A DNA stretch of 64,000 nucleotides, from the IMG/VR virus record IMGVR_UViG_3300002140_000159, positions 1 through 64,000 of that record. The stretch is one strand, 5' to 3'. This document shows, piece by piece, positions 1 through 64,000 of this stretch (the first letter of the stretch is position 1; each line of letters begins with the position of its first letter). This DNA is from a virus. The position numbers and the translations under genes are program-made. The notes beneath the pieces are model-generated. The model worked only from the letters and a program-made list of their open reading frames with translations, was not told the origin of the DNA and ran no database searches.

Positions 1-58
1 AATGTGTTGGACTCCTATGTGTAGGAAGTTACAAGCCACCCCGAAGGATGGCGTTGTA

Positions 59-250
59 TTAGGCTTGGCTAATGAGAGCTTGGACTTCACGCTCTTGAGC
101 GATGAGTTGCTTTTGACGATCGAGGCGAGCCTGATCTAGGAAGACGCCAGAGGTTTCCTCTGACCACTTGGTGATATTGCCGAATGCTAGGCAAAGGTAG
201 GTCATGCCATCAAGTAATGAAATGAACATGATGTTTAATGAACGGAACAT
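59..250 (-). CDS. hypothetical small protein
   Basis: ORF with an AGGAG RBS about 7 nt upstream of the ATG. A similar RBS at 12-19 suggests another leftward gene starting at the window edge. Confidence 0.4.
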   Translation of the reverse strand: MFRSLNIMFISLLDGMTYLCLAFGNITKWSEETSGVFLDQARLDRQKQLIAQEREVQALISQA

Positions 251-335
251 AGTGAACTCCTATAGGATTAATGAACTGGGGTACGTACCCACTGGATGGC
301 TGTAGGCCATGTGTAGGGGGGGGGTATTTGAGTTT

Positions 336-350
336 TAGTGCTCCGCACTA
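336..350. promoter_or_regulatory. 6-bp stem / 3-nt loop hairpin (loop GGA on minus strand), candidate vRNAP-type hairpin promoter
   Basis: TAGTGC-TCC-GCACTA is a perfect inverted repeat inside the 318-bp divergent intergenic region. Confidence 0.3.
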
Positions 351-487
351 ATAAGTCCTACCTCCATACCCATTTTTAAAATTATGTAAAAACCTGCGGT
401 CCTAAAATTTTGCATACTATTTCCACATAACTTTTGGCTTTGTATATACTGACCACTGGTTGATGGTGATTAGTAGTAGGATTTAAT

Positions 488-514
488 AAGGAGCTTCGGC
501 TCCTTCTTTTTTTG
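488..514 (+). terminator. rho-independent terminator with no upstream + strand CDS
   Basis: AAGGAGC-TTCG-GCTCCTT stem-loop followed by a run of T. Confidence 0.6.
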
Positions 515-568
515 GTTTATATATAATGCCGTACCATACACACCCGATACATTAACTATTGGATATAC

Positions 569-1264
569 ATGACGGCACTTACTATTGAACAATTCAAGCA
601 GGCTTTACCAGATAAGGTGAAGAAGTCTGTGAACCAAGAATTAATTGATTCAGTTAATAACACCTTGGCCGATCCTGAGATGTTTGAGGCTTACCGAGAC
701 AACCTGCTGAGTTACACACGGGTAATGGCTGATGGCCGATTTAAGGTGGGCGGCTATGTGGATGCAGTTCGGTATGTGAGCCATAAGCTCATGGGGTGCA
801 GCAACATTGAGGCTTACACCAAGTCATTCCCTGACAAGTACGCCAGGTTCGTGGCCCAAGGCGTGCAGGCTAAGGACATTGCTTCCTATGTCACTGCGTA
901 CAACAAAAGCAAGCTGGTTAACTTAATCTTTGAGCAGACGCTTATTCCAAGCTATGTGCTGAACCAAGATCTATATCAGCGAGCGTTGAATGTGCAGGCT
1001 GAACTCATGGTTCATGCCAAGAGTGAGAAGGTCAGGAGTGACGCTGCTAATTCATTGCTGACACAGCTGAAGATGCCTGAAACACAGAAAGTGGAGCTGG
1101 AGATTGGGATTAAGGAAGACTCTTCTATTGCCCAACTCAGGATGGCAACTATGGAGCTAGCCCGACAGCAGCGCTTGAGTATGGAGTCTGGGTCAATGAA
1201 TGCACAGCAGATTGCACATTCCAGAATTCAAGTTGTAGATGTTGAAGCCAAGGAAGTAATTTGA
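569..1264 (+). CDS. putative terminase small subunit
   Basis: First gene of the packaging operon, upstream of terL. Helical, and 231 aa is typical of TerS. The call is positional only. Confidence 0.35.
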   Translation: MTALTIEQFKQALPDKVKKSVNQELIDSVNNTLADPEMFEAYRDNLLSYTRVMADGRFKVGGYVDAVRYVSHKLMGCSNIEAYTKSFPDKYARFVAQGVQAKDIASYVTAYNKSKLVNLIFEQTLIPSYVLNQDLYQRALNVQAELMVHAKSEKVRSDAANSLLTQLKMPETQKVELEIGIKEDSSIAQLRMATMELARQQRLSMESGSMNAQQIAHSRIQVVDVEAKEVI

Positions 1265-1328
1265 TTGGTTAATAAATAGCTAACCGAATTACACTATAGG
1301 CATTGCGTTCAGACTAAAAAGGTTAACT

Positions 1329-2120
1329 ATGGCCACCGCTCAAAGAAAATCAAATGCCTTGTCATTACCAGATGATATGGTTGCTATTCTGGCCGCAGAA
1401 GATAAGCGTAAAGGCTTTCCCATGGGAACAATGCAGTCATTAATGACGCAAGAAGTGGGTGGGCAAATGGATAAGTATTTAAAAGACCCTACTGCTTATC
1501 ACTATGCACCAAATGCCAAAGGTAAAAGAATTGCTGGACATACTGGCAAAGTATCTACAGCGTTTGGTCCATTCGGTTTATTGGAATCTACAGCTAAAGA
1601 TCCAGGCTATGGTGTTAAACCATTGGCGGATAAGTCTTTTACAGAGCAGCTGCGGTTTGCAAGTGATTACTTGTCTGGCCGCAGCAAAAGTGCTGGCAGT
1701 TTAATTGGTGGGCTAGCTGGATATGGCGAAGGTGCTAAGTACGCTGCGCAAGTAGCAAGGCGCATTGGTCCTGCGAATGTCCCACCTGTACCAGGACTAA
1801 TGCTCGCTCAAGATGCACAAGCCCCGGCAGCTGTAGAAATAGCTGACGCTACGCCTGTACCTTCTGCCGTTTCTCCTGCGGTTTCTGCGCCTGTGCCTGT
1901 GCCTAGCCAAATGCCTGCGTTTGAGGTACCTGACGCATGGCAGGAGTTTCTGATTCGCAGCCGTGCTTCGGGGGTTGCTCCACCAATGGCTACACAAACT
2001 GCGGCGTACCAGCCTATGCCATTGAATGTCCCTGACTTTATGAGCATGGTTGGCTACATGAACAAGGACCGCACACCCACTGGCTTCCAAGCTTTTAACG
2101 GTATGGACGCTTCGACTTGA
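1329..2120 (+). CDS. lytic transglycosylase (SLT)-like protein with Pro/Ala-rich C-terminus
   Basis: STAFGPFGLLESTAKDPGYGV resembles the Slt70-family S-x-AGA-x-GLMQ motif. A candidate catalytic Glu sits in MTQEVGG. The stop overlaps the terL start. Confidence 0.5.
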   Translation: MATAQRKSNALSLPDDMVAILAAEDKRKGFPMGTMQSLMTQEVGGQMDKYLKDPTAYHYAPNAKGKRIAGHTGKVSTAFGPFGLLESTAKDPGYGVKPLADKSFTEQLRFASDYLSGRSKSAGSLIGGLAGYGEGAKYAAQVARRIGPANVPPVPGLMLAQDAQAPAAVEIADATPVPSAVSPAVSAPVPVPSQMPAFEVPDAWQEFLIRSRASGVAPPMATQTAAYQPMPLNVPDFMSMVGYMNKDRTPTGFQAFNGMDAST

Positions 2121-3730
2121 GCACCGATGCTGTCGCTGCAGCCTTAGCTCCTTGGAAAGTAGAGGAGTATCTCAACGCCACTAACTACGCGGTAGATCCC
2201 AAGTACGTTCCAAGTGAGTTTGCGCTGGAGTTTGTCACCTTTATCAAGCTGGTCAATGGCCAACAGGGCGAAGAGCACAAGACGCCATTGGTGCATTACC
2301 GGATGCTTGACACGTTGACCAATGGTGGGCGGCGGGTGGTGAACCTGTGCCACCGGGGGATTGCCAAGACTACTGTGATGGGTGAGTACTTGTTCCTGTA
2401 CATCGCTGTGTACGGCGAGATTCCTGGCTTTGGCCGGATTGATTTGGCGCTGTACGTGTCTGACTCCATTGAGAACGGTGTCAAAAACATGAGAAAGAAC
2501 TTGGAGTTTAGGCACGACAACTCTGAGTTCCTCAAGGAGTACATCCCGGTTATCCGCTTCACAGACATCCGCTGGGAGTTCAAAAACGCAGACGGCAAAG
2601 TATTTATTGTCAAAGGCTACGGCGCCAAGACTGGTGTGCGAGGAGCCAAGGAAATGGGTAAGCGCCCACAGCTGGCAGTGCTCGATGACTTGATCAGCGA
2701 TGAGGATGCTCGCTCTGCCACTGTGGTGTCTGCTGTGGAAGACACGGTCTACAAGGCTGTGAACTATGCGTTGCACCCAACCAAAAACATGATTATCTGG
2801 TCGGGCACACCGTTTAATGCAAAAGATCCTCTGTACAAAGCGGTGGAGTCTGGTGCTTGGATGGTCAATGTGTTCCCTGTGTGCGAGGCATACCCCTGCA
2901 CGCGGGAGGAATTCAAGGGTAGCTGGCCTGACCGGTTCACGTTTGACTATGTCAAAGAGCAGTACGACCTAGCAGTCAAGTCCGGCAAGGTGGAAACTTT
3001 TAACCAGGAATTAATGCTGCGAATTATGAGCGATGAGGATCGCATGATTCAAGACGGAGATATCGGCTGGTACAAACTAGACGCAGTTATCCGCAATAAG
3101 TCTCGCTTTAATTTCTATGTTACCACTGACTTTGCTACATCTGAGAAAGATAAAGCAGACTTCTCTGTTATTAGTGTCTGGGCCTACAACAATGTAGGTG
3201 ATTGGCTTTGGGTAGATGGTATTTGTAAACGCCAACTAATGGACAAGAACATTGATGACTTATTCCGTCTCGCACAAATATACAAACCCCAGTCTGTGGG
3301 GATTGAGGTTACTGGTCAGCAGGGTGGATTCATCCAATGGATCCAAGGACAAATGCTGGAACGCAATATTTACTTCCCTCTTGCTAGCGAAGGAAATGAT
3401 ACCAAGCCAGGAATCAGACCCAATACCAACAAGATGGTACGTTTTAATACCGTGGTGCCTTTGTTCAAAGCACGAAAGATATTTTTCCCAATAGAAAGGA
3501 AGACCGAAGCTACAATTGCAGAGGCGATAAATGAATTAAGCTTGGTATCTGTTTCTGGTTTCAGAAGCAAGCACGATGACTTTCTGGATACTGTATCTAT
3601 GTTGTCTTCACTGACACCATGGAAACCCTCTGAAGAAGCGCCGTTAATTTCCTCTGGTAAATCAAATGGTATGTGGGATCTCGATGTCCAGGAGGACACT
3701 GCGGATCGTATTGCCTCCTATATTGTTTAA
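2117..3730 (+). CDS. terL: terminase large subunit
   Basis: Walker A-like GIAKTT, Walker B LAVLDDLISDE, and the nuclease signature TTDFATSEKDKADFSVISVWA. Confidence 0.9.
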   Translation: MSTDAVAAALAPWKVEEYLNATNYAVDPKYVPSEFALEFVTFIKLVNGQQGEEHKTPLVHYRMLDTLTNGGRRVVNLCHRGIAKTTVMGEYLFLYIAVYGEIPGFGRIDLALYVSDSIENGVKNMRKNLEFRHDNSEFLKEYIPVIRFTDIRWEFKNADGKVFIVKGYGAKTGVRGAKEMGKRPQLAVLDDLISDEDARSATVVSAVEDTVYKAVNYALHPTKNMIIWSGTPFNAKDPLYKAVESGAWMVNVFPVCEAYPCTREEFKGSWPDRFTFDYVKEQYDLAVKSGKVETFNQELMLRIMSDEDRMIQDGDIGWYKLDAVIRNKSRFNFYVTTDFATSEKDKADFSVISVWAYNNVGDWLWVDGICKRQLMDKNIDDLFRLAQIYKPQSVGIEVTGQQGGFIQWIQGQMLERNIYFPLASEGNDTKPGIRPNTNKMVRFNTVVPLFKARKIFFPIERKTEATIAEAINELSLVSVSGFRSKHDDFLDTVSMLSSLTPWKPSEEAPLISSGKSNGMWDLDVQEDTADRIASYIV

Positions 3731-3739
3731 GGATTAGGT

Positions 3740-4480
3740 ATGACGCTTCAAGAAGTATTCGATCAATTAACTTATGGCGAACTGGCTCAGCTTAATATTG
3801 GCGGTGCCGGAACTGGAGTTATTAATGCAACTAATTACACCAGAGTTCTGTCGCATGTCAGTTTAGGTCTGACATCACTGTACAAACGGTTTGATTTAAA
3901 AGAAGGCCGCCTCACTGTGCAGCTGGATCCTTCGATCAGCACTTATTCGTTGAACCGTAAGTTTGCGACTGCTAACACTCGCTCACGAGAACCTATTAAG
4001 TACTTGATGGACTCTGCCGTGCAGCCGTTCCAGGACGATCTGCTCAAAGTAGAACAAGTCCTTACTGACTTGGGCGTTGAGATGGCTCTGAACGACAGGT
4101 CCAATCCACTTTCGGTCATGACTCCGGCTGCGACCACGCTGCGCGTGCCCTTGCCTGTGGTGCTACGCGCAAGAGATTTGCCGGAATGGCTTAAAACAGA
4201 GACGCTGGAAGTGGTGTACCGGGCCAACCATTTCAAGATTGCCACCGAAGACGTTGATCCTGAGATGGTCCTGCTGGAACTTCCTGACGCTTACCAAGAA
4301 GCACTCTTGTATTTTGTGGCCAGTCGGGTAAACAACCCCATTGGTATGAGCAACGAGTTCGACGCATCTAGCAACTACGCCGTCAAATACGAACAAACCT
4401 GTCAGCAGCTGGAGCTGCAGAACCTACAAGTAGATCAGGGCAGCGAAAACACCAGGTTCTCTTCGCGTGGCTGGGCATAA
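3740..4480 (+). CDS. hypothetical virion-module protein
   Basis: Tightly packed between terL and the portal gene. No recognisable domain. Confidence 0.5.
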   Translation: MTLQEVFDQLTYGELAQLNIGGAGTGVINATNYTRVLSHVSLGLTSLYKRFDLKEGRLTVQLDPSISTYSLNRKFATANTRSREPIKYLMDSAVQPFQDDLLKVEQVLTDLGVEMALNDRSNPLSVMTPAATTLRVPLPVVLRARDLPEWLKTETLEVVYRANHFKIATEDVDPEMVLLELPDAYQEALLYFVASRVNNPIGMSNEFDASSNYAVKYEQTCQQLELQNLQVDQGSENTRFSSRGWA

Positions 4481-4492
4481 AGGAAATACCCC

Positions 4493-6652
4493 ATGAATTT
4501 ACTAAAAACTTCCTCAGACGCAGCTAGCAAGCCACTCACCGACTGGAAAAAAGCTCCAACCGTCAAAGATCTAAAGCAAGATCTTCAAGACGCCAAGCCT
4601 ATCCACGACTCCCAGGTCATCAAGATCAATGAGTGGCTGGACAACTTGAACGTCACAGGCAAAGCGAAGATGCCGGTGGTCAAAGGCAGCTCCAGCATTG
4701 TGCCCAAGCTCATCCGCAAGCAAGCAGAGTGGCGCTACGCTTCACTCAGTGAGCCATTTCTGAGCACGGACGATGTGTATAACGTCAAGCCCGTGACCTT
4801 TGAAGACCGTAAAGCTGCACAGCAAAACCAACTGGTTTTAAACCACCAGATCAACAACCGCATCGACAAGACCAAGTTCATTGATGAGTACGTGCGTGCA
4901 GCCGTCGACGAAGGCACAGTCATTGTGCGAGTGGGCTGGCAGTTTGAGGAAGAAGAAATCGAAGTTACTGTGCCGGATGTGCAGTTCCAGGTTAACCCTG
5001 AGATGGGCCCACTGCACGATCAGTTGCATCAGTTAATGGAAAGCTCTCCTAGTGAGTACGCCACCAATGTGCCAGATGAGCTGAAAGAGGCGCATGACCT
5101 GACGATGGAGCAAGGTCAGCCGATTGAGCCAGTCATCATTGGGGAGAAGACAGTCAAGCAGATGAGGACGGTTAAGAACTTTCCTACTGTGGAAGTCTGC
5201 GATTACCGCAACGTGGTGATAGATCCGACCTGCAATGGAGATATCAGCAAGGCCAAGTTCCTGGTGTATAGCTTTGAGTCTTCGCTTGCTGAACTCAAGA
5301 AAGATTCCAAGTACAAGAATCTGGACCGGATTAATGTGGAGGCCAACTCTATTTTGGGCACCCCTGACCACACGGCAGCCGGTGACACCCAGTCGTTTAA
5401 CTTCACTGATGAGCCACGTAAGAAGTTTGTGGTTTATGAGTACTGGGGTTTCAGAGACATTGATGGCTCCGGGTTAATCAAGCCCATTGTGGCGGCTTGG
5501 GTAGGTGACACCATGGTTCGTCTGGAAGACAACCCATTCCCAGACAAAGAGATTCCATTTGTGATGGAGCAGTACTTGCCTGTGCGCAAGTCCAACTATG
5601 GTGAGCCAGATGGTGCGCTGCTGGAAGACAACCAGCGCGTGATCGGCGCTGTAACGCGGGGCATGATTGACATCATGGGTAAGTCGGCCAATGGCCAGAC
5701 GGGTATTCGCAAAGACATGCTCGACACCACCAACCGCAGGAAGTATGACAAAGGCTTGGACTATGAGTTCAATGCCAATGTCGATCCGCGCCAAGGGGTG
5801 TATATGCACACTTACCCAGAAATCCCACAGTCTGCACAGTTCATGCTGCAGCTCCAAAACATGGAAGCTGAGTCCCTAACTGGTGTGAAAGCTTATTCGC
5901 AAGGCGTCTCAGGCCAAGGTTTGGGGGATGTGGCGGTAGGTGTGCGCGGTGCATTAGATGCAGCTTCTAAGCGTGAGCTTGGGATCCTTCGCCGCTTGTC
6001 TAGTGGCTTCATCAAGATTGGTCGCAAGATCATCAGCATGAACGCAGAGTTCCTGTCGGATGAGGAAGTTGTCCGCGTGACCAATGAAGAGTTTGTCACT
6101 GTGCGCAAGGATGACCTTGCAGGCAAGTTTGACTTGCGCTTGTCTATTTCCACAGCGGAAGAGGACAACAACAAGGTTGAAGAGTTGGCTTTCATGTTGC
6201 AAACCATTGGCAACAACATGGATGGTGAACTGCGCAACATGATATTGGCGGATATTGTTCGCCTGAGAAAGATGCCAGACCTGGCCCATAAGATTGAATC
6301 CTACCAGCCCCAGCCTGATCCAATGGCGCAAAAGAAAGCTGAGCTGGAGATTGAATTACTTCAAGCCCAAATTGAGAATGCCCGTGCACAAGCAGGTGAG
6401 CGTCAATCAGGTGCCCAGTTAGATATGGCTAAAGCAGGTACTGAGCAGGTTAAACAACAATATATTAGTTCAGATACTGACTTAAAGAACTTGGAGTTTG
6501 TTGAACAGGAATCTGGCGTACAACAGGAACGGGCCAAGGAACTTCATGGTGAACAGGCTCGTAGCCAAGCCAAATTAAAGCTAATAGACCGTTCATTTGT
6601 TAATGAAGATCGTAATTCTGATTTACTAAAAGAATATCTTCGTGCGCGATGA
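4493..6652 (+). CDS. portal protein
   Basis: 719 aa, positioned between terL and the scaffold/capsid genes. It has a long charged coiled-coil C-terminus (AQKKAELEIELLQAQIENARAQ...). Confidence 0.8.
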   Translation: MNLLKTSSDAASKPLTDWKKAPTVKDLKQDLQDAKPIHDSQVIKINEWLDNLNVTGKAKMPVVKGSSSIVPKLIRKQAEWRYASLSEPFLSTDDVYNVKPVTFEDRKAAQQNQLVLNHQINNRIDKTKFIDEYVRAAVDEGTVIVRVGWQFEEEEIEVTVPDVQFQVNPEMGPLHDQLHQLMESSPSEYATNVPDELKEAHDLTMEQGQPIEPVIIGEKTVKQMRTVKNFPTVEVCDYRNVVIDPTCNGDISKAKFLVYSFESSLAELKKDSKYKNLDRINVEANSILGTPDHTAAGDTQSFNFTDEPRKKFVVYEYWGFRDIDGSGLIKPIVAAWVGDTMVRLEDNPFPDKEIPFVMEQYLPVRKSNYGEPDGALLEDNQRVIGAVTRGMIDIMGKSANGQTGIRKDMLDTTNRRKYDKGLDYEFNANVDPRQGVYMHTYPEIPQSAQFMLQLQNMEAESLTGVKAYSQGVSGQGLGDVAVGVRGALDAASKRELGILRRLSSGFIKIGRKIISMNAEFLSDEEVVRVTNEEFVTVRKDDLAGKFDLRLSISTAEEDNNKVEELAFMLQTIGNNMDGELRNMILADIVRLRKMPDLAHKIESYQPQPDPMAQKKAELEIELLQAQIENARAQAGERQSGAQLDMAKAGTEQVKQQYISSDTDLKNLEFVEQESGVQQERAKELHGEQARSQAKLKLIDRSFVNEDRNSDLLKEYLRAR

Positions 6653-6735
6653 TTTAAATTTGATATATAGTACAGGGCGTTTACTGTATTAATTCAGTAA
6701 ACTCCTCTATTAACTTCTATAGCACTGGTAGATCC

Positions 6736-7077
6736 ATGAGTAATGACACAATCCAAGAGATTGAGCGAAATATTAAACAAGCCAAGAGCTTGGTGGAAAA
6801 TGGCGATGCATTGGAGCGGTTAAAAAATAACAAGGACTTTAAAAAGATAATCCTTGATGGATTCTTTGAGAAAGAAGCCATTCGGTTGGTTCATCTAAAG
6901 GCAGATAGAAATATGCAAAGTGTGGACACACAGAAGTCCATCCTTACACAAATGGATGCGGTAGGCGCATTGCATCAGTATTTCAATGTCATATTTATTC
7001 AGGCTAATCAAGCCAGCAAATCTATTGCTGCCGATGAAGAAGCCCGTGATGAATTGCTTGCAGAGGAACTTGAATAA
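6736..7077 (+). CDS. hypothetical head-module protein
   Basis: ORF whose stop overlaps the start of the scaffold gene (TAATG). Confidence 0.55.
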   Translation: MSNDTIQEIERNIKQAKSLVENGDALERLKNNKDFKKIILDGFFEKEAIRLVHLKADRNMQSVDTQKSILTQMDAVGALHQYFNVIFIQANQASKSIAADEEARDELLAEELE

Positions 7078-8243
7078 TGTCAGATGCTGTTATTGATATC
7101 CCTGACGCAGAAACTGCTGCGCCTGATCAGACTAATTATCTGAGTATGTCGGACGCCGAGATGATGGCAGCAGGTGCCCCATCTGAGGAAGTTCCTGCTG
7201 CTCAAGCTAGTGAGGCAGCTGATGCTGAAGACCTAGAAGATGCTGAGGAAGAGGCCAAGACGCCTGAAGCTGAAGCTGAGGATGACGCAGACGAAGACGA
7301 CGAAGCAGCTGACGAAGGAGCCGATTCGGCGACGCCCGAAGCTGCACAGTCGGATGAGGTTACGCCAGAAGCTACGGCTCCTGAAGCTGACCAGGCTCCT
7401 GAAGACAAGGTGGACTACGAGGCTGAATATAAGCGCCTGATTGCGCCGTTCAAAGCCAATGGCCGTGAGATCCAAGTCAGGTCTGCAGAAGATGCAATTG
7501 CACTCATGCAAATGGGTGCAAACTACAACAAGAAGATGGCGGCTTTAAAGCCGAATCTTAAAATCATGAAGCTGTTGGAAAACAACGGCTTGATGAGTGA
7601 AGAAAAGCTCAGCTTTTTAATTGACCTGGATAAAAAGAATCCAGCCGCAATTAACAAGCTAGTTCAGGAAAGCGGAATGGATCCTATGGATCTTGACGCT
7701 ACAAAAGCAGGCGAGTACAGACCGAAAATTCACGCTGTTGACGACCGAGAGATTGATCTGGATACGGTTCTTGATGAAATTCAAGATACTCCGACGTATG
7801 CCCGGACGCTTGACGTAGTCAGTCAGAAGTGGGACGGTGCAAGCAAACAAGTTATTTCACAGACACCGCAACTGTTGAAGGTTATTAATGCCCACATGGA
7901 GTCGGGCATTTACGACTTGATCAGTAAAGAGGTGGAAAGTGAGCGCATGTTTGGTCGCTTAAATGGTTTGTCTGATATTGAGTCTTACCGGCACGTAGGT
8001 GATGCTATTCAGGCGCGAGGTGGGTTTAATCATTTGACCAATGGTCAAGAAAAACCACAACCTTTGCCTCCTGTAATTGTGGAACCTAAACCGAAGAAGG
8101 TTGAAGACGACAAGCTAAACGATAAAAGGCGAGCTGCAAGCTCCACTAAACCTGTTGCCCCAACGACGGCTATTAAGGATTTCAATCCATTGGCTTTGTC
8201 GGATGAGGAATTCAGCAAACTTGCTGATAACAGGTTCCGTTAA
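7077..8243 (+). CDS. scaffolding protein (acidic)
   Basis: The N-terminal third is extremely Ala/Glu/Asp-rich, the rest is helical, and the gene lies directly upstream of the capsid gene. Confidence 0.6.
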   Translation: MSDAVIDIPDAETAAPDQTNYLSMSDAEMMAAGAPSEEVPAAQASEAADAEDLEDAEEEAKTPEAEAEDDADEDDEAADEGADSATPEAAQSDEVTPEATAPEADQAPEDKVDYEAEYKRLIAPFKANGREIQVRSAEDAIALMQMGANYNKKMAALKPNLKIMKLLENNGLMSEEKLSFLIDLDKKNPAAINKLVQESGMDPMDLDATKAGEYRPKIHAVDDREIDLDTVLDEIQDTPTYARTLDVVSQKWDGASKQVISQTPQLLKVINAHMESGIYDLISKEVESERMFGRLNGLSDIESYRHVGDAIQARGGFNHLTNGQEKPQPLPPVIVEPKPKKVEDDKLNDKRRAASSTKPVAPTTAIKDFNPLALSDEEFSKLADNRFR

Positions 8244-8265
8244 TTAATTCATTAAGGAACTGACT

Positions 8266-9432
8266 ATGTCTATGCAATTTAATGCACCCCCAGCCACGGC
8301 TTCGACCGTTGGCTCGCAAATCACCAATGAGTTTTATCAGAAGAAAGCTCTGATCGAAGCTCAAAAAGAGCAGTACTTCAGCCAGCTGGCCGACGTAGTC
8401 TCAATGCCTAAGAACATGGGCAAGAAAATCAAGCGTTACCACTACTTGCCTTTGCTCGATGACGGCAACATCAACGATCAAGGTATCGACGCTGCAGGCG
8501 TAACCAGTGCTGGCGGTAATTTGTACGGTTCGTCCAAAGACATCGGCACCATCACTGGCAAATTGCCTGTGTTGTCTGAGTCTGGTGGCCGAGTCAACCG
8601 CGTGGGCTTCAAGCGTAAGGAAATTGAAGGTACTTTGGAGAAGTTTGGCTTCTTTGACGAATACACCCAGGAATCTCTGGACTTCGACACCGATGCAGAA
8701 CTCATGTCCCACATCAATCGCGAGATGATCATGGGCGCAAACGAGATCACCGAAGACTCGCTACAGATTGACTTGCTCAGCGCTGCTGGTGTGATCAAGT
8801 ACGCAGGTACTGCCACGTCAAATGCCGGTATGGGCGCAGATGATCTAGTGACTTACAAAGATCTGATGCAGTTGTCTATTGATTTGGACAACAACCGCAC
8901 GCCTAAGCACACCAAGGTGATCAATGGCTCGCGCATGGTTGATACCCGTGTCTTGCCATCAGCTCGTGTGGCTTATATCGGCACTGAGTTGCTGCCAACC
9001 TTCAAAGCCATGAAGGATTTGCATGACAACCCAGCATTTATCGCTGTTGAGAAGTACGCCGCTGGTGGTGAGACTCTGCGCGGTGAAGCCGGTGCTGTTG
9101 ACCAGTTCCGTTTGGTGGTTGTTCCTGAGATGGTCAAGTGGGCTGGCGCTGGTGCAGATGCTTCTGCCGATTCTGCCAACTACGAAACAGGTAATCAGTT
9201 CGACGTGTTCCCAATCTTGGTGGTGGGTGACGAGTCCTTCACGACTGTTGGTTTCCAAACCGATGGTAAGACCGTGAAGTTCAAGATCACTCACAAAGCG
9301 CCAGGTGAGGCTACTGCTGACCGCAATGATCCTTACGGTGAGACAGGCTTCATGAGCATCAAGTGGTACTACGGTTTCATGGCCTTGCGTCCTGAGCGTA
9401 TTGCCTTGATCAAGACTGTTGCCCGTCTGTAA
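8266..9432 (+). CDS. major capsid protein
   Basis: 388 aa, follows the scaffold gene and is followed by a strong terminator. Its N-terminal region resembles N4-type HK97-fold capsid proteins, recognised from memory. Confidence 0.8.
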
Positions 9433-9444
9433 GCAAGACTAAGA

Positions 9445-9477
9445 GGGGGCGGGCCACAAGCTCGCTCCCTTTTTTTA
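9445..9477 (+). terminator. rho-independent terminator after capsid gene
   Basis: GGGGGCG...CGCTCCC stem (extendable to about 10 bp) followed by T7. Confidence 0.7.
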
Positions 9478-9510
9478 AGTATCTTTTTATCTCCATATTG
9501 AGGAATCGCA

Positions 9511-10089
9511 ATGTCTGATATCGACAACGACAACGAGCAGCCACTTGTGCAAGACGAGCTGACCACCTTAAAGGCGCGAGCCGACATGCTAGGTGTGACA
9601 TACCACCCTGCTATTGGTTTAGAAAAACTCAAAACCAAGGTAGCCGCTGCTTTAAGCGACACCACTGAATCTCCAGCAGCTGAAGACAAAGTTGAAGCAG
9701 CTGCTTCTGAAGTTGAGACATTAAGTGCCAAACGCCTTCGTCTTAAACGTCAGGCCAATGAGTTGGTGCGGATCCGCGTGTCTTGCATGAACCCTGCTAA
9801 GTCGGAGTGGGAAGGCGAGATCTTCACCTGCGGTAACTCACTGATTGGCTCCGTCAAGAAGTTCGTACCTTTCAATGCCGAAGAAGGCTGGCATGTGCCA
9901 CGCATCATCTTTGAGCAAATGAAAGAGCGCCAGTGCCAGATCTTTGTGGCTGTGCGAGATGCACGCGGCAACACCACACGCAAAGGCAAGCTCATCAAAG
10001 AGTTTGCAATTGAAGTGATGGAGCCATTGACCAAAGATGAGTTGTATGACCTGGCTCAACGCCAAGCCATGAGCAAGTCCATCGCCTAA
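9511..10089 (+). CDS. hypothetical virion protein (N-terminal Rho_N/SAP-like helix-extended-helix)
   Basis: LKARADMLGVTYHPAIGLEKLKTKV motif; located in the head module. Confidence 0.5.
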   Translation: MSDIDNDNEQPLVQDELTTLKARADMLGVTYHPAIGLEKLKTKVAAALSDTTESPAAEDKVEAAASEVETLSAKRLRLKRQANELVRIRVSCMNPAKSEWEGEIFTCGNSLIGSVKKFVPFNAEEGWHVPRIIFEQMKERQCQIFVAVRDARGNTTRKGKLIKEFAIEVMEPLTKDELYDLAQRQAMSKSIA

Positions 10090-10114
10090 ACTTCCACCCT
10101 GCCCGGATAGACCT

Positions 10115-10783
10115 ATGACCACTATTTCTGTAAACGACCTGACTCAAGCCACTGTTGATGGGACAGGCATCTTTGATGTCTTGATGCGTGCCAATGCGGC
10201 GCACTTAGAGTCAGAGTTTGCCAAAGGTCGCATCAAAGGATCAGAGTACTCAACGGTCTATTTGGGGATGCTCACTCAGGTAATGCAGACTTCGTTGCAG
10301 TTGCTGTTGTCCAAGGAAAAAACAGACTTGGAAGCCCAAGTGCTGAGTGAGCAGATCTTGCAGTTGCAAGCGCAGACTGCGCTCGTCACCCAGCAAAAAG
10401 CCAATGCCATTTTGGAAGGTGCCGTGCTGGTAGCCCAAGAGTGCAAGCTGCGTGCAGAGTTTGATGTGCTGCAGAGCACCAACCTCAAGACTGTTCAAGA
10501 GACTAGCTTGTTGGCTCAAAAGACAGCTACTGAGCGTGCGCAGGTTACGACTTTGGGTGTTGATGACAACTCAGTAGTCGGTCGACAAAAGCAGCTGTAC
10601 TTGGCTCAAACCAGTGGCTTCACCAGAGACGCTGAGCAAAAAGCAGCCAAGGTCATGGTGGATACCTGGAATGTGCGCCGTACAACTGACCCTGATGCAG
10701 CGCCAGCAGATGGGGTCAACAACTTGAGTGACGCCTCTGTTGGACGAGCTGTAACTAAGTTGCTTGCTGGTGTCGGAGCTTAA
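10115..10783 (+). CDS. hypothetical coiled-coil virion protein
   Basis: Gln/Leu-rich heptad-like sequence; followed by a terminator. Confidence 0.55.
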   Translation: MTTISVNDLTQATVDGTGIFDVLMRANAAHLESEFAKGRIKGSEYSTVYLGMLTQVMQTSLQLLLSKEKTDLEAQVLSEQILQLQAQTALVTQQKANAILEGAVLVAQECKLRAEFDVLQSTNLKTVQETSLLAQKTATERAQVTTLGVDDNSVVGRQKQLYLAQTSGFTRDAEQKAAKVMVDTWNVRRTTDPDAAPADGVNNLSDASVGRAVTKLLAGVGA

Positions 10784-10804
10784 AGCGCAGCTAGCCAGTA
10801 CCAA

Positions 10805-10831
10805 GGGGAGCTTATCGCTCCCCTTTTTTTC
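10805..10831 (+). terminator. rho-independent terminator
   Basis: GGGGAGC-TTATC-GCTCCCC perfect 7-bp stem followed by T8. Confidence 0.75.
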
Positions 10832-10863
10832 TTCAGCTGTGCATCAGTAAGACAGGAGCGGTC

Positions 10864-13125
10864 ATGGGATGGAATCCATTTAAAAGCAAAAGAGTCACGA
10901 CTATCGACGTGGCTACAGTTGCGCAGCGTTTGATTGAAGACGATAACCTTCCAGACGCTATCAAGACCGGCGTGATCAAGGCAATCTTGCGCGAAGAAAA
11001 TGTGACCGATACCGTGATTGAAGACTTGATCGGTAGTTTGGGTGTGCGCGCTGAGCGTGCTTACGCTTACGCCGAAAAGCACTACACGCACGGATTACCT
11101 TCTGGGGAAATCTACTCATCGACCCAAGGATGGGCACAAGTAGAAGCAGTGATTGAGGCGGCTGAGGGACAGCAAGTTGTGACTGAGTACTCACGCCATG
11201 GGCCCGCCAATGCGTTGCATGTAGGCTGGGTCAAGCTAATTCAGGATCACGGTTACAGCCACACAACTAATCAGCTTGCAGGTCTGACTGCTACTAAAGG
11301 CACGCCCGTCTATCTCAAAGACATGGTAGTTGTAGTACCTGCCCATTTACAAAGCATTTATGAGCCAGATGTGTTGGCTCAGTGGGGTATCAGCGCTAAA
11401 GCAGGCTTCACGCCTGAGCGAACGTCTAATGGATCTATTGGTTTACAGAAGGTGGTGGAGTCATCGCCTGTGTTCATCAATGCTGCGGCTACAGAGTTGT
11501 ATGTCGCAGTCACTTATGTGTGGGAGTCTGGTAGTCATACTTATGAAGGCTCATTGAGCATTTCATTGAATGACTACTCCGCTGATCAAAACTACTTTCA
11601 AGCCAAGTATGTAGCCGACGACGTAGTCAAATACTTCATCTATGCGCAAGGCACAGGCACTCACCCAACGCTTGATGATGTGTTTGCAGAAAAGACAGTG
11701 GTCAATGGAACGTACTTCCCATTTGTCTACTTTCGTAACAACAAGCAGTCGGTCATTCAAGACAAGACTACGCCTGCGTACAAGACCAGCAGAACGCTGA
11801 CAAAGTACTTTGGGATGGATTTTGATACGGTAGCCAAAGGCATCGACAGTAATCCTGACATCGACGATGTTCAGCAAGCCATGATGATCATGGCCGTGCC
11901 AGCTGTAACTACTGATCCGGTGGAGTGCCGCTATCTGTTTGATTACTTTGAGGCCATGAACTACGCCATGGATGACGGCACGTCTTCCTACACAGCACTC
12001 AACCGCAGCGACTTGTCCGGTTTACAGCCCGACGCTGTTCAAGGCAAGCGAAGAGCTTTCTTGATTCAGGATAAGCAATTCAAGATGGTGCTGAGCATTG
12101 GAGGCATCACTAAGCGTTTAGTAGTGGGTTCTATTGGGAAATTAGGTACACATAGCAGCGCATACAGCACACGCTCAGTAAGCGAGACAGCCTATGACGT
12201 AGACCTTGGCGAGGATGTCACCAGTACTCGCTTGTTTAAAGAGCATGTGTACAAAAAACAAATCACATCTGTGCTGTATGAAGAAGTGACAGTGCTAGAC
12301 CTGAGCATGACTTATTTCGTCTCTGGTCAATACACCACAACAGGTGATGAAACAGACGAGATCTTGTTAATTCCCATTGATATGTCAATTAGCAGCCAGT
12401 GGACAATTCAAGAAAGGGAGACGCTTTACGCACGGTCGATGCACTTTATTTTTAATACGCTGGTAATTACTGTAACCAAAGTTAAGTGGTATCAGACTGG
12501 CGCGTTCAAGACCTTAATGTTAATTGTCGCTATCGTCATGATTGTTGTGGATGGTGGTGCCACCATGGGGGTTTACTTAGGACTCACTGGCACAGCCGCT
12601 ATAGTTGCGTCAATATTAATAACGCTCTATGTCATGCCAGCTGTATTTAAACTAATAGTGAAATTAGTAGGCGCAGATGTAGCGACAATACTGGCTATTG
12701 CATTAGTAGTTTATGCTGCGCATCACTTTGCCACATCGCCAGGTATGGCAGGTGTGCCTACAGCCAACCAGTTAGTTAGTTTTGCTACTGGATTAAACGG
12801 TGCTGTGATACAGGATATGTTCTCTGACTTGCTGCTGGAACAGCAAGGGTTTTTTCAATTCATGGAAGAACAAACTAAAACATTGGACGAAGCTAATAAA
12901 CTGTTAGAGTCAACTAGTTTTCTAAGTCCGTTCGTAATATTTGGGGAAAGCCCACAAGACTTTTATAATAGAACTGTTCACTCCGGCAATGTCGGAGTAT
13001 TAAGTATTAGCGCAATTTCCTCCTACGTGGATATCGCTCTCACTCTTCCGAAGTTAGACGAATCAATTGAAACAATAGGAGAAAGTAATAATGGGATATC
13101 CAACGGATTCAACGAATGGGCTTAA
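10864..13125 (+). CDS. virion protein with C-terminal multi-TM region (candidate ejection/channel protein)
   Basis: 753 aa. Three to four hydrophobic helices lie near residues 545-640 (FKTLMLIVAIVMIVV..., AAIVASILITLYVMPAVF..., ATILAIALVVYAA...). Confidence 0.55.
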   Translation: MGWNPFKSKRVTTIDVATVAQRLIEDDNLPDAIKTGVIKAILREENVTDTVIEDLIGSLGVRAERAYAYAEKHYTHGLPSGEIYSSTQGWAQVEAVIEAAEGQQVVTEYSRHGPANALHVGWVKLIQDHGYSHTTNQLAGLTATKGTPVYLKDMVVVVPAHLQSIYEPDVLAQWGISAKAGFTPERTSNGSIGLQKVVESSPVFINAAATELYVAVTYVWESGSHTYEGSLSISLNDYSADQNYFQAKYVADDVVKYFIYAQGTGTHPTLDDVFAEKTVVNGTYFPFVYFRNNKQSVIQDKTTPAYKTSRTLTKYFGMDFDTVAKGIDSNPDIDDVQQAMMIMAVPAVTTDPVECRYLFDYFEAMNYAMDDGTSSYTALNRSDLSGLQPDAVQGKRRAFLIQDKQFKMVLSIGGITKRLVVGSIGKLGTHSSAYSTRSVSETAYDVDLGEDVTSTRLFKEHVYKKQITSVLYEEVTVLDLSMTYFVSGQYTTTGDETDEILLIPIDMSISSQWTIQERETLYARSMHFIFNTLVITVTKVKWYQTGAFKTLMLIVAIVMIVVDGGATMGVYLGLTGTAAIVASILITLYVMPAVFKLIVKLVGADVATILAIALVVYAAHHFATSPGMAGVPTANQLVSFATGLNGAVIQDMFSDLLLEQQGFFQFMEEQTKTLDEANKLLESTSFLSPFVIFGESPQDFYNRTVHSGNVGVLSISAISSYVDIALTLPKLDESIETIGESNNGISNGFNEWA

Positions 13126-13660
13126 ATACAACTCAACTAGTGGGTTTGGTATAAAGCAACTTAATCCTGCTACTAACCTTCAAGCAATGCAAGGCTACAT
13201 GACGCCGCCTTTGGCTGCTAATGGCGCTAACGGTGCTTTTGGTCCACAAGATTACTCTGTGTATGGAGGAACTCAAGTGCCTCAGATGGGTGGCTTTAAC
13301 GTAAGTAACCTAGCAGCTGGTGCAGGTGGATACAACATGACCAACCCAATTGCTCCTGCTGGGGGAAGTGGGGCGGGTGGTGGTTTTTTTGACAACATGA
13401 TTGGCACTAGAGAAAATCCTGGCTGGGGTGGTCTAGCAGTGGGCGCAGCAACTGGTGCAGCAAATCTGTTTATGGGCTTAAAGCAATACGGCTTGGCCAA
13501 AGACATGTTCGCTGAGAACAAAAGCCAGTACGCACAGAACTTTGACGCACAGCGTGGCTTGACCAACTCTCGCTTAGAAGATCGCCAGACACGCCGCAAC
13601 ATTGAGCGTCCTGACTCCATGGCAGCAGCGGACTACATGTCCAAGTACGGAGTCAAATAA
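13091..13660 (+). CDS. Gly-rich hypothetical virion protein
   Basis: AGGAGA RBS 8 nt upstream of the ATG. The start overlaps the end of the previous gene by 35 nt. Confidence 0.55.
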   Translation: MGYPTDSTNGLKYNSTSGFGIKQLNPATNLQAMQGYMTPPLAANGANGAFGPQDYSVYGGTQVPQMGGFNVSNLAAGAGGYNMTNPIAPAGGSGAGGGFFDNMIGTRENPGWGGLAVGAATGAANLFMGLKQYGLAKDMFAENKSQYAQNFDAQRGLTNSRLEDRQTRRNIERPDSMAAADYMSKYGVK

Positions 13661-15171
13661 TGGCAACACCTATTACTTGGCAAAACGTAAACGCGCCATC
13701 TAATGATGCTGCCATGCGGGGCATGGAGTCTGCAGGACAAAATCTGACTGGGGGCTTAGATAAGTTCGCATCTATTTTGGCAAACAGAGAACAGGTCAAT
13801 CAAGGCGTGGCTGACCGTGGCAGACAAGCAAGCCAGGAAGAGTACCTGAACTTGGTTCAAAGCTACAAGACACCAGAGGAGTTGCAAGCAGCTCGTATGT
13901 CAGGTGTGTTGGATCAACGCTTGGCGTCACTAGACCCACGTAATCAAGCTGCAGTGCGTGGTGCCCAAGAGGCGCGTATTACCAGTTTGCAGACGCAAGC
14001 CACCGCAGGCAATACGTTTGCTACAGGTCAAAAGACGTTTGCTGATGCACCCATGATTGAGCAGCACAACCAATTGGTAGCCAACGGCGACACAGTAGGT
14101 GCAGCAGCGCTTCGCGCAGCTAATACTGGCGTTAATTGGGGCAACAGTGCTCAAGATGCTTGGGACGCTGGCCGCACCCGCAATAATCAGAACACTGCAG
14201 ATACGTTGGCTGCTGAAATTGACCCGGTTGCGTTAGAAAACGCTAAAGCAAATGCGCTATTGGCTCCTGGAGCACGCGCACAAGCAGTCCTTGAGCAAGA
14301 ACTAAAGGCCATTAACCTGGCAAATCAACAGCGAACCGCTGATCAAGAAGTAGAGGACCGCAAGATTGCAGAAAGTACTGCAAGATTTGCAACTATTAGT
14401 CAGCAGCGAACAGCTGCTGTTCGGACTGGGTATGGTGTCTTGGCTAAGGCCCGTGGATTTAATCTTGCCCCAGACGGCGGACCAGACCGCTCTCGTATGA
14501 CGGATTCTGAGATTGCAATTCTGACTGCTGCCGGTAAAGCTGCCGGTATGCCAGCATTTGACACCATGTTCAGTGGTAATACCCAGTCTGCTGCTGCGCT
14601 TAAGAAATCTCTAAAGGATCAAGGTTTCTCCGACAGAGCTATCACCAATGCAGGCGATTTGATAAATGGTGCAGCCGACACGTCAAGTGTTGGTGCACTG
14701 GTGGGTAACGATAGGGTACGAGCCGCCACAGCACAGGCCACTATGGACGTGATGCAGGAAGAAACTGACTCTAAAAACTGGTATGCCCCTGGAAGCCCCA
14801 ATGCTCGTAGTGACTACGAGACGCTGGCCAAAGACATTGAAGCAATGTTCAAAGGCACGAACATGATTGAGGATCTGCCAGACATCCAGAACCTACTTAA
14901 CAAGGCTGCCACCACAGGAATTGAAGTCAGTACAGGAGTGTTTTTGACACCATCCAAAAACGACATGATGGCTGCAGTACGTTCAGAGATGAACACCGAC
15001 AACTTTTTTGAAGACTCTCGTGCTGGCGATATTGAGGCTTTCTTAAAAAATAGTATGGACACCGAACGCGTCACAAAGTTGCAACAGCAAGCTGCACAAA
15101 GCGCAATACAAAACCGTGACCGTGCCATAAGAGCAGAGCTTCAAAAAGCGCTTTTCCCACCGAAGAAGTAA
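13660..15171 (+). CDS. hypothetical virion (internal/ejection?) protein
   Basis: 503 aa, Ala/Gln-rich, with a TAATG overlap with the previous gene. It lies immediately upstream of the vRNAP gene. Confidence 0.55.
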   Translation: MATPITWQNVNAPSNDAAMRGMESAGQNLTGGLDKFASILANREQVNQGVADRGRQASQEEYLNLVQSYKTPEELQAARMSGVLDQRLASLDPRNQAAVRGAQEARITSLQTQATAGNTFATGQKTFADAPMIEQHNQLVANGDTVGAAALRAANTGVNWGNSAQDAWDAGRTRNNQNTADTLAAEIDPVALENAKANALLAPGARAQAVLEQELKAINLANQQRTADQEVEDRKIAESTARFATISQQRTAAVRTGYGVLAKARGFNLAPDGGPDRSRMTDSEIAILTAAGKAAGMPAFDTMFSGNTQSAAALKKSLKDQGFSDRAITNAGDLINGAADTSSVGALVGNDRVRAATAQATMDVMQEETDSKNWYAPGSPNARSDYETLAKDIEAMFKGTNMIEDLPDIQNLLNKAATTGIEVSTGVFLTPSKNDMMAAVRSEMNTDNFFEDSRAGDIEAFLKNSMDTERVTKLQQQAAQSAIQNRDRAIRAELQKALFPPKK

Positions 15172-15176
15172 AACAA

Positions 15177-15198
15177 AAGTCCCTCAACAGAGGGACTT
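15177..15198 (+). promoter_or_regulatory. stem-loop between virion genes and vRNAP gene
   Basis: AAGTCCCTC-AACA-GAGGGACTT is a perfect 9-bp stem, but only a weak T tract follows. Confidence 0.4.
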
Positions 15199-15217
15199 CA
15201 TTTGAAAGCCTAATTAA

Positions 15218-18200
15218 ATGCAAGACTCTTTCGATGACACTATGTCACGCATTTCGCCTACGCCAATTACCCCTGAAGTTCGGCTCCCTACTGTGGGTGA
15301 GGTGGAGTCCAAATACAGATCTCTCCAGCAAGCCAGTAGAGACAAGATTAGCAGGTTAGAAGTCCGCAGACTTCAACAAGTAGCTCGTGAGAAAGCAGTT
15401 GCTGATTCCGTGGTGGGGCAGTTAGGACTTGACCCCAATGACACTTTTGGCGCTCTGGCTAATCGCGGTGTCGCTACCTACACCGGAGTTGCAACTGGTG
15501 CTGGTGCTTTGGCATCAGGTGCAGCCAATGAATTTGCTAGGTTTAACCGTGGCTTGGCAGACCCTCTTGTGCAGCAAGCCTACCAACGCCAGCAATGGGG
15601 GATAGCCAACGCGGATGACCTGAAGCTACTCAACGCCCCTACCGCAGATCGCACGTACTTGAGTGACTCAGATGCGGCTGAGCGCTTCGCCAATAAGATT
15701 GATGCTCGTCGTGCAGAGATTGCCACAATGGTGGCTCCTAACAAAGAGGGCATCCAACCAACTGGCTTACCCCAGATGGCGGTGGATGGTGGACTGAGTC
15801 TGCTCAAAGGCGCTATTGCTGTACCTGAAGCAGCAGTTGGTTTGGCCAGCATGGTTTCTGGTGGTGCAGCAGGCAAGTACTTAGAAGATGCTGGCTTTCG
15901 TCCTGGTGAAGCCAAAGACTTTATTGAGTCTCTGAAATCCGCAGAGATGCAAGCTGCAAGCCAAAGCGTCAATGGTGCAGAAGGCTTTTGGAACACTGTG
16001 GACCAAATGGCTGAAAACCCAAGCACAGTGCCGCACTTGTTGTTGGAATCACTATTCCCCATGCTGGCAGGTGGTGTGGCTGCGCGGGGTCTTCAAGCCT
16101 TGGGCGCAGGTGTCAAATTAGCGACAGCAGCAGGCGAAGGCGCTCTCATGGCTGGCTCTGCTGCAGAGCAAATTCGTGGGCAGACTGTAGACAAGCGCCT
16201 TTCCCTCAAGCAATCATTAGCTGCCGCCACCACAGGTGTGATGGGAGGTACTGTAGCTCGCTTGAGTGGTGGTGTATCAGGTCGTCTTGGTTTGGGTGAC
16301 ATTGATGAAGCCATCACCAAAGGTACGCTGGGCACATCTCAACGTGGGGTGCTCACCCGTACTGGTGGTGCCGCTGTGTTTGAAGGTGGTGAAGAAGCTT
16401 TGCAGTCCACGGGTGAAACTGTGCTGCAAAACTTTGCACTGGACAAAGCCTTAACCGAAGGTGTTGGTAATGCAGCTGCATTGGGTATGGTCACAGGTGC
16501 TGCTATGGGCGCACCTATGGGACTGGCCAAAGGAGTGGGCGAAGCACAGCAACGCTACCAGGACGCTACAAAGCTCCAGGACGAGGCGATTGCATCAGGT
16601 GATGTAACTGCATTGGCAGACCCAGCCGCACGCACCTACGCTCCTGAGAAGGCTATTGCCGCACTGACTGGCAATGCTCAGCTGGCTACAACTACTGAAG
16701 AAACCAAGCAAGCCCATCTGGCCAAGGCCGATGAGATTGTGGGTGTGCTGGATGAAAAGCGAGCAGCGCTAGCAGCAGACTTATCGAACAAAACACTCAA
16801 AGGTGTCACCGCCAAGATTGCTGAAATGCAAGCTCTCTTGGCCAATACAGACCCGGCTAAAGTCGACAAGGTCGCAGGCTACACAAGATACTTGGATAAC
16901 TTGCAAAAGGAGTTGCCTTTACTGCAAGAAGACAAGACTGACGGCAAGCGTACCAAGTCTTTGGAAAAAGAATTAGCTACGCTAGACACGCAGATAGAAG
17001 GTGTGAACACCGCCAAGACCCAGCTCAATCAGCTGGTAGAAGGCGGCACTGGTGTAGAGGCCATGCTGACATCATTGAGTACGCCGGTTGATCAAGCTGA
17101 CCCTGTAGCTGTAGAAGCTTCTGTGGCGACTGCAACTCGCGTAGTGAACTTGGCCATGTCTGCTCCTCAGCTGTTGGATCCTGTTCGTGCAGAGGAAGTA
17201 GCTGCAGACATGACCAATGCTTTGACAGCTCCACAGCGTTTGGTCTTGCGTGAGTTCTCAAAAGCACGGCTGGAGCAGAACCTACTGATTAGTGGCAGTG
17301 CTGTGTCACGCCAAATTTACGAAGGTGGCGGCGGTAATACAGGTATCAAAAATTACCAAGACCGCATGGCAGTAGCTGTGCGTACCGGCAATCAAAAACA
17401 AGCAGAAGAACAGCTTGATGGTCTGGGTAAATTTGAAGCGGACCACCGCAGCAAAGCGGAGGTGGCCGCTGCAGCAATGGCCAAAGGGCCAGGCATACAA
17501 ATCATTAAAGCCAATGGGCAATGGCAAATTGGCGATGGCTCGCTGTCACAAAGCAAGGCGCGTCCCAATGGTGCTTTAACAATTAATTCACCGAAATTGG
17601 TAAGCGACATTCAGCAAGAAGCTGCTGCACTGACTGCTTCGCTGAGCTATTTGACAAAGGCGTATGAGCTGAAGTTCAACGCACCTTCCGCTGATGCATC
17701 AACTTTGACTGGAGCTGAGAATGTCACGAACCAATCACAACAAGGACAGGGAGCGCAAGTTCAGTCCAAAACCCCTGCAACAAAAGATGCAGCGCCAACT
17801 GGAGGAACAGCGACTTCTTCCGAGGGAGTACCAGCAACCGTTGGAACCACTGGTGGTGTACAAGCCGCTGGAGTAACTGAGTCAGCTGTAGTAGAAGCTA
17901 AGTCAACTACAGTGAATGAAGAGACATCCGTCTCTTCTGTGAAGACTAAGAGTACTGGAGTAGATAAGAAGACTGAGATAACTCAGAAGACTCAGGAAGC
18001 TAAGAGTACTGAGATAACTGCAGACACTACAGTTGAAACACAGGCTAATTCAGAGAATAGCACAGTTGAGTCTGATACTGCCCAGACAATTGCCTCCGAT
18101 GGGAAACTTTCGGCACTTCAACAGACCTCCCCGGAGGGGACTCCCCACGATGAGAAAAAGCTAGGTGACTTTTTTACTCAGGAGTCTGGAAAAGACTCTG

Positions 18201-21200
18201 ATGGCTCAAAGCGTCCACTAGTAGAAGTCAAAAACTTCATGGCTGCAGTAGCTGCAGGTACAGTAAAAATAGGTCAGTACATCAAAGACCAGGACTTGGG
18301 CAAAGACTCAAAACTAGTAGCGTGGGCTAAGTTTGTTGAGAAAACTGCACAGTGGGCACCGATCATTGCTCGCAATCTGAAGGTTGGAGCCAACGCAAAA
18401 TTTAACTACGATGATCCAATACGTTATTTGATCCAAGCGATCAGCGTGAATGGGAAAAGCGGTATTGACGTTGAAGACAACGTGAAGACTGCCATGTCTG
18501 CTGCAGTGTTTGGGTACGTTGCTGATCTGGCCAGTCGAGCTGCTGCCAACAGTGATAAAGCAATCAACAGTACTCTGGGTCATCGCCCAGACTCGCCTAT
18601 CAGTGCAGATGCAAGAGCAGCGCTGACAGATGTTGGTGCGTACCAGTCCCAGGTAATTGACTCACTTGGCTCAGCTGTTATTGACGCACTGGGTTTTAAG
18701 ATTGACGTGAACGCACCTCAAGACATGCTGGCTAAATTGCGTGTGTCTCTTGGAGCCCACGCGTTTAAGCTGATGGAGGACCGAGGCTTATTGGTTCGTA
18801 CATCTTTCACCAATGGTGAAATCAACAATCTGCGTAACGAAGATCTGTTTGCAGACAATGAGGCTGAGAACTCAGGCGAAGAAACTACGCAAATTTCTGA
18901 CAAGGTAGTGGGACATCATTTTTACAAGCTCGCTCGTGACGAGGCAGGGCAGCCAAATGGCGAAGCCAAGGAAGTTGCAGATTCAATCAAAGGCTCTCAG
19001 AGCCTGATTCAAAACTTGTTTGGGATTGAGTCAGGTTTGTCGTTTCCAAGTCTCACGCCTATTGTTGGTGTGCAGAAACAATCAAACACTGGTATGGGAC
19101 TACCTGGCTTTGTTAAAAAGGTGTTCAAGCTCAATCAGACGCGACCATGGAAAGCCAACAAAGATCCGTTGAAGGTACTGAGTTTGTTCTCAGAAGAAGA
19201 AGGCATGGAGATGTCTGGCGTCGAGGCAGAGAGTGAGCACACTCACGTTCGCAACCGAAATAGCAAGCGCGCAAAAAACGATGGCCTGGCCCGTGAGTTT
19301 CGCAACTTCATGGGGTTTATGGGCGATCTGGCCATGGGCGAGAAAGGTATGGATCAAGAATTCTTCTTGAACCAAGATATGTGGAAGCAGCAACGCTCAG
19401 GCTACAAGAACAACACTGTGAACCCCAACACCAGCAAGATTGTTCGCTGGTTGATTGCTTCTGACAGTTGGAGCACAGTCATTGATCTGAGCAACGAAAC
19501 TCAGCTTCAGTCTTTCATGCTGCGTGCATCGGAAGGTTTTGGCATCAAGCCAGAAAAAGATGCCAGCCAGAGATCCGTTGATGCGCTTGATTCCATGATG
19601 CAAGACCCAGCGATGAAAGCTGCAGTCAAAGCACTTCAGGTAGTCCTGTTTACTGATAACGCTGTGCTGAGTGTGGAGCAACAAGCTGCAATTAAAGCAG
19701 CAGTTAAAACAGGCAACCAGAAACTCCATACGTTGGCTTCGCTGATCGCTTATGCCAAGTATCAGCAAGCTATTGACACAAAGGCGGATACATTTACGAC
19801 CAACCTGATGGGCGAGGTTGATGGTGTGTCCAATGGTTCTATCCTCAATGCAATCATGTATGGGGCTGCTGCTACTGCAGAGCAGTTGAACTTGCTGCTG
19901 GAGAAAGGCGGAATCTACGCTTTTGCACTTGGCACCCAAGAGCCTCGTTTCAAAGGGTACAACTTGTGGCGCGGTACACCAGGTCATCAGGACATTTACG
20001 AATCCAATGCCCAAGATTTACATTCCTATGTGAACTCAATGCCTGTTGAGAGTCGCGCAGTAACAGGTGCGATCTGGGCAACAGCTGGCTCTCCAATCAA
20101 TGCGGCATTAGAAGCGACCAAAGACGGACGAGATTTGCTCAAGGGGCCAATCAATCCGCTGAACTATGGTGGTGGCTTTACCAGCATCATTGGCAAGATG
20201 GCTTACGACTACGTGGATACCATGTACGAAAAGCTGGAAGGCTTCTCGCGCAAAGGCTCCGAACAATCTACTGTTGATGTGTTTGTGGGTAACGTCAACG
20301 TGCTGCTTCGTTCTGAGGGAGCTGCCCAGCTACCAGTTGGCAGGCCCATTTCGTACTACCTCAGCCGCTCGTTGTCAAAGTCACAGGAAGCCGCATTACG
20401 CAATGCGTATGCTGCAACGATTGGTGCAGCTACCAAAGAAGTAATTGGCACTAACTTTAAGCCATTCTTAAAGCGAAGCAAGCTGGTGACGCAGACGGTT
20501 GCCTTGTCCTACGGTTTGTACGAGGCTGTGTACACCGCTTCGCGTAACGCCATGATTGAGGAACTAGGCATCCCAACGACAAAGGCTGGGCCTATCCATG
20601 ATCTAAGCAAAGCACAAGAAGCAGAACTTGCAGAGCGTTTAAAAGACATCTTGCCTGTCATGCACACGGCAATGTCCAAAGACGAAGGCAATACCAGTAA
20701 TGGTATCTTGCTAGCCAAAAAAGGCCGCAAGCAAAACAACTCCTCAGCCTACAAAGTGCAAGTTTCTTTTGGCTCGAAGCTAAAAAATAATGCAAGCCAG
20801 CTAACTTCGGTTGGGCGTTCAGTGGTTCAAGAAGACCCAGGTGTGATTGCTATTTCTGGCACAACGCACGCACTAGACAGTGCTATTTCTCTTGATGCAC
20901 AAAACACAAACCATGTCGTAAACAACCATGATGCAGTAGGTGCAGGTATCAATACGTTGGCGGAGTCAGCGGATTCTTTGAACAAGAGCACTTGGTCAAG
21001 AACGCTCAACTACTCCCCATTGAATGAAGCTCACGACGCACTTATGCGCGTGGTTCGTGGCATTACGGAGATGGACCAGCGCGGCGAATTGACACCGGAA
21101 ATGCAAGCATCAATCAAAGAGATGCTGCAAAAGCTTGCCAAGAAGAACCGTGTCGACAAAGTTGAAACTCTTTTGGACACAACAGTGTTCAAAATTTTCA

Positions 21201-24200
21201 ATGAGGCTTTGGAAGCCAACAAAATTAAATTCGGTGCTATGTCTCAATGGGCGGTGGTTGACCAGTACGCCATGGACGGTGGCAGCCACACAGTGACTGA
21301 GGCAGATCGCAAAGAAGCCAGCGATAACCTTAATGCTCTAAGCCCTGTTCGTGCTGCAGCTGACTTACAAGCTTTGAATGATTTTGCTCTTACGATGTTT
21401 GGGGCAGGCGCTGTAAGCACTGTGCCAGATGCGCAGCCAGCAGTTGTTCCTAAAGAAGCAACACTCACGTCGGTGTTTGGCCCACTGGGCACACCTAAGA
21501 TTGCGCCTGATGCTGACTTGGTAGAGTTCTTTGAAGCCAACCCGGAAGCCAGCTTTAAGCGAGTGCTGCAGGGGTTGTTGCGCAAGGTGAGCACGGATGG
21601 CAGCATACCAAATCCGAAGTTCAACACTATGCTGATCAAGTCATTGGTCAAGTTGGTGGATCCAGAACTCCAGGTCAAGTACATCACCAAAGACTCGCCA
21701 GGAGACTTGCCTATCAATGGGCCAGTGATGGGTGCAAGGGGTTGGTTTGCCATGAATGGCACCAAGCAAGAGATCTATGTACTGAGTCCTGAGTTTGTGG
21801 ACTCTGGCTTGACCACAGAGCTGTTGATCCATGAGCTGGTTCATGCAGCTTTAAGCAACATTGTGCAGAGCACAGACAAAGCAGTGCAGCCTTTTATTGC
21901 AGAACTTAATGAGTTGCTTAAAGCTGCACAGACCACAGTTAATGGTGATGCCAAGCTCAAAGCCAAATTTGGAGATGCAGTTACTAGCTTAGATGAGTTA
22001 CTGGCTTGGGGCATGACCAACCAGGCATTCCAAACGGAAGTGCTTGCCAAGATCAATATGCAGTCCACCACACTGGGCAAGATGGCCAATCTTCTGCAAA
22101 TCTTTGTGGCTAACTTGGCTAACATGCTGGGCTTTAAAGATGTAGCTTCTGCTAATGGCTTGGGTGTGTTGATTGCTAATGTCTCTGCTTTGTTTGAACA
22201 AGTAGCTAAGACAGTGCCAGTAGAGCGCAAGCAAGACCCGGTTAACTTGGTCATGGCAACACCTGCTGCAGATCCATCGCTGCAAGCCAAGCTCAACACT
22301 TACAGCACGTTGGATTTACACGACGCACTGAAAGACGGCAAGCTAAGTGTGAACTTTGCCAATCAAGTGCGTGGCTTGCTTAGCAACATTGTTGAAAAGC
22401 TACATGGTCCATTCGGCTCCTTTAGTGCCAGCCTAATGGAAGAGCAAGCACTGTCGGCAGAAGATGTGTACCTCAAGGCGATCAACACGGGAGAAGTCCC
22501 ATTTGCTTCGCAAATACTAGGCTCTGGCTTTGTCGTTCCTGATCAAAGCATGTTCGCCATTGAGCAAATTGAAGCCACTGTGCGAGCCACACTGGAGAGC
22601 AAAGAAGCTTACAGCACGTCAGCCTACAGAGTTTTGTACGCCTTGTACACGGAGATCAAAAACAAGATCAAGGTAGAAGACTTCCATACCGGATCCCCAT
22701 GGAGCCAAGCCACGACTGCGGAGCAGGCGGCAGCGCAGGCGCTTCATGACTTTATCTTTAAGCTTGAAAGTAACAAAGGCCAGCGATCAGATTACCTGTC
22801 TCGCTTTGCTGCTATGGGTCTGGCTCATGAGGGCTTTAACAAGTTGCTGCAAGTGGCGACAGACCGCAGTCGCACAGTCGCCTCTACCAAGAGTTTTGCT
22901 GACCGATTGCAAGCAATCTTTGAGGGCATCTTGGCTTTCTGGAACACCAAGGTTACACACACGTACAAAGGCCAGCAAGCAGATCAAAAGCTGACTATGT
23001 TAGTTGGCCAGCTGGTAGACATTGAAGCCAAGCGTCGCTATAAGTTTGCACATCCACGGACAAGCCCAGTGCTTGATGCCATTGAAGATAAATCAAAAGC
23101 AGCCGCTGATGCACTGCGCAGCAAGATATCTAAGATGGCAGGTGCCCCTGCAGTGTCAGAAAACAAGTATGCCGTTGTACGAGCAGCGGGTGCTTTGGTT
23201 CAGACCGTTGCAGATAACCGGGTTGACTACTTCATGGACAACTTGCGCACCATGCGCAACTCTGCGTTCAAAGGCAAGCTGGGTGTAATTGCATCGACAC
23301 TTGGTGAACTGCAAGGACCAGCTAAAGCTTTGCAAGCCTTGCTGCGTGCGTCCAAGTGGATGGAAGGCCACCGCAAAGACGTGATTACCAACACCGCTAC
23401 GTTTGCGCGTGCTGGTTTTGCTAACCAAGGCAAAGGCATGAGTACGGCTGCCAAGGCGGCTGTCTCTCAAGTGTTCTTGCGTTCTGGCTTGCATCACTTG
23501 GTTGGCAAGTTCAGCATGGCTGAGATTGCTGGGTTAGTCAGCAACACCAGTGAGTTAAACAAAGCCGTGGCCACGTATGAAGCCAAGCTTAGTAGCTTTG
23601 GTAATGCCACCAAATACTTCATTGAGCAAGCCAATGCCCTTGGTATTCAAATTGCCACGGGGGGTGTACGCGGTGAGTTTGAAATGATGAACGCACACAA
23701 CATTGCTAACTTGTACGGCACGGCTTACCAAGGCAAGCTGACTGCAGCGCGTACAGCTGAAGCCAAAGAAGTCATTGAAGTTCTTGTGGCTTTGTATGCG
23801 CTAGGCTACACCGCCAGTGCTGCTCGCCTGGAAGCCTCTACATTGATTGCGATAGAGAACCAGCGTACTGATGGCAACGGTGTGGAGTCTGTACTCAAGC
23901 TGCACAAGCAACTGGAGAAAGAATCTCTGGAGCGTGTCTTTAAAGGTCTGCCTGAGCTAATGGTGCACGGCTACTTGCCTGAGATTTACGACCCCAACAT
24001 TGAAGTAAAAGTGGCTAACGTTGCAGATGGTAAAGACTTGATCAACCTTGGCTACACCAAAGGTGAGCAAGTGGTGTTGGACCGGGCTGATCCAGATCGT
24101 TCTATGCGCCACATGTACGTCCGCGATGGGGGCGGTATGGGTAGACGTGTGTCAGGCATCACGTCCACAAAAAGCTTGAACAGCAAGGGTACAGAAAATC

Positions 24201-25810
24201 ACAGTGGGTACACAAATACCAACACGTTCACTGGTGCACAAAACGCTGCAGCCAATGCGGACTTGATGGCTTCTCGCAAGCAAGCCATTGCTGACATGTT
24301 TACGCCAGGTCCACGCCGTGATCTGTCAAAAGTGAAGGCCAACCACATGGCACCTGTGCTTAATGAGCGGGGTGAGGTTGTGAAGTGGCGCTACATGATG
24401 GCAAACACCACCAAGGACAGCGTACTCAACCGGGACAACAGCTTTGACAAATTGCTGGGTGTTTTGGCTGGCGCTACTTATGACAAGGAAACTTCACGCG
24501 AGCAGAACAAAACAGCCTTCACTGCGCTCAAGGCACAGTATGACGCTGACTATGTCAAGAACCCAGAAGCGTATGTGCTGGTGGGTCAGGGTGCTCTCAC
24601 CAAAGAAATGAAAGAGATTTGGGATCTATTGCCTGCTGACAGCAAAGCTGATGCAAGAGCTATCTGGGGATACGACGGCATGATGGTCAAGAACGACGCT
24701 TTGGACATTATGTTTGGCTACCGCAAAGCGTCACTGGCTAATGCTTTTGCAAAAGATCCAGCGCTGCGCAGTGCACTTGAAAACATATTTGTTGATGTAA
24801 TGGAATGGTCACTGAGCCAACACGGTCGCGCGTTCCAAGGCATGGACCGAGACAAAGCACTGGCTTACGCAAAGATTGCCGCTATCAAGATCACGCGAGG
24901 AGAAAAAGTTTGGCAGGAACTGGTGGGTGAAGTCAAAGACATCTTGGTGGTCAAGACTGGCTTTGTGATGATGGGCAACATCTACTCCAACTTGTCATTG
25001 CTTTGGTTGAATGGTGTACCGATTAAGGATATTCTTAACCATCACTTGGTAGCTTTGAAAGGCGCTACAGCTTACAAACAGGACAGTGCTGAGCTGGCCC
25101 AACTTACGCTACTGCGCGACACTGGTTACATGCAAGGCAAAGATCTTGAAGTGAACCGGCGCATTGCTCGCTTGGAAGACAGCTTAGCAAACAATCCAGT
25201 CAAGGAACTTATTGATCTTGGCTTGATGCCAACCATCGTAGAAGACTTGGCCGCAGACGAAGATATTTACTCTTACAAGAGTGCTTTTGTCAGAATAGTG
25301 AGCAAGTTTACTGACAAGCTCAACCCAACCGTAGTCAAGGCAGCCAGAGTGGCGTACATGGCGCATGACACGCAGCTGTACCAAGGTCTGTCGCGTGTGA
25401 CGCAGTTGTCTGACTTTGTGGCTCGGTACACGCTTTACCAGCACAACATCAACAAGCGCAATCCCATGAGTAAGGAAGATGCTATTCAAGATGCCAGTGA
25501 TGCGTTCATCAACTACGACATTCCGATGCACCAGTCATTGCAGTACATGGATGACATGGGGCTGCTGCCGTTTACCAAGTACTTCCTGCGTATTCAGAAA
25601 GTCCTTGCTAAATTGTTTATGGACAATCCAGCACGGGTGTTGATGGCCATGTCTGTGGGACAGCTTATGGACTTGGGGCCCATCGTTCTGGAGAGTTCTA
25701 TGTTTGGTCGGATAGGCAACAATCCACTAGACGTTGGGCCTTTTAAGCTGCTTACGGTGCTAGATGACATTGCCACTATCAATGCTGCTTTGTCTATCGT
25801 GAAACAGTAA
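15218..25810 (+). CDS. N4-like virion-encapsidated single-subunit RNA polymerase (giant virion protein)
   Basis: 3,530 aa. Motif A is GEVDGVSNGS (D1535). Motif B is RDLLKGPINPLNYGG, matching R-x3-K-x7-YG (R1638, K1642, Y1650). Motif C is NNHDAVG (D1905). Upstream, FFLNQDMWKQQRSGY...NP resembles T7 FPYNMDWRGRVY...NP. Confidence 0.85.
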   Translation: MQDSFDDTMSRISPTPITPEVRLPTVGEVESKYRSLQQASRDKISRLEVRRLQQVAREKAVADSVVGQLGLDPNDTFGALANRGVATYTGVATGAGALASGAANEFARFNRGLADPLVQQAYQRQQWGIANADDLKLLNAPTADRTYLSDSDAAERFANKIDARRAEIATMVAPNKEGIQPTGLPQMAVDGGLSLLKGAIAVPEAAVGLASMVSGGAAGKYLEDAGFRPGEAKDFIESLKSAEMQAASQSVNGAEGFWNTVDQMAENPSTVPHLLLESLFPMLAGGVAARGLQALGAGVKLATAAGEGALMAGSAAEQIRGQTVDKRLSLKQSLAAATTGVMGGTVARLSGGVSGRLGLGDIDEAITKGTLGTSQRGVLTRTGGAAVFEGGEEALQSTGETVLQNFALDKALTEGVGNAAALGMVTGAAMGAPMGLAKGVGEAQQRYQDATKLQDEAIASGDVTALADPAARTYAPEKAIAALTGNAQLATTTEETKQAHLAKADEIVGVLDEKRAALAADLSNKTLKGVTAKIAEMQALLANTDPAKVDKVAGYTRYLDNLQKELPLLQEDKTDGKRTKSLEKELATLDTQIEGVNTAKTQLNQLVEGGTGVEAMLTSLSTPVDQADPVAVEASVATATRVVNLAMSAPQLLDPVRAEEVAADMTNALTAPQRLVLREFSKARLEQNLLISGSAVSRQIYEGGGGNTGIKNYQDRMAVAVRTGNQKQAEEQLDGLGKFEADHRSKAEVAAAAMAKGPGIQIIKANGQWQIGDGSLSQSKARPNGALTINSPKLVSDIQQEAAALTASLSYLTKAYELKFNAPSADASTLTGAENVTNQSQQGQGAQVQSKTPATKDAAPTGGTATSSEGVPATVGTTGGVQAAGVTESAVVEAKSTTVNEETSVSSVKTKSTGVDKKTEITQKTQEAKSTEITADTTVETQANSENSTVESDTAQTIASDGKLSALQQTSPEGTPHDEKKLGDFFTQESGKDSDGSKRPLVEVKNFMAAVAAGTVKIGQYIKDQDLGKDSKLVAWAKFVEKTAQWAPIIARNLKVGANAKFNYDDPIRYLIQAISVNGKSGIDVEDNVKTAMSAAVFGYVADLASRAAANSDKAINSTLGHRPDSPISADARAALTDVGAYQSQVIDSLGSAVIDALGFKIDVNAPQDMLAKLRVSLGAHAFKLMEDRGLLVRTSFTNGEINNLRNEDLFADNEAENSGEETTQISDKVVGHHFYKLARDEAGQPNGEAKEVADSIKGSQSLIQNLFGIESGLSFPSLTPIVGVQKQSNTGMGLPGFVKKVFKLNQTRPWKANKDPLKVLSLFSEEEGMEMSGVEAESEHTHVRNRNSKRAKNDGLAREFRNFMGFMGDLAMGEKGMDQEFFLNQDMWKQQRSGYKNNTVNPNTSKIVRWLIASDSWSTVIDLSNETQLQSFMLRASEGFGIKPEKDASQRSVDALDSMMQDPAMKAAVKALQVVLFTDNAVLSVEQQAAIKAAVKTGNQKLHTLASLIAYAKYQQAIDTKADTFTTNLMGEVDGVSNGSILNAIMYGAAATAEQLNLLLEKGGIYAFALGTQEPRFKGYNLWRGTPGHQDIYESNAQDLHSYVNSMPVESRAVTGAIWATAGSPINAALEATKDGRDLLKGPINPLNYGGGFTSIIGKMAYDYVDTMYEKLEGFSRKGSEQSTVDVFVGNVNVLLRSEGAAQLPVGRPISYYLSRSLSKSQEAALRNAYAATIGAATKEVIGTNFKPFLKRSKLVTQTVALSYGLYEAVYTASRNAMIEELGIPTTKAGPIHDLSKAQEAELAERLKDILPVMHTAMSKDEGNTSNGILLAKKGRKQNNSSAYKVQVSFGSKLKNNASQLTSVGRSVVQEDPGVIAISGTTHALDSAISLDAQNTNHVVNNHDAVGAGINTLAESADSLNKSTWSRTLNYSPLNEAHDALMRVVRGITEMDQRGELTPEMQASIKEMLQKLAKKNRVDKVETLLDTTVFKIFNEALEANKIKFGAMSQWAVVDQYAMDGGSHTVTEADRKEASDNLNALSPVRAAADLQALNDFALTMFGAGAVSTVPDAQPAVVPKEATLTSVFGPLGTPKIAPDADLVEFFEANPEASFKRVLQGLLRKVSTDGSIPNPKFNTMLIKSLVKLVDPELQVKYITKDSPGDLPINGPVMGARGWFAMNGTKQEIYVLSPEFVDSGLTTELLIHELVHAALSNIVQSTDKAVQPFIAELNELLKAAQTTVNGDAKLKAKFGDAVTSLDELLAWGMTNQAFQTEVLAKINMQSTTLGKMANLLQIFVANLANMLGFKDVASANGLGVLIANVSALFEQVAKTVPVERKQDPVNLVMATPAADPSLQAKLNTYSTLDLHDALKDGKLSVNFANQVRGLLSNIVEKLHGPFGSFSASLMEEQALSAEDVYLKAINTGEVPFASQILGSGFVVPDQSMFAIEQIEATVRATLESKEAYSTSAYRVLYALYTEIKNKIKVEDFHTGSPWSQATTAEQAAAQALHDFIFKLESNKGQRSDYLSRFAAMGLAHEGFNKLLQVATDRSRTVASTKSFADRLQAIFEGILAFWNTKVTHTYKGQQADQKLTMLVGQLVDIEAKRRYKFAHPRTSPVLDAIEDKSKAAADALRSKISKMAGAPAVSENKYAVVRAAGALVQTVADNRVDYFMDNLRTMRNSAFKGKLGVIASTLGELQGPAKALQALLRASKWMEGHRKDVITNTATFARAGFANQGKGMSTAAKAAVSQVFLRSGLHHLVGKFSMAEIAGLVSNTSELNKAVATYEAKLSSFGNATKYFIEQANALGIQIATGGVRGEFEMMNAHNIANLYGTAYQGKLTAARTAEAKEVIEVLVALYALGYTASAARLEASTLIAIENQRTDGNGVESVLKLHKQLEKESLERVFKGLPELMVHGYLPEIYDPNIEVKVANVADGKDLINLGYTKGEQVVLDRADPDRSMRHMYVRDGGGMGRRVSGITSTKSLNSKGTENHSGYTNTNTFTGAQNAAANADLMASRKQAIADMFTPGPRRDLSKVKANHMAPVLNERGEVVKWRYMMANTTKDSVLNRDNSFDKLLGVLAGATYDKETSREQNKTAFTALKAQYDADYVKNPEAYVLVGQGALTKEMKEIWDLLPADSKADARAIWGYDGMMVKNDALDIMFGYRKASLANAFAKDPALRSALENIFVDVMEWSLSQHGRAFQGMDRDKALAYAKIAAIKITRGEKVWQELVGEVKDILVVKTGFVMMGNIYSNLSLLWLNGVPIKDILNHHLVALKGATAYKQDSAELAQLTLLRDTGYMQGKDLEVNRRIARLEDSLANNPVKELIDLGLMPTIVEDLAADEDIYSYKSAFVRIVSKFTDKLNPTVVKAARVAYMAHDTQLYQGLSRVTQLSDFVARYTLYQHNINKRNPMSKEDAIQDASDAFINYDIPMHQSLQYMDDMGLLPFTKYFLRIQKVLAKLFMDNPARVLMAMSVGQLMDLGPIVLESSMFGRIGNNPLDVGPFKLLTVLDDIATINAALSIVKQ

Positions 25811-25863
25811 ATGCTGCTGGGCTACACAGTAAAACTGATTTAAGTCTTGCTGTGTAATTATCA

Positions 25864-26346
25864 TTACTTACTAAGCGACAGTCCGCTGGTTATCAAATAG
25901 TTAATGATTTCATTGAGAGACTTTCGGCCAAGATTAGGTATTTTAAGCAATCTCGCTTCTGTCCATGATAGGAGCGTGGCCAGGTCATTTATGTTTTCTG
26001 CTTGAAGGCAGAGTAGAGTCCGCCTATTCAACGGCAGATCTGCGACAAGAATATTGAGTTCAAGTGATGCCGTCTTGATTGGATAAGTCATCACTTGCCA
26101 ATACGCTCTCCATGCTACGTCACAACCGTTCTGGTGTCTGTTTATAAACTCAATAGACCACTGCTGGTCACGTCTCCATTCATTTAAAGAAAGTGGAATA
26201 GCGCGGTCAAGAAATCTTCCTTCTGGTTGTATTGCACTACCGTGCCTGATTTTGCTCGCTGCGCGTTTAAAAACAACAGGGTCAAATTTATCCCCCCGTA
26301 GAGCAGACATCATGGTTGCGTATTCGGTTGGGCCAAGGGGGCTCAT
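25864..26346 (-). CDS. RNA polymerase alpha-subunit C-terminal-domain (alpha-CTD)-like protein
   Basis: C-terminal LPLNRRTLLCLQAENINDLATLLSWTEARLLKIPNLGRKSLNEIINYLITSGLSL aligns by eye with E. coli RpoA [55 protein letters not shown]. Confidence 0.75.
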   Translation of the reverse strand: MSPLGPTEYATMMSALRGDKFDPVVFKRAASKIRHGSAIQPEGRFLDRAIPLSLNEWRRDQQWSIEFINRHQNGCDVAWRAYWQVMTYPIKTASLELNILVADLPLNRRTLLCLQAENINDLATLLSWTEARLLKIPNLGRKSLNEIINYLITSGLSLSK

Positions 26347-26702
26347 GTGTGTATCCTTGTTGTGAGGGTTTGTTGTCTATAACAATCAGTTTGCTACTAT
26401 AAGAGCTGCTGGGCAGCAGCTGGTAATAGGCTTGTGCGTGCTCCTTGCCCAAGGGATAGCAGCCTATTATCAAAAAAGTGCTGTCTCTCCAGCTGTCATA
26501 CGAGACATGTTGCACTGTCGCTCGCAGAGCCTTGGACCTTTGTGAGGCGTGGGGATGCTCATGCTGGCAGATCGTATATTGCCGCTGCTTGGTAGTCTGA
26601 TAAGTTGATGGATCTACAGGTAGCTCAAATCAGCTTTTTAGATCATAAGGAGGAGCAATGTCACTTGCTGCAAAGAGGATGCCCTTTGCTCTGTAGAACC
26701 AT

Positions 26703-26737
26703 CAGATAAGCGGACTAACATCTAGTCTGCTTATCTG
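26703..26737. repeat. 15-bp-arm inverted repeat (one G-T pair) with 5-nt spacer
   Basis: CAGATAAGCGGACTA-ACATC-TAGTCTGCTTATCTG, in a 430-bp noncoding region. Confidence 0.7.
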
Positions 26738-26776
26738 AGGGCCCCAGTCTTTCCTGGGTGTCAGACTTTTGGTAGC

Positions 26777-26980
26777 TTAGTCTTTGCTTTTGCTTTTAGA
26801 AAAGTCGCCTTCAAAGAACGCCCGTAGTCCTGATGCTGTAAACAAGACAATGGATGTAAGTGAAAACAAAAGCCCTATGGCCACACCAACTGCAAGGAAA
26901 AGGATGCCTCCGCTTGCAAGTACAGTCAGTATGGCAATTGCTGCTATCAAGTAGCCAATTCCTTTTAGTACGCTAACCAC
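26777..26980 (-). CDS. small membrane protein (2 TM)
   Basis: 67 aa with two hydrophobic helices. Confidence 0.55.
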   Translation of the reverse strand: MVSVLKGIGYLIAAIAILTVLASGGILFLAVGVAIGLLFSLTSIVLFTASGLRAFFEGDFSKSKSKD

Positions 26981-26989
26981 TGTAAAAAC

Positions 26990-27319
26990 TTAACTAAACA
27001 AGCTGCTAGTTTTTACGGGCTCTACTGACTTAGTCGCTTCTGCTTCAGTTGTGGGTTCTGTCTTACCCTGCTGCAAGGCAGGGGTCGATGAAACCATACT
27101 CAAGACAGCTGCTTTGGGAGCAGTTGCTTCGTCATCGTCAGCTCCTGCAAAGTCAGGTAATGCGTTTTCTTCGATGTCTATCTCTGCAGAGATGCCGCTT
27201 TCCTTGCGGCCAGCGGTGAAGGTGACAGTTACTTCCTTGCCCCACAAGTCGATGCCTTGCGAGGTGATGAACTGTTTAAGTGCAGCGATGATTTCGGTTT
27301 GCTTTAGTTGAATCTGCAT
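26990..27319 (-). CDS. hypothetical protein
   Basis: 109-aa ORF in the operon. Structured N-terminal half and an acidic, disordered C-terminal half. Confidence 0.55.
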   Translation of the reverse strand: MQIQLKQTEIIAALKQFITSQGIDLWGKEVTVTFTAGRKESGISAEIDIEENALPDFAGADDDEATAPKAAVLSMVSSTPALQQGKTEPTTEAEATKSVEPVKTSSLFS

Positions 27320-27328
27320 TGTTTTCCT

Positions 27329-27913
27329 TTAAGTGGCGGCCATAAATGGCAGCATTTGTTTGAACGAATTACAGGTCATACCTGCGTAAATTGTGGCTAC
27401 GGCATCGGCTTGGTGCTCCGCTTTCGCTTCGCTTACCAAGCTCTTGCCGTTTTGTTTATAAGTTGGCCAGTTGGCTTCAGGATGCTTAGACATAGCCCAG
27501 GCAATCATTTCTTGCTTGGTAGCCGTCTTGCTGCCAGCCCCAGCGAGTTTGACTTCGCTAGGGGTGACTTCAAAGAACGGAATGCCATTGGCCCTCAATG
27601 CTCCCAGGACGCCAACACAGATGCCGTAGGAGGCCATAGCGCGAGCAGACTGACTGCCCACAGGAACTTCTACGAAAACTGCATCAGCGCCCCTTACGGC
27701 GGCTATGGCACCTTCGTACAGCTGACTGGCAGACGCTAGGTCCAGCGAGTTCTGGCGCACCTGCTTGCCTTTGGGAAGGTCAGGGCAGGTGAGCGCCAGC
27801 TCGTTGACAGTTAGCTTCTGGGTCGCGGTATCAAAGGTAGCCACTGCCAAGCCCCAGTTTCTAAGGCTGGGGTCGCAGCCAACAAACTTCAGCTTACGAC
27901 TGGGTTTGACCAT
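27329..27913 (-). CDS. RuvC-like Holliday junction resolvase
   Basis: Acidic residues in RuvC-like order: FVGCDPS (D), VFVEVP (E), EHQADAVA (D). Confidence 0.55.
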   Translation of the reverse strand: MVKPSRKLKFVGCDPSLRNWGLAVATFDTATQKLTVNELALTCPDLPKGKQVRQNSLDLASASQLYEGAIAAVRGADAVFVEVPVGSQSARAMASYGICVGVLGALRANGIPFFEVTPSEVKLAGAGSKTATKQEMIAWAMSKHPEANWPTYKQNGKSLVSEAKAEHQADAVATIYAGMTCNSFKQMLPFMAAT

Positions 27914-28196
27914 GCGCTTGTACGTCTGAAGGTGCTTCCATTTCAGCTACAAAAGGTAGCTTGCCCAACTCACCTAGAGCTACGTTCAAGCCAAAGATAA
28001 AGCCCTTGTGGTACTCGCCCACCAATGGTGTATCTTGGCCTTCCAGCTCAATCTCGACGCCGGTATCAGGAATTGTTAGCAGGTGCTGGAGCACCTTAAC
28101 GCGTTCCTGATGCCAGCCGGTGAGGTGGTGGACGAACTGATCCAGGTCTTCGATCTGGACGGTATCGGGTTTGTTGGTTTCTGCTGTTGCAGTCAT
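27894..28196 (-). CDS. hypothetical protein
   Basis: 100-aa ORF translationally coupled on both sides. Confidence 0.5.
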   Translation of the reverse strand: MTATAETNKPDTVQIEDLDQFVHHLTGWHQERVKVLQHLLTIPDTGVEIELEGQDTPLVGEYHKGFIFGLNVALGELGKLPFVAEMEAPSDVQAHGQTQS

Positions 28197-28702
28197 TCCA
28201 CGATCCTCCAGTCTTCGGCCAGTATGTCGCTCTGACTGGCAAGCCAGCCTGGCAGCATGGCGCGGCGACCTTCAGCGTTCACCGTCCACATGTCAATGTG
28301 GGGAAGGATCTCGCATTCGTCCTTGCCAGGCAACGCTTTAGCGTAGGCTGAGCCATCGCTCAAAGTTGCCGAAGGTGTGCCTGCAATGAGAATCAGCCAC
28401 ATGCCTTTGCCATTCCAGCCGGAACGGGCTACCTTTTGGCCCATCTTCAAAGCTTCGATTGCAAGCCCAAAAGTCATGTCTTCGATCGGGCGGTAAGCAC
28501 GATCAAATACCTCTTTTGGGCTCCAGCTGATGTAGCCTTTGTGGCCAGAGTGGTTGCCCACACCGCCGTCCAGGTACTCGACCAGGTAGCCTTCGTCACC
28601 TCCAAATTCATTGTCCGGCAGTTTCCAGCCGCGATAGCTGTTGTAAGCCTCGCGTGTCATGCCCAATGCGCTTATCAGTTTGGTGCCGATGAATTTTTTC
28701 AT
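28193..28702 (-). CDS. DUF2829 (Tad2-like) domain protein with N-terminal phage domain
   Basis: MTFGLAIEALKMGQKVARSGWNGKGMWLIL ... GWLASQSDILAEDWRIVE matches the DUF2829 signature as I remember it. Confidence 0.7.
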   Translation of the reverse strand: MKKFIGTKLISALGMTREAYNSYRGWKLPDNEFGGDEGYLVEYLDGGVGNHSGHKGYISWSPKEVFDRAYRPIEDMTFGLAIEALKMGQKVARSGWNGKGMWLILIAGTPSATLSDGSAYAKALPGKDECEILPHIDMWTVNAEGRRAMLPGWLASQSDILAEDWRIVE

Positions 28703-28716
28703 TTTGGTGCCTGCGC

Positions 28717-29451
28717 TTATGCAAACAAACTAGTGGCTGGTTTTTTCATAGCCGTGCCGCCACCAAAAGCTCCTTTGGGAGCACCTGCTGTGCCGGTAGC
28801 TTTAGCCTTCATGCGCACAATGCCTGAGAATTTGCTTTCCCAAGTGGCGTAGAACGCTGGCTCATTGGCTGCGGCACGGATCTCAGCAGTAGTCATCTTG
28901 TCGGCTGCGCGAAAGAACTTGTCGATCTCGTTCTCATCACGAGTCTCACCAGTCGGCTCATAAGCACCTGTGGTTTCGTTCTTGGCATTTTTGTCAACAG
29001 TCTGCTTGATCAAGCCAATGATGATTTCTTTCCCCATTAGATCGACTGGCACGTCAACTTTAGTTGGGACTTCAGCTTTGGCTTCGTAGCTGTAGACGTT
29101 GACAACTTTTGTCTCAGTGTCTAGCTCAGAGATTTCCTTGCCTGTTGCTAGCAATGCCAATGCATTTGCTGCGATGAAGCCTGGCAAGTAGTTCTTCTGA
29201 CCGTCTTTCTCGTAGTAGTTCTTGGCGCCTTTGGCGGTGCCTGAAGTCATCCACAAGGTCTGACGGATGTCACGGCCCATGCTGGTTTTGGCGTGCAAGA
29301 CTAAGCCTGTGGCGCCTCCTGCTGATTTGGTGACGTAAGCCAAAGTGACAGTGGCTGGGTACAGACCAGACTCCAGTACGCCGCCTCCGCCTACGGAGTC
29401 TTTTTCATTGGCAATGGTGGCGTCGGAAGTGAGGTTTTTAAGTGCTGACAT
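28717..29451 (-). CDS. putative ssDNA-binding protein
   Basis: Sits between the nuclease/Sak4-like ATPase and the resolvase genes. 244 aa with a Gly-rich N-terminus and acidic tail region. No motif-level proof. Confidence 0.4.
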   Translation of the reverse strand: MSALKNLTSDATIANEKDSVGGGGVLESGLYPATVTLAYVTKSAGGATGLVLHAKTSMGRDIRQTLWMTSGTAKGAKNYYEKDGQKNYLPGFIAANALALLATGKEISELDTETKVVNVYSYEAKAEVPTKVDVPVDLMGKEIIIGLIKQTVDKNAKNETTGAYEPTGETRDENEIDKFFRAADKMTTAEIRAAANEPAFYATWESKFSGIVRMKAKATGTAGAPKGAFGGGTAMKKPATSLFA

Positions 29452-29511
29452 GGTGGGGTTCTTTCTTGGGTTTAAATTAAATTGCGGTTGGTTAAGAAAA
29501 GGATTTCTCTG

Positions 29512-30240
29512 TTACGCGTAATACGCTTGCAGACGGTTGACGACTAACTGAAGGTTGTTATCGATAAAGGTTTCCTTTGTTTCAAACAATCCCAATGGAC
29601 CACGTAGACGCTCATTGACCGTCTCCTTGGTGATCTTGGTTTGGAAGACATACTTGAAGCCAAGTGCCTCTTCCTCCGGGGTGATGACTAGCAGCTTGGA
29701 GCCGTAGTCTTTAAGCGCTTTCAGTGCCACCTTCTTGGAAGTGATGACGACGCTGAAATAGCTTTCTATGCCGTTGTTTTTCAAGCTGCCTTTGACTGGC
29801 ACCTTGGTTTCCATCAGCATCTCACTCTCGTTAAGTGTGTCCATGGTGTGAGCTGTGAAGATCACGTTCTTGCTGGACTTGGCCACGTTTTGTTGCATCA
29901 GTGTTTTGAAGAACTGAGCAAAGTCGCCCCAGGCTTTCATGCCATTGGCTGAGCCATTGACGTACACACTCTCATACATGTCCAGCAAGTAGGTCAAGCT
30001 GTCGACGACGATGGTGTGCACCTCTGGCATAGTCTCGGCTGCGTCAAACGCTTCCATGACTTGCAGCGGGTCAGTGATGACATACTGTTTGAACTTGGAT
30101 TTGAATGGGAGCTTCTTGCCTGCTTCGCAGTTGAGGTAAATCACGCCTTCTGGCTTGTCCAGTTGCATGAGTGAGGCGGACTTGCCGGTGGCTGATTTGC
30201 CACACAGCAAGACTAGGTTGTCGTTGTAGTGTTGGGTCAT
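29512..30240 (-). CDS. Sak4-like / AAA_24 RecA-fold ATPase
   Basis: Walker A LLCGKSATGKSA, Walker B-like IVVDSL, and about 240 aa. Confidence 0.6.
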   Translation of the reverse strand: MTQHYNDNLVLLCGKSATGKSASLMQLDKPEGVIYLNCEAGKKLPFKSKFKQYVITDPLQVMEAFDAAETMPEVHTIVVDSLTYLLDMYESVYVNGSANGMKAWGDFAQFFKTLMQQNVAKSSKNVIFTAHTMDTLNESEMLMETKVPVKGSLKNNGIESYFSVVITSKKVALKALKDYGSKLLVITPEEEALGFKYVFQTKITKETVNERLRGPLGLFETKETFIDNNLQLVVNRLQAYYA

Positions 30241-30282
30241 GGTTTCCTTATTGATTCGCAGTAGTGCCGGGAAGGCACTTGC

Positions 30283-30684
30283 TTACTTGAAAATTGGATC
30301 GTTGCTGCTTGGGGTCTGCTCTTCTTGTCGAAGCTCAAGCTCCAAGGAGGCCAGGAGGTTCCAAGCCATCTGCGCTTTGTGGCGCCTACCTGTGCCTCCT
30401 GGCCCGTCGTCAAACACCTTGCCTTCGCCTAGATCTAGCATGTGTCTGGCAAACGCTTCCATGTACCTGTCTGCTCCATTGGGCACAGTTGCCCACCCGT
30501 TAGGGGTGTACTTCTTTGCACCAGCGGTGGTGACTTCGGACACTTCACGGAAAGCTCTGGAAAAGCCAGACAAACAAAGCCATGGCAATACCTTCCCGGA
30601 ATCAAGCTTGGCTCCGGGTTGGTTAGGACTGATGCCATGTGGATCGACTTCTTTTTGCTTGATAGCTAAAGGTGTGATTTTCAT
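30283..30684 (-). CDS. dATP/dGTP pyrophosphohydrolase-like (DUF5664-like) protein
   Basis: KLDSGKVLPWL...AGAKKYTPNGW...RYMEAFARH pattern, recognised from memory. Confidence 0.45.
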   Translation of the reverse strand: MKITPLAIKQKEVDPHGISPNQPGAKLDSGKVLPWLCLSGFSRAFREVSEVTTAGAKKYTPNGWATVPNGADRYMEAFARHMLDLGEGKVFDDGPGGTGRRHKAQMAWNLLASLELELRQEEQTPSSNDPIFK

Positions 30685-32822
30685 GGTCGTTTGGCCAGTG
30701 CTTTCATCACAGTCACCATGACAGTGCCCATGATCTCTTGCTCTTCTAGCTTGTCCGCAATCTTCTCGTTCAGGCTCATGACGCGAGAGCGGATGCCCTC
30801 AAATTCAAAGCCTGCATCGAGCAAAATCATGGAGTAGCGCAGCAGCATGTTGTTGCGGTTGCCGTCACCAATGTTGTTGATGACCCATCGCTCCAAGTTG
30901 TCCATGGACTGCTGTGAGTCCACCAAAGCTTTGCGCTCTTCGTTCTTGCTGGTCTTCGGTATGAAGGGCAAGGCGTCAAGCAACTCACCGTCGTTGTACT
31001 CAAAGTGACCGTCATGAGAGAGCCACTTGCGTGCTCGCTGATTAGTCGCTTTGTCTACGTCGAAAGGCAACCACTCGTAGATGCTGGCCATGAACTCTTT
31101 GTAGTCTCTGGCTTCCATCTTCAACTCATAGTTGATAGGCAAGATGATGCGGAAACGGTTTTCATCTACCGTGTGTCGCTTCGTGGTGTACAGCAAGAAC
31201 TTGTAGTTCTTGAGCAGCAGCTTGGCAGTAGAGATATTTACGCCACCATCTACATCAATGACAACTAAGTTAAAGCCAGGAATGGCGTTCTCTTCGTTGC
31301 GATAGCCGCCCATTAAGTGATGCGCCACCCAGTGCAGGCCAGAGGCTTGCGTGAGTTTGTGGAGCATGTCAAACGGTGCTATTTCATTGCGGTAGTCAGT
31401 AGTGATGTCACTGGAGTAAGAGATAACCATCTTGGTGATGTCAGTCTCTTTTAGTGTCTCGCCTCGCAAGAACTCTATGCCATCAGAAAATGCTTTCTTG
31501 ATGATGATGTTGTTCTTGTAGCCGTAAGCTGTGGCCAAGGTCAGCAGTTCGTTCTTGTAAGCGGTACCGCCTTTGTAAAAAGGAAGATCCTCTGCCAGAT
31601 CGGCTTGCGTAACGTCTTGACCTACGGCTGCGATGTACTTGGCCAGCTTGACCCAAGGTTTGTCACGCGCCAACATCATAGTAAATGCTTCACCTGAGTC
31701 TTCCGCCAGTTTGATGGCGTTGTACACATGGCCAGCTGTCACTTCTGGAGATACATCAATGAAGGCGTAAGCACCAGCAAGCTTGAGTACCTTGAAGTAG
31801 CGCTCAGAGAGTTCTCGCTTTTGAATCTCCTGGTGATTAGGCAGATGTTCAGCACGACCTTCACAGTGAAGCTGGTACTCATTCAACAAGATGCATGTCT
31901 CTTTGTTGATGACCAGTTTCTTGTTGGCATTGATGATGTCTGCCAAGTTCTCCATGTGGTCTGCCAACGCTTCAATAGCAGAGACGTTGGCTTGACTGGT
32001 TCGGTCTTGATACATCTGCTCAGGTGTGCGCACAGGACGACTGGCTTTTCTGACATAGGCAAAGAAGCAGCGACGTGCATAGCCTGTAGCAAGCATGTCC
32101 ATCAATTCTTCTTCAACCTTGGCACCATCAAATAGTTTTTGCGGTACACCGAACATCAACAGATTGGCTGGTGTTTTACCTACGATCTCTTCGCTACGCA
32201 CGTTCTCAGTGGTGCTCTTGATCAGCTTAGTTTTGACCAAGCCTTTGTCGTACAGCTCAATGAAGGTGTCAAACGCTTCCTTGTTTGGAATCAAGTTGTT
32301 GCCAACCTCATCCATGATCAAGTTGAGTGAACCTGCATTAGCCAACAACAAGTGATGACGCAGCTGCTTGACGGCAGGACTGGTGGCTGAGTCAAAAGAA
32401 AATAGTGGATCGCCTAAACGATCTGCTTCTTTCTTGAGACGGGCCAGCTCGTCATCTGGATCTGAACCTTTGCGGGTAGCCCGCTTGACAGCTAGCTTAG
32501 GCAAGTTGTCTTCCATCAAGATGGGAAATGTCTCTTGCTGAAAGCGATGGCGGAACTGCCCCAAGATCTGTTCTTCCAGCAAGTTCATGGATTGCGTTTT
32601 GCCGTAGCCTGATGGGGCTAGGTTCAACGTGTACATGTTCACTGGAATCTCACCTTTGTCAGGGGTGTCGATGTTGCAGCGCATCTGAGCTGCCACCAAG
32701 CAGAAGTAGTAGCCGACCAAAATACGAAAAAACAAGGAGTCATCACGCTGTGTGTGATCACGCAAAATGCCCACCACGCGCTCGCTGGTAGCGTGATAGT
32801 CCATTTGATTGAAAGGTTTCAT
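30681..32822 (-). CDS. DNA primase/helicase (P-loop NTPase N-terminal, prim-pol-like C-terminal)
   Basis: Walker A APSGYGKTQS and Walker B LIMDEV. The C-terminal part has a VVIDVDGG (DxD) motif and YTTKRHT, typical of primase-polymerase domains. Confidence 0.65.
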   Translation of the reverse strand: MKPFNQMDYHATSERVVGILRDHTQRDDSLFFRILVGYYFCLVAAQMRCNIDTPDKGEIPVNMYTLNLAPSGYGKTQSMNLLEEQILGQFRHRFQQETFPILMEDNLPKLAVKRATRKGSDPDDELARLKKEADRLGDPLFSFDSATSPAVKQLRHHLLLANAGSLNLIMDEVGNNLIPNKEAFDTFIELYDKGLVKTKLIKSTTENVRSEEIVGKTPANLLMFGVPQKLFDGAKVEEELMDMLATGYARRCFFAYVRKASRPVRTPEQMYQDRTSQANVSAIEALADHMENLADIINANKKLVINKETCILLNEYQLHCEGRAEHLPNHQEIQKRELSERYFKVLKLAGAYAFIDVSPEVTAGHVYNAIKLAEDSGEAFTMMLARDKPWVKLAKYIAAVGQDVTQADLAEDLPFYKGGTAYKNELLTLATAYGYKNNIIIKKAFSDGIEFLRGETLKETDITKMVISYSSDITTDYRNEIAPFDMLHKLTQASGLHWVAHHLMGGYRNEENAIPGFNLVVIDVDGGVNISTAKLLLKNYKFLLYTTKRHTVDENRFRIILPINYELKMEARDYKEFMASIYEWLPFDVDKATNQRARKWLSHDGHFEYNDGELLDALPFIPKTSKNEERKALVDSQQSMDNLERWVINNIGDGNRNNMLLRYSMILLDAGFEFEGIRSRVMSLNEKIADKLEEQEIMGTVMVTVMKALAKRP

Positions 32823-32838
32823 AGATTCTTTTTTGAAG

Positions 32839-33822
32839 TTAAGCCATGATCAGATCGCCGCTGGCAATGAGAGCGTCTTTCTGGCTGCAGATGGGAAACG
32901 CCTGGCAGTATTTGCAGGCAGTGGCTTGGCCAGGAACTTCTTTCACAATGCCGACGCTGCCGTCCTCAATAAGACGAAGGCGAGCGTCGTGCAAGGTGTC
33001 AAAGTTTTTGGTGCTGCGCTTGGTAGAAGCCGGGTTCTTGTAGTACTTGAACTGCGGCTCTGAGCGCCAAAGATCTTCTGCGCTGCACTCAGGGATCTCA
33101 TCTTCAGGAGCATCCCAGTACTGCTCAATTTGCTGCAACTTGCGGCGGATAAAGCCATCTGTTTCAGCCAATGAGAGCAGTGGGAAAGTTTGCTTCTTGA
33201 AGCGCTGGCTTGGATACTTTGGGTCGGTCTTAACCATCCCTGCTTTCCAGTCCATGAAGATGTGGTGTATGTCCATCTCGTCTTCGGTGATCAGCTTAGG
33301 ATCCAGCCAGCGGTAGATGCTGCCCTGTTGTGTTTGCTTGGTGGCGTTGACCTGGTTCATGTACGACCACACGGAGGCGGTCTTAAAGTCCTGAACACGA
33401 CCATCACCGACAAAGTCAAACTTGCCTGTGACCGTCCACTTGCCAACTTTCTTGCTTAGGCGCTGCTCCAAGTAAATTGGAATGATGCCGTCAATCAAGT
33501 CTTCTGGTTTAGGGTTAACCCGCACACGATCAATGACCTTGGGTGGGTAGCCGAGTGCTGTCATAGCACCTTGATGGTTGGTGAGCCAAGCGCGCTCAAT
33601 CCCGTCATGCACCGCTGCACCCAGACGATTGCTCATCATGTCCGGCAACGATGCCATACCATCTTCCAATGAAATGCGCGAAGGCAAAATGATCTGGCGA
33701 ATTGGTTTGAGCAGCGTTGTGGCACTGATGGTTTGAGCGTCAGAGTTGTAGTCGTAGTAGTCGCTGGCCAGAAATACGGCCAGTGCTAAAGGAACGTCAG
33801 AGACATTGGTAAAGCGTTGCAT
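32839..33822 (-). CDS. PD-(D/E)XK (Cas4/RecB-like) nuclease
   Basis: FDFVGDG...VQDFKT core and a C-terminal Cys cluster, CSAE...CKYCQAFPIC. Confidence 0.6.
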   Translation of the reverse strand: MQRFTNVSDVPLALAVFLASDYYDYNSDAQTISATTLLKPIRQIILPSRISLEDGMASLPDMMSNRLGAAVHDGIERAWLTNHQGAMTALGYPPKVIDRVRVNPKPEDLIDGIIPIYLEQRLSKKVGKWTVTGKFDFVGDGRVQDFKTASVWSYMNQVNATKQTQQGSIYRWLDPKLITEDEMDIHHIFMDWKAGMVKTDPKYPSQRFKKQTFPLLSLAETDGFIRRKLQQIEQYWDAPEDEIPECSAEDLWRSEPQFKYYKNPASTKRSTKNFDTLHDARLRLIEDGSVGIVKEVPGQATACKYCQAFPICSQKDALIASGDLIMA

Positions 33823-33877
33823 GAGGAGATACCTTCTTTGTTAGTTTTCGGGCAAGCGCCCGGAAGGCGCTTAGTGA

Positions 33878-34255
33878 TTAATGGACAGAGTCGTTGAGTT
33901 CAAGCCAGCGGTTCAAGATGTCGCGTGCGTCAGTGATGTCTTGCACGAGGGGCTTGCAAGTGAGGTTGTCGCTAGACAGCAATAGCTTGGTACTGGCTTG
34001 TTGAAGGCAGCCAGAGCAGTCATTGATTTCAAAGAGTTGGTGGATGGCAAAGACATCTATGTCTTTTCCATCATTGATGGAGTTAAATTGACGGATGCGT
34101 TGTAGAGTGACTGCTTCAGCGTCATCCTCATCGTCTTCAAAGTTAAAAGCCTCTTGCTTAGGTTCTGAGGAGTTCAGAACAAAGCAGTCAGCACAGAAAT
34201 CTGTTCCTATAGGTATAAGCACAGAGCAACCAATAGACATGCAGTTATGGGTCAT
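33878..34255 (-). CDS. hypothetical protein with N-terminal Cys-rich (zinc-ribbon-like) segment
   Basis: C-x4-C...C-x2-C arrangement. The start is taken at the internal Met (MTHNCMSIGC); the longer ORF runs to 34285. Confidence 0.45.
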   Translation of the reverse strand: MTHNCMSIGCSVLIPIGTDFCADCFVLNSSEPKQEAFNFEDDEDDAEAVTLQRIRQFNSINDGKDIDVFAIHQLFEINDCSGCLQQASTKLLLSSDNLTCKPLVQDITDARDILNRWLELNDSVH

Positions 34256-34315
34256 AAAAAAGCCTTTAGTAAAAGGAAAGCACACCGATATGGGCTTGGT
34301 GTGACAAAAAATGTG

Positions 34316-34354
34316 TCAATAAAAAGAAGTCTGCTTGTGAATGCAGACTTCTTT
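34316..34354 (-). terminator. rho-independent terminator after nrdA (bidirectional shape)
   Basis: AAAGAAGTCTGC-(8 nt)-GCAGACTTCTTT perfect 12-bp stem, flanked by A and T runs. Confidence 0.7.
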
Positions 34355-34367
34355 TACTGGCCGCTTT

Positions 34368-36116
34368 TTACGCTGAGCAAGCGATGCATTCGTCTTTGAT
34401 GACGACACCACTTCGGCTGTAGATGTAGTACTGACTTAAACAATCTGGGTGCACAAGCACTTCGGTCATGAGGTCAGCCACTAGGTTTTCAGAGCCGTCT
34501 TCTGGAACATAGAAGTTCAAAGACTGACCTTGGCATGTGTACTTTTGCCGCTGGGTAGCGTGGCGCAATATGATCCGCTGGTCCATCTCAAAAGCGTTGA
34601 GGAAGACCAGTTTCTCAGCTGCATTGAGCCAGCTAACGTGCTGCACAGAGCCCAGGTTTTCAATGATGTCTTGAATCGTGTCGTCGTTGTAGACGCCTTT
34701 TTTCTTCATCACTTCATAGATCACTGGGGTAATCCGGCGAAGCTCGCCTACGCTGGTGCCTGCATCAAAGACTGCACCTGGATCTGGAAACCAAGACTCA
34801 CTGACACCGCCCATAAGTAGTGCAGTTGTCTTGGTAGGGGCATAGGCTGTACGGTGTGTATTTCTCACTCCGTAACCTTTGCACCAGTCAGGCTCACCGT
34901 ACTCAACAGCTAACCACTGGCTTGCGCGCAGTGACTCGTCATGCAAGTGCTTGGCAATCTCTCCTGAGAGAAACTGTGCTTCCAGACCGATGTACGGGAT
35001 GTTCTTGCTTTGCAAGTACGTGTGAAAACCCATAATTCCAAGACCAATGGCTCGGCCTTTGCGGGTGAACTCACGTACCTTTTCCATGCCTGGAATACCT
35101 TCGCTGGCTTCAATAAACTCTGAGCACAAGCAATCCAGAAACACAGTAGCAATGAATGCTGAGTCACTATGCTTGATCCGATCCCAGTGAGCCAAGTTCA
35201 ATGAGGACAAGATACAAGAGTAGGTGTAGTCGTTACTAGAGTGCAGCATGATCTCACTGCACAAGTTGGACGCCACGACGTCTAGACCATGGTCTTTGTA
35301 CATCTGTGGACGATGACGATTGGCTTTGTCTACACAAAAAATGTAGCCTTTGCCTGTCGTCAGCTTGGTGTACAGCGCCTTGATCCAGCGGCGTGATGCA
35401 TCTTCCTCACCTGCAACCAGGCGAGCTACAAAGGTGTCTTTAATGATCCAGCCGTAGTTCTTGCCATTGGGATCTGCAGCGAGTTGATCGCACGCTTCGT
35501 CCCAGTCTGGGTGCTCAATATTGAGGTAAGCGCCTACTGAGCCACGGCGATTGCCACCTTGGCTGATCTTGCCTGCCGTCGTGAAGAAGTCGTTGATGAC
35601 CTCCACAGGACCACTGGCTTTACCGCCGCTCTTGATGGGTGTGCCGCGAGCACGGATCGTTGAGAAGTCAGCGCTGGTGCCAAAGCCTTGCTTAGACAGC
35701 AATGCGGTTTCGCGCATGTTGTCGTAGAAAGACTCTACTGAGTCGCCTACTTGCTGACCTGAGCAAGACACCATCATTCCGCGTGGAGTGCCGGTGTTGG
35801 ACAGTGCAGGGGATGCTGGTGACAGCACCCCATCCCACAGTTCATTGAAGAACTTGGCTTCCCATTCCAGCTCCCGACCTTTCAGGTGCCTGGCCAATGT
35901 CTTGGCAATTTGCTTGTGCCTGCCAAGCACTGCGTCTTCACCAGGGTAGGCGTACTTTTCTTTGAACATCTGCCAGCCTGGAGTGGTGTACCAGTCTGGG
36001 AGGTGTCCTTTGTCTTGTAACGCTTTACGCTCAAGGCTCAGGCGCTCATACTTTTGCAGGTTCTCAACCGCAGGCGGTGAAGTCTGCTCAGCAGTGTCAA
36101 TGGGGTTAGAGTGCAT
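34368..36116 (-). CDS. nrdA: ribonucleotide reductase large subunit (no ATP-cone)
   Basis: SNLCSEI active-site motif and GGNRRGS. The start is set at MHSNPIDT; the ORF-track start at 36188 would overlap nrdB by 83 nt. Confidence 0.85.
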   Translation of the reverse strand: MHSNPIDTAEQTSPPAVENLQKYERLSLERKALQDKGHLPDWYTTPGWQMFKEKYAYPGEDAVLGRHKQIAKTLARHLKGRELEWEAKFFNELWDGVLSPASPALSNTGTPRGMMVSCSGQQVGDSVESFYDNMRETALLSKQGFGTSADFSTIRARGTPIKSGGKASGPVEVINDFFTTAGKISQGGNRRGSVGAYLNIEHPDWDEACDQLAADPNGKNYGWIIKDTFVARLVAGEEDASRRWIKALYTKLTTGKGYIFCVDKANRHRPQMYKDHGLDVVASNLCSEIMLHSSNDYTYSCILSSLNLAHWDRIKHSDSAFIATVFLDCLCSEFIEASEGIPGMEKVREFTRKGRAIGLGIMGFHTYLQSKNIPYIGLEAQFLSGEIAKHLHDESLRASQWLAVEYGEPDWCKGYGVRNTHRTAYAPTKTTALLMGGVSESWFPDPGAVFDAGTSVGELRRITPVIYEVMKKKGVYNDDTIQDIIENLGSVQHVSWLNAAEKLVFLNAFEMDQRIILRHATQRQKYTCQGQSLNFYVPEDGSENLVADLMTEVLVHPDCLSQYYIYSRSGVVIKDECIACSA

Positions 36117-37218
36117 CAGCAAGATCCTTGTTAAAAGCCAGCTTGTGCTTGGCCCAGTTGCGGGTGTATTGCAGCTGGGTGGCTGCAAAGAAATCAGGGA
36201 CTTTGACGGTAGACAGTTGCTGGTAAAACCACATTGAGATCACGCCTTTGTCAAAGCCGAACATGGCGGGCATCTCTAAGCGGTTCAGCACTACGTCAAT
36301 GCGGTCTTCTAAGAAGCGGTTTAACTCTGTCTGAGTGACTACACGGTTGCCAGGAATGGCAAACAGCATGTCGTTGATGCGTCGCTCGTGGTCGGCTACT
36401 TTCTGAGCGATATCAATGATCTTTGCGGACAGAGCAGCGTGCTGCTCTAAGCTGTGGTTGCCAGCCTTGATACGTTCTGCTTTGCATTCACGGAACAGGC
36501 GGGCTGAAGCAATGGAGTGAAAGTTTTCATCCTTAGCTGAGCCATCAATGCCGGATACAAAGTGAGGAATCAAGTTGTAGCCGCGTGAGTTGAAGCCTTT
36601 GAAGTAGCCAAAAGCAGTGAACAACACTGCGCCTTCAAGGAAGGCTAGAGCTGCTGTGACTTCTAAGGCGTCTTCCGACGCTGTACATGCGTTGATAAAA
36701 GCAATGCGCTCAGCAAGTATGGGATCTGATTTCCAACGGGAATAAAACTCGTCATTGGAATTACCCATGACTTTGTTTCCAATGTCATAGAACGGTGCAT
36801 GAGAGCCCAGCTCAACATTGGCAAAGCAAGCAGCCATGCGCTGAATCTCAGGGCGTGGGAATAAGCGACTTATCTTTCCTCCCCAGAGTTCTTCGCCGCC
36901 AATCATTAACTCATACTGAGTCAATATTGATTGTGCGGTTAGTAATCCATGGCGCTCTGCGTCATTTAAACCAACGCGAAAGTCTTGTTCGTCTTCTTCG
37001 ACACCTAGTTCTTCTGCAGGCCAGAATATAGATTGCTGCTCAATACTCATTTCTGTAGCCCATGGATACCGAGCTACATAAGATCCGGTTGGGGTTTCAA
37101 TCTGGCTTAGATATGTTTTTTCTGTCATGGAATCTTTGTTTTTAGGGTTAAAAAAACCAATACTTTCCTGGGCAGGAAAGTATTGGTGTGTATCTAGACT
37201 TAGTTTGTCAGTAGTCAT
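36106..37218 (-). CDS. nrdB: ribonucleotide reductase small subunit
   Basis: Di-iron ligand pattern: FANVELGSHAPFY, EGAVLFTAFGYF, KDENFHSIA. Confidence 0.85.
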   Translation of the reverse strand: MTTDKLSLDTHQYFPAQESIGFFNPKNKDSMTEKTYLSQIETPTGSYVARYPWATEMSIEQQSIFWPAEELGVEEDEQDFRVGLNDAERHGLLTAQSILTQYELMIGGEELWGGKISRLFPRPEIQRMAACFANVELGSHAPFYDIGNKVMGNSNDEFYSRWKSDPILAERIAFINACTASEDALEVTAALAFLEGAVLFTAFGYFKGFNSRGYNLIPHFVSGIDGSAKDENFHSIASARLFRECKAERIKAGNHSLEQHAALSAKIIDIAQKVADHERRINDMLFAIPGNRVVTQTELNRFLEDRIDVVLNRLEMPAMFGFDKGVISMWFYQQLSTVKVPDFFAATQLQYTRNWAKHKLAFNKDLADAL

Positions 37219-37283
37219 ACAGGGGCCAGGAAGCCCCTGGATAATCTAAACTAAGTTAATGTGGAATGCGAGTTTACTGTATA

Positions 37284-38021
37284 TTAATACTTACCTGCAG
37301 TTAATGCTTGCCAAGAAATAGGATATAAGGGGGCAATAATGCCCCCAATCTGATTGGCCAATTCTTGTATTTCAAGCTGAGCATGAGAATCTGTTCGCAA
37401 GTTGTAGAAGTTGGCAAAAGCGTAGAGTGATCCTGTCCATAACCAGTTAACTTCACATCCTTGTGGGAGGATAAAGCGAGCCTGTTCAGGGCAAATACCT
37501 TGTTTAACCATTTCTTCATACGAGTTAATGGCAGAAACACCAGCGCTTTTGTACACTGACTGCCAATAACTAGAGTCAATGTGTGCTCCAGCAGAGCCCT
37601 GTTTAACAGATGCAGCTGCTTGTCTAAATACGTCAGGAACGTACAATTCAGGACGGCTGGAGATATACCGTCTGGATTCTTCTGATTCAATAAAACCAAT
37701 CTTGTGTTTAAACGCCTGGCGTGCAATTGGCACAGGTGCTTGCATTCGGATGGAGATATGTGGATGACCAAATGGAACCCAGTGCTCTGGGATATTTCTG
37801 CAGTAAGTGGCAAGCTCCTTAGCTTTCTCCATGCTCAAGCAGTTGGTGAATTCCACCAGGAGTTTTTCCCAATCACCAGAAGCCATGCCTCTGGCTAAGA
37901 ATCTGATCAGATTATTATTCTGAGCTTCAGTGAACTGATCTGCTAGTGTGGCAAAGGATTGTCTAGCATAATTAGCCACATCTTTATCGGTGAGATAATG
38001 GTTTTCGTAAATTGCTTTCAA
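37284..38021 (-). CDS. thyX: flavin-dependent thymidylate synthase (ThyX-like)
   Basis: KHKIGFIESEESRRY resembles the ThyX RHR-x7-S-x-RY motif. The C-terminal TDSHAQLEIQELA also fits. Confidence 0.7.
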   Translation of the reverse strand: MKAIYENHYLTDKDVANYARQSFATLADQFTEAQNNNLIRFLARGMASGDWEKLLVEFTNCLSMEKAKELATYCRNIPEHWVPFGHPHISIRMQAPVPIARQAFKHKIGFIESEESRRYISSRPELYVPDVFRQAAASVKQGSAGAHIDSSYWQSVYKSAGVSAINSYEEMVKQGICPEQARFILPQGCEVNWLWTGSLYAFANFYNLRTDSHAQLEIQELANQIGGIIAPLYPISWQALTAGKY

Positions 38022-38065
38022 AGTTTTCTTTCTAGAGTGGAGGATTCTTTTACAAGAGCGCAGAA

Positions 38066-38080
38066 ATTACCGGAGGTAAT
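38066..38080. promoter_or_regulatory. 6-bp stem / 3-nt loop hairpin (loop GGA on + strand), candidate vRNAP-type hairpin promoter for leftward operon
   Basis: ATTACC-GGA-GGTAAT, in the 79-bp divergent region between thyX and the tail genes. Confidence 0.3.
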
Positions 38081-38100
38081 CTATCTTATGGGCACATCAC

Positions 38101-39171
38101 ATGACTAATGTTTGCGGTACAGGCGATTGGAATGGTCCCAAGCCAGGTGATCCTGATAACAACTCAATACTTTCCGCTTCTCCTGCATTCGGCGGGATTG
38201 ATGTGTCTTGGACTTTACCTACAGTCAATGGCTTTGCTGTAGCCCATGTAATTGTTTACAGAGGATTGCTTGAAACCTTTGATGCTGCTATTCAAATTGC
38301 TGTAGCAGGTGGAGATAGCTACTACGACAAGCTGGATGGTAACTACACCTATTACTACTGGATTAGAATTGTTTCTATCAATGGCACTAACGGTGAATTA
38401 ATTGGGCCTGCTTCAGCAGTAGCACGTCCAACTATTGAGCAGACTATTGAGCAGCTCACAGGTAAAATTAATGAGGGGATCTTGTCCCAGTCTTTGAAAG
38501 CAGAGCTGGATAAGATCAGTATCTTGCGAGCTGATCTACTCAGTGAGATCACAGCGCGTGAGAACAGCAGCATTACGCTGGCTCAAGCATTGGCTGATGT
38601 AGATGCAGGTGTTGCTGTAGCGCTGTCGTTTGTAGGGCAGGAGATCAGCACTCGTACAACCAACGATGCAGCCCTGGCTGAAACCCTGAACTTAACTGCT
38701 GTCACCTTGGGCGACAACATAGCTGCAGCAACAACTGCGCTGCAGACCATCATCACAACAGTGGATGGCAAGGTCACTGACATCGGAGCCTTGTACACAG
38801 CTCAAGTCACAGTCAATGGCTTGGTAGGTGGCTTTGGGGTTTACAACGATGGTGTTTTGGTTGAAGCCGGTTTTGATGTTGATCGTTTTTGGGTAGGTAG
38901 ATCAGAAGGCGATAAGCGCAAGCCATTCATCATTGAAAACGATGAAGTCTTTATCAACCAAGCAGTGATTCAGGACGCTTCGATTGATACAGCCAAAATC
39001 AAAGATGCTGCTATTACCTCAGCCAAGATTGGCTCGCTGGCTTTGGTTGGCTCTGGTAACTTTGCTGTGAAGTCCAGCTTGACTGGCGCACGCATGGAGA
39101 TGGACAACGAAACCATCCAAGTGTTTGATGTAAATGGCACGCTGCGAGTCAAGATTGGAAAACTGGAGTGA
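38101..39171 (+). CDS. tail fibre/tip protein with FN3-like domain and lambda-J-C-terminal-like repeats
   Basis: FN3-like segment GGIDVSWTLP...YYYWIRIVSINGTNGE. C-terminal VNGLVGGFGVYNDG...FDVDRFWVG...IDTAKIKDAAITSAKIGSL. Confidence 0.65.
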   Translation: MTNVCGTGDWNGPKPGDPDNNSILSASPAFGGIDVSWTLPTVNGFAVAHVIVYRGLLETFDAAIQIAVAGGDSYYDKLDGNYTYYYWIRIVSINGTNGELIGPASAVARPTIEQTIEQLTGKINEGILSQSLKAELDKISILRADLLSEITARENSSITLAQALADVDAGVAVALSFVGQEISTRTTNDAALAETLNLTAVTLGDNIAAATTALQTIITTVDGKVTDIGALYTAQVTVNGLVGGFGVYNDGVLVEAGFDVDRFWVGRSEGDKRKPFIIENDEVFINQAVIQDASIDTAKIKDAAITSAKIGSLALVGSGNFAVKSSLTGARMEMDNETIQVFDVNGTLRVKIGKLE

Positions 39172-39452
39172 GCTTAGGCATACAACTGTTTACCGATAGT
39201 GGGCGACTGTACTTCGATACAGCCACTCAAACGTGGAACTACATTGGGTCATTCATTGCGCCTGCAAATGAAAGCGCAGTTGTAAACATGCCAGTTTTGT
39301 CGGTGATGAGTGAAGTGCTCATCCAACGGTCTGGTGTTGACGTTTCTCCTACCAGTCAGGAAGGATTAATCCACGCAGCCTCTAGTAGTGGGACAACCGT
39401 GTCTGCTTCGGGCGGAAATATCCGCACGTTGATAACAGTATTGGGGCGATAG
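39168..39452 (+). CDS. hypothetical tail-module protein
   Basis: GTG start overlapping the previous stop (GTGA). Confidence 0.45.
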   Translation: MSLGIQLFTDSGRLYFDTATQTWNYIGSFIAPANESAVVNMPVLSVMSEVLIQRSGVDVSPTSQEGLIHAASSSGTTVSASGGNIRTLITVLGR

Positions 39453-40394
39453 ATGTACGGTATTTCTGTCAAAAACACCAGTGGGCACATCCTCATTTCT
39501 AGTGAAGTGAACTCACTACACTTTGGCGGCAACGCTACTTTTCAGTCGACGTTGATCAGCGGGCTAACCGACTTTCCAAGCTACTCTGGGGATGATGGCG
39601 GTAACACCCTGTCTGGTAGGCATGTGCATCGTTATGCCTTTGCAAGCCAAGACCCTCCTGTATTTTTCATACAGCCAAGCAACTATGCTTTTAACCACGG
39701 GGTGCTACAACAATTCCAATCAGGAGTTTATTGGTTTGTTGATGTCATCCAAAGCGGCGACTACTCAGCACCCCCAACAGTCAAAGCATTTGTGCCACCA
39801 GCAAACCTTGCGACACCACTACCTGGTGTTGGTGTAGCAGCTTATGACAGCTTGGGCCAAGCAACATTTGACTCTCGTCTGCGGCCTTTGGCTATATCAG
39901 CTGCTGTAACAGTGTTACCTCCTACGCTTCCATGTGATGGAGGTCGTCCCACTAATCAAAGTGGTTACGCCTGGAACGACTCCAATTTAGATTTTAATTT
40001 TAGGTGTAACACCACGTCCAACAGTTACGCGTTACCTGGGCAAGTTACACAAAGTAATCTTATGTTTTCTGGCCCAGCTATTGCGCAAGCTGTTTACATA
40101 CGGCAAAAGAATGGCTACAAAAGTTCCAGCGGTAACTACAGCAGCCAAGACCACTGGTCTACAGCTTTATGGTGGGCCATGTACAACGCAGCTTATCGGG
40201 TAACAGCTACTACTTTGCACGCAGGATGGTCAGTCTATTCAGCTGGCTTTTACTTTTCCTCGACATACGAGGGCGGTGGTTTTGGCGGGGGAGGTGGGGG
40301 TGGTTCAGCTTACGGCAGTCGTCCATTCGACGATAAAACAATTAACTTGTCGAGCAATACAGTTATTGTTGCAGACGCATCGGTATATATCTAA
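39453..40394 (+). CDS. hypothetical tail-module protein (Gly-run near C-terminus)
   Basis: 313-aa ORF containing EGGGFGGGGGGGS. Confidence 0.5.
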   Translation: MYGISVKNTSGHILISSEVNSLHFGGNATFQSTLISGLTDFPSYSGDDGGNTLSGRHVHRYAFASQDPPVFFIQPSNYAFNHGVLQQFQSGVYWFVDVIQSGDYSAPPTVKAFVPPANLATPLPGVGVAAYDSLGQATFDSRLRPLAISAAVTVLPPTLPCDGGRPTNQSGYAWNDSNLDFNFRCNTTSNSYALPGQVTQSNLMFSGPAIAQAVYIRQKNGYKSSSGNYSSQDHWSTALWWAMYNAAYRVTATTLHAGWSVYSAGFYFSSTYEGGGFGGGGGGGSAYGSRPFDDKTINLSSNTVIVADASVYI

Positions 40395-41596
40395 TGAGTC
40401 ACGCTTCTAAAGAAATTGTGTATGTTAATAGCGGTGCTATATATAAAGCTCCGTCTCATAGCGAGTTACAGAATAACTATAGACCAAGCAATAAAGCAGA
40501 TCCCATTTTTCAATTCGAAAAATCAGATGGAAAGAAGTATCTATTTACCTCAGAATTTAAAAGATTTTTTAGTGATACAGATACTGACGGCACATCTTTA
40601 CTGGGCATTGATTTATGCCCTGCTGTTAATTTATGGATTTGCTTAGGAGCTGTTACCTCTAATGAGCGAAGCAACTATGATATTTTCTTTGCTGCAGAGT
40701 CTACGGAGCAACTAAGAAAGGTAGCTGAGTATTACGGTCTGCCATACCCTATATCTACGGAAATTGGTGAGCAGCTTAATGCCGCACCGGAAACAATGTG
40801 CTTTTGGAACGCTGGTGGTTTACCTGTAGTACCTGGGGGTATTAAGTTTATTGACGGTAAGCCCGCGTTGCTCAAGTTGTACACCTATCCCAAAGTCAAT
40901 GGCAGCTGGGATGTGTACATGTATGGAGCAGCCTATTACGCACAGGGTAAGTGCTATGAACGTGGCGCAGTGTATGAGATGTGTACAGGTGGTAAAGACC
41001 TTGATCTGCCTAATGTCCAGATGCGGGGTAGTTTAAGTTACCGCAAAGCTGAAATGATCCAAAGTGAGCGTTTTGATGGCGCTATCACTCACTACAGCTA
41101 CACGCGTAACACCGATCCTGCGATGTTTTGGCAGGGTAATGAGCTGAGCGCTGATGGACTTACACAGCGCACTAAACAGTTTGAAACCAGTATGTGGTTG
41201 CAAATAGCAATTGCCAAACAAAAAAGAGGGGTAGATCTTTCTGATCGGAACCTATGCCCAGATGTGAAATTCTGGCTTGGTCGGTCCTGGTATGAAGGTG
41301 AGGACGGGGAAGAACTGCTATTTGCAGTAACTGGTGGCACAGCAATGCTTGAGGCTGTGGCAGCGTATTACGCTTTACCTGTACCTTACAACAAAGAACA
41401 GGCCCACATTTTAGATACTAAACCTGAGCTTTACCGAGCACGGCATTACGATTTACTTGGCCAAGGGCTTGGTGAATACATTAATGTTGTGGTGGCTAGC
41501 GTCATATTTAAGTGTGGAAAGCCGGAAAAGCTTATCCTGTACACATTTCTCCGTCAATGGGAGTTTGACGAAGAAATCAATTTGCCTATGTTTTAG
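40394..41596 (+). CDS. hypothetical protein with internal two-fold duplication
   Basis: DLCPAVNLW...IFFAAESTEQLRKVAEYYGLPYP...APE repeats as NLCPDVKFW...LLFAVTGGTAMLEAVAAYYALPVPY...KPE. The 5' end is AT-rich. Confidence 0.55.
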   Translation: MSHASKEIVYVNSGAIYKAPSHSELQNNYRPSNKADPIFQFEKSDGKKYLFTSEFKRFFSDTDTDGTSLLGIDLCPAVNLWICLGAVTSNERSNYDIFFAAESTEQLRKVAEYYGLPYPISTEIGEQLNAAPETMCFWNAGGLPVVPGGIKFIDGKPALLKLYTYPKVNGSWDVYMYGAAYYAQGKCYERGAVYEMCTGGKDLDLPNVQMRGSLSYRKAEMIQSERFDGAITHYSYTRNTDPAMFWQGNELSADGLTQRTKQFETSMWLQIAIAKQKRGVDLSDRNLCPDVKFWLGRSWYEGEDGEELLFAVTGGTAMLEAVAAYYALPVPYNKEQAHILDTKPELYRARHYDLLGQGLGEYINVVVASVIFKCGKPEKLILYTFLRQWEFDEEINLPMF

Positions 41597-41718
41597 TTTA
41601 ATAGGATATGTAATAATGCCAATAGTCTTCGGATGACTGACTTTTGCAGGAACCTCCGATCTGATTGCCTTCTGACCTTTAATTGCAAAGGTTAACAAGT
41701 TACTCGGAGTTCCTGCGC

Positions 41719-42048
41719 ATGGCTGAAAAAATTAAACTGGTTCAAGGCGACACACGCCCATATATTAATGTCACTCTGCGCGATGCAGACGGGACTGCTA
41801 TAGACGTGTCTGAAGCAACAGTTAACTTTAAATTCCGTCAAAGCGGATCCGACATTACTCTGTTCACTGTTATCTGTCTGCAACCAGATGGCGGTACAGA
41901 CGGCAAGATTATTTTTAATTTCCCCGAAGGTGGTTTGAACGTGGATTCTGGCAACTATGAGGGCGAGATTGAAATCGTCTTCGCGCCTGACGATATACAG
42001 ACCGTTTATGAGCACCTAAAGTTTTATGTGCGCGAACAATTCAACTAA
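41719..42048 (+). CDS. small Ig-like (BppU_N-like) tail-associated protein
   Basis: MAEKIKLVQGDTRPYINVTLRDADGTAIDVSEATV. The start is moved to the ATG with a GGAG RBS; the ORF-track start is 41683. Confidence 0.5.
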   Translation: MAEKIKLVQGDTRPYINVTLRDADGTAIDVSEATVNFKFRQSGSDITLFTVICLQPDGGTDGKIIFNFPEGGLNVDSGNYEGEIEIVFAPDDIQTVYEHLKFYVREQFN

Positions 42049-42064
42049 ATGCTAGGAGTTCTTT

Positions 42065-42502
42065 ATGGCTGCAATGTCTAACTATCTTGAGAATGAAATC
42101 ATCGACCAGGTATTTCGTGGGCAGGCTTACGCCTTCCCCGCAACGCTACACGTTGGCCTGTTCTCTGCTGCTCCCAGTGAAGTGGGTGGCGGCACAGAGC
42201 TGTCAGGAAACAACTACTCACGTACTCCAGTAGCTGCTTCGCTTCCTAACTGGGCTGGCACGCAAGCTGCAGCTAGTTCAACAACATCCACGGGCACCAC
42301 AGGAACTACGTCTAACAACGTGGCAATTACCTTCCCAACGCCCTCGGCTTTCTGGGGCCAGGTCAATGCGTTTGGTATTTTTGATTCAGCCTCTGGTGGC
42401 AACTTGATGTTCTACGGTGTTTTATCAATCGCCAAGACGATCAACCAAGGCGACACCGTGACGTTCCCTGCTGCTTCCCTGTCGATTCAAATCGACAACT
42501 AA
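42065..42502 (+). CDS. hypothetical tail protein
   Basis: 145-aa ORF in the tail operon. Confidence 0.5.
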   Translation: MAAMSNYLENEIIDQVFRGQAYAFPATLHVGLFSAAPSEVGGGTELSGNNYSRTPVAASLPNWAGTQAAASSTTSTGTTGTTSNNVAITFPTPSAFWGQVNAFGIFDSASGGNLMFYGVLSIAKTINQGDTVTFPAASLSIQIDN

Positions 42503-42505
42503 GCC

Positions 42506-43720
42506 ATGGCGTCTAGCTCTGCCATTGGAGGGATGACGCTTAATGCTTCGCCGCTTAATGAAAAAGCGCCGAGCATTAGCTCCCTTGGGGCAGCGCTACA
42601 TGTTGCCTCTGTTAGCACAGCGACACTGGCTACAAGCTACATTCTTGAAGCCAGTATTCAAAGTACTTCTGTTGCTCAAGGCAGCGTAGACAAAACTTCT
42701 CCGCTTGCTGTTAACGCTGCAGCTCAGAGCAAGTCCACCGCTGGTATCAATGTTGATTACATAGTTGCAAGCGATGTGCAAAGCAATGTTATTGCTACTT
42801 CTAATCTTGCTCGTATTGTTATTCTGCAGTCCGGCTGGTCTACAGCCGCAGTTAACACAAGTCCATTAGGTAGCGCAACGCTTCATAGTGGTGATGCTGG
42901 TGTTGTCAGTGCCGATTCCACAGCTAACGCCACACTAAGTGTTTGGAACGCTTTAGAAGCTTTTGCAAAAGTAGAGTCTTGGGCTTTTGGCGCGTTGTTC
43001 AGCACAATACCTTTAGCAGATCTGGCTGGAACAAGTGCAATCAGCAATGTTGTTGCTGCCAATCTGGCTATTGAGGCTCCACTAGCAGGCCAGGTTGATG
43101 TAATTGCTGTCAGCACAGCAAGTACTTCAGTTATCTTCAGGCTGGGTGCTGTCGCTTTGGTAGATAGCCAATCAAGCGGTACCGTCGTACTGCAATCCCC
43201 ATTGCAAGGTCAGCTGACTACACAGTCTGAGCTGGCAGGCAACATCACGCTGGTGTCTCCTATCGGTAGCGAAATTGTGGTGACTTCAGCGTCTTCTGCT
43301 GGCTTGGTGAACACCATCCCAATGGATGCGGTGATTCACACAATCAGCCGCAGTAACGGCGCAGTAAAGGTGGACTACGTTGTCTCAGGCAATGTCGTCA
43401 CCTTGGTGTCTATGGGAGGAGGTTTAACAAACACTATTCCTATTGACGGTGTACCAGGCACAGGAACAGTCGCAAGTAGTGAGGGTGGCATTGTGCTGCG
43501 CATACCTTTTGATGCTGCTGCGCAAGGCGTTGTAAGCACCGCAGCCAAAGTCCGGAAATTTCACACCAATCCTTTTGACACTATCCGACCTACAGGCGCT
43601 GATGTGCTGCCTTATAGGATTGCCGCCGAGTTAAGTACAACAACCGGCGTCTACGTGAATAGGGCGATAACTGCAGAAGTCACATTAATCCAACCAACTT
43701 TGTATAAACGCGTCGCATAA
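42506..43720 (+). CDS. Ser/Ala/Thr/Val-rich fibre- or spike-like structural protein
   Basis: 404 aa of repetitive beta-rich composition with repeated ...LVNTIPMD.../...LTNTIPID... segments. Confidence 0.5.
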   Translation: MASSSAIGGMTLNASPLNEKAPSISSLGAALHVASVSTATLATSYILEASIQSTSVAQGSVDKTSPLAVNAAAQSKSTAGINVDYIVASDVQSNVIATSNLARIVILQSGWSTAAVNTSPLGSATLHSGDAGVVSADSTANATLSVWNALEAFAKVESWAFGALFSTIPLADLAGTSAISNVVAANLAIEAPLAGQVDVIAVSTASTSVIFRLGAVALVDSQSSGTVVLQSPLQGQLTTQSELAGNITLVSPIGSEIVVTSASSAGLVNTIPMDAVIHTISRSNGAVKVDYVVSGNVVTLVSMGGGLTNTIPIDGVPGTGTVASSEGGIVLRIPFDAAAQGVVSTAAKVRKFHTNPFDTIRPTGADVLPYRIAAELSTTTGVYVNRAITAEVTLIQPTLYKRVA

Positions 43721-43729
43721 GGAGAAACC

Positions 43730-44755
43730 ATGAGCATTAAATTTAGCAACAACGCATCCGCCACGCTGGCAGCTGGGGTAGCCGCATCGGCAGTGTCTTT
43801 GACGTTGACCTCTGGTCAGGGGTCTTTGTTTCCAGCTCTGGCTGCAGGAGATATTTCTTACGCTACGTTAGCCAACACAGCTAACCAGTTGGAGATTGTC
43901 AGAGTAACTGCCCGATCAGGCGATGTTTTGACGGTTGTGCGTGCGCAAGAAAACACCTTGGCTATTGCATTTACCGCTGGCGATAAAGTTGAACTGCGGG
44001 TCACTGCTGCAGGACTGAAAACAATTCAGGACGAGGCTGCTGCTGCAGACTCGGCATTAAAAACAACTGTAGATTCGCGCAATGTTTCTACTGGAACAGG
44101 TCTGCAAGGTGGGGGAAACCTTTCTGCAAACCGCACATTGAGTATTGCAAATACAGCAGTGACTGCAGGTGCTTTTGGCTCAGCCTCAGCGATACCCACT
44201 TTCACTGTGAACCAGCAAGGTCAGTTGACTGCAGCAGGGACTGTGGCTTTGGACTTGTCTGTCAAAGTTAGCAAATCCGGTGACTCAATGAGCGGCAACT
44301 TGACCATGACTGATGGTGCGAACGTTGTATCTTCACAAGGTGGGGACAACGCCAGAAGCACTGGCTTCAAGATGGCAGACGGCCAGGACCTCGGTGAGAT
44401 GAACCGGAGCAACCAATACATTGATAACCGAGTGAACAACTGCAATGGGTACATCAACGCAGGCAACTGCGCAGGCGACTTGCAGTACGCGCCGCCTAAC
44501 GGCAACTGGTGGGAGTGGTATTCGGGCAAGTCGCCTCAAGGTGCATGGGCCAACAGTGGCTCATACGACGGTGCTGGCGGCACAACGTACTCATACAACG
44601 CTGTAAGCGTCGGCTTGAACTACGCGGCTTATGGCTTGAGTGCTGATGAAATTGGCGGCTCTGAGTACACAAGGACGTACACCAACTGCAACTGCGGTGC
44701 ATTCAACTGTCGTACCAATTGCAACTGTAATTGCAACTGCAACTGCGGCAAATAA
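43730..44755 (+). CDS. tail fibre protein ending in an (Asn-Cys)n peptide
   Basis: Common phage-fibre N-terminal domain (SGQGSLFP...YATLANTANQLEIVRVTARSGDVLTVVRAQENT). C-terminus is TNCNCGAFNCRTNCNCNCNCNCGK. Confidence 0.7.
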   Translation: MSIKFSNNASATLAAGVAASAVSLTLTSGQGSLFPALAAGDISYATLANTANQLEIVRVTARSGDVLTVVRAQENTLAIAFTAGDKVELRVTAAGLKTIQDEAAAADSALKTTVDSRNVSTGTGLQGGGNLSANRTLSIANTAVTAGAFGSASAIPTFTVNQQGQLTAAGTVALDLSVKVSKSGDSMSGNLTMTDGANVVSSQGGDNARSTGFKMADGQDLGEMNRSNQYIDNRVNNCNGYINAGNCAGDLQYAPPNGNWWEWYSGKSPQGAWANSGSYDGAGGTTYSYNAVSVGLNYAAYGLSADEIGGSEYTRTYTNCNCGAFNCRTNCNCNCNCNCGK

Positions 44756-44766
44756 AAGGACTTTCA

Positions 44767-45666
44767 ATGAAAAAAATCAAATTTACTGCCGCTGTCTTTG
44801 CACATACAGGTCCGATACCAGCAAATCATGTGGTTCGTTTAGAAGTTATCAACGAAGTTTTGGTGGCTCGCTACTTTTGCGCACAGCCAGCCGAGTTACA
44901 TGATGGTCTTGATGTCCATCTAAGTCTGCCTGCCTTTGACCCAATGACAACGCCTTTGTTGCGCCAGATCATAAAAAATGGGCCTTACATTGCAGGCGAG
45001 GCGGTAACTAACGAACCAACACTTCAAGGTCGCGTGTTTCGTGAGACAGGAAGGCACATTTTTCGCGCTCCGCTGCGCGCTAATACAGTGTTGGGTCATT
45101 GGGAGCGCCAAGACTTTTCCGCTTTTGCTTTTCCGTTTGATGCGGCATTGAATGTCTCTGAGCCTTACAACCATTTTGTAGATAGCGTGTCTGTCAAAGG
45201 CGAAATTGGGCGCAACAGTAAACTGCGTAACGCGCAGACGTTGTTCCTAATGTACGTTGATGAAGCCGATGCTTCTATTAACCAGTGGACGCTGTGTTAC
45301 ATTACTTCGCCCATGTTTTTGCTAGAAGACACCACGCAAGGAGAGTGGGAAGTTGCACCGGCTGGCCTTAACTACTCCGCCTTGCTGCCTCAAGTAAGTT
45401 TGAGCGCGCCAGCCAATGTAGCTCCAGATGGCTGGGCTACAGTCAACGTAACACTAAACCGCGATAACACGCCACTGGCTTACGATGGTGAGATGGTAAT
45501 TGAAGCGGTCAGTGGCTACTTGCCTAAGCAGCGCTTACAAGTGCACAACGGCACAGCGTCTTTTAGAGCTATGGCGTTGGGTCTTCAAAGTGGCGACGCT
45601 TTACGAGTCAAAGTAGGCACTCGCCTGATTTCAGGGATGGCTTCGGTATCTATTGAAGTGGCGTGA
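44767..45666 (+). CDS. hypothetical protein with C-terminal Ig-like (Big-like) domain
   Basis: ATG at 44767 with an AAAGGA RBS. The ORF-track start at 44731 is a TTG inside the fibre gene. The C-terminus has a beta-sandwich-like pattern. Confidence 0.5.
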   Translation: MKKIKFTAAVFAHTGPIPANHVVRLEVINEVLVARYFCAQPAELHDGLDVHLSLPAFDPMTTPLLRQIIKNGPYIAGEAVTNEPTLQGRVFRETGRHIFRAPLRANTVLGHWERQDFSAFAFPFDAALNVSEPYNHFVDSVSVKGEIGRNSKLRNAQTLFLMYVDEADASINQWTLCYITSPMFLLEDTTQGEWEVAPAGLNYSALLPQVSLSAPANVAPDGWATVNVTLNRDNTPLAYDGEMVIEAVSGYLPKQRLQVHNGTASFRAMALGLQSGDALRVKVGTRLISGMASVSIEVA

Positions 45667-46511
45667 ACTTGATGCGCTTTACTGAACTGAGTCGGCAGTT
45701 TGATTTGGAGCGTGCCGCTTTGCAGGTGCGCTCCCCAATTGAGCCAGGAGACGTTGTTCGGGTAGTACTTCCTGTTAGCAGCCAAGCACTAGCTGATGCA
45801 GCTACAGCAGCGCAAGCTGCTTACCCGCTGGGTCAGTTTGCTTCTGTGAGTGGGCAACAAAGCCGTGCTTATTATGAAAGCATCTCTTTGGCGTTCAACC
45901 CCGACTCAGCTATTGAACCTTTGCACAGCACGTTGGGTTCTGCTGCGTTAACTCCAGCAGAGCATTACTACGCTACGCCCGCTACCTTGGTAAAAATAGG
46001 GTCGTTGCGCGATTCCTACTACGACACCTACGGGTTTCGTTTGCCTACTACAGCAGCAAGTAAGGAGTTAGCGTTGCTGACTTCAAAGCTTAAACGCAGT
46101 TTGGTGCGCTCGCGCATGTCGGTGATGCGTGCAGGCAGTGCTACAACTTCCGGGTTGTATTGGGGTTGGCACAAAGATGAGAGCGTGTTTGAAAACCTGC
46201 GAATCAACATTCATGTGACAGACTCGCCTGATCACCGGATACAGGTTATGCGGGAAGACCGCAAGCCAGCGTCTATGGATGACCCTGCTTTGACTGACCA
46301 CCGCTTTGAAGTGGGTTATGGCTATTCATGGGATACCCATTTACCGCACAGAGCTTGTTCTGTTGGTGTGCCAAAGCAAGACCGCACTGCCATTGTTCTG
46401 GGGGTTTCTCCTTGGTTTGACTACGACGCCCAAGCTGATGCTTGGACGCCTAATGAATTTTTTGGACGTAAGCATCCATTTGCAATGCTGCGCGATGGAG
46501 ATGTGCTGTGA
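45663..46511 (+). CDS. cupin / 2OG-Fe(II) oxygenase-like protein
   Basis: WHKDES...LRINIHV ... LPHRACS ... DRTAIVL gives an HxD...H facial-triad arrangement. The start overlaps the previous stop (GTGA). Confidence 0.5.
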   Translation: MNLMRFTELSRQFDLERAALQVRSPIEPGDVVRVVLPVSSQALADAATAAQAAYPLGQFASVSGQQSRAYYESISLAFNPDSAIEPLHSTLGSAALTPAEHYYATPATLVKIGSLRDSYYDTYGFRLPTTAASKELALLTSKLKRSLVRSRMSVMRAGSATTSGLYWGWHKDESVFENLRINIHVTDSPDHRIQVMREDRKPASMDDPALTDHRFEVGYGYSWDTHLPHRACSVGVPKQDRTAIVLGVSPWFDYDAQADAWTPNEFFGRKHPFAMLRDGDVL

Positions 46512-47236
46512 ACGAGTGGCCTTTGCAACTTGCTAAACATCAAGGTCGGTTTGACGACTTGATTTTTTCGCCTCTTGATTTACCTGCTCCTCCTGAAATA
46601 GACGCAGGGCGTTTTGTGCAGTGGATGCAGCTAGGTCAACAGCCTGAGACTTCTTTGCCGCGTGTGGCGTTTGAAAACTTAACTGGGCAGAGCTACCCTT
46701 GGCTGCTGCGTTCCTTAATCGGAGATTTGTCCGCTTTGGCTGAGGCTTTTCCTGAAGTACACCGTTATTTGTTGTGCTTTCCGTTCAAGCAAGTAAAGTC
46801 GCTGACTTTCTTGGCACAGCATGGGACGCAGGAGGTGTTTACACACACAGACTCTGATGACTTGTACGGAATGCGGTTTTATTTGACTGTCAAGAATTCA
46901 GAAGGTCTGCATTTTTTCAAAGCCAAAGAACGCTACGACCATTTTCCTACCTATGCACGCAGTGCAGAAGGGGTGCTTCAGCGAGCGGATTGGGACAAGC
47001 ACTTCTGGATGAGCCAGCCAATGTACGCCACACTTCCTGCAGGATGTCGCACCTTTGTTTTGAATAACTCTAGAGCGGCGCACGCGGTAGCTGCCAATAC
47101 TTGTGTGCTGGGTGAACGCATTGCCGTGTTGGTACGCGGCGAATTTGATACGCAAGCCCGTGATGCGCTGTTAGCCCGGTCTGTGGCAAAACACGCAGCC
47201 CATGCTTTGTGGTTTGACCAGCCGGTGGGGGATTAA
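46508..47236 (+). CDS. Asp/Asn beta-hydroxylase-like cupin oxygenase, paralogue 1
   Basis: VFTHTDSDDLYGMRFYLTV ... FVLNNSRAAHAV ... ERIAVLV. Confidence 0.55.
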   Translation: MNEWPLQLAKHQGRFDDLIFSPLDLPAPPEIDAGRFVQWMQLGQQPETSLPRVAFENLTGQSYPWLLRSLIGDLSALAEAFPEVHRYLLCFPFKQVKSLTFLAQHGTQEVFTHTDSDDLYGMRFYLTVKNSEGLHFFKAKERYDHFPTYARSAEGVLQRADWDKHFWMSQPMYATLPAGCRTFVLNNSRAAHAVAANTCVLGERIAVLVRGEFDTQARDALLARSVAKHAAHALWFDQPVGD

Positions 47237-47241
47237 ATCTT

Positions 47242-47964
47242 ATGACTGAATGGCCTTACAAGTTGGCTCAGCACGCAGGTCGCTACGACGATTTGATCTA
47301 TTGCCCGCTGGACCTGCCTTTGCCACCAACAGTAGACGTGCCGCAGTTTTTGGAGTGGATGGCAAGCGTGCAAGACCCGCAAATGCTGACTACCAAAAAT
47401 TCCTACGAGCAGGCAAAAAAACTTCCGTACCCATGGCTATCGCGTTTTTTGAAAGACGCAATGCAACTTAAAGAAGCTTTTCCTGAGCTTTACGACTATC
47501 TGTTGTTGTATCCGTTTGATGCCCTGACATCTCTGATGTTTTTGGCGCAGAAAGGACACCAGGATGTTTTTACGCACTGTGATCCTGATGGTCTGTACTG
47601 TATGCGGCTGTACTTGACAGTCAAAAATTGCGAAGGGCTGCACTTTTTTAAAGCTCGCCAGCCTTTTGATCACTTTTCGACTTACTCGCGTAACGAAGCA
47701 GGCGACATTGTCAGTGCTGACTGGGATAAGTACTTTAAAACAGATGAGCCGACATACGCCCATCTGCCTAAGCCGACACGAGCATACGTACTTAATAGCG
47801 CCAGGGCTGCACATGCTGTGGACCGCAACACTTGCGAGTTGGGTGAGCGTATTTGTGTGCTTGTTTTTGGAACAGCCAACGTCCAGCGACGGGACGCTTT
47901 GATTGAGCGCTCGCTCAAGCTTTACAGCAAAAACGCTATTTGGTACGACAAGGATCTGTCATGA
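47242..47964 (+). CDS. Asp/Asn beta-hydroxylase-like cupin oxygenase, paralogue 2
   Basis: VFTHCDPDGLYCMRLYLTV ... YVLNSARAAHAV ... ERICVLV. It is clearly alignable with the previous ORF along its whole length. Confidence 0.55.
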   Translation: MTEWPYKLAQHAGRYDDLIYCPLDLPLPPTVDVPQFLEWMASVQDPQMLTTKNSYEQAKKLPYPWLSRFLKDAMQLKEAFPELYDYLLLYPFDALTSLMFLAQKGHQDVFTHCDPDGLYCMRLYLTVKNCEGLHFFKARQPFDHFSTYSRNEAGDIVSADWDKYFKTDEPTYAHLPKPTRAYVLNSARAAHAVDRNTCELGERICVLVFGTANVQRRDALIERSLKLYSKNAIWYDKDLS

Positions 47965-48716
47965 AGCTAACTGTTTGCTTGAAAATGTTTGTGGCTGTAC
48001 CACTGCTGCCGTTCTTTATTGTGTGGGCGCTGTGGGGCGTTTCTGAGTGGCCATTGGTAGTTGCAGCAGGCATCTTGTTGTACTACCCAATACAGCAACT
48101 TGGACAGGCTAATGGTTATCACAAGCTGTTTGCGCACAGAGCATTTATTGCAAGGTCTTGGTATCCGTATGTGGCTTGTTTTTTTAGCTCAATTGCTTTT
48201 TATGGTGATCCATTAAGTGCAGCCATGATTCACAGAATCCACCACAGGTACGCAGACACTAGCAAAGACCCGCACTCACCATCACACGGTCGTTTACACG
48301 CCTACATTGGATGGATGGCTTCATACAAGCCAAACACTTCTGACGCAAGGTGCATTACTGACTTGCTGCGGGACTACCCCTGGATGATTACGTTTCGCAG
48401 GTATGAGTGGATGTTGCCTTGGGTTTTCCACGCGTCGCTGTTTGCCGTTTCACCACTTGTAAGCTGCGCGGTGTTGATTGGCTGCTTGCTGTCTATCCAC
48501 AACGCTTTAATAGTTAATGCGTTTTCACACAACCCAAGCCTTGGTAGCGAAGACAAGGCGGTTAATTCTTTGTGGATGGCACGTTGGGTAAACCCAACCT
48601 TTTTGCATAAGCACCATCACACACATGGCAGCGCTGTTGATTATTCGGCTCAAGGTGTCACGGACTACTGGGCCAAGTTTATAAATCGTTTTATTGCCTT
48701 ACCTAGTACTAAATAA
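47961..48716 (+). CDS. membrane His-box di-iron enzyme, delta-9 acyl desaturase-like
   Basis: GYHKLFAHRAF, HRIHHRYADTSKDPHSP and HKHHHTHG boxes with hydrophobic helices. The ATG at 47961 overlaps the previous stop (ATGA). Confidence 0.7.
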   Translation: MKLTVCLKMFVAVPLLPFFIVWALWGVSEWPLVVAAGILLYYPIQQLGQANGYHKLFAHRAFIARSWYPYVACFFSSIAFYGDPLSAAMIHRIHHRYADTSKDPHSPSHGRLHAYIGWMASYKPNTSDARCITDLLRDYPWMITFRRYEWMLPWVFHASLFAVSPLVSCAVLIGCLLSIHNALIVNAFSHNPSLGSEDKAVNSLWMARWVNPTFLHKHHHTHGSAVDYSAQGVTDYWAKFINRFIALPSTK

Positions 48717-48728
48717 AGTGGTTTCACC

Positions 48729-49460
48729 ATGATGCTTAATTTCAATCTCCGAATGGACAACAAACGAACCACAGCGCTGTACTACGTTGGGCTTGTTGGT
48801 GCTTTGTTTGCTGTCTCTGACGCTAGCCTTGGTTTGGCTTTAACCGCCTTGTGCGTCCATGTGGTTGTCATCTCATTGTTCTCTGCTGTTGTTCACCGCT
48901 ACTTTTGCCACAGGGCGTATGAAGCTAATCCAACACTGATGTGGCTTGTTGCGTTTCTACCAGTTGCCTATGGCTATTCAACACCTGCTGGCTGGGCGGC
49001 ATTGCACTCAGCACACCATGCGTTTGCCGACACAGACAAAGACACCCACCTGAAAGGATGGGCTGGCTTGTTTACTGCTAACTACCGTTTGCCACCATTC
49101 AAGTTTGCTCTTGCTGGCAAGTGGTTTCACAGCACTCGACATGCTTTCCTGCACAGTAATGCGCTTGGGGTTGTGCTTGTTTGGCACTTGCTCTTGCTGT
49201 TTATATCTGTCGATGTTTTCCTGTGGGTCGGCATGATGCCGCTGTTTACACTTCATTTTTGCAATGGACTGCACCGTGTGTTTAGTCACAAAGGAGCACA
49301 AGCTCACAACCGTTGGTACTTAGAGTACGTATGCCCAATGGGTGGCGAGTGGATACATGACGAGCATCACGACACTGCTAAAAAGCCAGTCTTCTCAAAT
49401 CGTTGGTACGAGGTAGACACTGGTTCAATATTTGTACGACTGTTTAGGACTGCGTCATGA
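48729..49460 (+). CDS. second His-box di-iron desaturase/hydroxylase-like membrane protein
   Basis: HRYFCHRAY, HSAHHAFADTDKDTH and IHDEHHD boxes with several TM helices. Confidence 0.65.
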   Translation: MMLNFNLRMDNKRTTALYYVGLVGALFAVSDASLGLALTALCVHVVVISLFSAVVHRYFCHRAYEANPTLMWLVAFLPVAYGYSTPAGWAALHSAHHAFADTDKDTHLKGWAGLFTANYRLPPFKFALAGKWFHSTRHAFLHSNALGVVLVWHLLLLFISVDVFLWVGMMPLFTLHFCNGLHRVFSHKGAQAHNRWYLEYVCPMGGEWIHDEHHDTAKKPVFSNRWYEVDTGSIFVRLFRTAS

Positions 49461-50149
49461 TTCGAGCAGAAGTTGCAGGAGTAGACACAGCCAACTACAT
49501 TTTTGACACTGGTCTAACGTTTGGCGTGGACTTGGGCCATGAAGTGCTTGAACTGGCCATGACCAAGATTGACTTGTTTCCAAAGCGACACAATTACAAC
49601 CGTGGGGACAGTCCAAAAGAGTTGATAAAAATGATTGGCGCAAACAAAGCGCGAGAACTCTACAGGCGTACAGCTCAGATGAAAGCGCTTTGCGGTAGTG
49701 AACTCATTACATTTGACCAGCACTTTTTCCCAGATGCACTTAGCCAACAACTTATTGAGTCTGCACCGCAGTGGTTGCAAGACCTCTCTGTTGGCGACCC
49801 GTCCACGATGCTACAGGTATCAAGCAATGGCAACTACCTTGGCACCCACAAAGGACATAAGCGCAGAGCATCTATGTTTATGTTGCTGCAAGGCGGTGGG
49901 CAAGAAACTAGGTGGTATCGGAATAGAGAAGAGTTTGAGGTCATTGACCCATTGCGAATTCCAGATCACGACAAAATTGAACACGTTGTGACTGCAATCA
50001 TGGAGCCGTGGCGCTGGTATGTATTTAACCATTTTGAATGGCATTCAGTACATAACTTTGCTGCTCAAAGCATTCGTGTCAACATGGGGCTTGATTTCAA
50101 CAATGTAACAGCCGCCGACATTGTTAAGCAGTTAGTTAAACGAGGTTAA
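49457..50149 (+). CDS. Asp/Asn beta-hydroxylase-like cupin protein (H-x-G variant)
   Basis: LGTHKGHKRRASMFMLLQG ... WYVFNHFEWHSVHN ... IRVNMGL. The start overlaps the previous stop. Confidence 0.45.
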   Translation: MIRAEVAGVDTANYIFDTGLTFGVDLGHEVLELAMTKIDLFPKRHNYNRGDSPKELIKMIGANKARELYRRTAQMKALCGSELITFDQHFFPDALSQQLIESAPQWLQDLSVGDPSTMLQVSSNGNYLGTHKGHKRRASMFMLLQGGGQETRWYRNREEFEVIDPLRIPDHDKIEHVVTAIMEPWRWYVFNHFEWHSVHNFAAQSIRVNMGLDFNNVTAADIVKQLVKRG

Positions 50150-50731
50150 TTTATTGCGTTCAACAGCTTGATTTAATGATACGTCGAATGGTAAAACAGC
50201 CAGCATCAATAAAACCTCGGTTCTTACAGGCTGCTGTCCCAGTACACGTTGGTTAATTAATGTGTAACGAGATAAGCAATGTTGAGGAATTATTTCAGGC
50301 ACGCTAACTTGGTATAGGTTGAATCTGCCTAAGCGAGCTTGAACAATATGGTTTTTCCAGCGAGGGTTATTAGCCCGGACAGAATAAAAACCAGTATATC
50401 CAAGAGATTCCATGTAAGTTACAGCTGCATCAAAAGCTGGCCCTAGCCCGGATAGCCTACCTGAAAAAACACTTCCGGTGGGGCGATTACAGATCATAAC
50501 TAAGGTGGATAACGGAGCATCCGGCCAAGGCCAGAAAGTAACAAAAGCAACAAGTGTGTCTTTATTGTCAAAAGCACCAAAGCAAATACAGCCAGTATTA
50601 AGGTTTTGAGAAAAAGCCTGCGCATACGGAATAGCGTCAGGAAGTTTAGGAGATAACATTATTAAAGGCTGAGAATCAAATACTGATTGCACAGCTATAG
50701 CGTCATTTAATGTCAAGAGGCGTGTTTTCAT
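50132..50731 (-). CDS. GNAT-like acyl/acetyltransferase
   Basis: An R-x-x-G-x-G motif (GRLSGLG) in a roughly 200-aa alpha/beta ORF. It is AT-rich, on the opposite strand, and its end overlaps the previous gene by 18 nt. Confidence 0.4.
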   Translation of the reverse strand: MKTRLLTLNDAIAVQSVFDSQPLIMLSPKLPDAIPYAQAFSQNLNTGCICFGAFDNKDTLVAFVTFWPWPDAPLSTLVMICNRPTGSVFSGRLSGLGPAFDAAVTYMESLGYTGFYSVRANNPRWKNHIVQARLGRFNLYQVSVPEIIPQHCLSRYTLINQRVLGQQPVRTEVLLMLAVLPFDVSLNQAVERNKLTSFN

Positions 50732-50779
50732 ACGTTATTATTTTATATGCAATAGAATATTGGTATTGCTTATAAAATA

Positions 50780-52159
50780 ATGCAATATTTTAAACATAGG
50801 CAATTAATGACTCAATTTAGAATTAAAACTCAAGCGCCAGATGGTACTGAGCCAATATTGCTATACGACAATCAGACTAGTAGCCTGACTTGGGAAAATG
50901 GACAGTCTGTTATTCCTGTACAGCCGCGTGAATATAAAACTGCAACTGCGGTATCGGCTGATGCGCCTGGATTAAAGAGTGTCATCAAAACACTCAAAGT
51001 CAGCTTGGGATTGTCTTGCAACTACGAATGCAACTATTGCTCGCAGCGCTTTGTGCCTCACGCTGATTCCAGCAACCCTGGAGACATTGAGCCTTTTGTA
51101 GCGCAGCTTACAGGGGCGTTGTCCCAAGCGCCAGACTGCATCGAGTTCTGGGGCGGTGAGCCATTTGTTTACTGGAAAACACTAAAACCTCTGGCTGAAC
51201 GCTTGCGCAAGATGTACCCAGAGACAATCTTTAGCGTCATCACTAACGGCACACTGCTTGATAAAGAAAAAAACCAGTGGCTTGATGATCTTGGTTTTGC
51301 TGTCGGTATTAGTCATGACGGACCTGGCTACCATGCACGCGGTCTTGATCCAATGGATGACCCAGAAAAACGCGCTGCCATCATGGATTTATACGACCGT
51401 CTAAAGCCAAAAGGACGCATCAGCATTAACGCCATGATGCACAGAGACAATCCAAGTCGCGCTGCAGTACAGGACTGGCTGCAGGAGCGCTTTGGCGACG
51501 ATGTGATGATTGGCGAGGGGGCGTTTATTGACCCGTATGACGAGGGTGGCTTGGCAGCAACGCTGAAGACCCAAGCTGAGCAGATTGGCTACCGCGCTAC
51601 TGCCTTTGATGAAATACGTACTGGCAAGATTGGTAATTTCGATATTGCACATCAGAAAATCAAGGGCTTTTTAGATTCAGTAAAGACCGCACGCCCCGCA
51701 AGCAACCTTGGCCAAAAGTGCGGCATGGACAAGGAAGACAACATGGCCGTAGACCTGCATGGCAATGTCATTACTTGTCAAAACGTGAGCGCCGCCTCAA
51801 CTGGGCCCAACGGTGAAAGTCATTTGATTGGCAAGCTTGATGACCTGGCTGGCGTAAAGATGAAGACCGCTACCCACTGGAGCAAGCGCGACGAATGTAC
51901 GAGTTGTCCAGTGCTGCAACTTTGTCACGGTTCCTGCATGTTCTTGCACGGTCCATTGTGGGACGCTGGCTGTGACGCTAGCTACTCAGACAACATCCCA
52001 TTCTTTGCTGCTGGCCTGGAGTATTTGACGGGCTGTAAGCCGATCTATATCGAAGGTGAATTCAGAGAGTCTCGCAAAGACATCTTTGGTCTGGTCAATG
52101 GAATACCGGAAGCGCCTCCCAAAAAGAAGCCTTTCCCAATTCCGGTTGTATCAATCTAA
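50780..52159 (+). CDS. radical SAM / SPASM-domain maturase
   Basis: CNYECNYC is the CxxxCxxC cluster (C80, C84, C87). The full SPASM pattern is C-x13-G-x4-C (KCGMDKEDNMAVDLHGNVITC) plus C-x2-C-x5-C-x3-C (CTSCPVLQLCHGSC). The start may be 50807. Confidence 0.85.
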   Translation: MQYFKHRQLMTQFRIKTQAPDGTEPILLYDNQTSSLTWENGQSVIPVQPREYKTATAVSADAPGLKSVIKTLKVSLGLSCNYECNYCSQRFVPHADSSNPGDIEPFVAQLTGALSQAPDCIEFWGGEPFVYWKTLKPLAERLRKMYPETIFSVITNGTLLDKEKNQWLDDLGFAVGISHDGPGYHARGLDPMDDPEKRAAIMDLYDRLKPKGRISINAMMHRDNPSRAAVQDWLQERFGDDVMIGEGAFIDPYDEGGLAATLKTQAEQIGYRATAFDEIRTGKIGNFDIAHQKIKGFLDSVKTARPASNLGQKCGMDKEDNMAVDLHGNVITCQNVSAASTGPNGESHLIGKLDDLAGVKMKTATHWSKRDECTSCPVLQLCHGSCMFLHGPLWDAGCDASYSDNIPFFAAGLEYLTGCKPIYIEGEFRESRKDIFGLVNGIPEAPPKKKPFPIPVVSI

Positions 52160-52189
52160 GTCAACTCACTTTTTATAGCTAGGGCCATC

Positions 52190-52588
52190 ATGGACAGCTT
52201 TTTTATGTCTGCATTGGTTTTTATTCACTTGATGATGCCTATGGCAGCGCAAGCACAAGTTGTTATGAAAACCCCGCTGAGCTACTCACTAACTGAGTAT
52301 GGGGTGGTCTTAGCTACTGCTCTGTTGGGGGGGCTAGCGAATTGGTACACCAAAGCCAAGAATGATCCGACTGGTAGTTACAGCGCTGCTGCACTAATTG
52401 GTGAGCTATGCGTGTCCGCCTTTGCAGGCGTCATTGCATTTTGGCTGTGTGAGTACTTTGAAATGCAACCTTTATTGACTGCAGCTGCGGTTGGTATGGC
52501 GGGTCACGCTGGCGCTAGGGGCTTGGATTGGCTTGAGCGGTATTTGCGCAAATCTGCTGAACAGAAACTAGGCTTAACCAAGGAGTAA
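52190..52588 (+). CDS. putative holin
   Basis: Multi-TM small protein directly upstream of the endolysin gene. The start codon is uncertain. Confidence 0.5.
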   Translation: MDSFFMSALVFIHLMMPMAAQAQVVMKTPLSYSLTEYGVVLATALLGGLANWYTKAKNDPTGSYSAAALIGELCVSAFAGVIAFWLCEYFEMQPLLTAAAVGMAGHAGARGLDWLERYLRKSAEQKLGLTKE

Positions 52589-52592
52589 CTTA

Positions 52593-53018
52593 ATGAACCT
52601 TGAACTTACCAAACAACTGCGTCGTGATGAAGACGACGTGTTGTCTGCGTACACAGACTCACTGGGCTACTTAACTATTGGTGTGGGGCGTTTGATTGAC
52701 AAGCGCAAAGGTGGTGGCATCTCTGCGGAAGAGTCTGCTTATTTGTTGGCTAACGATATACGCAACAAAACAGCAGCAGTCATTAAGGCATTGCCTTGGG
52801 CTGAGCATTTAGATCCAGCTCGCTTAGGCGTACTGGTGAACATGGCCTTCCAGCTAGGCATTACTGGTTTGCTTGGGTTTAAAACGACTTTAGCTCTAGT
52901 ACAAGGTGGAAATTACGACCGCGCTGCTGAGGCCATGGATGATTCATTGTGGTCCAGGCAAACACCAGCACGCTGTGCTCGCTTACAAAAGCAGATGCGA
53001 ACTGGGGTGTGGCAATGA
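52593..53018 (+). CDS. endolysin, GH24 (T4-lysozyme-like)
   Basis: RRDEDDVLSAYTDSLGYLTIGVGR contains the E...D...T catalytic arrangement. Confidence 0.85.
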   Translation: MNLELTKQLRRDEDDVLSAYTDSLGYLTIGVGRLIDKRKGGGISAEESAYLLANDIRNKTAAVIKALPWAEHLDPARLGVLVNMAFQLGITGLLGFKTTLALVQGGNYDRAAEAMDDSLWSRQTPARCARLQKQMRTGVWQ

Positions 53019-53482
53019 TGGCGTTGCTGGCTTATTGGCGAGTTGGCTTTGTTGCTGTCTTGATTGCAGCAGCAGGTGTCTGGCACTTGGCTGACAAGTC
53101 CAAGAGCATTGACGATGCAGTGGAACTTGTCAGAGCTGAGTACATCAATGCAGCGCTTGCTGCCAGTGAAGCGGCACGCTCTCGTGAGCTTCAATTAATC
53201 GCAACAAACCAGAAAGTTGTAAATGACTTCCAGACTCAAAAGAATCGCAATGCCGCTGCTGTTGTCATTAGTGCTGGTAAGTTGCGCGACCTCGAAGCCG
53301 CCATTGCCAGTGCTGATACCGCCAACAGCTATACCGCAAGCCCCAGCGGAATTGATGCTCCCTTTGCCACCATCGCCAGTGAATGTGGACGCGCTCTTGC
53401 AGAGATGGAAGGACATGCTACAGCGATGGCAAGCACAGCGAAGGCTTTGCAACAGTACGCCACTAGCTTGCGCGTGAAATGA
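53015..53482 (+). CDS. Rz: i-spanin (Rz-like)
   Basis: N-terminal TM (MMALLAYWRVGFVAVLIAAAGVW) followed by coiled coil. ATGA overlap with the endolysin stop. Confidence 0.7.
   Translation: MMALLAYWRVGFVAVLIAAAGVWHLADKSKSIDDAVELVRAEYINAALAASEAARSRELQLIATNQKVVNDFQTQKNRNAAAVVISAGKLRDLEAAIASADTANSYTASPSGIDAPFATIASECGRALAEMEGHATAMASTAKALQQYATSLRVK
53223..53477 (+). CDS. Rz1: o-spanin (Rz1-like lipoprotein), embedded in Rz in an alternate frame
   Basis: Lipobox LLSLVLVSC followed by a Pro-rich mature part. The gene lies entirely within the Rz gene. Confidence 0.7.
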   Translation: MTSRLKRIAMPLLLSLVLVSCATSKPPLPVLIPPTAIPQAPAELMLPLPPSPVNVDALLQRWKDMLQRWQAQRRLCNSTPLACA

Positions 53483-53850
53483 CCAGAGCATCTAGGAACC
53501 CAGTCAGGGAGCCAGATGCACTTATCTTTGACGCCTTTGTCCGTAAGTGGGCAAGGCTGCTAAACCTGCAGAACTGGCGACTTGAGCGCGGTTCAAAAGC
53601 AGCAAAGAATGCCATGGCTTCGGTCGAGTTTGATTTGCCAGCTCGCTTGGCAGTCTACCGACTAGGGGACTTTGGCTCCGAGGCGATAACTTCAAGATCG
53701 CTTGAAGACACCGCTATTCACGAACTTCTTCATGTCCTGCTGCTTGACTTGATCCTTATTGCCAGTGGTAAGCCCACGGATGAGGAACTTGAGGCAGCAG
53801 AACATGCAGTGATCAATGTTTTAGAAAAACTACTGAAAGAGCTTGCATGA
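53479..53850 (+). CDS. small HExxH-motif protein (possible minimal zincin)
   Basis: DTAIHELLHVLL with a downstream EAAEH. Confidence 0.45.
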   Translation: MTRASRNPVREPDALIFDAFVRKWARLLNLQNWRLERGSKAAKNAMASVEFDLPARLAVYRLGDFGSEAITSRSLEDTAIHELLHVLLLDLILIASGKPTDEELEAAEHAVINVLEKLLKELA

Positions 53851-55007
53851 TTGATGCCCAACTTTTGAGCTACGCATCAGTGCGTCAAATTGAATATCTT
53901 GAAGCGATTGAAGCCACTGGCAATATGCGCCAGGCAGCATTGAAGCTAAATGTTCACCACACTGTGGTGACTAGAGCCATGCAAGCATTGCGTCTAAAAG
54001 CTGCAATGCATGGACATGCCCCAACCCATGACATGACCAGGACTGTGCCAATTGGTTTCAAGGTGAAAGGTATTTCAACCTTGTACAACACCAAAGGTGA
54101 AGTAGCCAGCCAATGGGTTAAGAGCACTGCTGATGACCAGGCGATGGAAACAGCCATGGAGGAGTTTGCTGCGAACTTGGCTGAAGGTGTGAAAGGACTG
54201 AGCGGTATTACGCCAGCCCCTGAGCACTGTGATGATGATTTGATGTGCGTGATCCCCATAGGGGATCCGCACTTTGGTTTGAGAGTTTGGGCACAAGAGG
54301 GCGGTGACAACTTTGACTTGGACATGGCTGAGAAGTTAACCTGTAGTGCGTTAGACCGACTCATTGCCAGTGCACCGCCTGCTAAGACAGCCATGCTGTT
54401 GAATCTGGGGGATCACTTCCATAGCGATAACCAATCCAACACGACAACAGCAGGTACTGTGGTTGACGTGGATGGTCGTTGGGCCAAGATCCAGCAGATT
54501 GGTTTGAGATCGATGCTGTACTGCATTCGCCGTTTGCTTGAGAAGCATGAGACGGTGATTTTTAGGATCAACCGAGGCAACCACGACAAGCACAGCTCTT
54601 ACGCGCTGGCTTTGATGATCAGTTGCTACTTTCACGATGAGCCAAGAGTCCAAGTGGACTTGTCTCCGGCAGCAGCGTACTACTACCAGTTTGGCCGGAA
54701 CTTGATTGCCTCAACCCATGGAGACACCATGAAAGGTCCAGCCATGATGGGTGTGATGGCGGCAGATCAGCCCAAGATGTGGGGTGACACCAAGCATCGT
54801 TATTGGTACGTTGGGCATGTGCACCACGTTGACAAGAAAGAGTACCCAGGTGGCATCGTGGAGTACTTCAGGACTTTGGCTGCAGGAGATGCCTGGCATA
54901 ACGGTCAGGGATACAGGTCAGGTCGGGATATGTGCTTGATTGTTTTGCACAAGGAGCACGGTGAAGTGGAACGGCACCGATGCGACGTGGGCATGATTTC
55001 AGCCTGA
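53847..55007 (+). CDS. HTH domain fused to calcineurin-like metallophosphoesterase
   Basis: N-terminal MRQAALKLNVHHTVVTRAMQAL HTH. The metallophosphoesterase motifs are GDPHFG, LGDHFHSDN, RGNHD, THGD and GHVHH. Confidence 0.7.
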   Translation: MIDAQLLSYASVRQIEYLEAIEATGNMRQAALKLNVHHTVVTRAMQALRLKAAMHGHAPTHDMTRTVPIGFKVKGISTLYNTKGEVASQWVKSTADDQAMETAMEEFAANLAEGVKGLSGITPAPEHCDDDLMCVIPIGDPHFGLRVWAQEGGDNFDLDMAEKLTCSALDRLIASAPPAKTAMLLNLGDHFHSDNQSNTTTAGTVVDVDGRWAKIQQIGLRSMLYCIRRLLEKHETVIFRINRGNHDKHSSYALALMISCYFHDEPRVQVDLSPAAAYYYQFGRNLIASTHGDTMKGPAMMGVMAADQPKMWGDTKHRYWYVGHVHHVDKKEYPGGIVEYFRTLAAGDAWHNGQGYRSGRDMCLIVLHKEHGEVERHRCDVGMISA

Positions 55008-55016
55008 TTCTGAGCA

Positions 55017-55052
55017 GGATATTAGGCAATGCCTAATATTTGCCTAATATCC
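55017..55052. repeat. cluster of three TGCCTAATAT motifs (one inverted, two direct), candidate integrase arm-type sites
   Basis: GGATATTAGGCA-A-TGCCTAATAT-T-TGCCTAATATCC. Further copies lie at 55220-55228 (direct) and 55307-55315 (inverted), on the other side of the att core. Confidence 0.5.
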
Positions 55053-55065
55053 TGCCAAGCGGACA

Positions 55066-55098
55066 ATAAAAAAAGGAGCTACGTTTGCACGTAACTCC
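55066..55098 (-). terminator. rho-independent terminator on int strand, located across attP from int
   Basis: On the minus strand, GGAGTTACGT-GCAA-ACGTAGCTCC (one mismatch) is followed by T7. Confidence 0.55.
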
Positions 55099-55119
55099 TT
55101 GATTTAACTATCAAAATAG

Positions 55120-55167
55120 TGGCTCCTCGAACTGGGCTCGAACCAGTGACCTACGGATTAACAGTCC
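55120..55167 (-). other. attP core: 3' 48 nt of tRNA-Asn(GUU)
   Basis: The reverse complement GGACTGTTAATCCGTAGGTCACTGGTTCGAGCCCAGTTCGAGGAGCCA covers the anticodon loop CUGUUAA, the T-arm, the 3' acceptor strand and CCA. No D-arm or 5' acceptor strand lies upstream. Confidence 0.8.
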
Positions 55168-55318
55168 TGTAACCGTATGCCCCGCTAAGCCGCATGGTTG
55201 CTGGGTTCTTCAATAAAATTGCCTAATAAAAACTTATGCAAGATAGTTGTATAGCCTGCACGTAAGTACTTAATTCTGTTGGAATATTAGATGCCAACAG
55301 AATCCGTATTAGGCAGAT

Positions 55319-56386
55319 TTAACCTAGCATTTCCACACGATTTGGCTCAGCTGTTTCACGCCATCTGGCCTTGATGTATTTCTCAGTTGTGTTCTTTGTA
55401 GCATGGCCACAAAGCAGCTGGATTCGCTCAATCGGAATGCCAGCAAGCCACATGTCTGTAGCTCCTTTTCCTTTCAGATCTCTGAAGCCAAATGAAGCCA
55501 TGTCAGCCAGCTCTGGGACGGTTTCCCGCACCTTCACCTGCGCTCGGCGCAGCATAGATGAAATGCCATCGTATGTGTAGCCAGTACCATCACGGGCGTG
55601 GATCAATGGCTGATGAATCATTGGGATTTGACCGATGGATTTTCGGATCATTACTTCCAATGTTTCAGTCAAGCCAACGTCCACAAGTCTGCCGGTCTTG
55701 TACTGCCTGAAGCTCAGGACACGAACTCCATCTTTGTTCTTGAGGACTGAGGGAGTCCACAAGATGATGTCGCTCTCTGGTCGTTGCAAGGTACGGAATG
55801 TCATCTCCATGAGCAGTCGCACCTGGAAAGGTGCAGCAGCGAACACAGCTTTGTATTCCTGGTTCGTGACATAGCGTTCACGTTGCTTTTCAGCATTGCG
55901 AACAACACCACTGGCCCTCATACAAGGGTTGATGGTGATGTCGCCTTGGTTAGACCGGATCATCCAAGACATACAACTAGACAGGCAAGCCCTCTCTCGA
56001 TTTGCACGCACGCCTCGGTTCATCTTTGCGCCCATATCCAAGTATTCAGATACGTGGTGGGGCTTGACCTCGGATGGTGTCATTGAGCCAAACCCTGCGC
56101 GAAGAAATGAGGAGGCGTTGATGTAGTCTTCCAGCGTCCTTGCAGACAGGTCTTTGACTTTGACCCTTGCAGCACAGTCCAAAAGAAACTGATCCAAGTA
56201 CCAAGACATGGTTCCCCAGATACCAGATGGGTCGTTGTAGTGGTCTGCACGTTTCTTTGCAAGGCTCAGGTCTTTGCCTAAGTTCTCCCACTTGTTAGTG
56301 TCTGGATGGACGTAGAAGAACACACCGTGGTTTAGATAAGTTCGGCGTGGCAAGCCTTGGCTGGCATCTTTGCGTTTACGGCCCAT
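55319..56386 (-). CDS. int: tyrosine integrase, lambda-Int-like with N-terminal arm-binding domain
   Basis: N-terminus MGRKRKDASQGLPRRTYLNHGVFFYVHPDTNKWENLG compares with lambda MGRRRSHERRDLPPNLYIRNNGYYCYRDPRTGKEFGLG. The C-terminus has LCGHATKNTTEKY. Confidence 0.9.
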   Translation of the reverse strand: MGRKRKDASQGLPRRTYLNHGVFFYVHPDTNKWENLGKDLSLAKKRADHYNDPSGIWGTMSWYLDQFLLDCAARVKVKDLSARTLEDYINASSFLRAGFGSMTPSEVKPHHVSEYLDMGAKMNRGVRANRERACLSSCMSWMIRSNQGDITINPCMRASGVVRNAEKQRERYVTNQEYKAVFAAAPFQVRLLMEMTFRTLQRPESDIILWTPSVLKNKDGVRVLSFRQYKTGRLVDVGLTETLEVMIRKSIGQIPMIHQPLIHARDGTGYTYDGISSMLRRAQVKVRETVPELADMASFGFRDLKGKGATDMWLAGIPIERIQLLCGHATKNTTEKYIKARWRETAEPNRVEMLG

Positions 56387-56627
56387 GACGTTTTCCTTGG
56401 AAAAGATGCATTAGTGCTGTCGTGTTTAAACCTTTGGCAGAGTTTGCTAAGTCTGGTCTGTTACCTACCAGCACACGCTCAAATTCAGACCTGGCTACGA
56501 GTGCTTTACCGTTTGGTTTACGGTTGACAAGCATACCCAGCTTCTTAAAGTAGCGTATTTGTGCTGATGGAGCAATCAAAGGCTCACAGATAGCAGCGAT
56601 CTCAGTGTCTGTGAGATAGGGTGTCAT
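56376..56627 (-). CDS. DUF4224-like small DNA-binding protein (candidate excisionase)
   Basis: MTPYLTDTEIAAICEP...QIRYFKKLGMLVNRKPNGKALV, with its end overlapping the int start. The start is moved to 56627 because the longer ORF would run through a terminator. Confidence 0.5.
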   Translation of the reverse strand: MTPYLTDTEIAAICEPLIAPSAQIRYFKKLGMLVNRKPNGKALVARSEFERVLVGNRPDLANSAKGLNTTALMHLFQGKRHGP

Positions 56628-56647
56628 ATTTTGGTTCCGAATAGGCG

Positions 56648-56671
56648 TAAAAAAACCCACTCATTGGTGGG
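56648..56671 (-). terminator. rho-independent terminator ending the leftward early operon
   Basis: On the minus strand, CCCAC-CAATGA-GTGGG followed by T7. Confidence 0.5.
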
Positions 56672-56691
56672 CTTGTGTTGGGTGGGGTTGT

Positions 56692-56913
56692 TTACCCGTC
56701 GTTCTTTCCCTTCAGTATGGCTTCGGCGGCTCGTATCATGTCGTGCGTACTTGGTTCAACGTAGAAAGGGGATAATGCGTTTATCTCATTACCCATCAGC
56801 CCTACCCACGGGCGCTTTGGTGTACATAACTCATCCAGCGCCACCGAGTATTCTTTGTAGTCGTCATCGTCCAAGTTGTTTCGCAAGAATCTGTCAATCA
56901 GGTCGTAGCTCAT
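56692..56913 (-). CDS. hypothetical protein
   Basis: 73-aa ORF coupled to the upstream gene. Confidence 0.5.
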   Translation of the reverse strand: MSYDLIDRFLRNNLDDDDYKEYSVALDELCTPKRPWVGLMGNEINALSPFYVEPSTHDMIRAAEAILKGKNDG

Positions 56914-57284
56914 GTCTTATCTCCTATGCCGTGGGCGGCTTCGATTGGTGGCGGAGGCAGTGGCATCCAATGGGTTGGCGCTGTTTCAAGGATGGTGTAC
57001 CCACGTCCGCTTGGCCCGATTGGAGTTTGCCAATGCCCGCCATGGTCGCCCTCATACGCGATAGCCCACCACGCCTCACAAACAGGCTTCCGCCCGCTTC
57101 TTGGGCAGTAAATCAATATGCTTGATGAGTTCTTTGGTGCAGTTTCAATCGGATTCCACGCTACATGCTCTTGCACTGGCTGTGCCAAGGCCGCTTTGAG
57201 CTTCTTAACAACTGGATTTCTTTCCGGAAAATCCAAATACGCACACAACTCATCAAGCGCCTGCTGCATTACTTCGCGGCTCAT
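56910..57284 (-). CDS. DUF551-like protein
   Basis: WNPIETAPKN...THWMPLPPPP. The start is set at the ATGA overlap (57284). Confidence 0.5.
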   Translation of the reverse strand: MSREVMQQALDELCAYLDFPERNPVVKKLKAALAQPVQEHVAWNPIETAPKNSSSILIYCPRSGRKPVCEAWWAIAYEGDHGGHWQTPIGPSGRGYTILETAPTHWMPLPPPPIEAAHGIGDKT

Positions 57285-57505
57285 GATTGGTTCCTTATTG
57301 CTTCGGCGCATTCTTTCGGGCCACTGTTATCGCCCATGCGCCAAGGCCAGTGCAGGTTGTCACACAGCGATGCACAAGCCTCACGCTCACGTGCTGCTGC
57401 AAAGTTGGCAAAGGCTTTAAGAGCCTCAGCATAATAACCACCTCTGTTTTCCTTGGTTATTAGCTGGAACATTACAGCCATTCCGATAATGTCGTCTCTA
57501 GTCAT
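57281..57505 (-). CDS. hypothetical protein
   Basis: 74-aa ORF coupled within the operon. Confidence 0.5.
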   Translation of the reverse strand: MTRDDIIGMAVMFQLITKENRGGYYAEALKAFANFAAAREREACASLCDNLHWPWRMGDNSGPKECAEAIRNQS

Positions 57506-57690
57506 GTGTTTTTCTCCTTGGCCAAGGCTGTTTCCAGCTTGGCTATGGCGTAGCTAATGTCAGTGGCATCGTCTTGGTTGCACTGATAACCTCCAAAGTC
57601 GTTCTGATACAAGAAATCCATAGTCTCCAACAGGTTTCTTGCTGCTTGCTCAATAGTCATAGCTATGTCCTTAGTTACAGGTTTAGGCAT
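57502..57690 (-). CDS. hypothetical protein
   Basis: 62-aa ORF coupled within the operon. Confidence 0.45.
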   Translation of the reverse strand: MPKPVTKDIAMTIEQAARNLLETMDFLYQNDFGGYQCNQDDATDISYAIAKLETALAKEKNT

Positions 57691-57907
57691 TTACTAACCC
57701 CCAGATAAACCCAGCCGCGAGCATGGACAAGACCATGACGGCTAGGATCAGGTACAGCTTGATAAGTAGCTCCTGCCATACCCACTCGAAGTCGTCGTCT
57801 AGCTCGCGGCTCCAGTCGATTGGCTCAACATCTTCTGGTATCTCATTGGCACGGACTCGCCGCACTAGTCGGCTGGTCTTAGTCATTTCCCGATCTATGT
57901 AGTTCAT
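57683..57907 (-). CDS. small membrane protein (1 TM)
   Basis: C-terminal LILAVMVLSMLAAGFIWGLV. Confidence 0.5.
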   Translation of the reverse strand: MNYIDREMTKTSRLVRRVRANEIPEDVEPIDWSRELDDDFEWVWQELLIKLYLILAVMVLSMLAAGFIWGLVNA

Positions 57908-57927
57908 AACAGTACCTCTATGGGTTG

Positions 57928-58101
57928 TTAATGCACTGGCTCGTCTGCAAGCAGACGCTCCAGTAGCTTGATGTTGTCAAACGCAGCTTGACGCTGCAGC
58001 TTGCTGTCTGTGCCTGCGTACTTGCCTACGTCGTGGTCGTAGATGGTTTCCCAAATTTGCATCAGGGCGAGGCGACATACGGTCTTTTCATTAGTGCTCA
58101 T
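57928..58101 (-). CDS. hypothetical 57-aa protein (below ORF-track cutoff)
   Basis: Hand translation gives MSTNEKTVCRLALMQIWETIYDHDVGKYAGTDSKLQRQAAFDNIKLLERLLADEPVH. It fills the gap between coupled genes. Confidence 0.4.
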   Translation of the reverse strand: MSTNEKTVCRLALMQIWETIYDHDVGKYAGTDSKLQRQAAFDNIKLLERLLADEPVH

Positions 58102-58104
58102 GAC

Positions 58105-58473
58105 TCACCCCACTCTCAAGGCTTCGACAGAGTTCTCTGACACGGTTGTCATGAAAGCGCCTTTGCCGTAAAGCTGAGAGCCTTGTGACGAAGCTGCGGA
58201 GCGAAACGCTTCTCCACGTTCACGAGACTCCACTTCCCAAGACAGCACGTCACCTATTTGCATGGCTTGAATTTTTTGGATGTACCCAGGCATTTCAAGA
58301 CACCAGTTGTTAACTTTGCGACGGCGTGTTTTAGTCAGCACCACCAAGTCACCGACGAAAGATCCGTCTGGCATCTGCACAGCAAACGCTGCTTTGGCAG
58401 CAGTTAGAAATTTGATGGCTTTTTCAATAGCAACTTGTTGGATGGACGGTGAAGCAGTAGTAGTAGTAGTCAT
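58105..58473 (-). CDS. hypothetical protein
   Basis: 122-aa ORF. Confidence 0.55.
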   Translation of the reverse strand: MTTTTTASPSIQQVAIEKAIKFLTAAKAAFAVQMPDGSFVGDLVVLTKTRRRKVNNWCLEMPGYIQKIQAMQIGDVLSWEVESRERGEAFRSAASSQGSQLYGKGAFMTTVSENSVEALRVG

Positions 58474-58489
58474 AGTTTTCTTTCAGACG

Positions 58490-58514
58490 TAAAAAAGCCC
58501 GGACAATGCCGGGC
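58490..58514 (-). terminator. rho-independent terminator after DNA polymerase gene
   Basis: On the minus strand, GCCCGG-CATTGT-CCGGGC followed by T6. Confidence 0.65.
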
Positions 58515-58541
58515 AGGTGAGGGACAGATTAATTTTTTAAG

Positions 58542-61151
58542 CTACACCAAAGCGTGCTTTTCTTTTGTTGCATTACACATTGCTACTAAGGTAGGCAAGT
58601 CTGTGTCGTTAGGGATGGTCGTGACATGTGCCCAGTTGGGCCAAAAGATATCCAGTGCAGCACCTAACTTCACAGTAGGGTGCTGGATCTCTGTCAGGTC
58701 TTGCCACTGCATTGACTTGATCAGTTCTTGGTTGGCCCACAGAACGGTTTCTGCATCATCTTTGATGATGATGTAGATGGCGTCATGGATTAATGCCACT
58801 GGCTTGATGGAGTAACGGTACTTTGATACCCAGACCTTCTTCATGAAGTCCACAGCAGCTCTGTTGTTGAGCAAACCATAAGACTGACCCATGGCATTGC
58901 CTGCAGTACGACCTTCTGCAGCAGCTTCGTAAGGCATCTTGGAAGAGCCAAACATCACTTGCTTTAAAAGTGGAGTACGTACACGCAAGCCAAAGGCAAC
59001 TTCAACATATCCATCCTTGGCCGCTTGGTGCAAGCGATCTTGGATGTACTGGTCTGAGACTTGGTAAAGGTCGTGGTAGCTTGTCTCAATGGCCTGTGAC
59101 TTCTCTTTTTCCCAGCCTAGATTACTCATCATGCCGTGGTACGTGCCGCCATAGGTCAGAAGAAAGGTTGGTGCCTTTGATTCTTGCCTAAGCGGATGGT
59201 CCAGTGCTTTTAGCGTATTGACTGAATTGGGATCTGTTGGATCAATGTGTGCCAGCTCTTCTGGAAAGTACGACACTGCACGCAGCGCATGTCCGTCAAA
59301 GCCATCGGTGTAAACCTTGAGCTTGTTTGGATCTTTGGTTGTTAGCGCACTGATCATGTCTTCCAACGAGTTGAAGTCAGCCCCACAAAACAACCACCCA
59401 GGAGGCGCTTGGAAACACTCTTTGATGAGTTTTCCATAGGACGACTTGGCTGGAATGTTCTGCATATTTGGCTCACTTGAACTCAATCGCCCTGAGACAG
59501 TGCCGCCCAAGTTAAACGAGCCATGCAGCCAAGCTATGCCGTCTCCTTTGTCCAATGCTTTTTCAAACGATGGGATGAAGGTGGACAGTATCTTGCTGAC
59601 CTTGCCGTGACCGATCAACGCTGCTAATAGCTCCTTGTGGGTGCTGTCCTTAGTGTGGTTGATTAGCTTCTCAATCGTGTCTGCCCCAGTTGATGGCTGA
59701 CCTGTGTCGGTGGTATCCAACACAGGCAGGTCCATCCGGCCATACAGCAGCTTTTGGAGCTGTGGACCAGAGTTGGGGTTGAACATGACATCATCAAATT
59801 TCTCCAGCGGATGCTGTTTAACTTTGAGCTTGGCATTGGCAGCCTCCTGTGCATCACTGCGCAGTACTGCGTTGAGTTGCTGAACAACTGAGTTGTTAGT
59901 GATGACTGACAGATGGTCGGCTTGAATAGCTTCCAGCTTTGCTTTAACTTCCTGAACTTTGTGTGGGTTTAAGGGCATCCCTGTCATCTCAACTTGAATA
60001 ATCATCTTGAGTGAGGGCAGCATTAGCTCTTTGTAAAGAGCTTCTTGCTGGTCTGCTTGCATTAGCGGGTAGTACTTGGCTTTGACGTAGTGTGTGCACA
60101 GCGCGTCAACCAAGTTGTACTGCAGCAGTTCTGGCAAAGGAATACGGCGGATGTCTTTGATGTCTTCTTGGGCCCAGTTGCCAGCAAACTCATGTGCCAG
60201 GCTTTTTAAGCCCAGTACGTTGCCTGCTGTGGAGTTGACGGCCAAGTACGCAATCACTTTGGTGTCGTGAAAGCGAGTAGTCATCAGATCCAAGCCACTC
60301 AGCATCATGGGCGTGTCTAACAAGTCCTTCATCCACAGTGCGCAGATGATGGCTTTAAGGTCATACGCTGCGTTGTGAAAGGTCAGCTCACCTTTGTAGG
60401 AGAGAAAGAAGTTCAGCAGCAGGGCACGCACTTCTTTGTTTTTTTGGTAGATCCCATGTGTTCCATTTTCTGGAACAAGTGGTTGGTAATCACAAGCAAA
60501 TGCAATCCCTTCGTGCTGGTTCCAAGCAAAGGCAATGGTGCCTATGCCAGCCTTATCAAACGCCAGTGAGAAGCCCTCAATGTCGCAGCTAAGGTCTGTG
60601 TAGCCCAGAAGCTTTTGCAGAGCTTCAGCGATGTCCTGGAGGCTCTCTGGGTACTGTGCTGAATGGATAATGCCAGTGCCTGGAGCTGTGTATCCACCCA
60701 CCATGCTAGAGGTCAGCGCAGTCAAGCTTGAATTGAGCTTTGGTTGCAGGTCTGGATTAAAAATCAGCTGGCGGTAGTTCAAGCCAAGGACTACGCTCAG
60801 GTGCTCAAAGCCTTTGATCTTGCACGGCAGCACGTAACCTATGTGAGGATCCGCTTTGGCTTGGCCAGCAAGCACTTTGAAGTACGCTGCATCAGCCACG
60901 TACAGGTGCTTAACGCCCAAGGAAACCAAAGCAGGTAGTAGCTTAGTCAAATACTCTTTGCAGTGCGCTGCAGGAGCTTTGTCGTTGTCGTTGTAGCTCA
61001 GAGTGAATGCGATGACATCCTTGATGTATATGCCTTGCTCATTAAGTGGCGTGACATAGTTATTGATCAGCTCTTGCTTAATAAAACTACTGCCTTTAAT
61101 CAACACAGCAATGGGATAACTGTTGGATTCTTCAAAGATGTGGTGACGCAT
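58542..61151 (-). CDS. polA: family A DNA polymerase with 3'-5' exonuclease domain
   Basis: Exo I CDIEGFS, motif A CGADFNSLEDM, motif B RQESKAPTFLLTYGG, motif C ALIHDAI. Confidence 0.9.
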   Translation of the reverse strand: MRHHIFEESNSYPIAVLIKGSSFIKQELINNYVTPLNEQGIYIKDVIAFTLSYNDNDKAPAAHCKEYLTKLLPALVSLGVKHLYVADAAYFKVLAGQAKADPHIGYVLPCKIKGFEHLSVVLGLNYRQLIFNPDLQPKLNSSLTALTSSMVGGYTAPGTGIIHSAQYPESLQDIAEALQKLLGYTDLSCDIEGFSLAFDKAGIGTIAFAWNQHEGIAFACDYQPLVPENGTHGIYQKNKEVRALLLNFFLSYKGELTFHNAAYDLKAIICALWMKDLLDTPMMLSGLDLMTTRFHDTKVIAYLAVNSTAGNVLGLKSLAHEFAGNWAQEDIKDIRRIPLPELLQYNLVDALCTHYVKAKYYPLMQADQQEALYKELMLPSLKMIIQVEMTGMPLNPHKVQEVKAKLEAIQADHLSVITNNSVVQQLNAVLRSDAQEAANAKLKVKQHPLEKFDDVMFNPNSGPQLQKLLYGRMDLPVLDTTDTGQPSTGADTIEKLINHTKDSTHKELLAALIGHGKVSKILSTFIPSFEKALDKGDGIAWLHGSFNLGGTVSGRLSSSEPNMQNIPAKSSYGKLIKECFQAPPGWLFCGADFNSLEDMISALTTKDPNKLKVYTDGFDGHALRAVSYFPEELAHIDPTDPNSVNTLKALDHPLRQESKAPTFLLTYGGTYHGMMSNLGWEKEKSQAIETSYHDLYQVSDQYIQDRLHQAAKDGYVEVAFGLRVRTPLLKQVMFGSSKMPYEAAAEGRTAGNAMGQSYGLLNNRAAVDFMKKVWVSKYRYSIKPVALIHDAIYIIIKDDAETVLWANQELIKSMQWQDLTEIQHPTVKLGAALDIFWPNWAHVTTIPNDTDLPTLVAMCNATKEKHALV

Positions 61152-61162
61152 GCTGTTTCCTT

Positions 61163-61681
61163 TTAAATAAGCAGGTTGTTAACCATGCGTTGTTTCATTA
61201 ATTGAATAGACAATTGGTTTTTTTGATTAAGTAAATTAACAGTTTCGTCTGAAAGCTTTTTACCCCTGCAAGGGCATGTGTCAATAAGGCTTTGAACGGG
61301 ATGATGGACAGATTGCGGTAACATTCGAAGATAGTCATGTAATTCATTAGATGAGTTAAGCACTTGAGTGATAAAGCCAATTACATAAGGCACTTCTTTT
61401 TCATTAAGTTGCTTAGCTTCTTTGAGATACTCATTCATGACAGGATGTAGTTGCGCGTGTAAACGATTTAGTTTCCGTGGTAGAGCAGTAGTGTCACAGT
61501 TATAAACCACATTCTTGTATATAAAAGATATGTGGGTATGCCCACTTAACGATGCATTTTTAATTGCAATTTGTTGAAGACGGGCTTTAAACTGTTTATC
61601 CAAAGGCGCATAAAGGTGCTCGTAGAGCACATCTTTAATTTGCTGTTTGGTACGTGGGTCGTGTTGCAATAGTTCTGTCAT
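61163..61681 (-). CDS. hypothetical protein
   Basis: 172-aa AT-rich ORF. Confidence 0.55.
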   Translation of the reverse strand: MTELLQHDPRTKQQIKDVLYEHLYAPLDKQFKARLQQIAIKNASLSGHTHISFIYKNVVYNCDTTALPRKLNRLHAQLHPVMNEYLKEAKQLNEKEVPYVIGFITQVLNSSNELHDYLRMLPQSVHHPVQSLIDTCPCRGKKLSDETVNLLNQKNQLSIQLMKQRMVNNLLI

Positions 61682-61705
61682 GAATATTCTCAGAGGTTTG
61701 GTTTA

Positions 61706-62959
61706 TTAAGCCAAATCCCCAGTAAGAGTTACATGGTTTCTGGCACGGGAGACTGCGACATAAAGCATCCTTGCTATTTGATCTCCGCTGTTACAGCGGC
61801 TGATATCGTCCAAGTCAATAAAGACCTGGTCAAACGTGGATCCTTGAGCTTTGTTGATCGTGCAGGCATAGACAGCCCTTAGATCAATCCAACGCTCCTC
61901 CATCTGGGTGACCCAGTGCATCTCATTTGCTGCACGGGCTTGCTTGATGCGAGCATTTTTGGACTCAAGCGTCTTGGGCATAAAGGCAACAAAGTCGTTG
62001 TTGACGCTGAAGTTGTTGCCCAAAACACCTAAGTTCTCAAGGTCTGGGGAGATGCCTGTGATCTGAACCAGCTGCTCTGTTTTCAAGGACTTTTTGCCTT
62101 GGTTAAAGAAGCTGTTACACACGGCGTAATCACCTACTTGAAAGTTTGGATCACCCTTGACATGGGTGCTGACAAACTGGTTGTAACCAATCACGCACTT
62201 GTTGGTCCAGCCCAAGATCTTGGAGTCAGAGTAGCTCCAATCAGATCGGCTGAACTCCGTTGCAATCGCTTGGTTAAACGCATCCCGCTCTAGGTACTTG
62301 ACGTGGTGGCCATCAGGTTTGAACTTGAAGAATTCACCTGAGTTCACGGTGTCTCTGAACTTGGTAGACAAGTCCACGATGGGGTTGCCCTCAGCTTGAC
62401 GTACCACGCTGGTGAGTGCCGCCCCAGGGAACATGACGTTGAATGCGGGGGTGCCGGTAGACTTGACAGGGGTGAGCTGCGCAGGATCCCCGACAAAGAC
62501 AATCTTGCAGTGCTTGGTGCGCTGAAAGATGAAACCCAACAGCTGAGAGTCAATGTAGCTGGCCTCGTCAATGAACAAGATAAAACCTGTTTTGACATCT
62601 GAGTTGCGTGGAATCAAACGTGAGACGTTGGTCTTGTAGTCTGTCTCTACTCGCAAACCTAAAAAAGCGTGGATGGTGCCAGCATCTTGGCCAGTGATTT
62701 GGCTCAGGTTCTCAGCAGCTTTGTTGGTAGTAGCGGTCAGCTCTACTTCGTACTCACACTGCTCTGCGTTAAGCAAGCTGGCGCTTTTAAGGTAGCCAGG
62801 GATCTTGTCGACCATGGTGCTAACTAAGGTTGACTTGCCGCAGCCTGAGTAGCCTGAGAGCACAAACACTGTTTCTGTGGGATCCAGTAGGAAGCGGTGA
62901 AAGGCTCGCAAAGCATTCAGTTGGTCAGTAGTGAGGGTGATTTCAGCAGTAGCGTTCAT
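61706..62959 (-). CDS. SF1 Dda/RecD-like DNA helicase
   Basis: Walker A GYSGCGKST, Walker B FIDEASYI, plus VGDPAQLTPV, TINKAQGSTF and YVAVSRARN. Confidence 0.8.
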   Translation of the reverse strand: MNATAEITLTTDQLNALRAFHRFLLDPTETVFVLSGYSGCGKSTLVSTMVDKIPGYLKSASLLNAEQCEYEVELTATTNKAAENLSQITGQDAGTIHAFLGLRVETDYKTNVSRLIPRNSDVKTGFILFIDEASYIDSQLLGFIFQRTKHCKIVFVGDPAQLTPVKSTGTPAFNVMFPGAALTSVVRQAEGNPIVDLSTKFRDTVNSGEFFKFKPDGHHVKYLERDAFNQAIATEFSRSDWSYSDSKILGWTNKCVIGYNQFVSTHVKGDPNFQVGDYAVCNSFFNQGKKSLKTEQLVQITGISPDLENLGVLGNNFSVNNDFVAFMPKTLESKNARIKQARAANEMHWVTQMEERWIDLRAVYACTINKAQGSTFDQVFIDLDDISRCNSGDQIARMLYVAVSRARNHVTLTGDLA

Positions 62960-63270
62960 GTGGCGGTTTCTGTAAGAGTAGGCGCAAGCAGCTCATCTGG
63001 CTTAACTCCCAAGAGAGCTGCAACTTTGATGCGTACATACTCAGCGTGGGACAAGATACTGACTTCAATAGAACTTCGTCGAAATTCCGTAATAGTGTGT
63101 TGCTCGTGATATGTCTCACAAAGCACTTCAGCATTAGATAAGCCATTTATAAAAGCTACACCTGCTTTAAATGGCAAAACTAGTTTGGTGTCGTAATTAA
63201 TTTTAAGCACCATCCAGTTATCTTTAGTCTCTTGAGAAGTGATTGTTTTCAGTGCTTCTGCATAGTTCAT
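62956..63270 (-). CDS. hypothetical protein
   Basis: 104-aa ORF coupled on both sides. Confidence 0.5.
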   Translation of the reverse strand: MNYAEALKTITSQETKDNWMVLKINYDTKLVLPFKAGVAFINGLSNAEVLCETYHEQHTITEFRRSSIEVSILSHAEYVRIKVAALLGVKPDELLAPTLTETAT

Positions 63271-64000
63271 TTAATTCTCCATTGAGTAATGAATAACTTT
63301 GCCAAATGGCGCAGTAAATTCTTTGTGGTCGTGGATAAGCCAAAGTGTTTTGACTTTAGTATCTAGGTTGTAAAAATGAAAATAGCCGTCAGTGAATACC
63401 AGTAATAGCTGTGGTTTATTTTCATTAGCCCATTCAAGCACAGGATTAATATGTGTACCGCCACGGCCTATAAAATCAATATCCATCAGATCACGTACAT
63501 TACGTACTTTAGAGACAGATTTAATTTCAGTATCAAATTGCACCAGTGTTATCTTTTCTGGCTTCATCATTTTCATGATGTTTTGTGTTTCACTGACAAA
63601 TCGTAGAAAGTCTTCGTCGGTAACTGAGCCAGATATATCTACAGCAATTGCTATATCAATTAATTGGTTGCTGAACAAACTAGGTAAGTGATACTGCGGA
63701 AAGAATCTCCTGTTTGGTTTGCGGAATGTGTAATCATTCTTTGCAAACGCCAACAGATACTTTTGCAGAATACGATGCCAAGGCAGTCTAGGTTCCAGTA
63801 ACCTGTTTAGGAATATCTGAATCTCGCCTGGAATAGCACCTGGCTTTTCATTAGCCATTTGAGACTTTAATGCTGCACGCATTAATATGTCTTGTATTTC
63901 TCGCTCAACTAATTCAGAAGGCTCATCACAATCTTGCAAGTCACCATCCATGGGTTGTGGAGGAGGCTTGGGTAATTGGATGAGTATCTTGTAGATATCT
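63271..64000 (-). CDS. VWA-like (DUF2201-type) domain protein, N-terminus cut by window edge
   Basis: IAIAVDISGSV (MIDAS-like DxSxS), LVQFDTEI, GGTHINP, LVFTDGYF. The reading frame stays open upstream of the first Met to position 64000. Confidence 0.7.
   Translation of the reverse strand, partial: DIYKILIQLPKPPPQPMDGDLQDCDEPSELVEREIQDILMRAALKSQMANEKPGAIPGEIQIFLNRLLEPRLPWHRILQKYLLAFAKNDYTFRKPNRRFFPQYHLPSLFSNQLIDIAIAVDISGSVTDEDFLRFVSETQNIMKMMKPEKITLVQFDTEIKSVSKVRNVRDLMDIDFIGRGGTHINPVLEWANENKPQLLLVFTDGYFHFYNLDTKVKTLWLIHDHKEFTAPFGKVIHYSMEN

What the first reader, a model, noticed from the sequence alone, without database searches (positions are those of the whole stretch)
44684..44746. (Asn-Cys) dipeptide repeat at the extreme C-terminus of a tail fibre
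The last 24 residues are TNCNCGAFNCRTNCNCNCNCNCGK, with eight N-C dipeptides. Two further NC dipeptides occur about 80 residues upstream (NNCNGYINAGNC). The DNA is a near-tandem AACTGC hexamer, but the units differ by synonymous changes (AAC/AAT, TGC/TGT). That pattern argues for selection on the peptide rather than recent slippage.

For an extracellular, oxidising-environment fibre tip this composition suggests metal binding, inter-chain disulfide or thioether knots, or a substrate motif for the neighbouring SPASM enzyme. As I recall, radical SAM enzymes that make Cys-Asn beta-thioethers on NxxC repeats (NxxcB) have been described. I know of no described phage fibre with this tail.
Basis: partly seen in the sequence, partly recalled or inferred. 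Interest (0 to 1): 0.7.

Follow-up and report, generated by a model that had tools for sequence, protein, structure and literature searches.

The report
Asn-Cys fibre tail paired with radical-SAM enzyme
The (Asn-Cys)n tail at the end of this phage tail fibre is the hallmark of a widespread, apparently undescribed gene cassette in which it always sits next to a radical-SAM/SPASM peptide-modifying enzyme. That pairing suggests phages chemically cross-link their receptor-binding fibre tips the way bacteria mature peptide natural products.

Summary
ORF 43730-44755 (+, 341 aa) ends TNCNCGAFNCRTNCNCNCNCNCGK, and all 10 of its Cys follow an Asn. It is not slippage. More than 200 metagenomic homologues (35-92% identity) keep NCNCG[AS]FNC[RK]TNCNCNC(xC)n with different synonymous codons.

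In 214 non-redundant tails x is N 63%, A 22%, D 10% and Q 2%. The run lies within 8 residues of the C-terminus in 207. In the other 7 it is followed by an extra C-terminal domain, Hint (intein-like) in most.

The tail is tightly linked to the radical-SAM/SPASM gene (window 50780-52159):
- 68 of 68 tail-protein loci with enough downstream DNA carry the enzyme.
- 61 of 64 viral loci and 52 of 53 bacterial-genome loci found with the enzyme carry an (xC)n-tailed ORF upstream.
- The partner proteins fall into at least 7 BLAST-unrelated pre-tail domain classes, so the tail is the shared feature.

The cassette (tail protein, an Ig-like beta-sandwich protein, the enzyme, variable accessory genes) occurs in T7-like, lambda-like, GP4-like and Ackermannviridae phages and in prophages of freshwater Burkholderiales. 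Cultured carriers are Achromobacter phages JWF and 2-1 and Ralstonia phage RSP15.

Best reading: the tail is the enzyme's substrate, probably for Cys-Asn thioether cross-links. The chemistry is untested.

The parts
43730..44755 (+). Tail fibre gene (341 aa) carrying the C-terminal (Asn-Cys)n tail
   Evidence: The ORF matches tail-fibre PHROGs at its N-terminus and the NC-tail family at its C-terminus.
43730..44143 (+). N-terminal virion-attachment (adaptor) domain, aa 1-138, of GP4 gp75 / Bcep22 type. It is not part of the mobile cassette.
   Evidence: residues 1-101 are 55-56% identical to Ralstonia GP4-like fibres; similarity to the siphovirus-borne homologue (L009) starts only at aa 139.
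44144..44680 (+). C-terminal fibre-tip domain of the NC-tail family (aa 139-317). Invariant residues include PPNGNWW.W and DEIGG.
   Evidence: 64 clusters at 50% identity in 1.84 billion representatives. AF2 gives pLDDT about 70, and there is no PDB fold match.
44435..44470 (+). Internal NNCNGYINAGNC segment (aa 236-247) holding the only two Cys outside the tail. Both are preceded by Asn.
   Evidence: In the family, 255 of 273 non-tail Cys are preceded by Asn.
44684..44746 (+). The (Asn-Cys) tail, NCNCGAFNCRTNCNCNCNCNC (aa 319-339), followed by GK and the stop codon. Predicted substrate ('core peptide') of the radical-SAM/SPASM enzyme.
   Evidence: conservation, composition, C-terminal position; pLDDT below 50, i.e. 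predicted flexible; linkage to the enzyme.
44767..45666 (+). g2: 299-aa all-beta, Ig-like sandwich protein encoded immediately downstream. Conserved cassette member; its role is unknown (chaperone, adaptor or tip partner).
   Evidence: present in 62 of 65 complete cassettes. AF2 pLDDT 85.6, with only generic Ig-like fold matches; weak Big_1 hits.
45663..46511 (+). 282-aa accessory protein with an invariant HxD...H...R motif. It is oxygenase-like by motif only.
   Evidence: invariant H170, D172, H229, R241; this type occurs in 22 of 65 cassettes; no profile-level homology to the PF13759 oxygenases that occupy this position in other cassettes.
46508..47964 (+). Two paralogous proteins of 242 and 240 aa (46508-47236 and 47242-47964; 53% identical), function unknown. 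Part of the extended cassette.
   Evidence: Shared with L009-L011, L025 and L051. No Pfam or NCBIfam hit.
47940..49460 (+). Two membrane His-box, desaturase-like proteins (47940-48716 and 48729-49460). Part of the extended cassette.
   Evidence: NCBIfam DesA-family desaturase, 1.5e-11 and 0.0031, both far below the cut-off; shared with L009-L011, L025 and L051.
49457..50149 (+). 230-aa protein of unknown function in the extended cassette
   Evidence: 93% identical to the L009 homologue. No family hit.
50132..50731 (-). 199-aa protein of unknown function on the opposite strand, inside the extended cassette
   Evidence: Conserved in L009-L011, L025 and L051. No family hit.
50780..52159 (+). Radical-SAM/SPASM peptide-maturase-like enzyme (459 aa). 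It has the CNYxCxYC cluster motif and a 7-Cys SPASM domain.
   Evidence: PF04055, 7.5e-9. SPASM TIGR04085 at 32.9 bits (cut-off 27); nearest named family is the PapB ranthipeptide maturase at 3.2e-16; invariant Cys. PDB neighbours are 8vpo, CteB and anSME.

Best explanation
The (Asn-Cys)n tail is the conserved C-terminal 'core peptide' of a family of phage fibre-tip proteins. The co-encoded radical-SAM/SPASM enzyme (50780-52159) modifies it post-translationally in the host cytoplasm.

The most likely chemistry is thioether formation, as in ranthipeptide and sactipeptide maturases. The Cys thiol binds an auxiliary Fe-S cluster of the SPASM domain. The 5'-deoxyadenosyl radical abstracts an H atom from a neighbouring acceptor residue (Asn, or Ala/Asp/Gln in the distal repeats). 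A C-S bond then forms, and this repeats along the run. The result would be a ladder of redox-insensitive covalent staples at the distal end of the trimeric fibre, within a chain or between chains.

The Ig-like protein g2 (44767-45666) is an obligatory partner, possibly a chaperone or presenter. Variable oxygenase-like genes or a second radical-SAM gene probably add further modifications.

What is shown: the motif, its conservation, its C-terminal position, the enzyme class and the gene linkage. What is inferred: that the tail is the substrate, that the product is a thioether, and that its purpose is stabilisation of the tip.
For: - Conservation under codon change.
- Forward linkage: 68 of 68 tail-protein loci with enough downstream sequence have the enzyme 0.9-6 kb downstream on the same strand.
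- Reverse linkage: 61 of 64 IMG/VR loci and 52 of 53 GTDB genome loci found with the enzyme profile have an (xC)n-tailed ORF upstream.
- Partner proteins fall into at least 7 BLAST-unlinked pre-tail domain classes and range from 84 to 704 aa. They include triplets of ~90-120 aa paralogues and 139- and 156-aa Cys-rich proteins that abut the enzyme gene. The tail is therefore the common denominator.
- The cassette moves as a unit between phage types. The window (GP4-like podovirus) and L009-L011 (lambda-like siphovirus) share it at 81-95% aa identity across the eight genes downstream of the fibre gene (56-87% for the two 240-aa paralogues). The junction lies inside the fibre gene.
- The enzyme has the rSAM CX3CX2C motif plus a full SPASM Cys set. 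It scores best against peptide maturases: PapB 3.2e-16 over its full length, then geopeptide, anSME and QhpD-type families. CteB is among its PDB neighbours.
- Distal x residues are N, A, D and Q, the same set that NxxcB accepts as thioether acceptor. Adjacent-residue cross-links by such enzymes have a precedent in TqqB (PMC9389541).
- The tail is predicted flexible. It sits within 8 residues of the C-terminus in 207 of 214 tails, or is followed by an extra C-terminal domain, Hint in most such cases.
Against: - No biochemical evidence exists. Sequence similarity cannot assign the chemistry: the nearest solved structure (8vpo) is a cyclopropylglycine synthase, and the PapB score is far below its family cut-off (59.5 against 340 bits).
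- No recognisable RiPP recognition element, protease or exporter is present.
- The proposed substrate is a 341-aa structural protein rather than a short peptide.
- Pairwise identity of the tip domain and of the enzyme correlate only weakly (rho 0.28).
- CxC runs are also typical of metal-thiolate clusters.
- One enzyme locus (L085) has no tailed ORF upstream, and two (L134, L141) have only degenerate runs.
Confidence: 0.6

Rival explanations
1. The tail is a metal-binding module. In the trimeric fibre the three (xC)n strands would come together and hold a metal-thiolate cluster (Zn, Cu(I), Fe or an Fe-S cluster). This would resemble metallothionein CxC clusters or the HxH-Fe needle of the T4 long tail fibre. 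The radical-SAM enzyme would then act on something else or play only an accessory role.
For: The alternating xC pattern puts all thiols on one face of an extended strand. The x residues are small (N, A, D). Triplets of small paralogues each ending in NCNCNC (L133, L152, L155, L160) would fit three tails meeting in one heterotrimer. The metallothionein and T4 gp37 precedents rest on my own knowledge.
Against: This reading does not explain the near-obligate linkage to a SPASM peptide maturase. It also does not explain why the first three x are almost always Asn, or why Cys outside the tail is preceded by Asn in 93% of cases. No metal chaperone or transporter is in the cassette.
Confidence: 0.15
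2. The fibre-like protein is a long-leader RiPP precursor. After modification the 20-25-residue Cys-rich tail is cleaved off and released as a free peptide (toxin, signal or anti-defence factor). It would not remain on the virion.
For: The cassette has the genetic logic of a RiPP cluster. Some partners are small proteins of about 90-160 aa directly upstream of the enzyme.
Against: No protease or exporter is conserved in the cassette. In the window the tail is fused to a genuine virion-attachment domain. The gene always lies in tail modules next to fibre, gpJ or T7-fibre genes. The Hint variants imply processing after the tail, not before it.
Confidence: 0.08
3. The tail is an unmodified structural element, for example a disulfide ladder that forms after lysis. 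Its linkage to the radical-SAM gene would only reflect shared inheritance of a mobile module whose enzyme modifies g2, another virion protein or a host molecule.
For: g2 is as tightly linked as the tail protein (62 of 65 cassettes). Tip-domain and enzyme identities correlate only weakly.
Against: g2 has no conserved Cys or repeat motif (only Gly residues are invariant). Some cassettes appear to have the Cys-rich protein directly abutting the enzyme gene, with no gene in between (L229, L237). Linkage persists across at least 7 unrelated pre-tail domain classes and several phage morphotypes, which is hard to explain by hitch-hiking alone.
Confidence: 0.12
4. The repeat is a recent replication-slippage product of an AACTGC hexamer with no function.
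For: TRF detects a period-6 array.
Against: The motif is invariant in more than 200 homologues down to about 35% identity, and these use different synonymous codons. The proximal part (NCNCGxFNCxTNC) is not even a pure repeat.
Confidence: 0.01

Closest known systems
NxxcB / NxxcA (streptococcal RaS-RiPP; Cys-Asn beta-thioether on NxxC motifs)
   Same: Both involve a radical-SAM/SPASM enzyme and a substrate with repeated Asn and Cys, and 'NCNC' formally contains NxxC. The acceptor tolerance reported for NxxcB (Asn, Ala, Gln, Asp; PMC9389541) matches the residues found at x in the tails.
   Different: The substrate here is the C-terminus of a 341-aa virion fibre, not a short quorum-regulated peptide. 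The spacing is every second residue. The hosts are phages of Proteobacteria. Sequence relatedness to NxxcB itself was not tested because its sequence was not on hand.
PapB / freyrasin and CteB / SCIFF ranthipeptide maturases
   Same: These are the best-scoring named family (PapB NF047865, 3.2e-16 over the full length) and a PDB neighbour (CteB 5wgg). They iteratively install thioethers on repeated Cys motifs.
   Different: The score is far below the family cut-off (59.5 against 340 bits). PapB links Cys to Asp/Glu in CX3D motifs (PMC12373016). No short precursor is present here.
QhpD / QhpC (quinohemoprotein amine dehydrogenase gamma subunit)
   Same: A radical-SAM/SPASM enzyme installs Cys-to-Asp/Glu thioethers in a polypeptide that stays as a structural subunit, and it does so in aerobic Proteobacteria (my own knowledge). 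The TIGR03906 hit is 7e-11.
   Different: The substrate and context are different, and the score is far below the cut-off.
T4 gp37 needle domain (HxH motifs coordinating iron along the trimer axis)
   Same: An alternating-residue motif at the distal end of a trimeric phage fibre (my own knowledge).
   Different: The residues are His rather than Cys, no modifying enzyme is involved, and there is no sequence similarity.
Self-cleaving C-terminal domains of tail fibres and spikes (endosialidase-type intramolecular chaperone) and Hedgehog/BIL Hint domains
   Same: In about a quarter of family clusters the (xC)n run is followed by a C-terminal extension, in most cases a Hint domain that starts with Cys (JWF gp028, L072, P0153, P0185). 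This implies auto-processing that would leave the run as the mature C-terminus.
   Different: The window protein has no Hint domain; it simply stops after the run. Hint cleavage was not tested.

Membership tests
Radical-SAM/SPASM peptide-maturase system (sacti-/ranthipeptide type) | Radical-SAM core with a CX3CX2C [4Fe-4S] motif | tested here: met
   CNYECNYC at aa 80-87. C80, C84 and C87 are invariant in 15 representatives. PF04055 scores 36.4 bits against a cut-off of 29.5.
Radical-SAM/SPASM peptide-maturase system (sacti-/ranthipeptide type) | C-terminal SPASM domain with the 7-Cys auxiliary-cluster motif | tested here: met
   TIGR04085 scores 32.9 bits against a cut-off of 27. C314, C333, C373, C376, C382, C386 and C398 are invariant.
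Radical-SAM/SPASM peptide-maturase system (sacti-/ranthipeptide type) | A Cys-containing substrate with a repeated motif encoded next to the enzyme | tested here: met
   Linkage is 68/68 forward, 61/64 in IMG/VR and 52/53 in GTDB genomes.
Radical-SAM/SPASM peptide-maturase system (sacti-/ranthipeptide type) | Substrate is a short leader-core precursor that is cleaved and exported (protease or transporter in the cluster) | tested here: not met
   The substrate candidate is a 341-aa tail fibre. No protease or exporter is conserved in the cassettes.
Radical-SAM/SPASM peptide-maturase system (sacti-/ranthipeptide type) | Enzyme-dependent thioether (-2 Da per link, loss of free thiol) | not testable with these tools
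   Requires mass spectrometry of co-expressed or virion protein.
PapB-family ranthipeptide maturase (NCBIfam NF047865, equivalog) | Score at or above the curated cut-off (340 bits) | tested here: not met
   59.5 bits, E 3.2e-16, alignment 70-387 against 3-317 of 330. It is the nearest named family, but the enzyme is not a member.
NxxcB/NxxcA system | NxxC motifs in the substrate | tested here: inconclusive
   NCNC contains N-x-x-C formally, but the conserved unit here is the N-C dipeptide with period 2.
NxxcB/NxxcA system | Enzyme orthologous to NxxcB | not tested
Podovirus tail fibre of GP4 gp75 / Bcep22 type | Homologous N-terminal attachment domain and position in the tail-fibre module | tested here: met
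   phrog_8469 at 3.8e-31. About 55% identity over aa 1-101 to GP4-like fibres. Pfam Gp80 (GP4 fiber I) at 42065-42502.
Podovirus tail fibre of GP4 gp75 / Bcep22 type | Homologous C-terminal (receptor-binding) part | tested here: not met
   No cultured-phage match beyond about aa 200. The C-terminal part belongs to the metagenomic NC-tail family.
Metallothionein-like or HxH-like metal-binding tail | Stoichiometric bound metal | not testable with these tools
   Only the CxC pattern is visible. ICP-MS is required.
Hint (Hedgehog/intein) auto-processing fibre variants | Hint domain following the (xC)n run | tested here: not met
   The window protein stops 2 residues after the run. A Hint domain is present in relatives only.

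The most novel reading that the evidence does not exclude
Phages use RiPP-type radical-SAM chemistry on their own virion. A SPASM maturase would install a ladder of Cys-Asn (or Cys-x) thioethers, possibly between the three chains, at the extreme tip of the receptor-binding fibre. This would create a covalent, redox-proof 'staple' made in the reducing cytoplasm. It would be the first radical-SAM post-translational modification of a viral structural protein. It would also be a new substrate class: large folded proteins carrying an (NC)n core, sometimes released by a Hint domain.
Probability: 0.4. Interest if true: 0.88.

Novelty: new variant of a known kind. Interest (0 to 1): 0.78.

Why it matters
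If the tail is the enzyme's substrate, this would link two fields that rarely meet: RiPP enzymology and phage receptor-binding proteins.

- It would be a covalent maturation step for phage fibres, comparable in principle to the HK97 capsid cross-links but made by radical chemistry.
- It would define a new, very regular substrate motif for SPASM enzymes: N-C with period 2.
- It would explain why a radical-SAM gene that annotators call 'anaerobic sulfatase maturase' or 'radical SAM domain protein' sits in the tail modules of many freshwater and soil phages.

The idea is directly testable, because three cultured phages carry the cassette (Achromobacter JWF and 2-1, Ralstonia RSP15). The regular motif could also serve as a portable stapling tag for protein engineering.

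Tried and rejected
- **Slippage artefact.** Rejected, because the motif is conserved with different synonymous codons.
- **Cultured relatives via the fibre.** tblastn of the fibre against cultured phages matched only the N-terminal third. megablast of 40000-53000 found nothing. Cultured carriers were found only through the enzyme.
- **Family scans of the fibre C-terminus.** Pfam and NCBIfam gave no family.
- **AF2 of the tip domain.** Moderate confidence (pLDDT 69.6), the tail below 50, and no Foldseek hit in the PDB. No fold assignment was possible, and no trimer modelling tool was available.
- **AF2 of g2.** Confident model (pLDDT 85.6) but only generic Ig-like matches with TM about 0.2. No function could be assigned.
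- **The window's 282-aa protein as a 2OG oxygenase.** I first grouped it with the PF13759 oxygenases found at the same position in other cassettes. hhalign does not support homology (probability 0.3%), so only the HxD...H...R motif remains. The 242-aa paralogue also shows no profile similarity.
- **Co-evolution test.** Tip-domain and enzyme identities correlate only weakly (rho 0.28), so this is uninformative.
- **Chemistry from sequence.** The nearest solved structure is a cyclopropylglycine synthase, so the reaction type cannot be read from similarity.
- **Literature.** Ten searches (including NCNCNC; radical SAM + tail fiber + SPASM; phage + RiPP; ranthipeptide + bacteriophage; JWF; RSP15) found no description of this tail or cassette.
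Full report
**Observation**

ORF 43730-44755 (+) encodes a 341-aa protein whose last 24 residues are TNCNCGAFNCRTNCNCNCNCNCGK, and 44684-44746 encodes N319-C339. The tail holds eight N-C dipeptides. Two more lie in NNCNGYINAGNC (aa 236-247). Every one of the 10 Cys in the protein follows an Asn. The DNA is an imperfect period-6 array (TRF: 5.2 copies, 80% matches) with mixed AAC/AAT and TGC/TGT codons.

**What the protein is**

The N-terminal ~200 aa match tail-fibre PHROGs (phrog_8469, 3.8e-31). Residues 1-101 are about 55% identical to fibres of Ralstonia GP4-like podophages, and residues 1-117 about 48% identical to fibres of Burkholderia Bcep22-like podophages. Two genes upstream lies a Pfam 'Gp80, GP4 fiber I' protein (2.1e-40). 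Downstream of the cluster lies a holin-lysozyme cassette. No cultured phage matches the C-terminal part.

**The tail is a family signature**

A search with the C-terminal 161 aa returned 208 metagenomic proteins, mostly 175-250 aa and 35-92% identical. Every complete sequence among the 120 I inspected ends in NCNCG[AS]FNC[RK]TNCNCNC(xC)n. In a 99-sequence alignment N144, C145, N146, C147, G148, N151, C152, N155, C156, C158 and C160 are invariant. Lineages use different synonymous codons: TGT-rich in L007 and L064, TGC-rich in the window. This shows purifying selection on the peptide.

Across 214 non-redundant tails the x positions are N 63%, A 22%, D 10% and Q 2%. The first three x are Asn in 88-99% of tails. 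The run has 3-10 units. It ends within 8 residues of the C-terminus in 207 of 214. Outside the tail, 255 of 273 Cys in the family are also preceded by Asn, against an Asn background frequency of 12%. A full HMMER scan of 1.84 billion representatives found 64 clusters for this bipartite domain family.

**Gene linkage**

In contigs carrying homologues, the tail protein is followed by three elements:
- a 230-320-aa protein, g2 (window 44767-45666);
- variable accessory genes;
- a 450-480-aa radical-SAM protein homologous to window 50780-52159 (38-90% identity).

The contigs are of very different phage types: T7-like (L007/L008, with T7 tail fibre, gp14 and terminase), lambda-like (L003 and L009, with gpJ, DUF1833 and NlpC/P60), a temperate contig with an integrase (L005), and the GP4-like window.

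I counted the linkage in both directions.
- Forward: 76 loci (the window included) have a tailed ORF. The 68 with enough downstream DNA all carry the enzyme 0.9-6 kb downstream on the same strand. The 8 without it are truncated less than 1.7 kb downstream.
- Reverse, viral contigs: the enzyme profile finds at least 579 relatives in IMG/VR. Among the best 80 loci, 61 of the 64 with at least 3 kb upstream carry an upstream (xC)n-tailed ORF. Two of the other three have degenerate runs and one has none.
- Reverse, bacterial genomes: the profile finds 209 relatives in GTDB species genomes. They are mostly freshwater Burkholderiales (Limnohabitans, Polaromonas, Rhodoferax, Polynucleobacter), including isolates. 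Here 52 of 53 loci carry a tailed ORF upstream.

The partner proteins fall into at least 7 BLAST-unlinked classes of pre-tail domain and range from 84 to 704 aa. They include triplets of ~90-120-aa paralogues that each end in an NC-rich (xC)n run, and 139- and 156-aa Cys-rich proteins that abut the enzyme gene. The tail is what they share.

Of 65 complete cassettes:
- g2 is present in 62;
- a PF13759-type 2OG oxygenase is present in 32;
- the window-type HxD...H...R protein is present in 22;
- a second short radical-SAM protein is present in 8.

**Mobility**

L009-L011 is a lambda-like siphovirus context. It carries the same ~8-kb cassette as the window at 81-95% aa identity across the eight genes downstream of the fibre gene (56-87% for the two 240-aa paralogues). 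Similarity in the fibre starts only at aa 139 (85% identity over aa 139-325), so the recombination junction lies inside the fibre gene.

**The enzyme**

It has the CX3CX2C motif and a full SPASM Cys set, all invariant in 15 representatives. Pfam Radical_SAM and NCBIfam SPASM score above their cut-offs. The best named family is the PapB ranthipeptide maturase (3.2e-16 over the full length, but 59.5 bits against a cut-off of 340). Geopeptide, anSME and QhpD-type models follow. The nearest solved structures are 8vpo, CteB and anSME. 8vpo is a cyclopropylglycine synthase (PMC10878394). The class, a peptide-modifying rSAM/SPASM enzyme, is therefore secure. The reaction is not.

**Structure**

AF2 of the tip domain gives pLDDT 69.6. 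A beta-hairpin precedes the tail, the tail itself scores below 50, and there is no PDB fold match. g2 is a confident all-beta, Ig-like model (pLDDT 85.6) with only generic matches.

**Variants**

In 13 of the 50 cluster representatives that have the run, a 38-224-aa extension follows it (about 160-224 aa in 12 of them). The extension is Hint-like in about ten of the 13; two carry an unassigned 'GKIICTELYE' domain. The same arrangement occurs in cultured Achromobacter phage JWF gp028 (...RQNCNCDCNCNCSC|FPAGTMVLMADG...). Pfam Hom_end_hint scores above its cut-off for JWF gp028, L072, P0153 and P0185. If the Hint domain cleaves at its first Cys, the run would become the mature C-terminus, as it already is in the window protein.

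The cultured carriers are:
- JWF: gp028 (tailed fibre with Hint), gp029, gp030 (enzyme);
- Achromobacter phage 2-1: an enzyme homologue at 49% identity (its neighbourhood was not examined);
- Ralstonia phage RSP15: ORF048 (...NTNCQCGN), ORF047, ORF046, ORF045 (enzyme).

**Interpretation**

The shown facts fit best with the tail being the enzyme's substrate: motif, position, enzyme class, bidirectional linkage, and the tail as the common denominator. Thioether formation is the most likely chemistry, for three reasons.
- The substrate is defined by Cys.
- Characterised SPASM enzymes with Cys-rich repeats make thioethers: PapB, CteB and NxxcB, and QhpD from my own knowledge.
- The residues tolerated at x (N, A, D, Q) are those NxxcB accepts as acceptor.

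Adjacent-residue cross-linking has a precedent in TqqB.

A plausible rationale, which is inference, is that virions assemble in the reducing cytoplasm where disulfides cannot form. A radical-SAM enzyme can install redox-independent covalent links there.

Metal binding by the CxC runs remains a live alternative. So do release of the tail as a free peptide and a different substrate for the enzyme.

**Comparison and novelty**

The system works like a ranthipeptide or sactipeptide pathway, but it fails that family's short-precursor, protease and exporter criteria. The enzyme is not a PapB equivalog. Ten literature searches found no description of the tail or the cassette. I rate it a new variant of a known kind: RiPP-type rSAM/SPASM maturation applied to a phage fibre tip. 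It is of high interest and is directly testable in cultured phages.

Noticed in passing
L162:5844-7295 (Achromobacter phage JWF gp028); L072:1705-2796; L073:8968-9909; P0153, P0159, P0173, P0185: In about a quarter of family clusters (13 of 50) the (xC)n run is followed by a C-terminal extension. In about ten of the 13 this is a Hint (intein/Hedgehog-like) domain that begins with Cys. That implies autoproteolytic or thioester chemistry exactly at the end of the run. Two clusters (P0155, P0157; also L026) instead carry an unassigned ~160-aa 'GKIICTELYE...' domain.
   Followed up: partly
L133:5561-6485; L152:5371-6542; L155:5700-6580; L160:5720-6575: Three tandem paralogous small proteins (89-167 aa), each ending in an NC-rich (xC)n run, lie upstream of the radical-SAM gene. 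They might form a heterotrimeric tip in which three tails meet.
   Followed up: no
window 46508-50731: The window's cassette is an extended version. It adds two paralogous 240-aa proteins (53% identical), two membrane His-box desaturase-like proteins (NCBIfam DesA family, 1.5e-11 and 0.0031, below the cut-off), a 230-aa protein and a 199-aa protein on the opposite strand. The same extras occur in L009-L011 and partly in L025 and L051. Their role is unknown.
   Followed up: partly
window 43730-52159 versus L009:1236-8556: The ~8-kb cassette is shared between a GP4-like podovirus (the window) and a lambda-like siphovirus contig, at 81-95% aa identity across the eight genes downstream of the fibre gene (56-87% for the two 240-aa paralogues). 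The left junction lies inside the fibre gene at about aa 139. This is a clear case of exchange of a receptor-binding module between morphotypes.
   Followed up: yes
L020, L027, L029-L031, L040, L041, L047, L078 (about +900 bp after the tail gene): Some cassettes carry a second, shorter radical-SAM protein (about 300 aa; Pfam PF04055 for L020:10404-11300) in the position where other cassettes have an oxygenase-like gene.
   Followed up: partly
L004:3895-5824: In one contig the radical-SAM gene appears as two consecutive 322-aa ORFs. One of them matches aa 138-457 of the window enzyme at 85% identity. This could be a duplication, a disruption or an assembly artefact.
   Followed up: no
window 15218-25810: A 3530-aa ORF has no Pfam hit. 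It is presumably the giant virion protein typical of Bcep22/GP4-like podophages.
   Followed up: no
L002:9717-11953: A CD-NTase (SMODS) plus patatin pair, i.e. CBASS-like, and a type I restriction HsdR gene lie just downstream of the lysis genes on a phage-like contig that carries the cassette.
   Followed up: no
L229 (Paraburkholderia sp. BCC1886) and L237 (Polynucleobacter sp.), ORFs ending 19-54 bp before the radical-SAM gene: Small proteins (139 and 156 aa) carry several NC/xC clusters (...NCNCACTYNC...NCNCDC...) directly abutting the enzyme gene, with no g2 in between. This is the most RiPP-precursor-like arrangement seen.
   Followed up: no

What the first reader, a model, noticed from the sequence alone, without database searches (positions are those of the whole stretch)
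50780..52159. Phage-encoded SPASM radical SAM maturase with a ~65-aa N-terminal extension and no separate precursor ORF
CxxxCxxC lies at residues 80-87, and a complete SPASM motif lies in the C-terminal third. The roughly 65 residues before the core (FRIKTQAPDGTEPILLYDNQTSSLTWENGQSVIPV...) are beta-rich. They could be a peptide-recognition (RRE-like) element.

I found no small Cys-rich ORF adjacent to this gene. The only obviously Cys-rich candidate substrate nearby is the fibre tail 6 kb upstream. The gene sits just upstream of the holin, so it is presumably expressed late with virion assembly.
Basis: partly seen in the sequence, partly recalled or inferred. Interest (0 to 1): 0.65.

Follow-up and report, generated by a model that had tools for sequence, protein, structure and literature searches.

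The report
Phage enzyme that modifies tail-fibre tips
This phage gene encodes a radical-SAM enzyme that almost always travels with a tail-fibre protein ending in a run of Asn-Cys repeats, so it most likely cross-links the fibre's tip chemically, a kind of virus-particle modification I could not find described in the papers searched.

Summary
ORF 50780..52159(+) encodes a 459-aa radical SAM/SPASM protein with CxxxCxxC at residues 80-87, a full 7-Cys SPASM motif and a conserved beta-rich N-terminal extension. It has no adjacent small Cys-rich gene, and a holin and a lysozyme lie just downstream.

- Of 64 homologous loci with at least 4 kb of upstream flank, 57 carry a same-strand upstream ORF ending in (N/D/A-C)n. 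Control ORFs gave 5 of 3852.
- Four of the seven exceptions have the same repeat directly followed by a self-cleaving Hint domain.
- In the reverse direction, 18 of 19 viral ORFs ending in NCNCNCNC with enough flank have this enzyme downstream.
- In eight loci the two genes are only 1-19 nt apart.

The cassette occurs in podo-, myo- and siphoviruses and in prophages, mostly of freshwater Burkholderiales. It usually also carries an Ig-like protein and 2OG-Fe(II) oxygenases.

The N-terminal extension is a three-stranded beta-sheet, not a canonical RRE.

The most likely chemistry is multiple Cys-to-Asn/Asp thioether cross-links. This is inferred by analogy with NxxcB, PapB and QhpD, not shown. 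I found no prior description. Interest is high.

The parts
50780..52159 (+). Radical SAM/SPASM maturase, 459 aa (the finding)
   Evidence: Pfam PF04055 scores 36.4 bits against a cut-off of 29.5. TIGR04085 SPASM scores 32.9 against 27. PHROG 1802 gives E 2e-58. The AF2 model has pLDDT 75 and pTM 0.77. The best Foldseek matches are anSME, ChlB, CteB and TigE.
50810..50929 (+). Conserved N-terminal beta domain of the enzyme (residues 11-50), not a canonical RRE
   Evidence: AF2 predicts strands at 12-18, 26-30 and 35-38 with pLDDT above 90 and no helices. Y29 and S34 are invariant. The domain is aligned in most family representatives. There is no PqqD match.
51017..51040 (+). CxxxCxxC radical SAM cluster motif (residues 80-87, CNYECNYC)
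51719..51973 (+). SPASM region with seven invariant Cys (314, 333, 373, 376, 382, 386, 398)
43730..44755 (+). Tail fibre protein, 341 aa, the proposed substrate
   Evidence: PHROG 8469 tail fiber gives E 4e-31 over residues 1-202. PDB 8jov tail fiber protein gives E 1e-21 over residues 2-111. It is the only real ORF in the window with an alternating x-Cys tail.
44681..44752 (+). C-terminal Asn-Cys tail TNCNCGAFNCRTNCNCNCNCNCGK (8 Cys, 8 Asn), the proposed site of modification; its 3' part, 44716..44746, is a CAACTG hexanucleotide array
   Evidence: The same tail type sits upstream of the enzyme in 57 of 64 loci, against 5 of 3852 control ORFs.
44767..45666 (+). Ig-like all-beta companion protein (cluster c0), the most frequent partner of the cassette
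   Evidence: It lies between substrate and enzyme in 74 of 110 loci. The AF2 model has pLDDT 86 and is all-beta, and Foldseek returns only generic Ig-like or beta-sandwich matches. It has no invariant Cys.
45663..46511 (+). 282-aa protein (cluster c5), homologue of Ralstonia phage RSP15 ORF046; function unknown, with an HxD motif visible
   Evidence: blastp against RSP15 gives E 3e-16. It is present in 10 loci. It has no Pfam, PHROG or PDB match.
46508..47964 (+). Two paralogous genes of unknown function (242 and 240 aa; 46508..47236 and 47242..47964)
   Evidence: The L003 homologue (87% identical to the 240-aa copy) also matches the 242-aa copy at 55%. They form cluster c8 in 3 loci. They have no family match.
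47940..49460 (+). Two membrane fatty-acid-desaturase-like genes (47940..48716 and 48729..49460)
   Evidence: NCBIfam DesA-family desaturase gives E 1.5e-11 and 0.006, both far below the cut-off. They form cluster c7, found only in the window's closest relatives.
49457..50149 (+). 230-aa protein, a possible divergent 2OG-Fe(II) oxygenase in the position held by PF13759 proteins in other loci
   Evidence: PF13759 gives E 0.07. hhalign against cluster c1 gives E 0.049 over 82 columns. Two His align with the invariant His of c1. The assignment is weak.
50132..50731 (-). 199-aa gene of unknown function on the opposite strand, inserted just before the enzyme
   Evidence: It is conserved in L003 at 87%. 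It has no family match.
52190..53018 (+). Lysis genes directly downstream: holin 52190..52588 and lysozyme 52593..53018
   Evidence: PF16083 scores 73 bits and PF00959 scores 38.5 bits.

Best explanation
The gene encodes a radical SAM/SPASM maturase. Its substrate is not a small leader-bearing peptide but the extreme C-terminal Asn-Cys repeat of the phage's own tail-fibre protein (window 44681..44752).

Proposed mechanism:
1. The CxxxCxxC [4Fe-4S] cluster cleaves SAM reductively.
2. The 5'-deoxyadenosyl radical abstracts a hydrogen from an Asn or Asp residue of the tail, most likely at C-beta.
3. A neighbouring Cys thiolate forms a carbon-sulfur bond. The thiolate is possibly held on an open iron site of an auxiliary SPASM cluster.
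4. Repeating this along the (N-C)n run would build a ladder of thioether rings.

The product would be a covalently stapled fibre tip that is insensitive to reduction and resistant to proteases. The rings could lie within one chain or link chains of the fibre, which is presumably trimeric.

What is shown: the enzyme class, and the tight, two-way, cross-lineage genomic coupling of the enzyme to the NC-tail protein.

What is inferred: that the tail is the substrate (my confidence about 0.85-0.9), that the product is a thioether (about 0.5), which atoms are joined, and the biological role at the fibre tip.

The Ig-like protein and the 2OG-Fe(II) oxygenases that usually accompany the pair probably act on or bind the same tip, for example by hydroxylating Asn/Asp or as an adhesin or cap. 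Nothing tested here shows this.
For: Enzyme class:
- The Radical SAM and SPASM models score above their curated cut-offs.
- Seven invariant SPASM Cys are present.
- The fold matches anSME, ChlB, CteB and TigE, which all act on peptides or proteins.
- The best end-to-end family-model alignment is to the PapB ranthipeptide maturase.

Forward association:
- Of 64 loci with an enzyme homologue and at least 4 kb of upstream flank, 57 have a same-strand upstream ORF ending in at least three x-Cys units. Other ORF segments gave 5 of 3852.
- Four exceptions (Achromobacter phage JWF, L024, L185, L194) have the NC repeat followed at once by a Hint domain. PF05203 scores 47.5 bits and starts at the Cys that ends the repeat. 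Autocleavage there would leave the repeat at the C-terminus.
- Ralstonia phage RSP15 has a short tail...NTNCQCGN.

Reverse association:
- A scan of viral contigs for DNA encoding NCNCNCNC gave 65 ORFs of at least 90 aa with the motif within 12 residues of the stop.
- Of these, 49 have a close enzyme homologue downstream on the same strand, and 4 more have a distant rSAM homologue on the same strand (downstream in one, about 1.8 kb upstream in three).
- Eleven of the 12 without one have less than 2.7 kb of downstream flank.
- With at least 6 kb of flank the count is 18 of 19.

Minimal unit: eight loci have substrate and enzyme only 1-19 nt apart.

Independence of the observations:
- Enzyme identity ranges from 37 to 91%.
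- Substrates range from 92 to about 690 aa, with unrelated N-terminal parts.
- There are at least 25 different gene arrangements.
- The carriers are an N4-like podovirus (the window), an Ackermannviridae myovirus, a siphovirus and lambda-like prophages.

Chemistry precedent:
- Tail composition is C 47%, N 33% and D 4%. The residue before each Cys is N in 70% and D in 8% of cases.
- Known radical SAM thioether acceptors beside Cys donors are Asn (NxxcA, C-beta), Asp (freyrasin/PapB) and Asp/Glu in a protein subunit (QhpD) (PMC8326336; PMC12373016).
- PapB can also couple a Cys to a peptide's C-terminal residue. This fits the tail's strict C-terminal position.
Against: - There is no biochemical or mass-spectrometric evidence of any kind.
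- The enzyme reaches no curated equivalog cut-off: PapB 59.5 against 340, anSME 43 against 349, QhpD 41 against 453.
- Its nearest solved folds carry out four different reactions: formylglycine formation, thioether formation, cyclopropanation and epimerisation. Homology therefore does not fix the chemistry.
- A ring between adjacent or alternate residues would be smaller than any characterised ranthipeptide ring.
- The tails often end in Cys-rich caps (CCC, CGC) that have more Cys than Asn/Asp acceptors.
- In the window itself the two genes are 6 kb apart, with seven other genes between them.
- Co-location with O2-dependent 2OG oxygenases is unexplained.
Confidence: 0.55

Rival explanations
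1. The enzyme-substrate pair is the same but the chemistry is different. The enzyme acts on the NC tail but makes something other than Cys-to-Asn/Asp beta-thioethers. Candidates are sulfur-to-alpha-carbon (sactionine) links, oxidation of Cys to formylglycine or a dehydro residue, epimerisation, or carbon-carbon links.
For: The best structural match is anSME, a formylglycine former (E 6e-8). The best sequence match among solved structures is TigE, a cyclopropyl synthase (E 9e-13). The epimerase EpeE also matches. No equivalog model is reached.
Against: The substrate is nearly half Cys, and Asn/Asp precede 78% of the Cys. That is the donor/acceptor pairing of known ranthipeptide-type enzymes. 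By established knowledge the anSME recognition motif is C/S-x-P/A-x-R, and it is absent from the tails. TigE acts on Val methyl groups, and the tails contain almost no Val (0.4%). I count seven SPASM Cys; from memory, not tested here, anSME has eight.
Confidence: 0.25
2. The NC tail is mainly a metal-binding or disulfide ladder along the fibre axis. This would be analogous, from my own knowledge, to the HxH iron sites in the T4 gp37 needle. Under this reading the radical SAM enzyme acts on another component of the cassette or only assists assembly.
For: Alternating Cys would all face one side of a beta-strand. A related small-ORF family carries an HTH (HxH-like) motif just before its NC repeat (L037, L089, L045, L105, L131). 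Other conserved partners exist: the Ig-like protein in 74 of 110 loci and the oxygenases in 68 of 110.
Against: Eight loci have only the NC-tail gene and the enzyme side by side between the two ends of the module. The Ig-like partner has no invariant Cys and is missing from that position in a third of loci. A SPASM enzyme beside a Cys-rich C-terminus is the standard signature of Cys-based cross-linking (NCBIfam families listed).
Confidence: 0.1
3. The enzyme is an auxiliary or 'moron' gene unrelated to the fibre. Examples would be a sulfatase maturase for the host, a nucleotide-modifying viperin-like enzyme, or a counter-defence factor that happens to sit before the lysis genes.
For: In the window the gene is separated from the fibre by 6 kb and by an oppositely oriented gene. 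GenBank once labelled the JWF homologue 'anaerobic sulfatase-maturating enzyme'. A viperin family model gives E 1e-11 over the core only.
Against: The two-way association with NC-tail proteins holds across more than 100 loci and several phage morphotypes. All equivalog scores are far below their cut-offs. A full SPASM domain is present; from memory, not tested here, viperins lack one.
Confidence: 0.03

Closest known systems
PapB / freyrasin (ranthipeptide maturase, NCBIfam NF047865)
   Same: It is a radical SAM/SPASM enzyme. It is the best end-to-end family-model alignment (residues 70-387 against model positions 3-317 of 330). It makes several thioethers between Cys and acidic residues in a repetitive Cys-rich sequence, and it can use a peptide's C-terminal residue as acceptor (PMC12373016).
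   Different: The score is 59.5 bits against a cut-off of 340, so this protein is not a member. The substrate here is a virion fibre of 92 to about 690 aa. Its repeat period is 2 (N-C) rather than CxxxD, and Asn dominates over Asp. The enzyme also has an N-terminal beta domain of about 70 aa.
NxxcB / NxxcA (Streptococcus orisratti)
   Same: It is the only characterised radical SAM enzyme that joins a Cys sulfur to the C-beta of an Asn (PMC8326336). That is the donor/acceptor pair the NC tail offers.
   Different: It makes a single NxxC ring in a small quorum-sensing-linked peptide with a leader. No model of it is in the libraries used here, so similarity could not be measured.
QhpD / quinohemoprotein amine dehydrogenase gamma subunit
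   Same: It is a radical SAM/SPASM enzyme that installs Cys-Asp and Cys-Glu thioethers in a subunit of a protein complex rather than in a released peptide (PMC8326336). It sets the precedent for a protein-type substrate.
   Different: TIGR03906 scores 41 bits against a cut-off of 453. It is a cellular enzyme with a single dedicated substrate, and it has no link to viruses or to repeats.
CteB / SCIFF peptides
   Same: The SPASM fold matches (Foldseek E 4e-7; profile E 4e-9). Its substrate is Cys-rich. From my own knowledge, a substrate Cys binds an open iron site of auxiliary cluster I.
   Different: CteB has a canonical N-terminal RRE and acts on a roughly 45-aa peptide with a leader. Here there is no RRE and no leader peptide.
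anSME (anaerobic sulfatase maturase)
   Same: It is the top structural match (TM 0.49/0.60). Its CxxCx5CxxxC block aligns with this protein's. It acts on a protein substrate without an RRE.
   Different: TIGR03942 scores 43 bits against a cut-off of 349. From memory, anSME has eight SPASM Cys; this protein has seven. The sulfatase motif is absent from the tails.
Phage fibre C-terminal maturation devices (Peptidase_S74 intramolecular chaperone, Hint autoprocessing)
   Same: They act on the distal end of fibres during assembly. In some cassette variants a Hint domain follows the NC repeat. An S74 chaperone fibre precedes the NC-tail gene in L086.
   Different: Those devices are autocatalytic and work by proteolysis or folding. 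They are not a separate radical enzyme that alters side chains.

Membership tests
Radical SAM superfamily | CxxxCxxC motif for the SAM-binding [4Fe-4S] cluster; Pfam PF04055 above its gathering score | tested here: met
   CNYECNYC lies at residues 80-87 and is invariant in 34 homologues. PF04055 scores 36.4 bits against 29.5.
SPASM subfamily | C-terminal Cx9-15Gx4C ... CxxCx5CxxxC ... C motif for two auxiliary clusters; TIGR04085 above its cut-off | tested here: met
   C314-x13-G-x4-C333, C373xxC376x5C382xxxC386 and C398 are all invariant. TIGR04085 scores 32.9 against 27.
PapB-family ranthipeptide maturase (NF047865) | Equivalog score of at least 340 bits | tested here: not met
   59.5 bits
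PapB-family ranthipeptide maturase (NF047865) | Substrate with repeated Cys donors and carboxylate/amide-bearing acceptors | tested here: inconclusive
   The tails are 47% Cys, with N or D before 78% of the Cys. The spacing is different, and no product is known.
Anaerobic sulfatase maturase (TIGR03942) | Equivalog score of at least 349 bits; substrate motif C/S-x-P/A-x-R | tested here: not met
   43.2 bits. None of the 84 tails listed shows the motif (read from that list).
QhpD (TIGR03906) | Equivalog score of at least 453 bits; genomic link to qhpA/qhpC | tested here: not met
   41.4 bits. The neighbours are phage fibre and lysis genes.
RRE-bearing RiPP maturases | PqqD-like winged helix-turn-helix recognition element (three strands plus three helices) | tested here: not met
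   There is no PqqD or other RRE-type Pfam match at E of 0.01 or better. AF2 shows three strands and no helix in residues 1-70.
RiPP system in the strict sense | Short precursor with a leader or follower that is removed to release a modified peptide | tested here: not met
   The substrates are fibre proteins of 92 to about 690 aa. No peptidase or exporter recurs in the cassette. The only cleavage device found is a Hint domain that removes what follows the repeat.
Sactipeptide/ranthipeptide-type thioether synthases (by reaction) | Formation of a Cys S-C(alpha/beta/gamma) bond dependent on SAM cleavage | not testable with these tools
   This needs mass spectrometry and NMR of the product.
NxxcB | Sequence similarity to NxxcB; a Cys-to-Asn C-beta thioether | not tested
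   No NxxcB model or sequence is available in the libraries used. The chemistry is known from PMC8326336.

The most novel reading that the evidence does not exclude
A mobile phage cassette uses a radical SAM enzyme to weld the very tip of tail fibres into a ladder of Cys-Asn thioether rings, possibly linking the three chains. If so, it would be, as far as I could find, the first radical-enzyme post-translational modification of a virion structural protein. It would also be a RiPP-like pathway whose 'peptide' is the end of a receptor-binding fibre. The cassette is shared by podo-, myo- and siphoviruses and tuned further by oxygenases, and in some lineages by a halogenase.
Probability: 0.45. Interest if true: 0.88.

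Novelty: new variant of a known kind. Interest (0 to 1): 0.8.

Why it matters
Phage host range is set at fibre tips. From my own knowledge, the chemical modifications described so far on virion proteins are few: autocatalytic cross-links, disulfides and glycosylation.

A dedicated radical enzyme that covalently staples a fibre tip would be a new layer of virion maturation. The family has at least 283 clusters at 50% identity. The cassette is common in phages and prophages of abundant freshwater Burkholderiales.

It would also extend RiPP-type radical SAM chemistry in two ways:
- to large structural proteins that lack a leader peptide and a canonical RRE;
- to a very simple, repeat-encoded substrate, (Asn-Cys)n, that could be useful for peptide stapling.

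Two cultured phages carry the cassette, Achromobacter phage JWF and Ralstonia phage RSP15, so the idea can be tested directly.

Tried and rejected
- Megablast of 43700..53500 against GenBank phages gave no match.
- Pfam, NCBIfam and PHROG scans gave nothing, or only sub-threshold hits, for the companion genes at 44767..50731.
- A PDB sequence search with the 282-aa protein gave nothing credible.
- Profile-profile comparison of the window's unknown proteins with the 2OG-oxygenase clusters was inconclusive (best E 0.03-0.05). I therefore do not call them oxygenases, apart from a weak lead for 49457..50149.
- The first run of that comparison timed out.
- The promoter/terminator consensus scan found no more sites than shuffled sequence, so it says nothing about transcription units.
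- No tRNA genes were found.
- Three Cys-rich small ORFs near the enzyme were examined as possible precursors. All were rejected because they lie out of frame or antisense inside other genes.
- The Ig-like companion was considered as the substrate and rejected. It has no invariant Cys, and no gene lies between substrate and enzyme in the eight adjacent-pair loci.
- The anSME and viperin readings were rejected on curated cut-offs and on the substrate motif.
- Eight literature searches found no description of this system. The library lacks most subscription-journal papers, so prior work cannot be excluded.
Full report
**1.

ORF 50780..52159(+) encodes 459 residues.
- CNYECNYC occupies residues 80-87.
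- The C-terminal third carries the full SPASM pattern: C314-x13-G-x4-C333, C373xxC376x5C382xxxC386 and C398.
- All ten of these Cys are invariant in 34 homologues.
- Pfam Radical_SAM (36.4 bits against 29.5) and NCBIfam SPASM TIGR04085 (32.9 against 27) both exceed their curated cut-offs.
- A holin (PF16083) and a lysozyme (PF00959) follow directly.
- Among 75 ORFs of at least 20 aa around the gene, the only three Cys-rich ones lie out of frame or antisense inside other genes. There is no adjacent precursor-type ORF.
- The fibre gene 43730..44755 ends in TNCNCGAFNCRTNCNCNCNCNCGK, 6.0 kb upstream. It is a true fibre: PHROG tail fiber E 4e-31, and a solved tail fiber protein, 8jov, E 1e-21 over residues 2-111.

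**2. What the enzyme is**

No curated equivalog is reached: PapB 59.5 bits against 340, anSME 43 against 349, QhpD 41 against 453.
- The only end-to-end family-model alignments are to the PapB ranthipeptide maturase and to a Clostridium peptide maturase.
- A profile of the family finds TigE (8vpo, E 9e-13), CteB (5wgg, 4e-9) and anSME (4k37, 2e-7, full length) among solved structures.
- The AlphaFold2 model (pLDDT 75, pTM 0.77) matches anSME, ChlB, CteB and TigE about equally, with TM 0.45-0.6.

It is therefore a SPASM enzyme of the kind that modifies peptides or proteins, without a close characterised relative. Those relatives perform different reactions. TigE, for example, is a cyclopropyl synthase (PMC10878394). 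Homology alone does not give the chemistry.

**3. The N-terminal extension**

Residues 11-50 are modelled with pLDDT above 90 as three beta-strands (12-18, 26-30, 35-38) with no helix. Pfam finds no PqqD-like domain.
- The extension is therefore not a canonical winged-helix RRE.
- It is nevertheless conserved. Y29 and S34 are invariant.
- Alignments of most of the 150 best family representatives start at residues 10-27, down to about 31% identity.
- The homologues in phages RSP15 and JWF also align from residue 10-14.
- A role in holding the substrate, for instance by strand pairing, is possible but untested.

**4. The substrate question, forward direction**

Homologues at about 50% identity in Ralstonia phage RSP15 and Achromobacter phage JWF lie just downstream of fibre genes. 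Those fibre products carry ...NTNCQCGN(stop) and ...QNCNCDCNCNCSC followed by a Hint domain.

Across 87 loci from viral and bacterial collections, 64 have at least 4 kb of upstream flank.
- In 57 of the 64 there is a same-strand ORF within 7 kb upstream that ends in at least three x-Cys units.
- Only 5 of 3852 other ORF segments in the same loci do so.

The seven exceptions break down as follows.
- Four (JWF, L024, L185, L194) have the NC repeat immediately followed by a Hint domain. PF05203 scores 47.5 bits and begins at the Cys that closes the repeat. Hint autoprocessing would leave the repeat at the new C-terminus (inference from the known Hint mechanism).
- RSP15 has a two-unit tail.
- L004 has a mobile-element insertion that truncates the enzyme gene.
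- L202 is a fragmentary match.

**5. The substrate question, reverse direction**

A scan of viral contigs for DNA encoding NCNCNCNC returned 120 loci.
- In 65 of them the motif lies within 12 residues of the stop of an ORF of at least 90 aa.
- Of these, 49 have a close homologue of the enzyme (at least 35% identity) downstream on the same strand, at 1 to 5300 nt (median 1272).
- Four more have a distant radical SAM homologue on the same strand. It follows the NC-tail ORF directly in one locus and lies about 1.8 kb upstream of its stop in three.
- Eleven of the 12 without one have less than 2.7 kb of downstream sequence.
- With at least 6 kb of flank the count is 18 of 19.
- For motif occurrences that are internal, non-coding or of low complexity, the count is 2 of 11.
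- Eight loci have the two genes 1-19 nt apart.

The association is thus reciprocal and holds over several kinds of variation.
- Enzyme identities run from 37 to 91%.
- Substrates run from 92 to about 690 aa, with unrelated N-terminal parts.
- At least 25 gene arrangements occur.
- More distant pairs also exist, with enzymes of 24-26% identity beside other NC-tail ORFs (L037, L089, L101, L110, L128, L144).

**6. Anatomy of the tails**

There are 84 distinct tails, with a median of 11 residues and 6 Cys.
- Composition is C 47%, N 33%, G 4%, D 4% and A 4%.
- The residue before a Cys is N in 70% of cases, C in 10%, D in 8% and A in 6%.
- The last residue is Cys in 70 of 84 tails.
- A typical tail is (NC)3-5 followed by a cap such as DCCC, CGC, DCYC or GK.
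- The preceding 20 residues look like a final beta-strand (VRIYRNT, IAVRRTQYNF, VRLRTVNVLT, EYTRTYT) but are not conserved between substrate families. Recognition probably rests largely on the repeat itself (inference).
- Further NC dipeptides occur in the distal domain upstream.
- In the window the last five NC units are encoded by a CAACTG hexanucleotide array.
- Close relatives differ in unit number, for example NCNCDCCC, NCNCNCDCCC and NCNCNCDCACCC. This suggests expansion and contraction of the repeat.

**7. Companion genes**

I examined the genes between substrate and enzyme in 110 loci.
- An Ig-like protein (window 44767..45666) occurs in 74 loci. Its AF2 model (pLDDT 86) is all-beta and matches only generic Ig-like or beta-sandwich folds. 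It has no invariant Cys. In L086 it lies after the enzyme instead.
- A protein of about 210 aa occurs in 68 loci and belongs to PF13759, 2OG-FeII_Oxy_5 (39.4 bits against 27).
- A PF13640 2OG oxygenase occurs in 12 loci.
- A protein of about 235 aa and unknown function occurs in 20 loci; JWF gp029 resembles it by eye.

The window and its two or three closest relatives have an expanded set.
- The 282-aa protein is shared with RSP15.
- There are two paralogues of 242 and 240 aa.
- There are two membrane desaturase-like proteins (NCBIfam DesA family, E 1.5e-11 and 0.006, far below the cut-off).
- A 230-aa protein has a weak PF13759 signal (E 0.07; hhalign E 0.049).
- An unknown gene lies on the opposite strand.

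Their roles are unknown. Hydroxylation of Asn/Asp in the tail is an obvious guess and nothing more.

**8. Context**

The window is an N4-like phage.
- It has a 3530-aa virion RNA polymerase (PHROG 2206, 1757 bits), a portal and a DNA polymerase.
- It comes from a JGI metagenome.
- The enzyme family has at least 283 clusters at 50% identity with E of 1e-30 or better. A separate search found 2328 proteins at E of 1e-10 or better, none of them named.
- In genomes it sits in prophage-like regions of Limnohabitans, Polaromonas, Rhodoferax and other Burkholderiales.
- The same cassette in an Ackermannviridae myovirus, a siphovirus, a podovirus and lambda-like prophages indicates a mobile fibre-tip module.

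**9. Mechanism**

Two things are shown: the enzyme class and its coupling to the NC-tail proteins. The rest of this section is inferred.
- The tail is the substrate.
- The enzyme abstracts a hydrogen from Asn/Asp.
- It joins a neighbouring Cys sulfur to that carbon, repeatedly.

The precedents are as follows.
- NxxcA has a Cys-Asn C-beta thioether, and freyrasin has six Cys-Asp thioethers.
- QhpD makes Cys-Asp/Glu links in a protein subunit (PMC8326336).
- PapB couples a Cys to a peptide's C-terminal residue (PMC12373016).

I count seven SPASM Cys here. From memory, anSME has eight, and in CteB a substrate Cys binds an open iron site. Seven Cys would be compatible with such an open site.

The rivals are, in order: other chemistry on the same substrate; a metal or disulfide ladder with the enzyme acting elsewhere; and an unrelated auxiliary gene. 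They are weighed in the rival section of this report.

**10. Comparison and novelty**

The protein is a member of the radical SAM superfamily and of the SPASM subfamily. It is not a member of the PapB, anSME or QhpD equivalogs, and it lacks an RRE.
- It most resembles ranthipeptide-type thioether synthases in its likely working.
- It most resembles QhpD in having a protein rather than a leader peptide as substrate.
- Eight full-text searches found no description of radical SAM enzymes linked to phage fibres or to Asn-Cys repeat tails. The library does not cover most subscription journals.

I rate it a new variant of a known kind: a known enzyme class with a new substrate class, a new biological setting and a new recognition architecture.

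Noticed in passing
window 15218..25810 (+), 55319..56386 (-): The window is an N4-like phage with a 3530-aa virion RNA polymerase (PHROG 2206, 1757 bits). It nevertheless carries a tyrosine-integrase-like ORF (PF00589, 24.2 bits, just under the 27.1 cut-off). From my own knowledge, N4-like phages are usually regarded as strictly lytic.
   Followed up: partly
window 47940..48716 and 48729..49460 (+): Two adjacent membrane fatty-acid-desaturase-like genes sit inside a phage fibre/lysis module. NCBIfam DesA family gives E 0.006 and 1.5e-11, far below the cut-off. Both also match the unknown family PHROG 35201. They are found only in the window's closest relatives.
   Followed up: partly
window 46508..47236 and 47242..47964 (+): This is a tandem pair of paralogous genes with no match in any family library; the L003 homologue of the second copy matches the first at 55%. 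Both show an H-x-D motif (FTHTD / FTHCD).
   Followed up: partly
window 44716..44746; L006-L017, L154-L169: The NC tail is encoded by a CAACTG hexanucleotide tandem array. Closely related loci differ in the number of NC units (NCNCDCCC, NCNCNCDCCC, NCNCNCDCACCC). This suggests length variation of the fibre tip by slippage.
   Followed up: partly
L002 7735..8295 (Achromobacter phage JWF gp028), L024, L185, L194: In these fibre proteins the NC repeat is followed directly by a Hint autoprocessing domain (PF05203, 47.5 bits in JWF). The Cys that ends the repeat is the first Hint residue.
   Followed up: partly
L021 / L025 7644..8556; also L108, L120: Three tandem small genes (92-109 aa) each have a shared N-terminal GNGxxTFGDGT motif and a C-terminal NCNCNC(A)CNC tail. 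They lie upstream of one enzyme gene, so one maturase appears to serve several substrates.
   Followed up: partly
L086 3637..4839: A tryptophan-halogenase-family gene (PF04820, 105.9 bits) follows the enzyme and the Ig-like gene in a cassette whose 133-aa substrate is extremely rich in Asn and Cys. Whether it is also present in the other loci that carry the same 134-residue substrate ORF (L061, L070, L112, L118) was not checked.
   Followed up: partly
L037, L089 (also L045, L105, L131): A family of small ORFs (67-82 aa) ends ...HTHxFxDDYSTACNCNCNCNCxRGxL. In L037 and L089 a radical SAM gene only about 25% identical to the window's enzyme lies 5-7 kb away. The HTH motif recalls metal-binding HxH motifs of fibre needles.
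   Followed up: no
L101, L128, L144 (also L060): A 134-residue open frame ends CQTCQGCQSVRCQYCQTQCTNCNCNCNCSNCDCGDDGG. A distant radical SAM homologue (23-25% identity) starts about 1.8 kb upstream of its stop. This looks like another Cys-rich tail/maturase pairing in viral contigs.
   Followed up: no
L004 2600..8200: A block with recombinase-like ORFs (named by eye from the translations, not scanned against any family library) lies immediately upstream of the enzyme homologue. The gene there starts at an internal position, so it lacks the N-terminal domain and no NC-tail gene is present.
   Followed up: no
window 50132..50731 (-): This 199-aa gene on the opposite strand is wedged between the cassette and the enzyme gene. 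It is conserved at 87% in L003 and has no family match.
   Followed up: no

What the first reader, a model, noticed from the sequence alone, without database searches (positions are those of the whole stretch)
55017..56627. Complete lambda-like integration module (Int, Xis-like, tRNA-Asn attP, arm-type repeats) in a vRNAP phage
Seen in the sequence:
- a tyrosine integrase whose N-terminus resembles the lambda Int arm-binding domain;
- an overlapping DUF4224-like gene;
- a 48-nt exact-looking 3' portion of tRNA-Asn(GUU) in the same orientation as int;
- five copies of TGCCTAATA(T), three at 55019-55050 and two at 55220-55228 and 55307-55315, flanking the core as arm-type sites would.

To my knowledge N4-like (vRNAP) phages are described as strictly virulent. 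A temperate member would have to keep an injected RNA polymerase from committing the cell to lytic early transcription. I saw no CI/Cro-like pair in this window.
Basis: partly seen in the sequence, partly recalled or inferred. Interest (0 to 1): 0.7.

Follow-up and report, generated by a model that had tools for sequence, protein, structure and literature searches.

The report
Integration cassette in an N4-like phage
A phage of the N4 type, whose cultured members are all strictly lytic, carries an intact lambda-style cassette for inserting its genome into a host tRNA-Asn gene; close relatives carry other such cassettes at the same spot, and more distant ones sit inserted in bacterial DNA, which fits a 2023 metagenome survey that had already reported integrase-bearing N4-like viruses.

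Summary
Window 55014-56627 is a compact integration cassette. It holds a 355-aa tyrosine integrase with a lambda-Int-like arm-binding N-domain and an overlapping DUF4224-type excisionase candidate. It also holds a 48-nt tRNA-Asn(GUU) 3' fragment and five copies of TGCCTAATA that occur nowhere else in the window (0.31 expected).

Comparative data support function:
- Relatives have five repeats at the same offsets from the core, with different repeat sequences.
- An 83%-identical integrase is seen in both phage and integrated forms at tRNA-Asn.
- The 48-nt core is 100% identical to the tRNA-Asn gene of betaproteobacterium MOLA814 and related marine bacteria.
- All seven genomes examined from this phage clade (the window included) have an integrase cassette in the same slot. 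There are at least six kinds, with tRNA-Asn, tRNA-Asp and tRNA-Val fragments.
- Two clade members lie next to bacterial genes, one of them at an intact tRNA-Val.

An integrated copy of this exact phage was not found, and neither was a repressor. Verdict: a real feature, well supported, and a new member of a known kind. Interest is moderate.

The parts
55319..56386 (-). Tyrosine integrase, 355 aa, lambda-Int-like with three domains (arm-binding N-domain about residues 1-55, core-binding domain, catalytic domain). Family-invariant R202, K230, R302-D-L-K305, H328, Y337.
   Evidence: PHROG phrog_1 E 2e-31. phmmer to lambda Int chains E 8.5e-4 from residue 1. hhalign to lambda Int probability 97% over residues 1-349. 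AF2 pLDDT 84.5 with strands 16-19, 22-26, 33-37 and helix 40-50. Foldseek top hits 1z1b, 5j0n, 1z1g. Invariant residues in 42 homologues.
56376..56627 (-). Excisionase (RDF) candidate, 83 aa, divergent DUF4224 member. Its stop overlaps the int start by 11 nt.
   Evidence: Pfam DUF4224 20.1 bits, cut-off 22. Its 57%-identical homologue in L087 scores 25.8 bits, and ZF40 gp03 and ST64B Sb29, annotated 'excisionase' directly upstream of related int genes, score 70.5 and 51.5 bits. The pairing with int is conserved in most of the 75 bacterial loci. A single-sequence AF2 model (pLDDT 68.5) shows helix-turn-helix plus beta-hairpin; its best local Foldseek matches are BldC and MerR-type winged HTH, not significant.
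55120..55167 (-). attP core: 3' 48 nt of tRNA-Asn(GUU), from the 3' end of the 5' strand of the anticodon stem (about tRNA position 29) through the anticodon loop to the terminal CCA.
   Evidence: 100% identical to the 3' 48 nt of the tRNA-Asn gene next to fnr in L177-L185, including the Betaproteobacteria bacterium MOLA814 genome contig AYMW01000002.1. ARAGORN calls that gene tRNA-Asn gtt in L092. Identity with the host stops exactly at 55167.
55020..55049 (.). Cluster of three arm-type sites on the side of the core away from int: 55020-55028 (-), 55030-55038 (+), 55041-55049 (+). The two direct copies are 11 nt apart.
   Evidence: Exact copies; window-wide count 5 against 0.31 expected. Equivalent triplets lie 70-92 nt beyond the core in L090 and L082 and 48-72 nt beyond it in L087, each with its own motif; only one exact copy was scored there in L091.
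55220..55228 (+). Arm-type site between core and int, 60 nt from the core in int orientation.
   Evidence: A site sits at the same offset (60-63 nt) in L090, L091, L082 and L087.
55307..55315 (-). Arm-type site just after the int stop codon, 148 nt from the core.
   Evidence: Same offset (146-148 nt) in L090, L091 and L082; 125 nt in L087.
55063..55100 (-). Intrinsic terminator (12-bp stem plus T-run) just downstream of the tRNA 3' end. It would terminate the reconstituted tRNA-Asn after integration.
   Evidence: Terminator scan. Hairpins with a T-run sit at the same place in the L082 and L087 attP regions and in the bacterial flank of L081.
55092..55104 (-). IHF-consensus match AATCAAGGAGTTA (WATCAANNNNTTR), 15 nt after the CCA. 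A one-mismatch copy lies at 55263-55275 on the int side.
   Evidence: Regex scan. A perfect match sits at the same offset in L090 and L091, 4 nt after the core in L087, and on the int-side arm in L082. The consensus itself is from memory.
56640..56671 (-). Hairpin followed by a T-run on the minus strand, directly upstream of the xis-like start. It marks the right edge of the cassette.
   Evidence: Sequence read directly and stem found. Homology with non-N4 phage L082 ends at 56627. Contig L001 ends at 56700, and L002 has an unaligned stretch just past 56700.
15218..25810 (+). Virion RNA polymerase (3530 aa), the hallmark that makes this an N4-like phage.
   Evidence: phrog_2206, 1757 bits. About 30% identity over 1594 aa to Pseudomonas N4-like vRNAPs.

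Best explanation
Window 55014-56627 is a working lambda-type site-specific recombination cassette carried by an N4-like (vRNAP) phage.

Proposed mechanism:
- Int binds the five TGCCTAATA arm sites with its N-terminal domain and binds core sites in the tRNA-like segment with its central and catalytic domains. An IHF-like host factor probably bends the arms.
- Strand exchange takes place inside the 48-nt identity block, probably around the anticodon loop. This inserts the circularised phage genome into the tRNA-Asn(GUU) gene of a marine betaproteobacterium related to strain MOLA814.
- The phage-borne 48 nt and the terminator behind them rebuild an intact tRNA gene.
- The overlapping DUF4224 protein directs excision.

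The cassette is one of several interchangeable integration cassettes that occupy a fixed slot, between the exonuclease/lysis genes and the DNA-polymerase operon, in this clade of N4-like phages. The clade is therefore most likely temperate.

What is shown: the anatomy, the homology, the exact match to a host tRNA, the conserved site layout with changing motifs, and relatives lying next to bacterial genes. What is inferred: recombination activity of this Int, the crossover position, the excisionase role, and how lysogeny is established and kept.
For: 1. Int is lambda-like over its whole length, arm-binding domain included.
2. The five arm repeats are unique to this 300-bp stretch. They sit 148 and 60 nt before the core and 71, 82 and 91 nt after it. 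Repeats lie within 1-2 nt of these offsets in L090 and L082, with motif (T/C)GTCTAATA, and in the same 2+3 layout at shifted offsets in L087, with TCCAATAT. L091 shows three exact copies of GTCCAATA at matching offsets.
3. The core is 100% identical to the 3' 48 nt of tRNA-Asn in MOLA814-like genomes, and the identity ends exactly at the fragment boundary.
4. An 83%-identical Int with the same layout is seen both followed by phage genes (L082, L083) and followed by bacterial genes (L081, L084). The sequences are identical up to 3 nt past the CCA and then diverge.
5. Many of the 75 Betaproteobacteria loci carry a 44-48-nt tRNA-Asn fragment after int. Three of them also have an intact tRNA-Asn 6-10 kb upstream, giving a direct-repeat pair.
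6. Homology with the non-N4 phage L082 spans exactly 55014-56627, so the cassette is a discrete unit.
7. Close relatives of the phage carry other cassettes in the same slot. L188 (polymerase 96% identical) has a 381-aa Int with a tRNA-Asp-like fragment. L094 (87%) has a 423-aa Int with a tRNA-Val-like fragment. L189 (70%) has a 324-aa Int with DUF4224.
8. L095 shows N4-type replication and RNAPII genes, then int, then an intact tRNA-Val, then hupB-lon-clpX-clpP. L096 shows phage genes running into greA and spoT, while the same polymerase protein also occurs on contigs that continue with phage genes.
9. The exo-attP-int junction is covered by independent contigs from other samples.
10. Published precedent exists: PMC10654107.
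Against: - No contig was found with this phage's own arm sequence next to an intact tRNA-Asn, so no attL for this phage.
- No bacterial locus carrying a related Int held any other window gene within 10 kb.
- No CI/Cro-type repressor was detected among the ORFs scanned.
- Nearly all contigs of the clade end at about 70-77 kb, as free phage genomes do.
- The catalytic HxxR box is the unusual RDLK.
- The presence of vRNAP on the two integrated contigs could not be verified.
- All cultured N4-like phages are lytic.
Confidence: 0.72

Rival explanations
1. The cassette is a recently acquired passenger that is intact in sequence but does not give the phage a lysogenic cycle. The phage lives lytically, and integration is rare, abortive or leads to a dead end because injected vRNAP commits the cell.
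For: No repressor was found in the ORFs scanned. No integrated copy of this phage was found. Clade contigs are mostly of free-genome size. The cassette is clearly horizontally mobile, with 73% nt identity to a non-N4 phage.
Against: All seven clade genomes examined keep an intact int cassette in the same slot, in at least six versions. That is hard to explain without selection for integration. The core is still 100% identical to a host tRNA. Two relatives lie next to bacterial genes.
Confidence: 0.18
2. The arrangement is a metagenome assembly chimera that joins an N4-like phage to the int-attP end of an ordinary temperate phage.
For: The window comes from metagenomic data. The same cassette type occurs on unrelated temperate phages. 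One contig ends at 56700, right beside the cassette.
Against: The exo-attP-int junction is reproduced at over 99.9% identity in the 41-kb contig behind L001 from another sample and in L002, and at 92% in a TARA contig. L002 continues from int and xis into the small ORFs on the polymerase side. Relatives L094, L188 and L189 show polymerase, small ORFs, int and exo (or other phage genes) on single contigs.
Confidence: 0.03
3. Int serves a purpose other than chromosomal integration, for example resolving replication multimers or circularising the genome at the phage's own site. On this view the tRNA similarity is a relic.
For: Some tyrosine recombinases (Xer, Cre) resolve dimers. The catalytic box is unusual.
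Against: Dimer resolvases lack an arm-binding domain, arm sites and an excisionase partner. Here all three are present. The core keeps perfect identity to a host tRNA gene. Close Int homologues are integrated at tRNA-Asn.
Confidence: 0.04

Closest known systems
Phage lambda Int / Xis / attP system (heterobivalent tyrosine integrase with arm-type sites and IHF)
   Same: Three-domain Int with an N-terminal arm-binding domain. The xis-like gene overlaps the int start, as lambda xis does. Arm-type repeats lie on both sides of a core, IHF-consensus sites lie in the arms, and attP lies just downstream of int.
   Different: - The core is a 48-nt tRNA-Asn fragment, not lambda's 15-bp core.
- The RDF candidate is a DUF4224 protein with no detectable similarity to lambda Xis.
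- The arm layout is 2+3, against lambda's P1, P2 and P'1-3 with different spacing.
- The catalytic box is RDLK instead of HELR.
- The carrier is an N4-like podophage.
Integrases of temperate phages ST64B (Sb28) and ZF40 (gp02), each with a DUF4224 'excisionase' directly upstream
   Same: These are among the closest integrases of cultured, named phages, at 27-30% identity over at least 94% of the length. The gene order DUF4224 then int is the same. They share Lys at the Arg-II position, reading HDLK.
   Different: The window family also replaces the His, giving RDLK. The att sites of those phages were not examined here. They are ordinary temperate phages, not vRNAP phages.
Integrase-encoding and integrated N4-like viruses reported by Zheng et al. 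2023 (mSystems, PMC10654107)
   Same: The same phenomenon: N4-like genomes from metagenomes that carry integrases, and proviral N4-like regions in bacterial contigs. The authors propose a lysogenic strategy.
   Different: In the passages read here, that survey describes its proviral hosts as mainly Moraxella, plus Enterococcus, and those passages give no att-site anatomy. I could not check whether this genome or clade is in their set, because their tables are not held. This case adds the att anatomy, a candidate host tRNA, and exchange of cassettes in one slot.
tRNA-gene integration with a long identity block, the anticodon-loop class in K. P. Williams' 2002 survey of tRNA/tmRNA integration sites (recalled from memory)
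   Same: The identity block runs from the anticodon stem to the 3' end of the tRNA (48 nt). The element restores the tRNA and supplies a terminator.
   Different: The crossover point was not mapped here. Assignment to that class is by block length only.
LUZ100 and marine T7-like phages with integrases (Autographiviridae members with temperate features; PMC10134795, seen)
   Same: A phage family regarded as strictly lytic, dependent on a phage RNA polymerase, in which some members carry integration genes.
   Different: T7-like phages make their RNAP after infection. N4-like phages inject it, so the commitment problem differs.

Membership tests
Lambda-type heterobivalent tyrosine integrase | C-terminal tyrosine-recombinase catalytic domain with the nucleophile Tyr and the R-K-HxxR-H/W residues | tested here: inconclusive
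   R202, K230, H328 and Y337 are invariant in 42 homologues and align with lambda R212, K235, H333 and Y342. The HxxR box reads RDLK. ZF40 and ST64B Ints read HDLK, so Lys at Arg-II occurs in real temperate phages. Arg in place of His was not tested for activity. The Pfam score of 24.2 is below the 27.1 cut-off, but PHROG phrog_1 gives E 2e-31.
Lambda-type heterobivalent tyrosine integrase | Separate N-terminal arm-binding domain (three-stranded sheet plus helix) | tested here: met
   Residues 1-47 align with lambda Int 1-48 (1kjk domain E 0.16). hhalign covers the protein from residue 1. The AF2 model has strands 16-19, 22-26, 33-37 and helix 40-50. The best Foldseek hits are full-length lambda Int chains with 350-388 aligned columns.
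Lambda-type attP | Repeated arm-type sites on both sides of the core, distinct from the core sequence | tested here: met
   Five exact TGCCTAATA copies against 0.31 expected. The layout recurs at matching offsets in L090, L082 and partly L091, and in the same 2+3 pattern in L087, with a different motif in each. Binding by Int was not tested.
Lambda-type attP | Host-factor (IHF) bending sites in the arms | tested here: inconclusive
   One perfect WATCAANNNNTTR match lies at 55092-55104 and a one-mismatch copy at 55263-55275. Perfect matches occur at corresponding places in L090, L091, L082 and L087. Roughly two perfect matches are expected by chance in the whole window (my estimate), so position and conservation carry the argument.
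tRNA-targeting integrative element | attP core identical to the 3' part of a host tRNA gene | tested here: met
   48 of 48 nt are identical to the tRNA-Asn(GTT) gene in L177-L185, including the MOLA814 genome.
tRNA-targeting integrative element | Integrated copy flanked by an intact tRNA and a direct repeat of the core | tested here: not met
   Not found for this phage. It is met for elements with related Ints: L020, L035 and L040 have an intact tRNA-Asn plus a downstream fragment, and L081 and L082 are the integrated and free forms of one phage. The search was limited to one genome per species and to exact-match scans.
Excisionase / recombination directionality factor | Small DNA-binding protein encoded next to int that directs excision | tested here: inconclusive
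   The position and the overlap with int are as in lambda. Membership in DUF4224 is weak for the window protein (20.1 bits) but clear for its homologues and for the annotated excisionases of ZF40 and ST64B. The predicted winged-HTH-like fold is of moderate confidence, and no PDB match is significant. There is no similarity to lambda Xis. Function is not testable here.
N4-like phages (Schitoviridae) | Giant virion-encapsidated RNA polymerase | tested here: met
   3530-aa ORF, phrog_2206 at 1757 bits. About 30% identity to vRNAPs of Pseudomonas N4-like phages.
N4-like phages (Schitoviridae) | N4-type replication and transcription genes (RNAPII, DNA polymerase, SSB, primase) | tested here: met
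   A PF00940 RNA_pol gene lies on the contig that extends the window leftwards (L078). The window also has a family A DNA polymerase, SSB phrog_743, primase phrog_2135 and exonuclease phrog_2139.
Temperate phage | Lysogeny maintenance system (repressor) and recoverable lysogens | tested here: not met
   No CI/Cro-like protein was found among the ORFs scanned. About 8 kb of the genome lies outside the window: about 5 kb was seen in L078 (gene list with Pfam labels only) and about 3-4 kb was not seen. Recovery of lysogens is not testable here.

The most novel reading that the evidence does not exclude
A whole clade of N4-like phages of marine and freshwater Burkholderiales is truly temperate. 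It keeps a dedicated slot in which integration cassettes with different tRNA targets (Asn, Asp, Val) are swapped between near-identical genomes. These phages may hold the prophage silent without a classical CI repressor, because early transcription needs the virion-delivered RNA polymerase, which a lysogen does not contain. The real control point would then be neutralising the injected polymerase at the moment of infection.
Probability: 0.4. Interest if true: 0.7.

Novelty: new member of a known kind. Interest (0 to 1): 0.45.

Why it matters
N4-like phages are textbook obligately lytic phages and are popular candidates for phage therapy on that assumption. Lysogeny in the family rests so far on one metagenome survey. 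This window gives a cleanly dissected case with a complete attP, a matching host tRNA gene in a cultured bacterium (MOLA814), and relatives that exchange cassettes in one slot or lie integrated. That makes two questions directly testable. Can such a phage integrate (attP x attB assay, junction PCR in MOLA814-like strains)? How does a phage that injects its own RNA polymerase avoid committing every infected cell to lysis? It also warns that an N4-like genome is not a safe proxy for a strictly lytic lifestyle.

Tried and rejected
- An exact 32-nt scan of IMG/VR for the arm-site cluster found nothing.
- The window-end protein 63271-63951 is not on record in the contig index.
- I tried to prove that the integrated contigs behind L095 and L096 also carry a vRNAP, and every attempt failed:
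  - a vRNAP segment against viral contigs gave 3 loci;
  - an alignment-based scan gave 49 loci without the target;
  - a back-translated MHTAMSKD motif found only the same 3 relatives;
  - the neighbouring 753-aa protein gave 23 loci without the target;
  - the last protein-database search, with the vRNAP segment, returned no scored hit, so that search was wasted.
- An Rfam scan of 54000-58000 gave only a chance-level sRNA hit on the hairpin at 56636-56674 and no tRNA hit for the fragment.
- Comparison of the xis-like protein with lambda Xis gave no alignment.
- I considered that L092, L177 and L180 are the attL of this phage and rejected it. Only 111 nt match (the tRNA 3' end plus 63 nt). 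Beyond that the repeats are TAGTAGGC rather than TATTAGGCA, and the DNA is unrelated to the window.
- I considered that the window is itself an integrated prophage and rejected it. Phage genes flank an intact attP on both sides.
Full report
**What is in the sequence.**
The region holds two overlapping minus-strand genes. The first is a 355-aa ORF at 55319-56386. The second is an 83-aa ORF with its ATG at 56627 and stop at 56376, which overlaps the first by 11 nt.

The larger protein is an integrase by PHROGs (phrog_1, E 2e-31). Pfam Phage_integrase scores 24.2 bits, just under the 27.1 cut-off. The smaller protein is a weak DUF4224 match, 20.1 bits against a cut-off of 22.

Downstream of int, at 55120-55167, the minus strand reads GGACTGTTAATCCGTAGGTCACTGGTTCGAGCCCAGTTCGAGGAGCCA. 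This is the 3' 48 nt of a tRNA-Asn(GUU). ARAGORN finds no full tRNA in the window, and BLAST matches annotated tRNA-Asn genes.

TGCCTAATA occurs five times in the 64-kb window, all between 55020 and 55315. Shuffles give 0.31 expected. Three copies lie on the far side of the core from int, in orientations -, +, +, with the two direct copies 11 nt apart. Two lie between the core and int (+, -).

The window is an N4-like phage:
- a 3530-aa vRNAP at 15218-25810 (phrog_2206, 1757 bits; about 30% identical to Litunavirus vRNAPs);
- N4-type SSB, primase, exonuclease and DNA polymerase;
- a PF00940 RNAPII gene on the contig that extends the window to the left.

**The integrase is lambda-like, arm-binding domain included.**
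phmmer aligns residues 1-203 with lambda Int from residue 1: MGRKRKDASQGLPRRTYL.. against MGRRRSHERRDLPPNLYI.. (E 8.5e-4). A 42-sequence profile aligns with lambda Int over residues 1-349 at hhalign probability 97%.

The AlphaFold model (pLDDT 84.5) has three strands and a helix in residues 16-50. Its best Foldseek matches are the full-length lambda Int structures 1z1b, 5j0n and 1z1g, at E about 1e-14.

R202, K230, H328 and Y337 are invariant across 42 homologues. The HxxR box is unusual. The family reads RDLK where lambda has HELR, a related Int in L096 has HDLR, and the Ints of the temperate phages ZF40 and ST64B have HDLK. Lys at the second arginine position therefore occurs in functional integrases. 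Arg in place of the histidine is specific to this family.

**The repeats behave as arm-type sites.**
In int orientation the five sites lie 148 and 60 nt before the core and 71, 82 and 91 nt after it. Three other attP regions with related Ints have five repeats each:
- L090 (Int 80% identical): offsets within 1 nt of the window's, except that the repeat 82 nt after the core was not scored and an extra copy lies 162 nt before it; motif TGTCTAATA;
- L082 (Int 82-83% identical): offsets within 1-2 nt, motif (T/C)GTCTAATA;
- L087 (Int 66-68% identical): the same 2+3 layout at shifted offsets (125 and 63 nt before, 48, 59 and 72 nt after), motif TCCAATAT.

A fourth region, L091, shows three exact copies of GTCCAATA at matching offsets. 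A conserved layout with a changing motif is what binding sites for a co-evolving protein domain would show.

Two further features are shared. A strong terminator hairpin (55073-55100, with its T-run at 55063-55072) follows the tRNA 3' end, and equivalent hairpins exist in the relatives. A perfect IHF consensus, AATCAAGGAGTTA, lies 15 nt after the CCA, with counterparts in L090, L091, L082 and L087.

**Close Int homologues do integrate at tRNA-Asn.**
A scan of one genome per species found 75 loci, nearly all from Betaproteobacteria, with 44-79% identity over the aligned part of Int (45-64% for full-length matches). The DUF4224-like gene accompanies int in most of them, but no other window gene does.

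Many loci have a 44-48-nt tRNA-Asn fragment after int, usually 100-200 bp downstream and in the same orientation. L020, L035 and L040 also have an intact tRNA-Asn 6-10 kb upstream, which is the signature of an integrated element flanked by direct repeats.

The 83%-identical Int (P0002) occurs on contigs where phage genes follow it (L082, L083: lysis genes and a retroelement). It also occurs on contigs where bacterial genes follow (L081, L084: a non-specific endonuclease gene, then genes with the Pfam domains of a Y-family DNA polymerase, an S24 peptidase and TctC). The two forms are identical through ..GAGGAGCCAGAA and then diverge.

**A candidate host.**
An exact-match metagenome scan of the junction between the core and the far-side arm found a TARA contig, L092, with an intact tRNA-Asn. 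The gene beside it encodes a protein identical to ESS13726.1 of Betaproteobacteria bacterium MOLA814.

In nine further contigs carrying that gene, including the MOLA814 genome itself, the tRNA-Asn 3' 48 nt are 100% identical to the window core. The identity stops exactly at the fragment boundary.

Downstream of the CCA these contigs show three different contexts:
- an island with a 460-aa integrase;
- an arm of the same family as the window's, with two TAGTAGGC repeats;
- a similar arm with three GTAGGC repeats.

The site is therefore a hot spot for such elements. None of the contigs carries this phage's own arm, so an integrated copy of this phage was not seen.

**The cassette is a discrete, exchangeable unit in a fixed slot.**
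Nucleotide homology with the non-N4 phage L082 spans exactly 55014-56627 at 73% identity. Relatives of the phage itself keep the flanks but not the cassette:
- L091: exo 100% identical at the protein level, but a different arm motif.
- L188: polymerase 96% identical. The slot holds a DUF4224-like gene, a 381-aa divergent integrase (phrog_1, E 5e-17), a tRNA-Asp(GUC)-like fragment and ATTCCAAAGT repeats.
- L094: polymerase 87%, exo 89%, lysozyme 94%. The slot holds an HTH_17 gene, a 423-aa integrase and a tRNA-Val(UAC)-like fragment.
- L189 and L190: polymerase 70%. The slot holds DUF4224, a 324-aa integrase and an H-NS-like gene.

All seven clade genomes examined, counting the window, have an integrase in this slot.

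**Integrated relatives.**
L095 comes from a 103-kb contig; IMG/VR lists a 70.9-kb viral entry from the same sample that matches it. It runs through RNAPII, the DUF2201/vWA gene, helicase, polymerase (66% identical), small ORFs, an HTH_17 gene and int. It then reaches an intact tRNA-Val(TAC) and the bacterial hupB-lon-clpX-clpP genes.

L096 comes from a 94-kb contig. It runs from the same gene set through DUF4224 and int into greA and spoT. The identical polymerase protein also sits on contigs that continue with phage structural genes.

I could not confirm a vRNAP on those two contigs. Other members of the polymerase clade with about 70-kb contigs do carry one; one example is the 73,555-bp contig seen.

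**What is missing.**
No CI/Cro-like repressor turned up among the ORFs scanned. About 8 kb of the genome lies outside the window, and 3-4 kb of that was not seen at all.

A hairpin with a T-run on the minus strand (56640-56671) sits directly upstream of the xis-like start. How xis and int are expressed is therefore unclear.

One inference, not tested: a prophage of this type may be largely silent by default, because early promoters need the virion-delivered polymerase. The harder problem would then be how lysogeny is established in the presence of the injected enzyme.

**Comparison with the literature.**
Zheng et al. 2023 (PMC10654107) reported 54 N4-like genomes with lysogeny hallmark genes across 21 proposed subfamilies. 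They also reported 40 integrated proviruses, mostly in Moraxella. The existence of integrase-bearing N4-like viruses is therefore published.

Cultured N4-like phages are still described as strictly lytic, for example in PMC12952038. What this case adds is a fully dissected lambda-type attP, an exact host tRNA match in a cultured bacterium, and cassette swapping in one slot.

**Verdict.**
It is a new member of a known kind, of moderate interest.

Noticed in passing
window 55319-56386 (Int residues 301-310): The whole Int family (42 of 42 sequences) has FGFRDLKGKGATD where lambda Int has TFHELRSLSAR. The canonical His and second Arg of the HxxR box are replaced by Arg and Lys. ZF40 and ST64B integrases share the Lys (HDLK).
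   Followed up: partly
L177-L185 and L092 (tRNA-Asn next to the fnr gene of MOLA814-like betaproteobacteria): This tRNA-Asn is an integration hot spot. Three different sequences follow the CCA in different contigs: an island with a 460-aa integrase, and two arms of the window's type with TAGTAGGC or GTAGGC repeats. Most assemblies break within a few hundred bases to about 3.7 kb of the tRNA, including the isolate genome AYMW01000002.1.
   Followed up: partly
L188 about 6700-6960; L094 about 18300-18400: Near-identical phages (polymerase 96% and 87% identical) carry different integrases and tRNA-Asp(GUC)-like or tRNA-Val(UAC)-like fragments in the same slot. L188 has ATTCCAAAGT repeats around its fragment.
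   Followed up: partly
window 56640-56700: A hairpin with a T-run on the minus strand lies 12 nt upstream of the xis-like ATG. One independent contig ends at 56700, and another has an unaligned stretch of about 36 nt just past 56700 and lacks 56915-57278. The small-ORF region 56692-57967 varies between relatives.
   Followed up: partly
window 34368-37218 (minus strand): Ribonucleotide reductase appears as two ORFs overlapping by 83 nt. ORF 36106-37218 matches the first third of the RNR profile and 34368-36188 matches the rest. This could be a frameshift, a sequencing error or a split gene.
   Followed up: no
window 46508-47964: Two adjacent genes of unknown function (242 and 240 aa) are 52% identical tandem paralogues. 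They lie within a run of seven similar-sized unannotated ORFs (44731-50149). Most of the block 38.5-52.6 kb is replaced by other DNA in the TARA relative L091.
   Followed up: partly
window 50780-52159: A 459-aa radical SAM protein is encoded just upstream of the holin and lysozyme genes. It is conserved in relative L188. Its role is unknown.
   Followed up: no
window 53847-55007: The exonuclease-like protein next to attP (phrog_704, E 4e-102) has a weak LysR-type HTH match at its N-terminus (residues 13-49, Pfam HTH_1, 22.8 bits, below the cut-off). Close homologues (385 aa; 89% identical in L094) flank the slot in L094 and L188.
   Followed up: no
L189 15620-15931: A clade relative (polymerase 70% identical) encodes an H-NS-like protein (Pfam Histone_HNS, 43.7 bits) two small ORFs downstream of its integrase. 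It is a possible silencing factor worth checking in the context of lysogeny.
   Followed up: no
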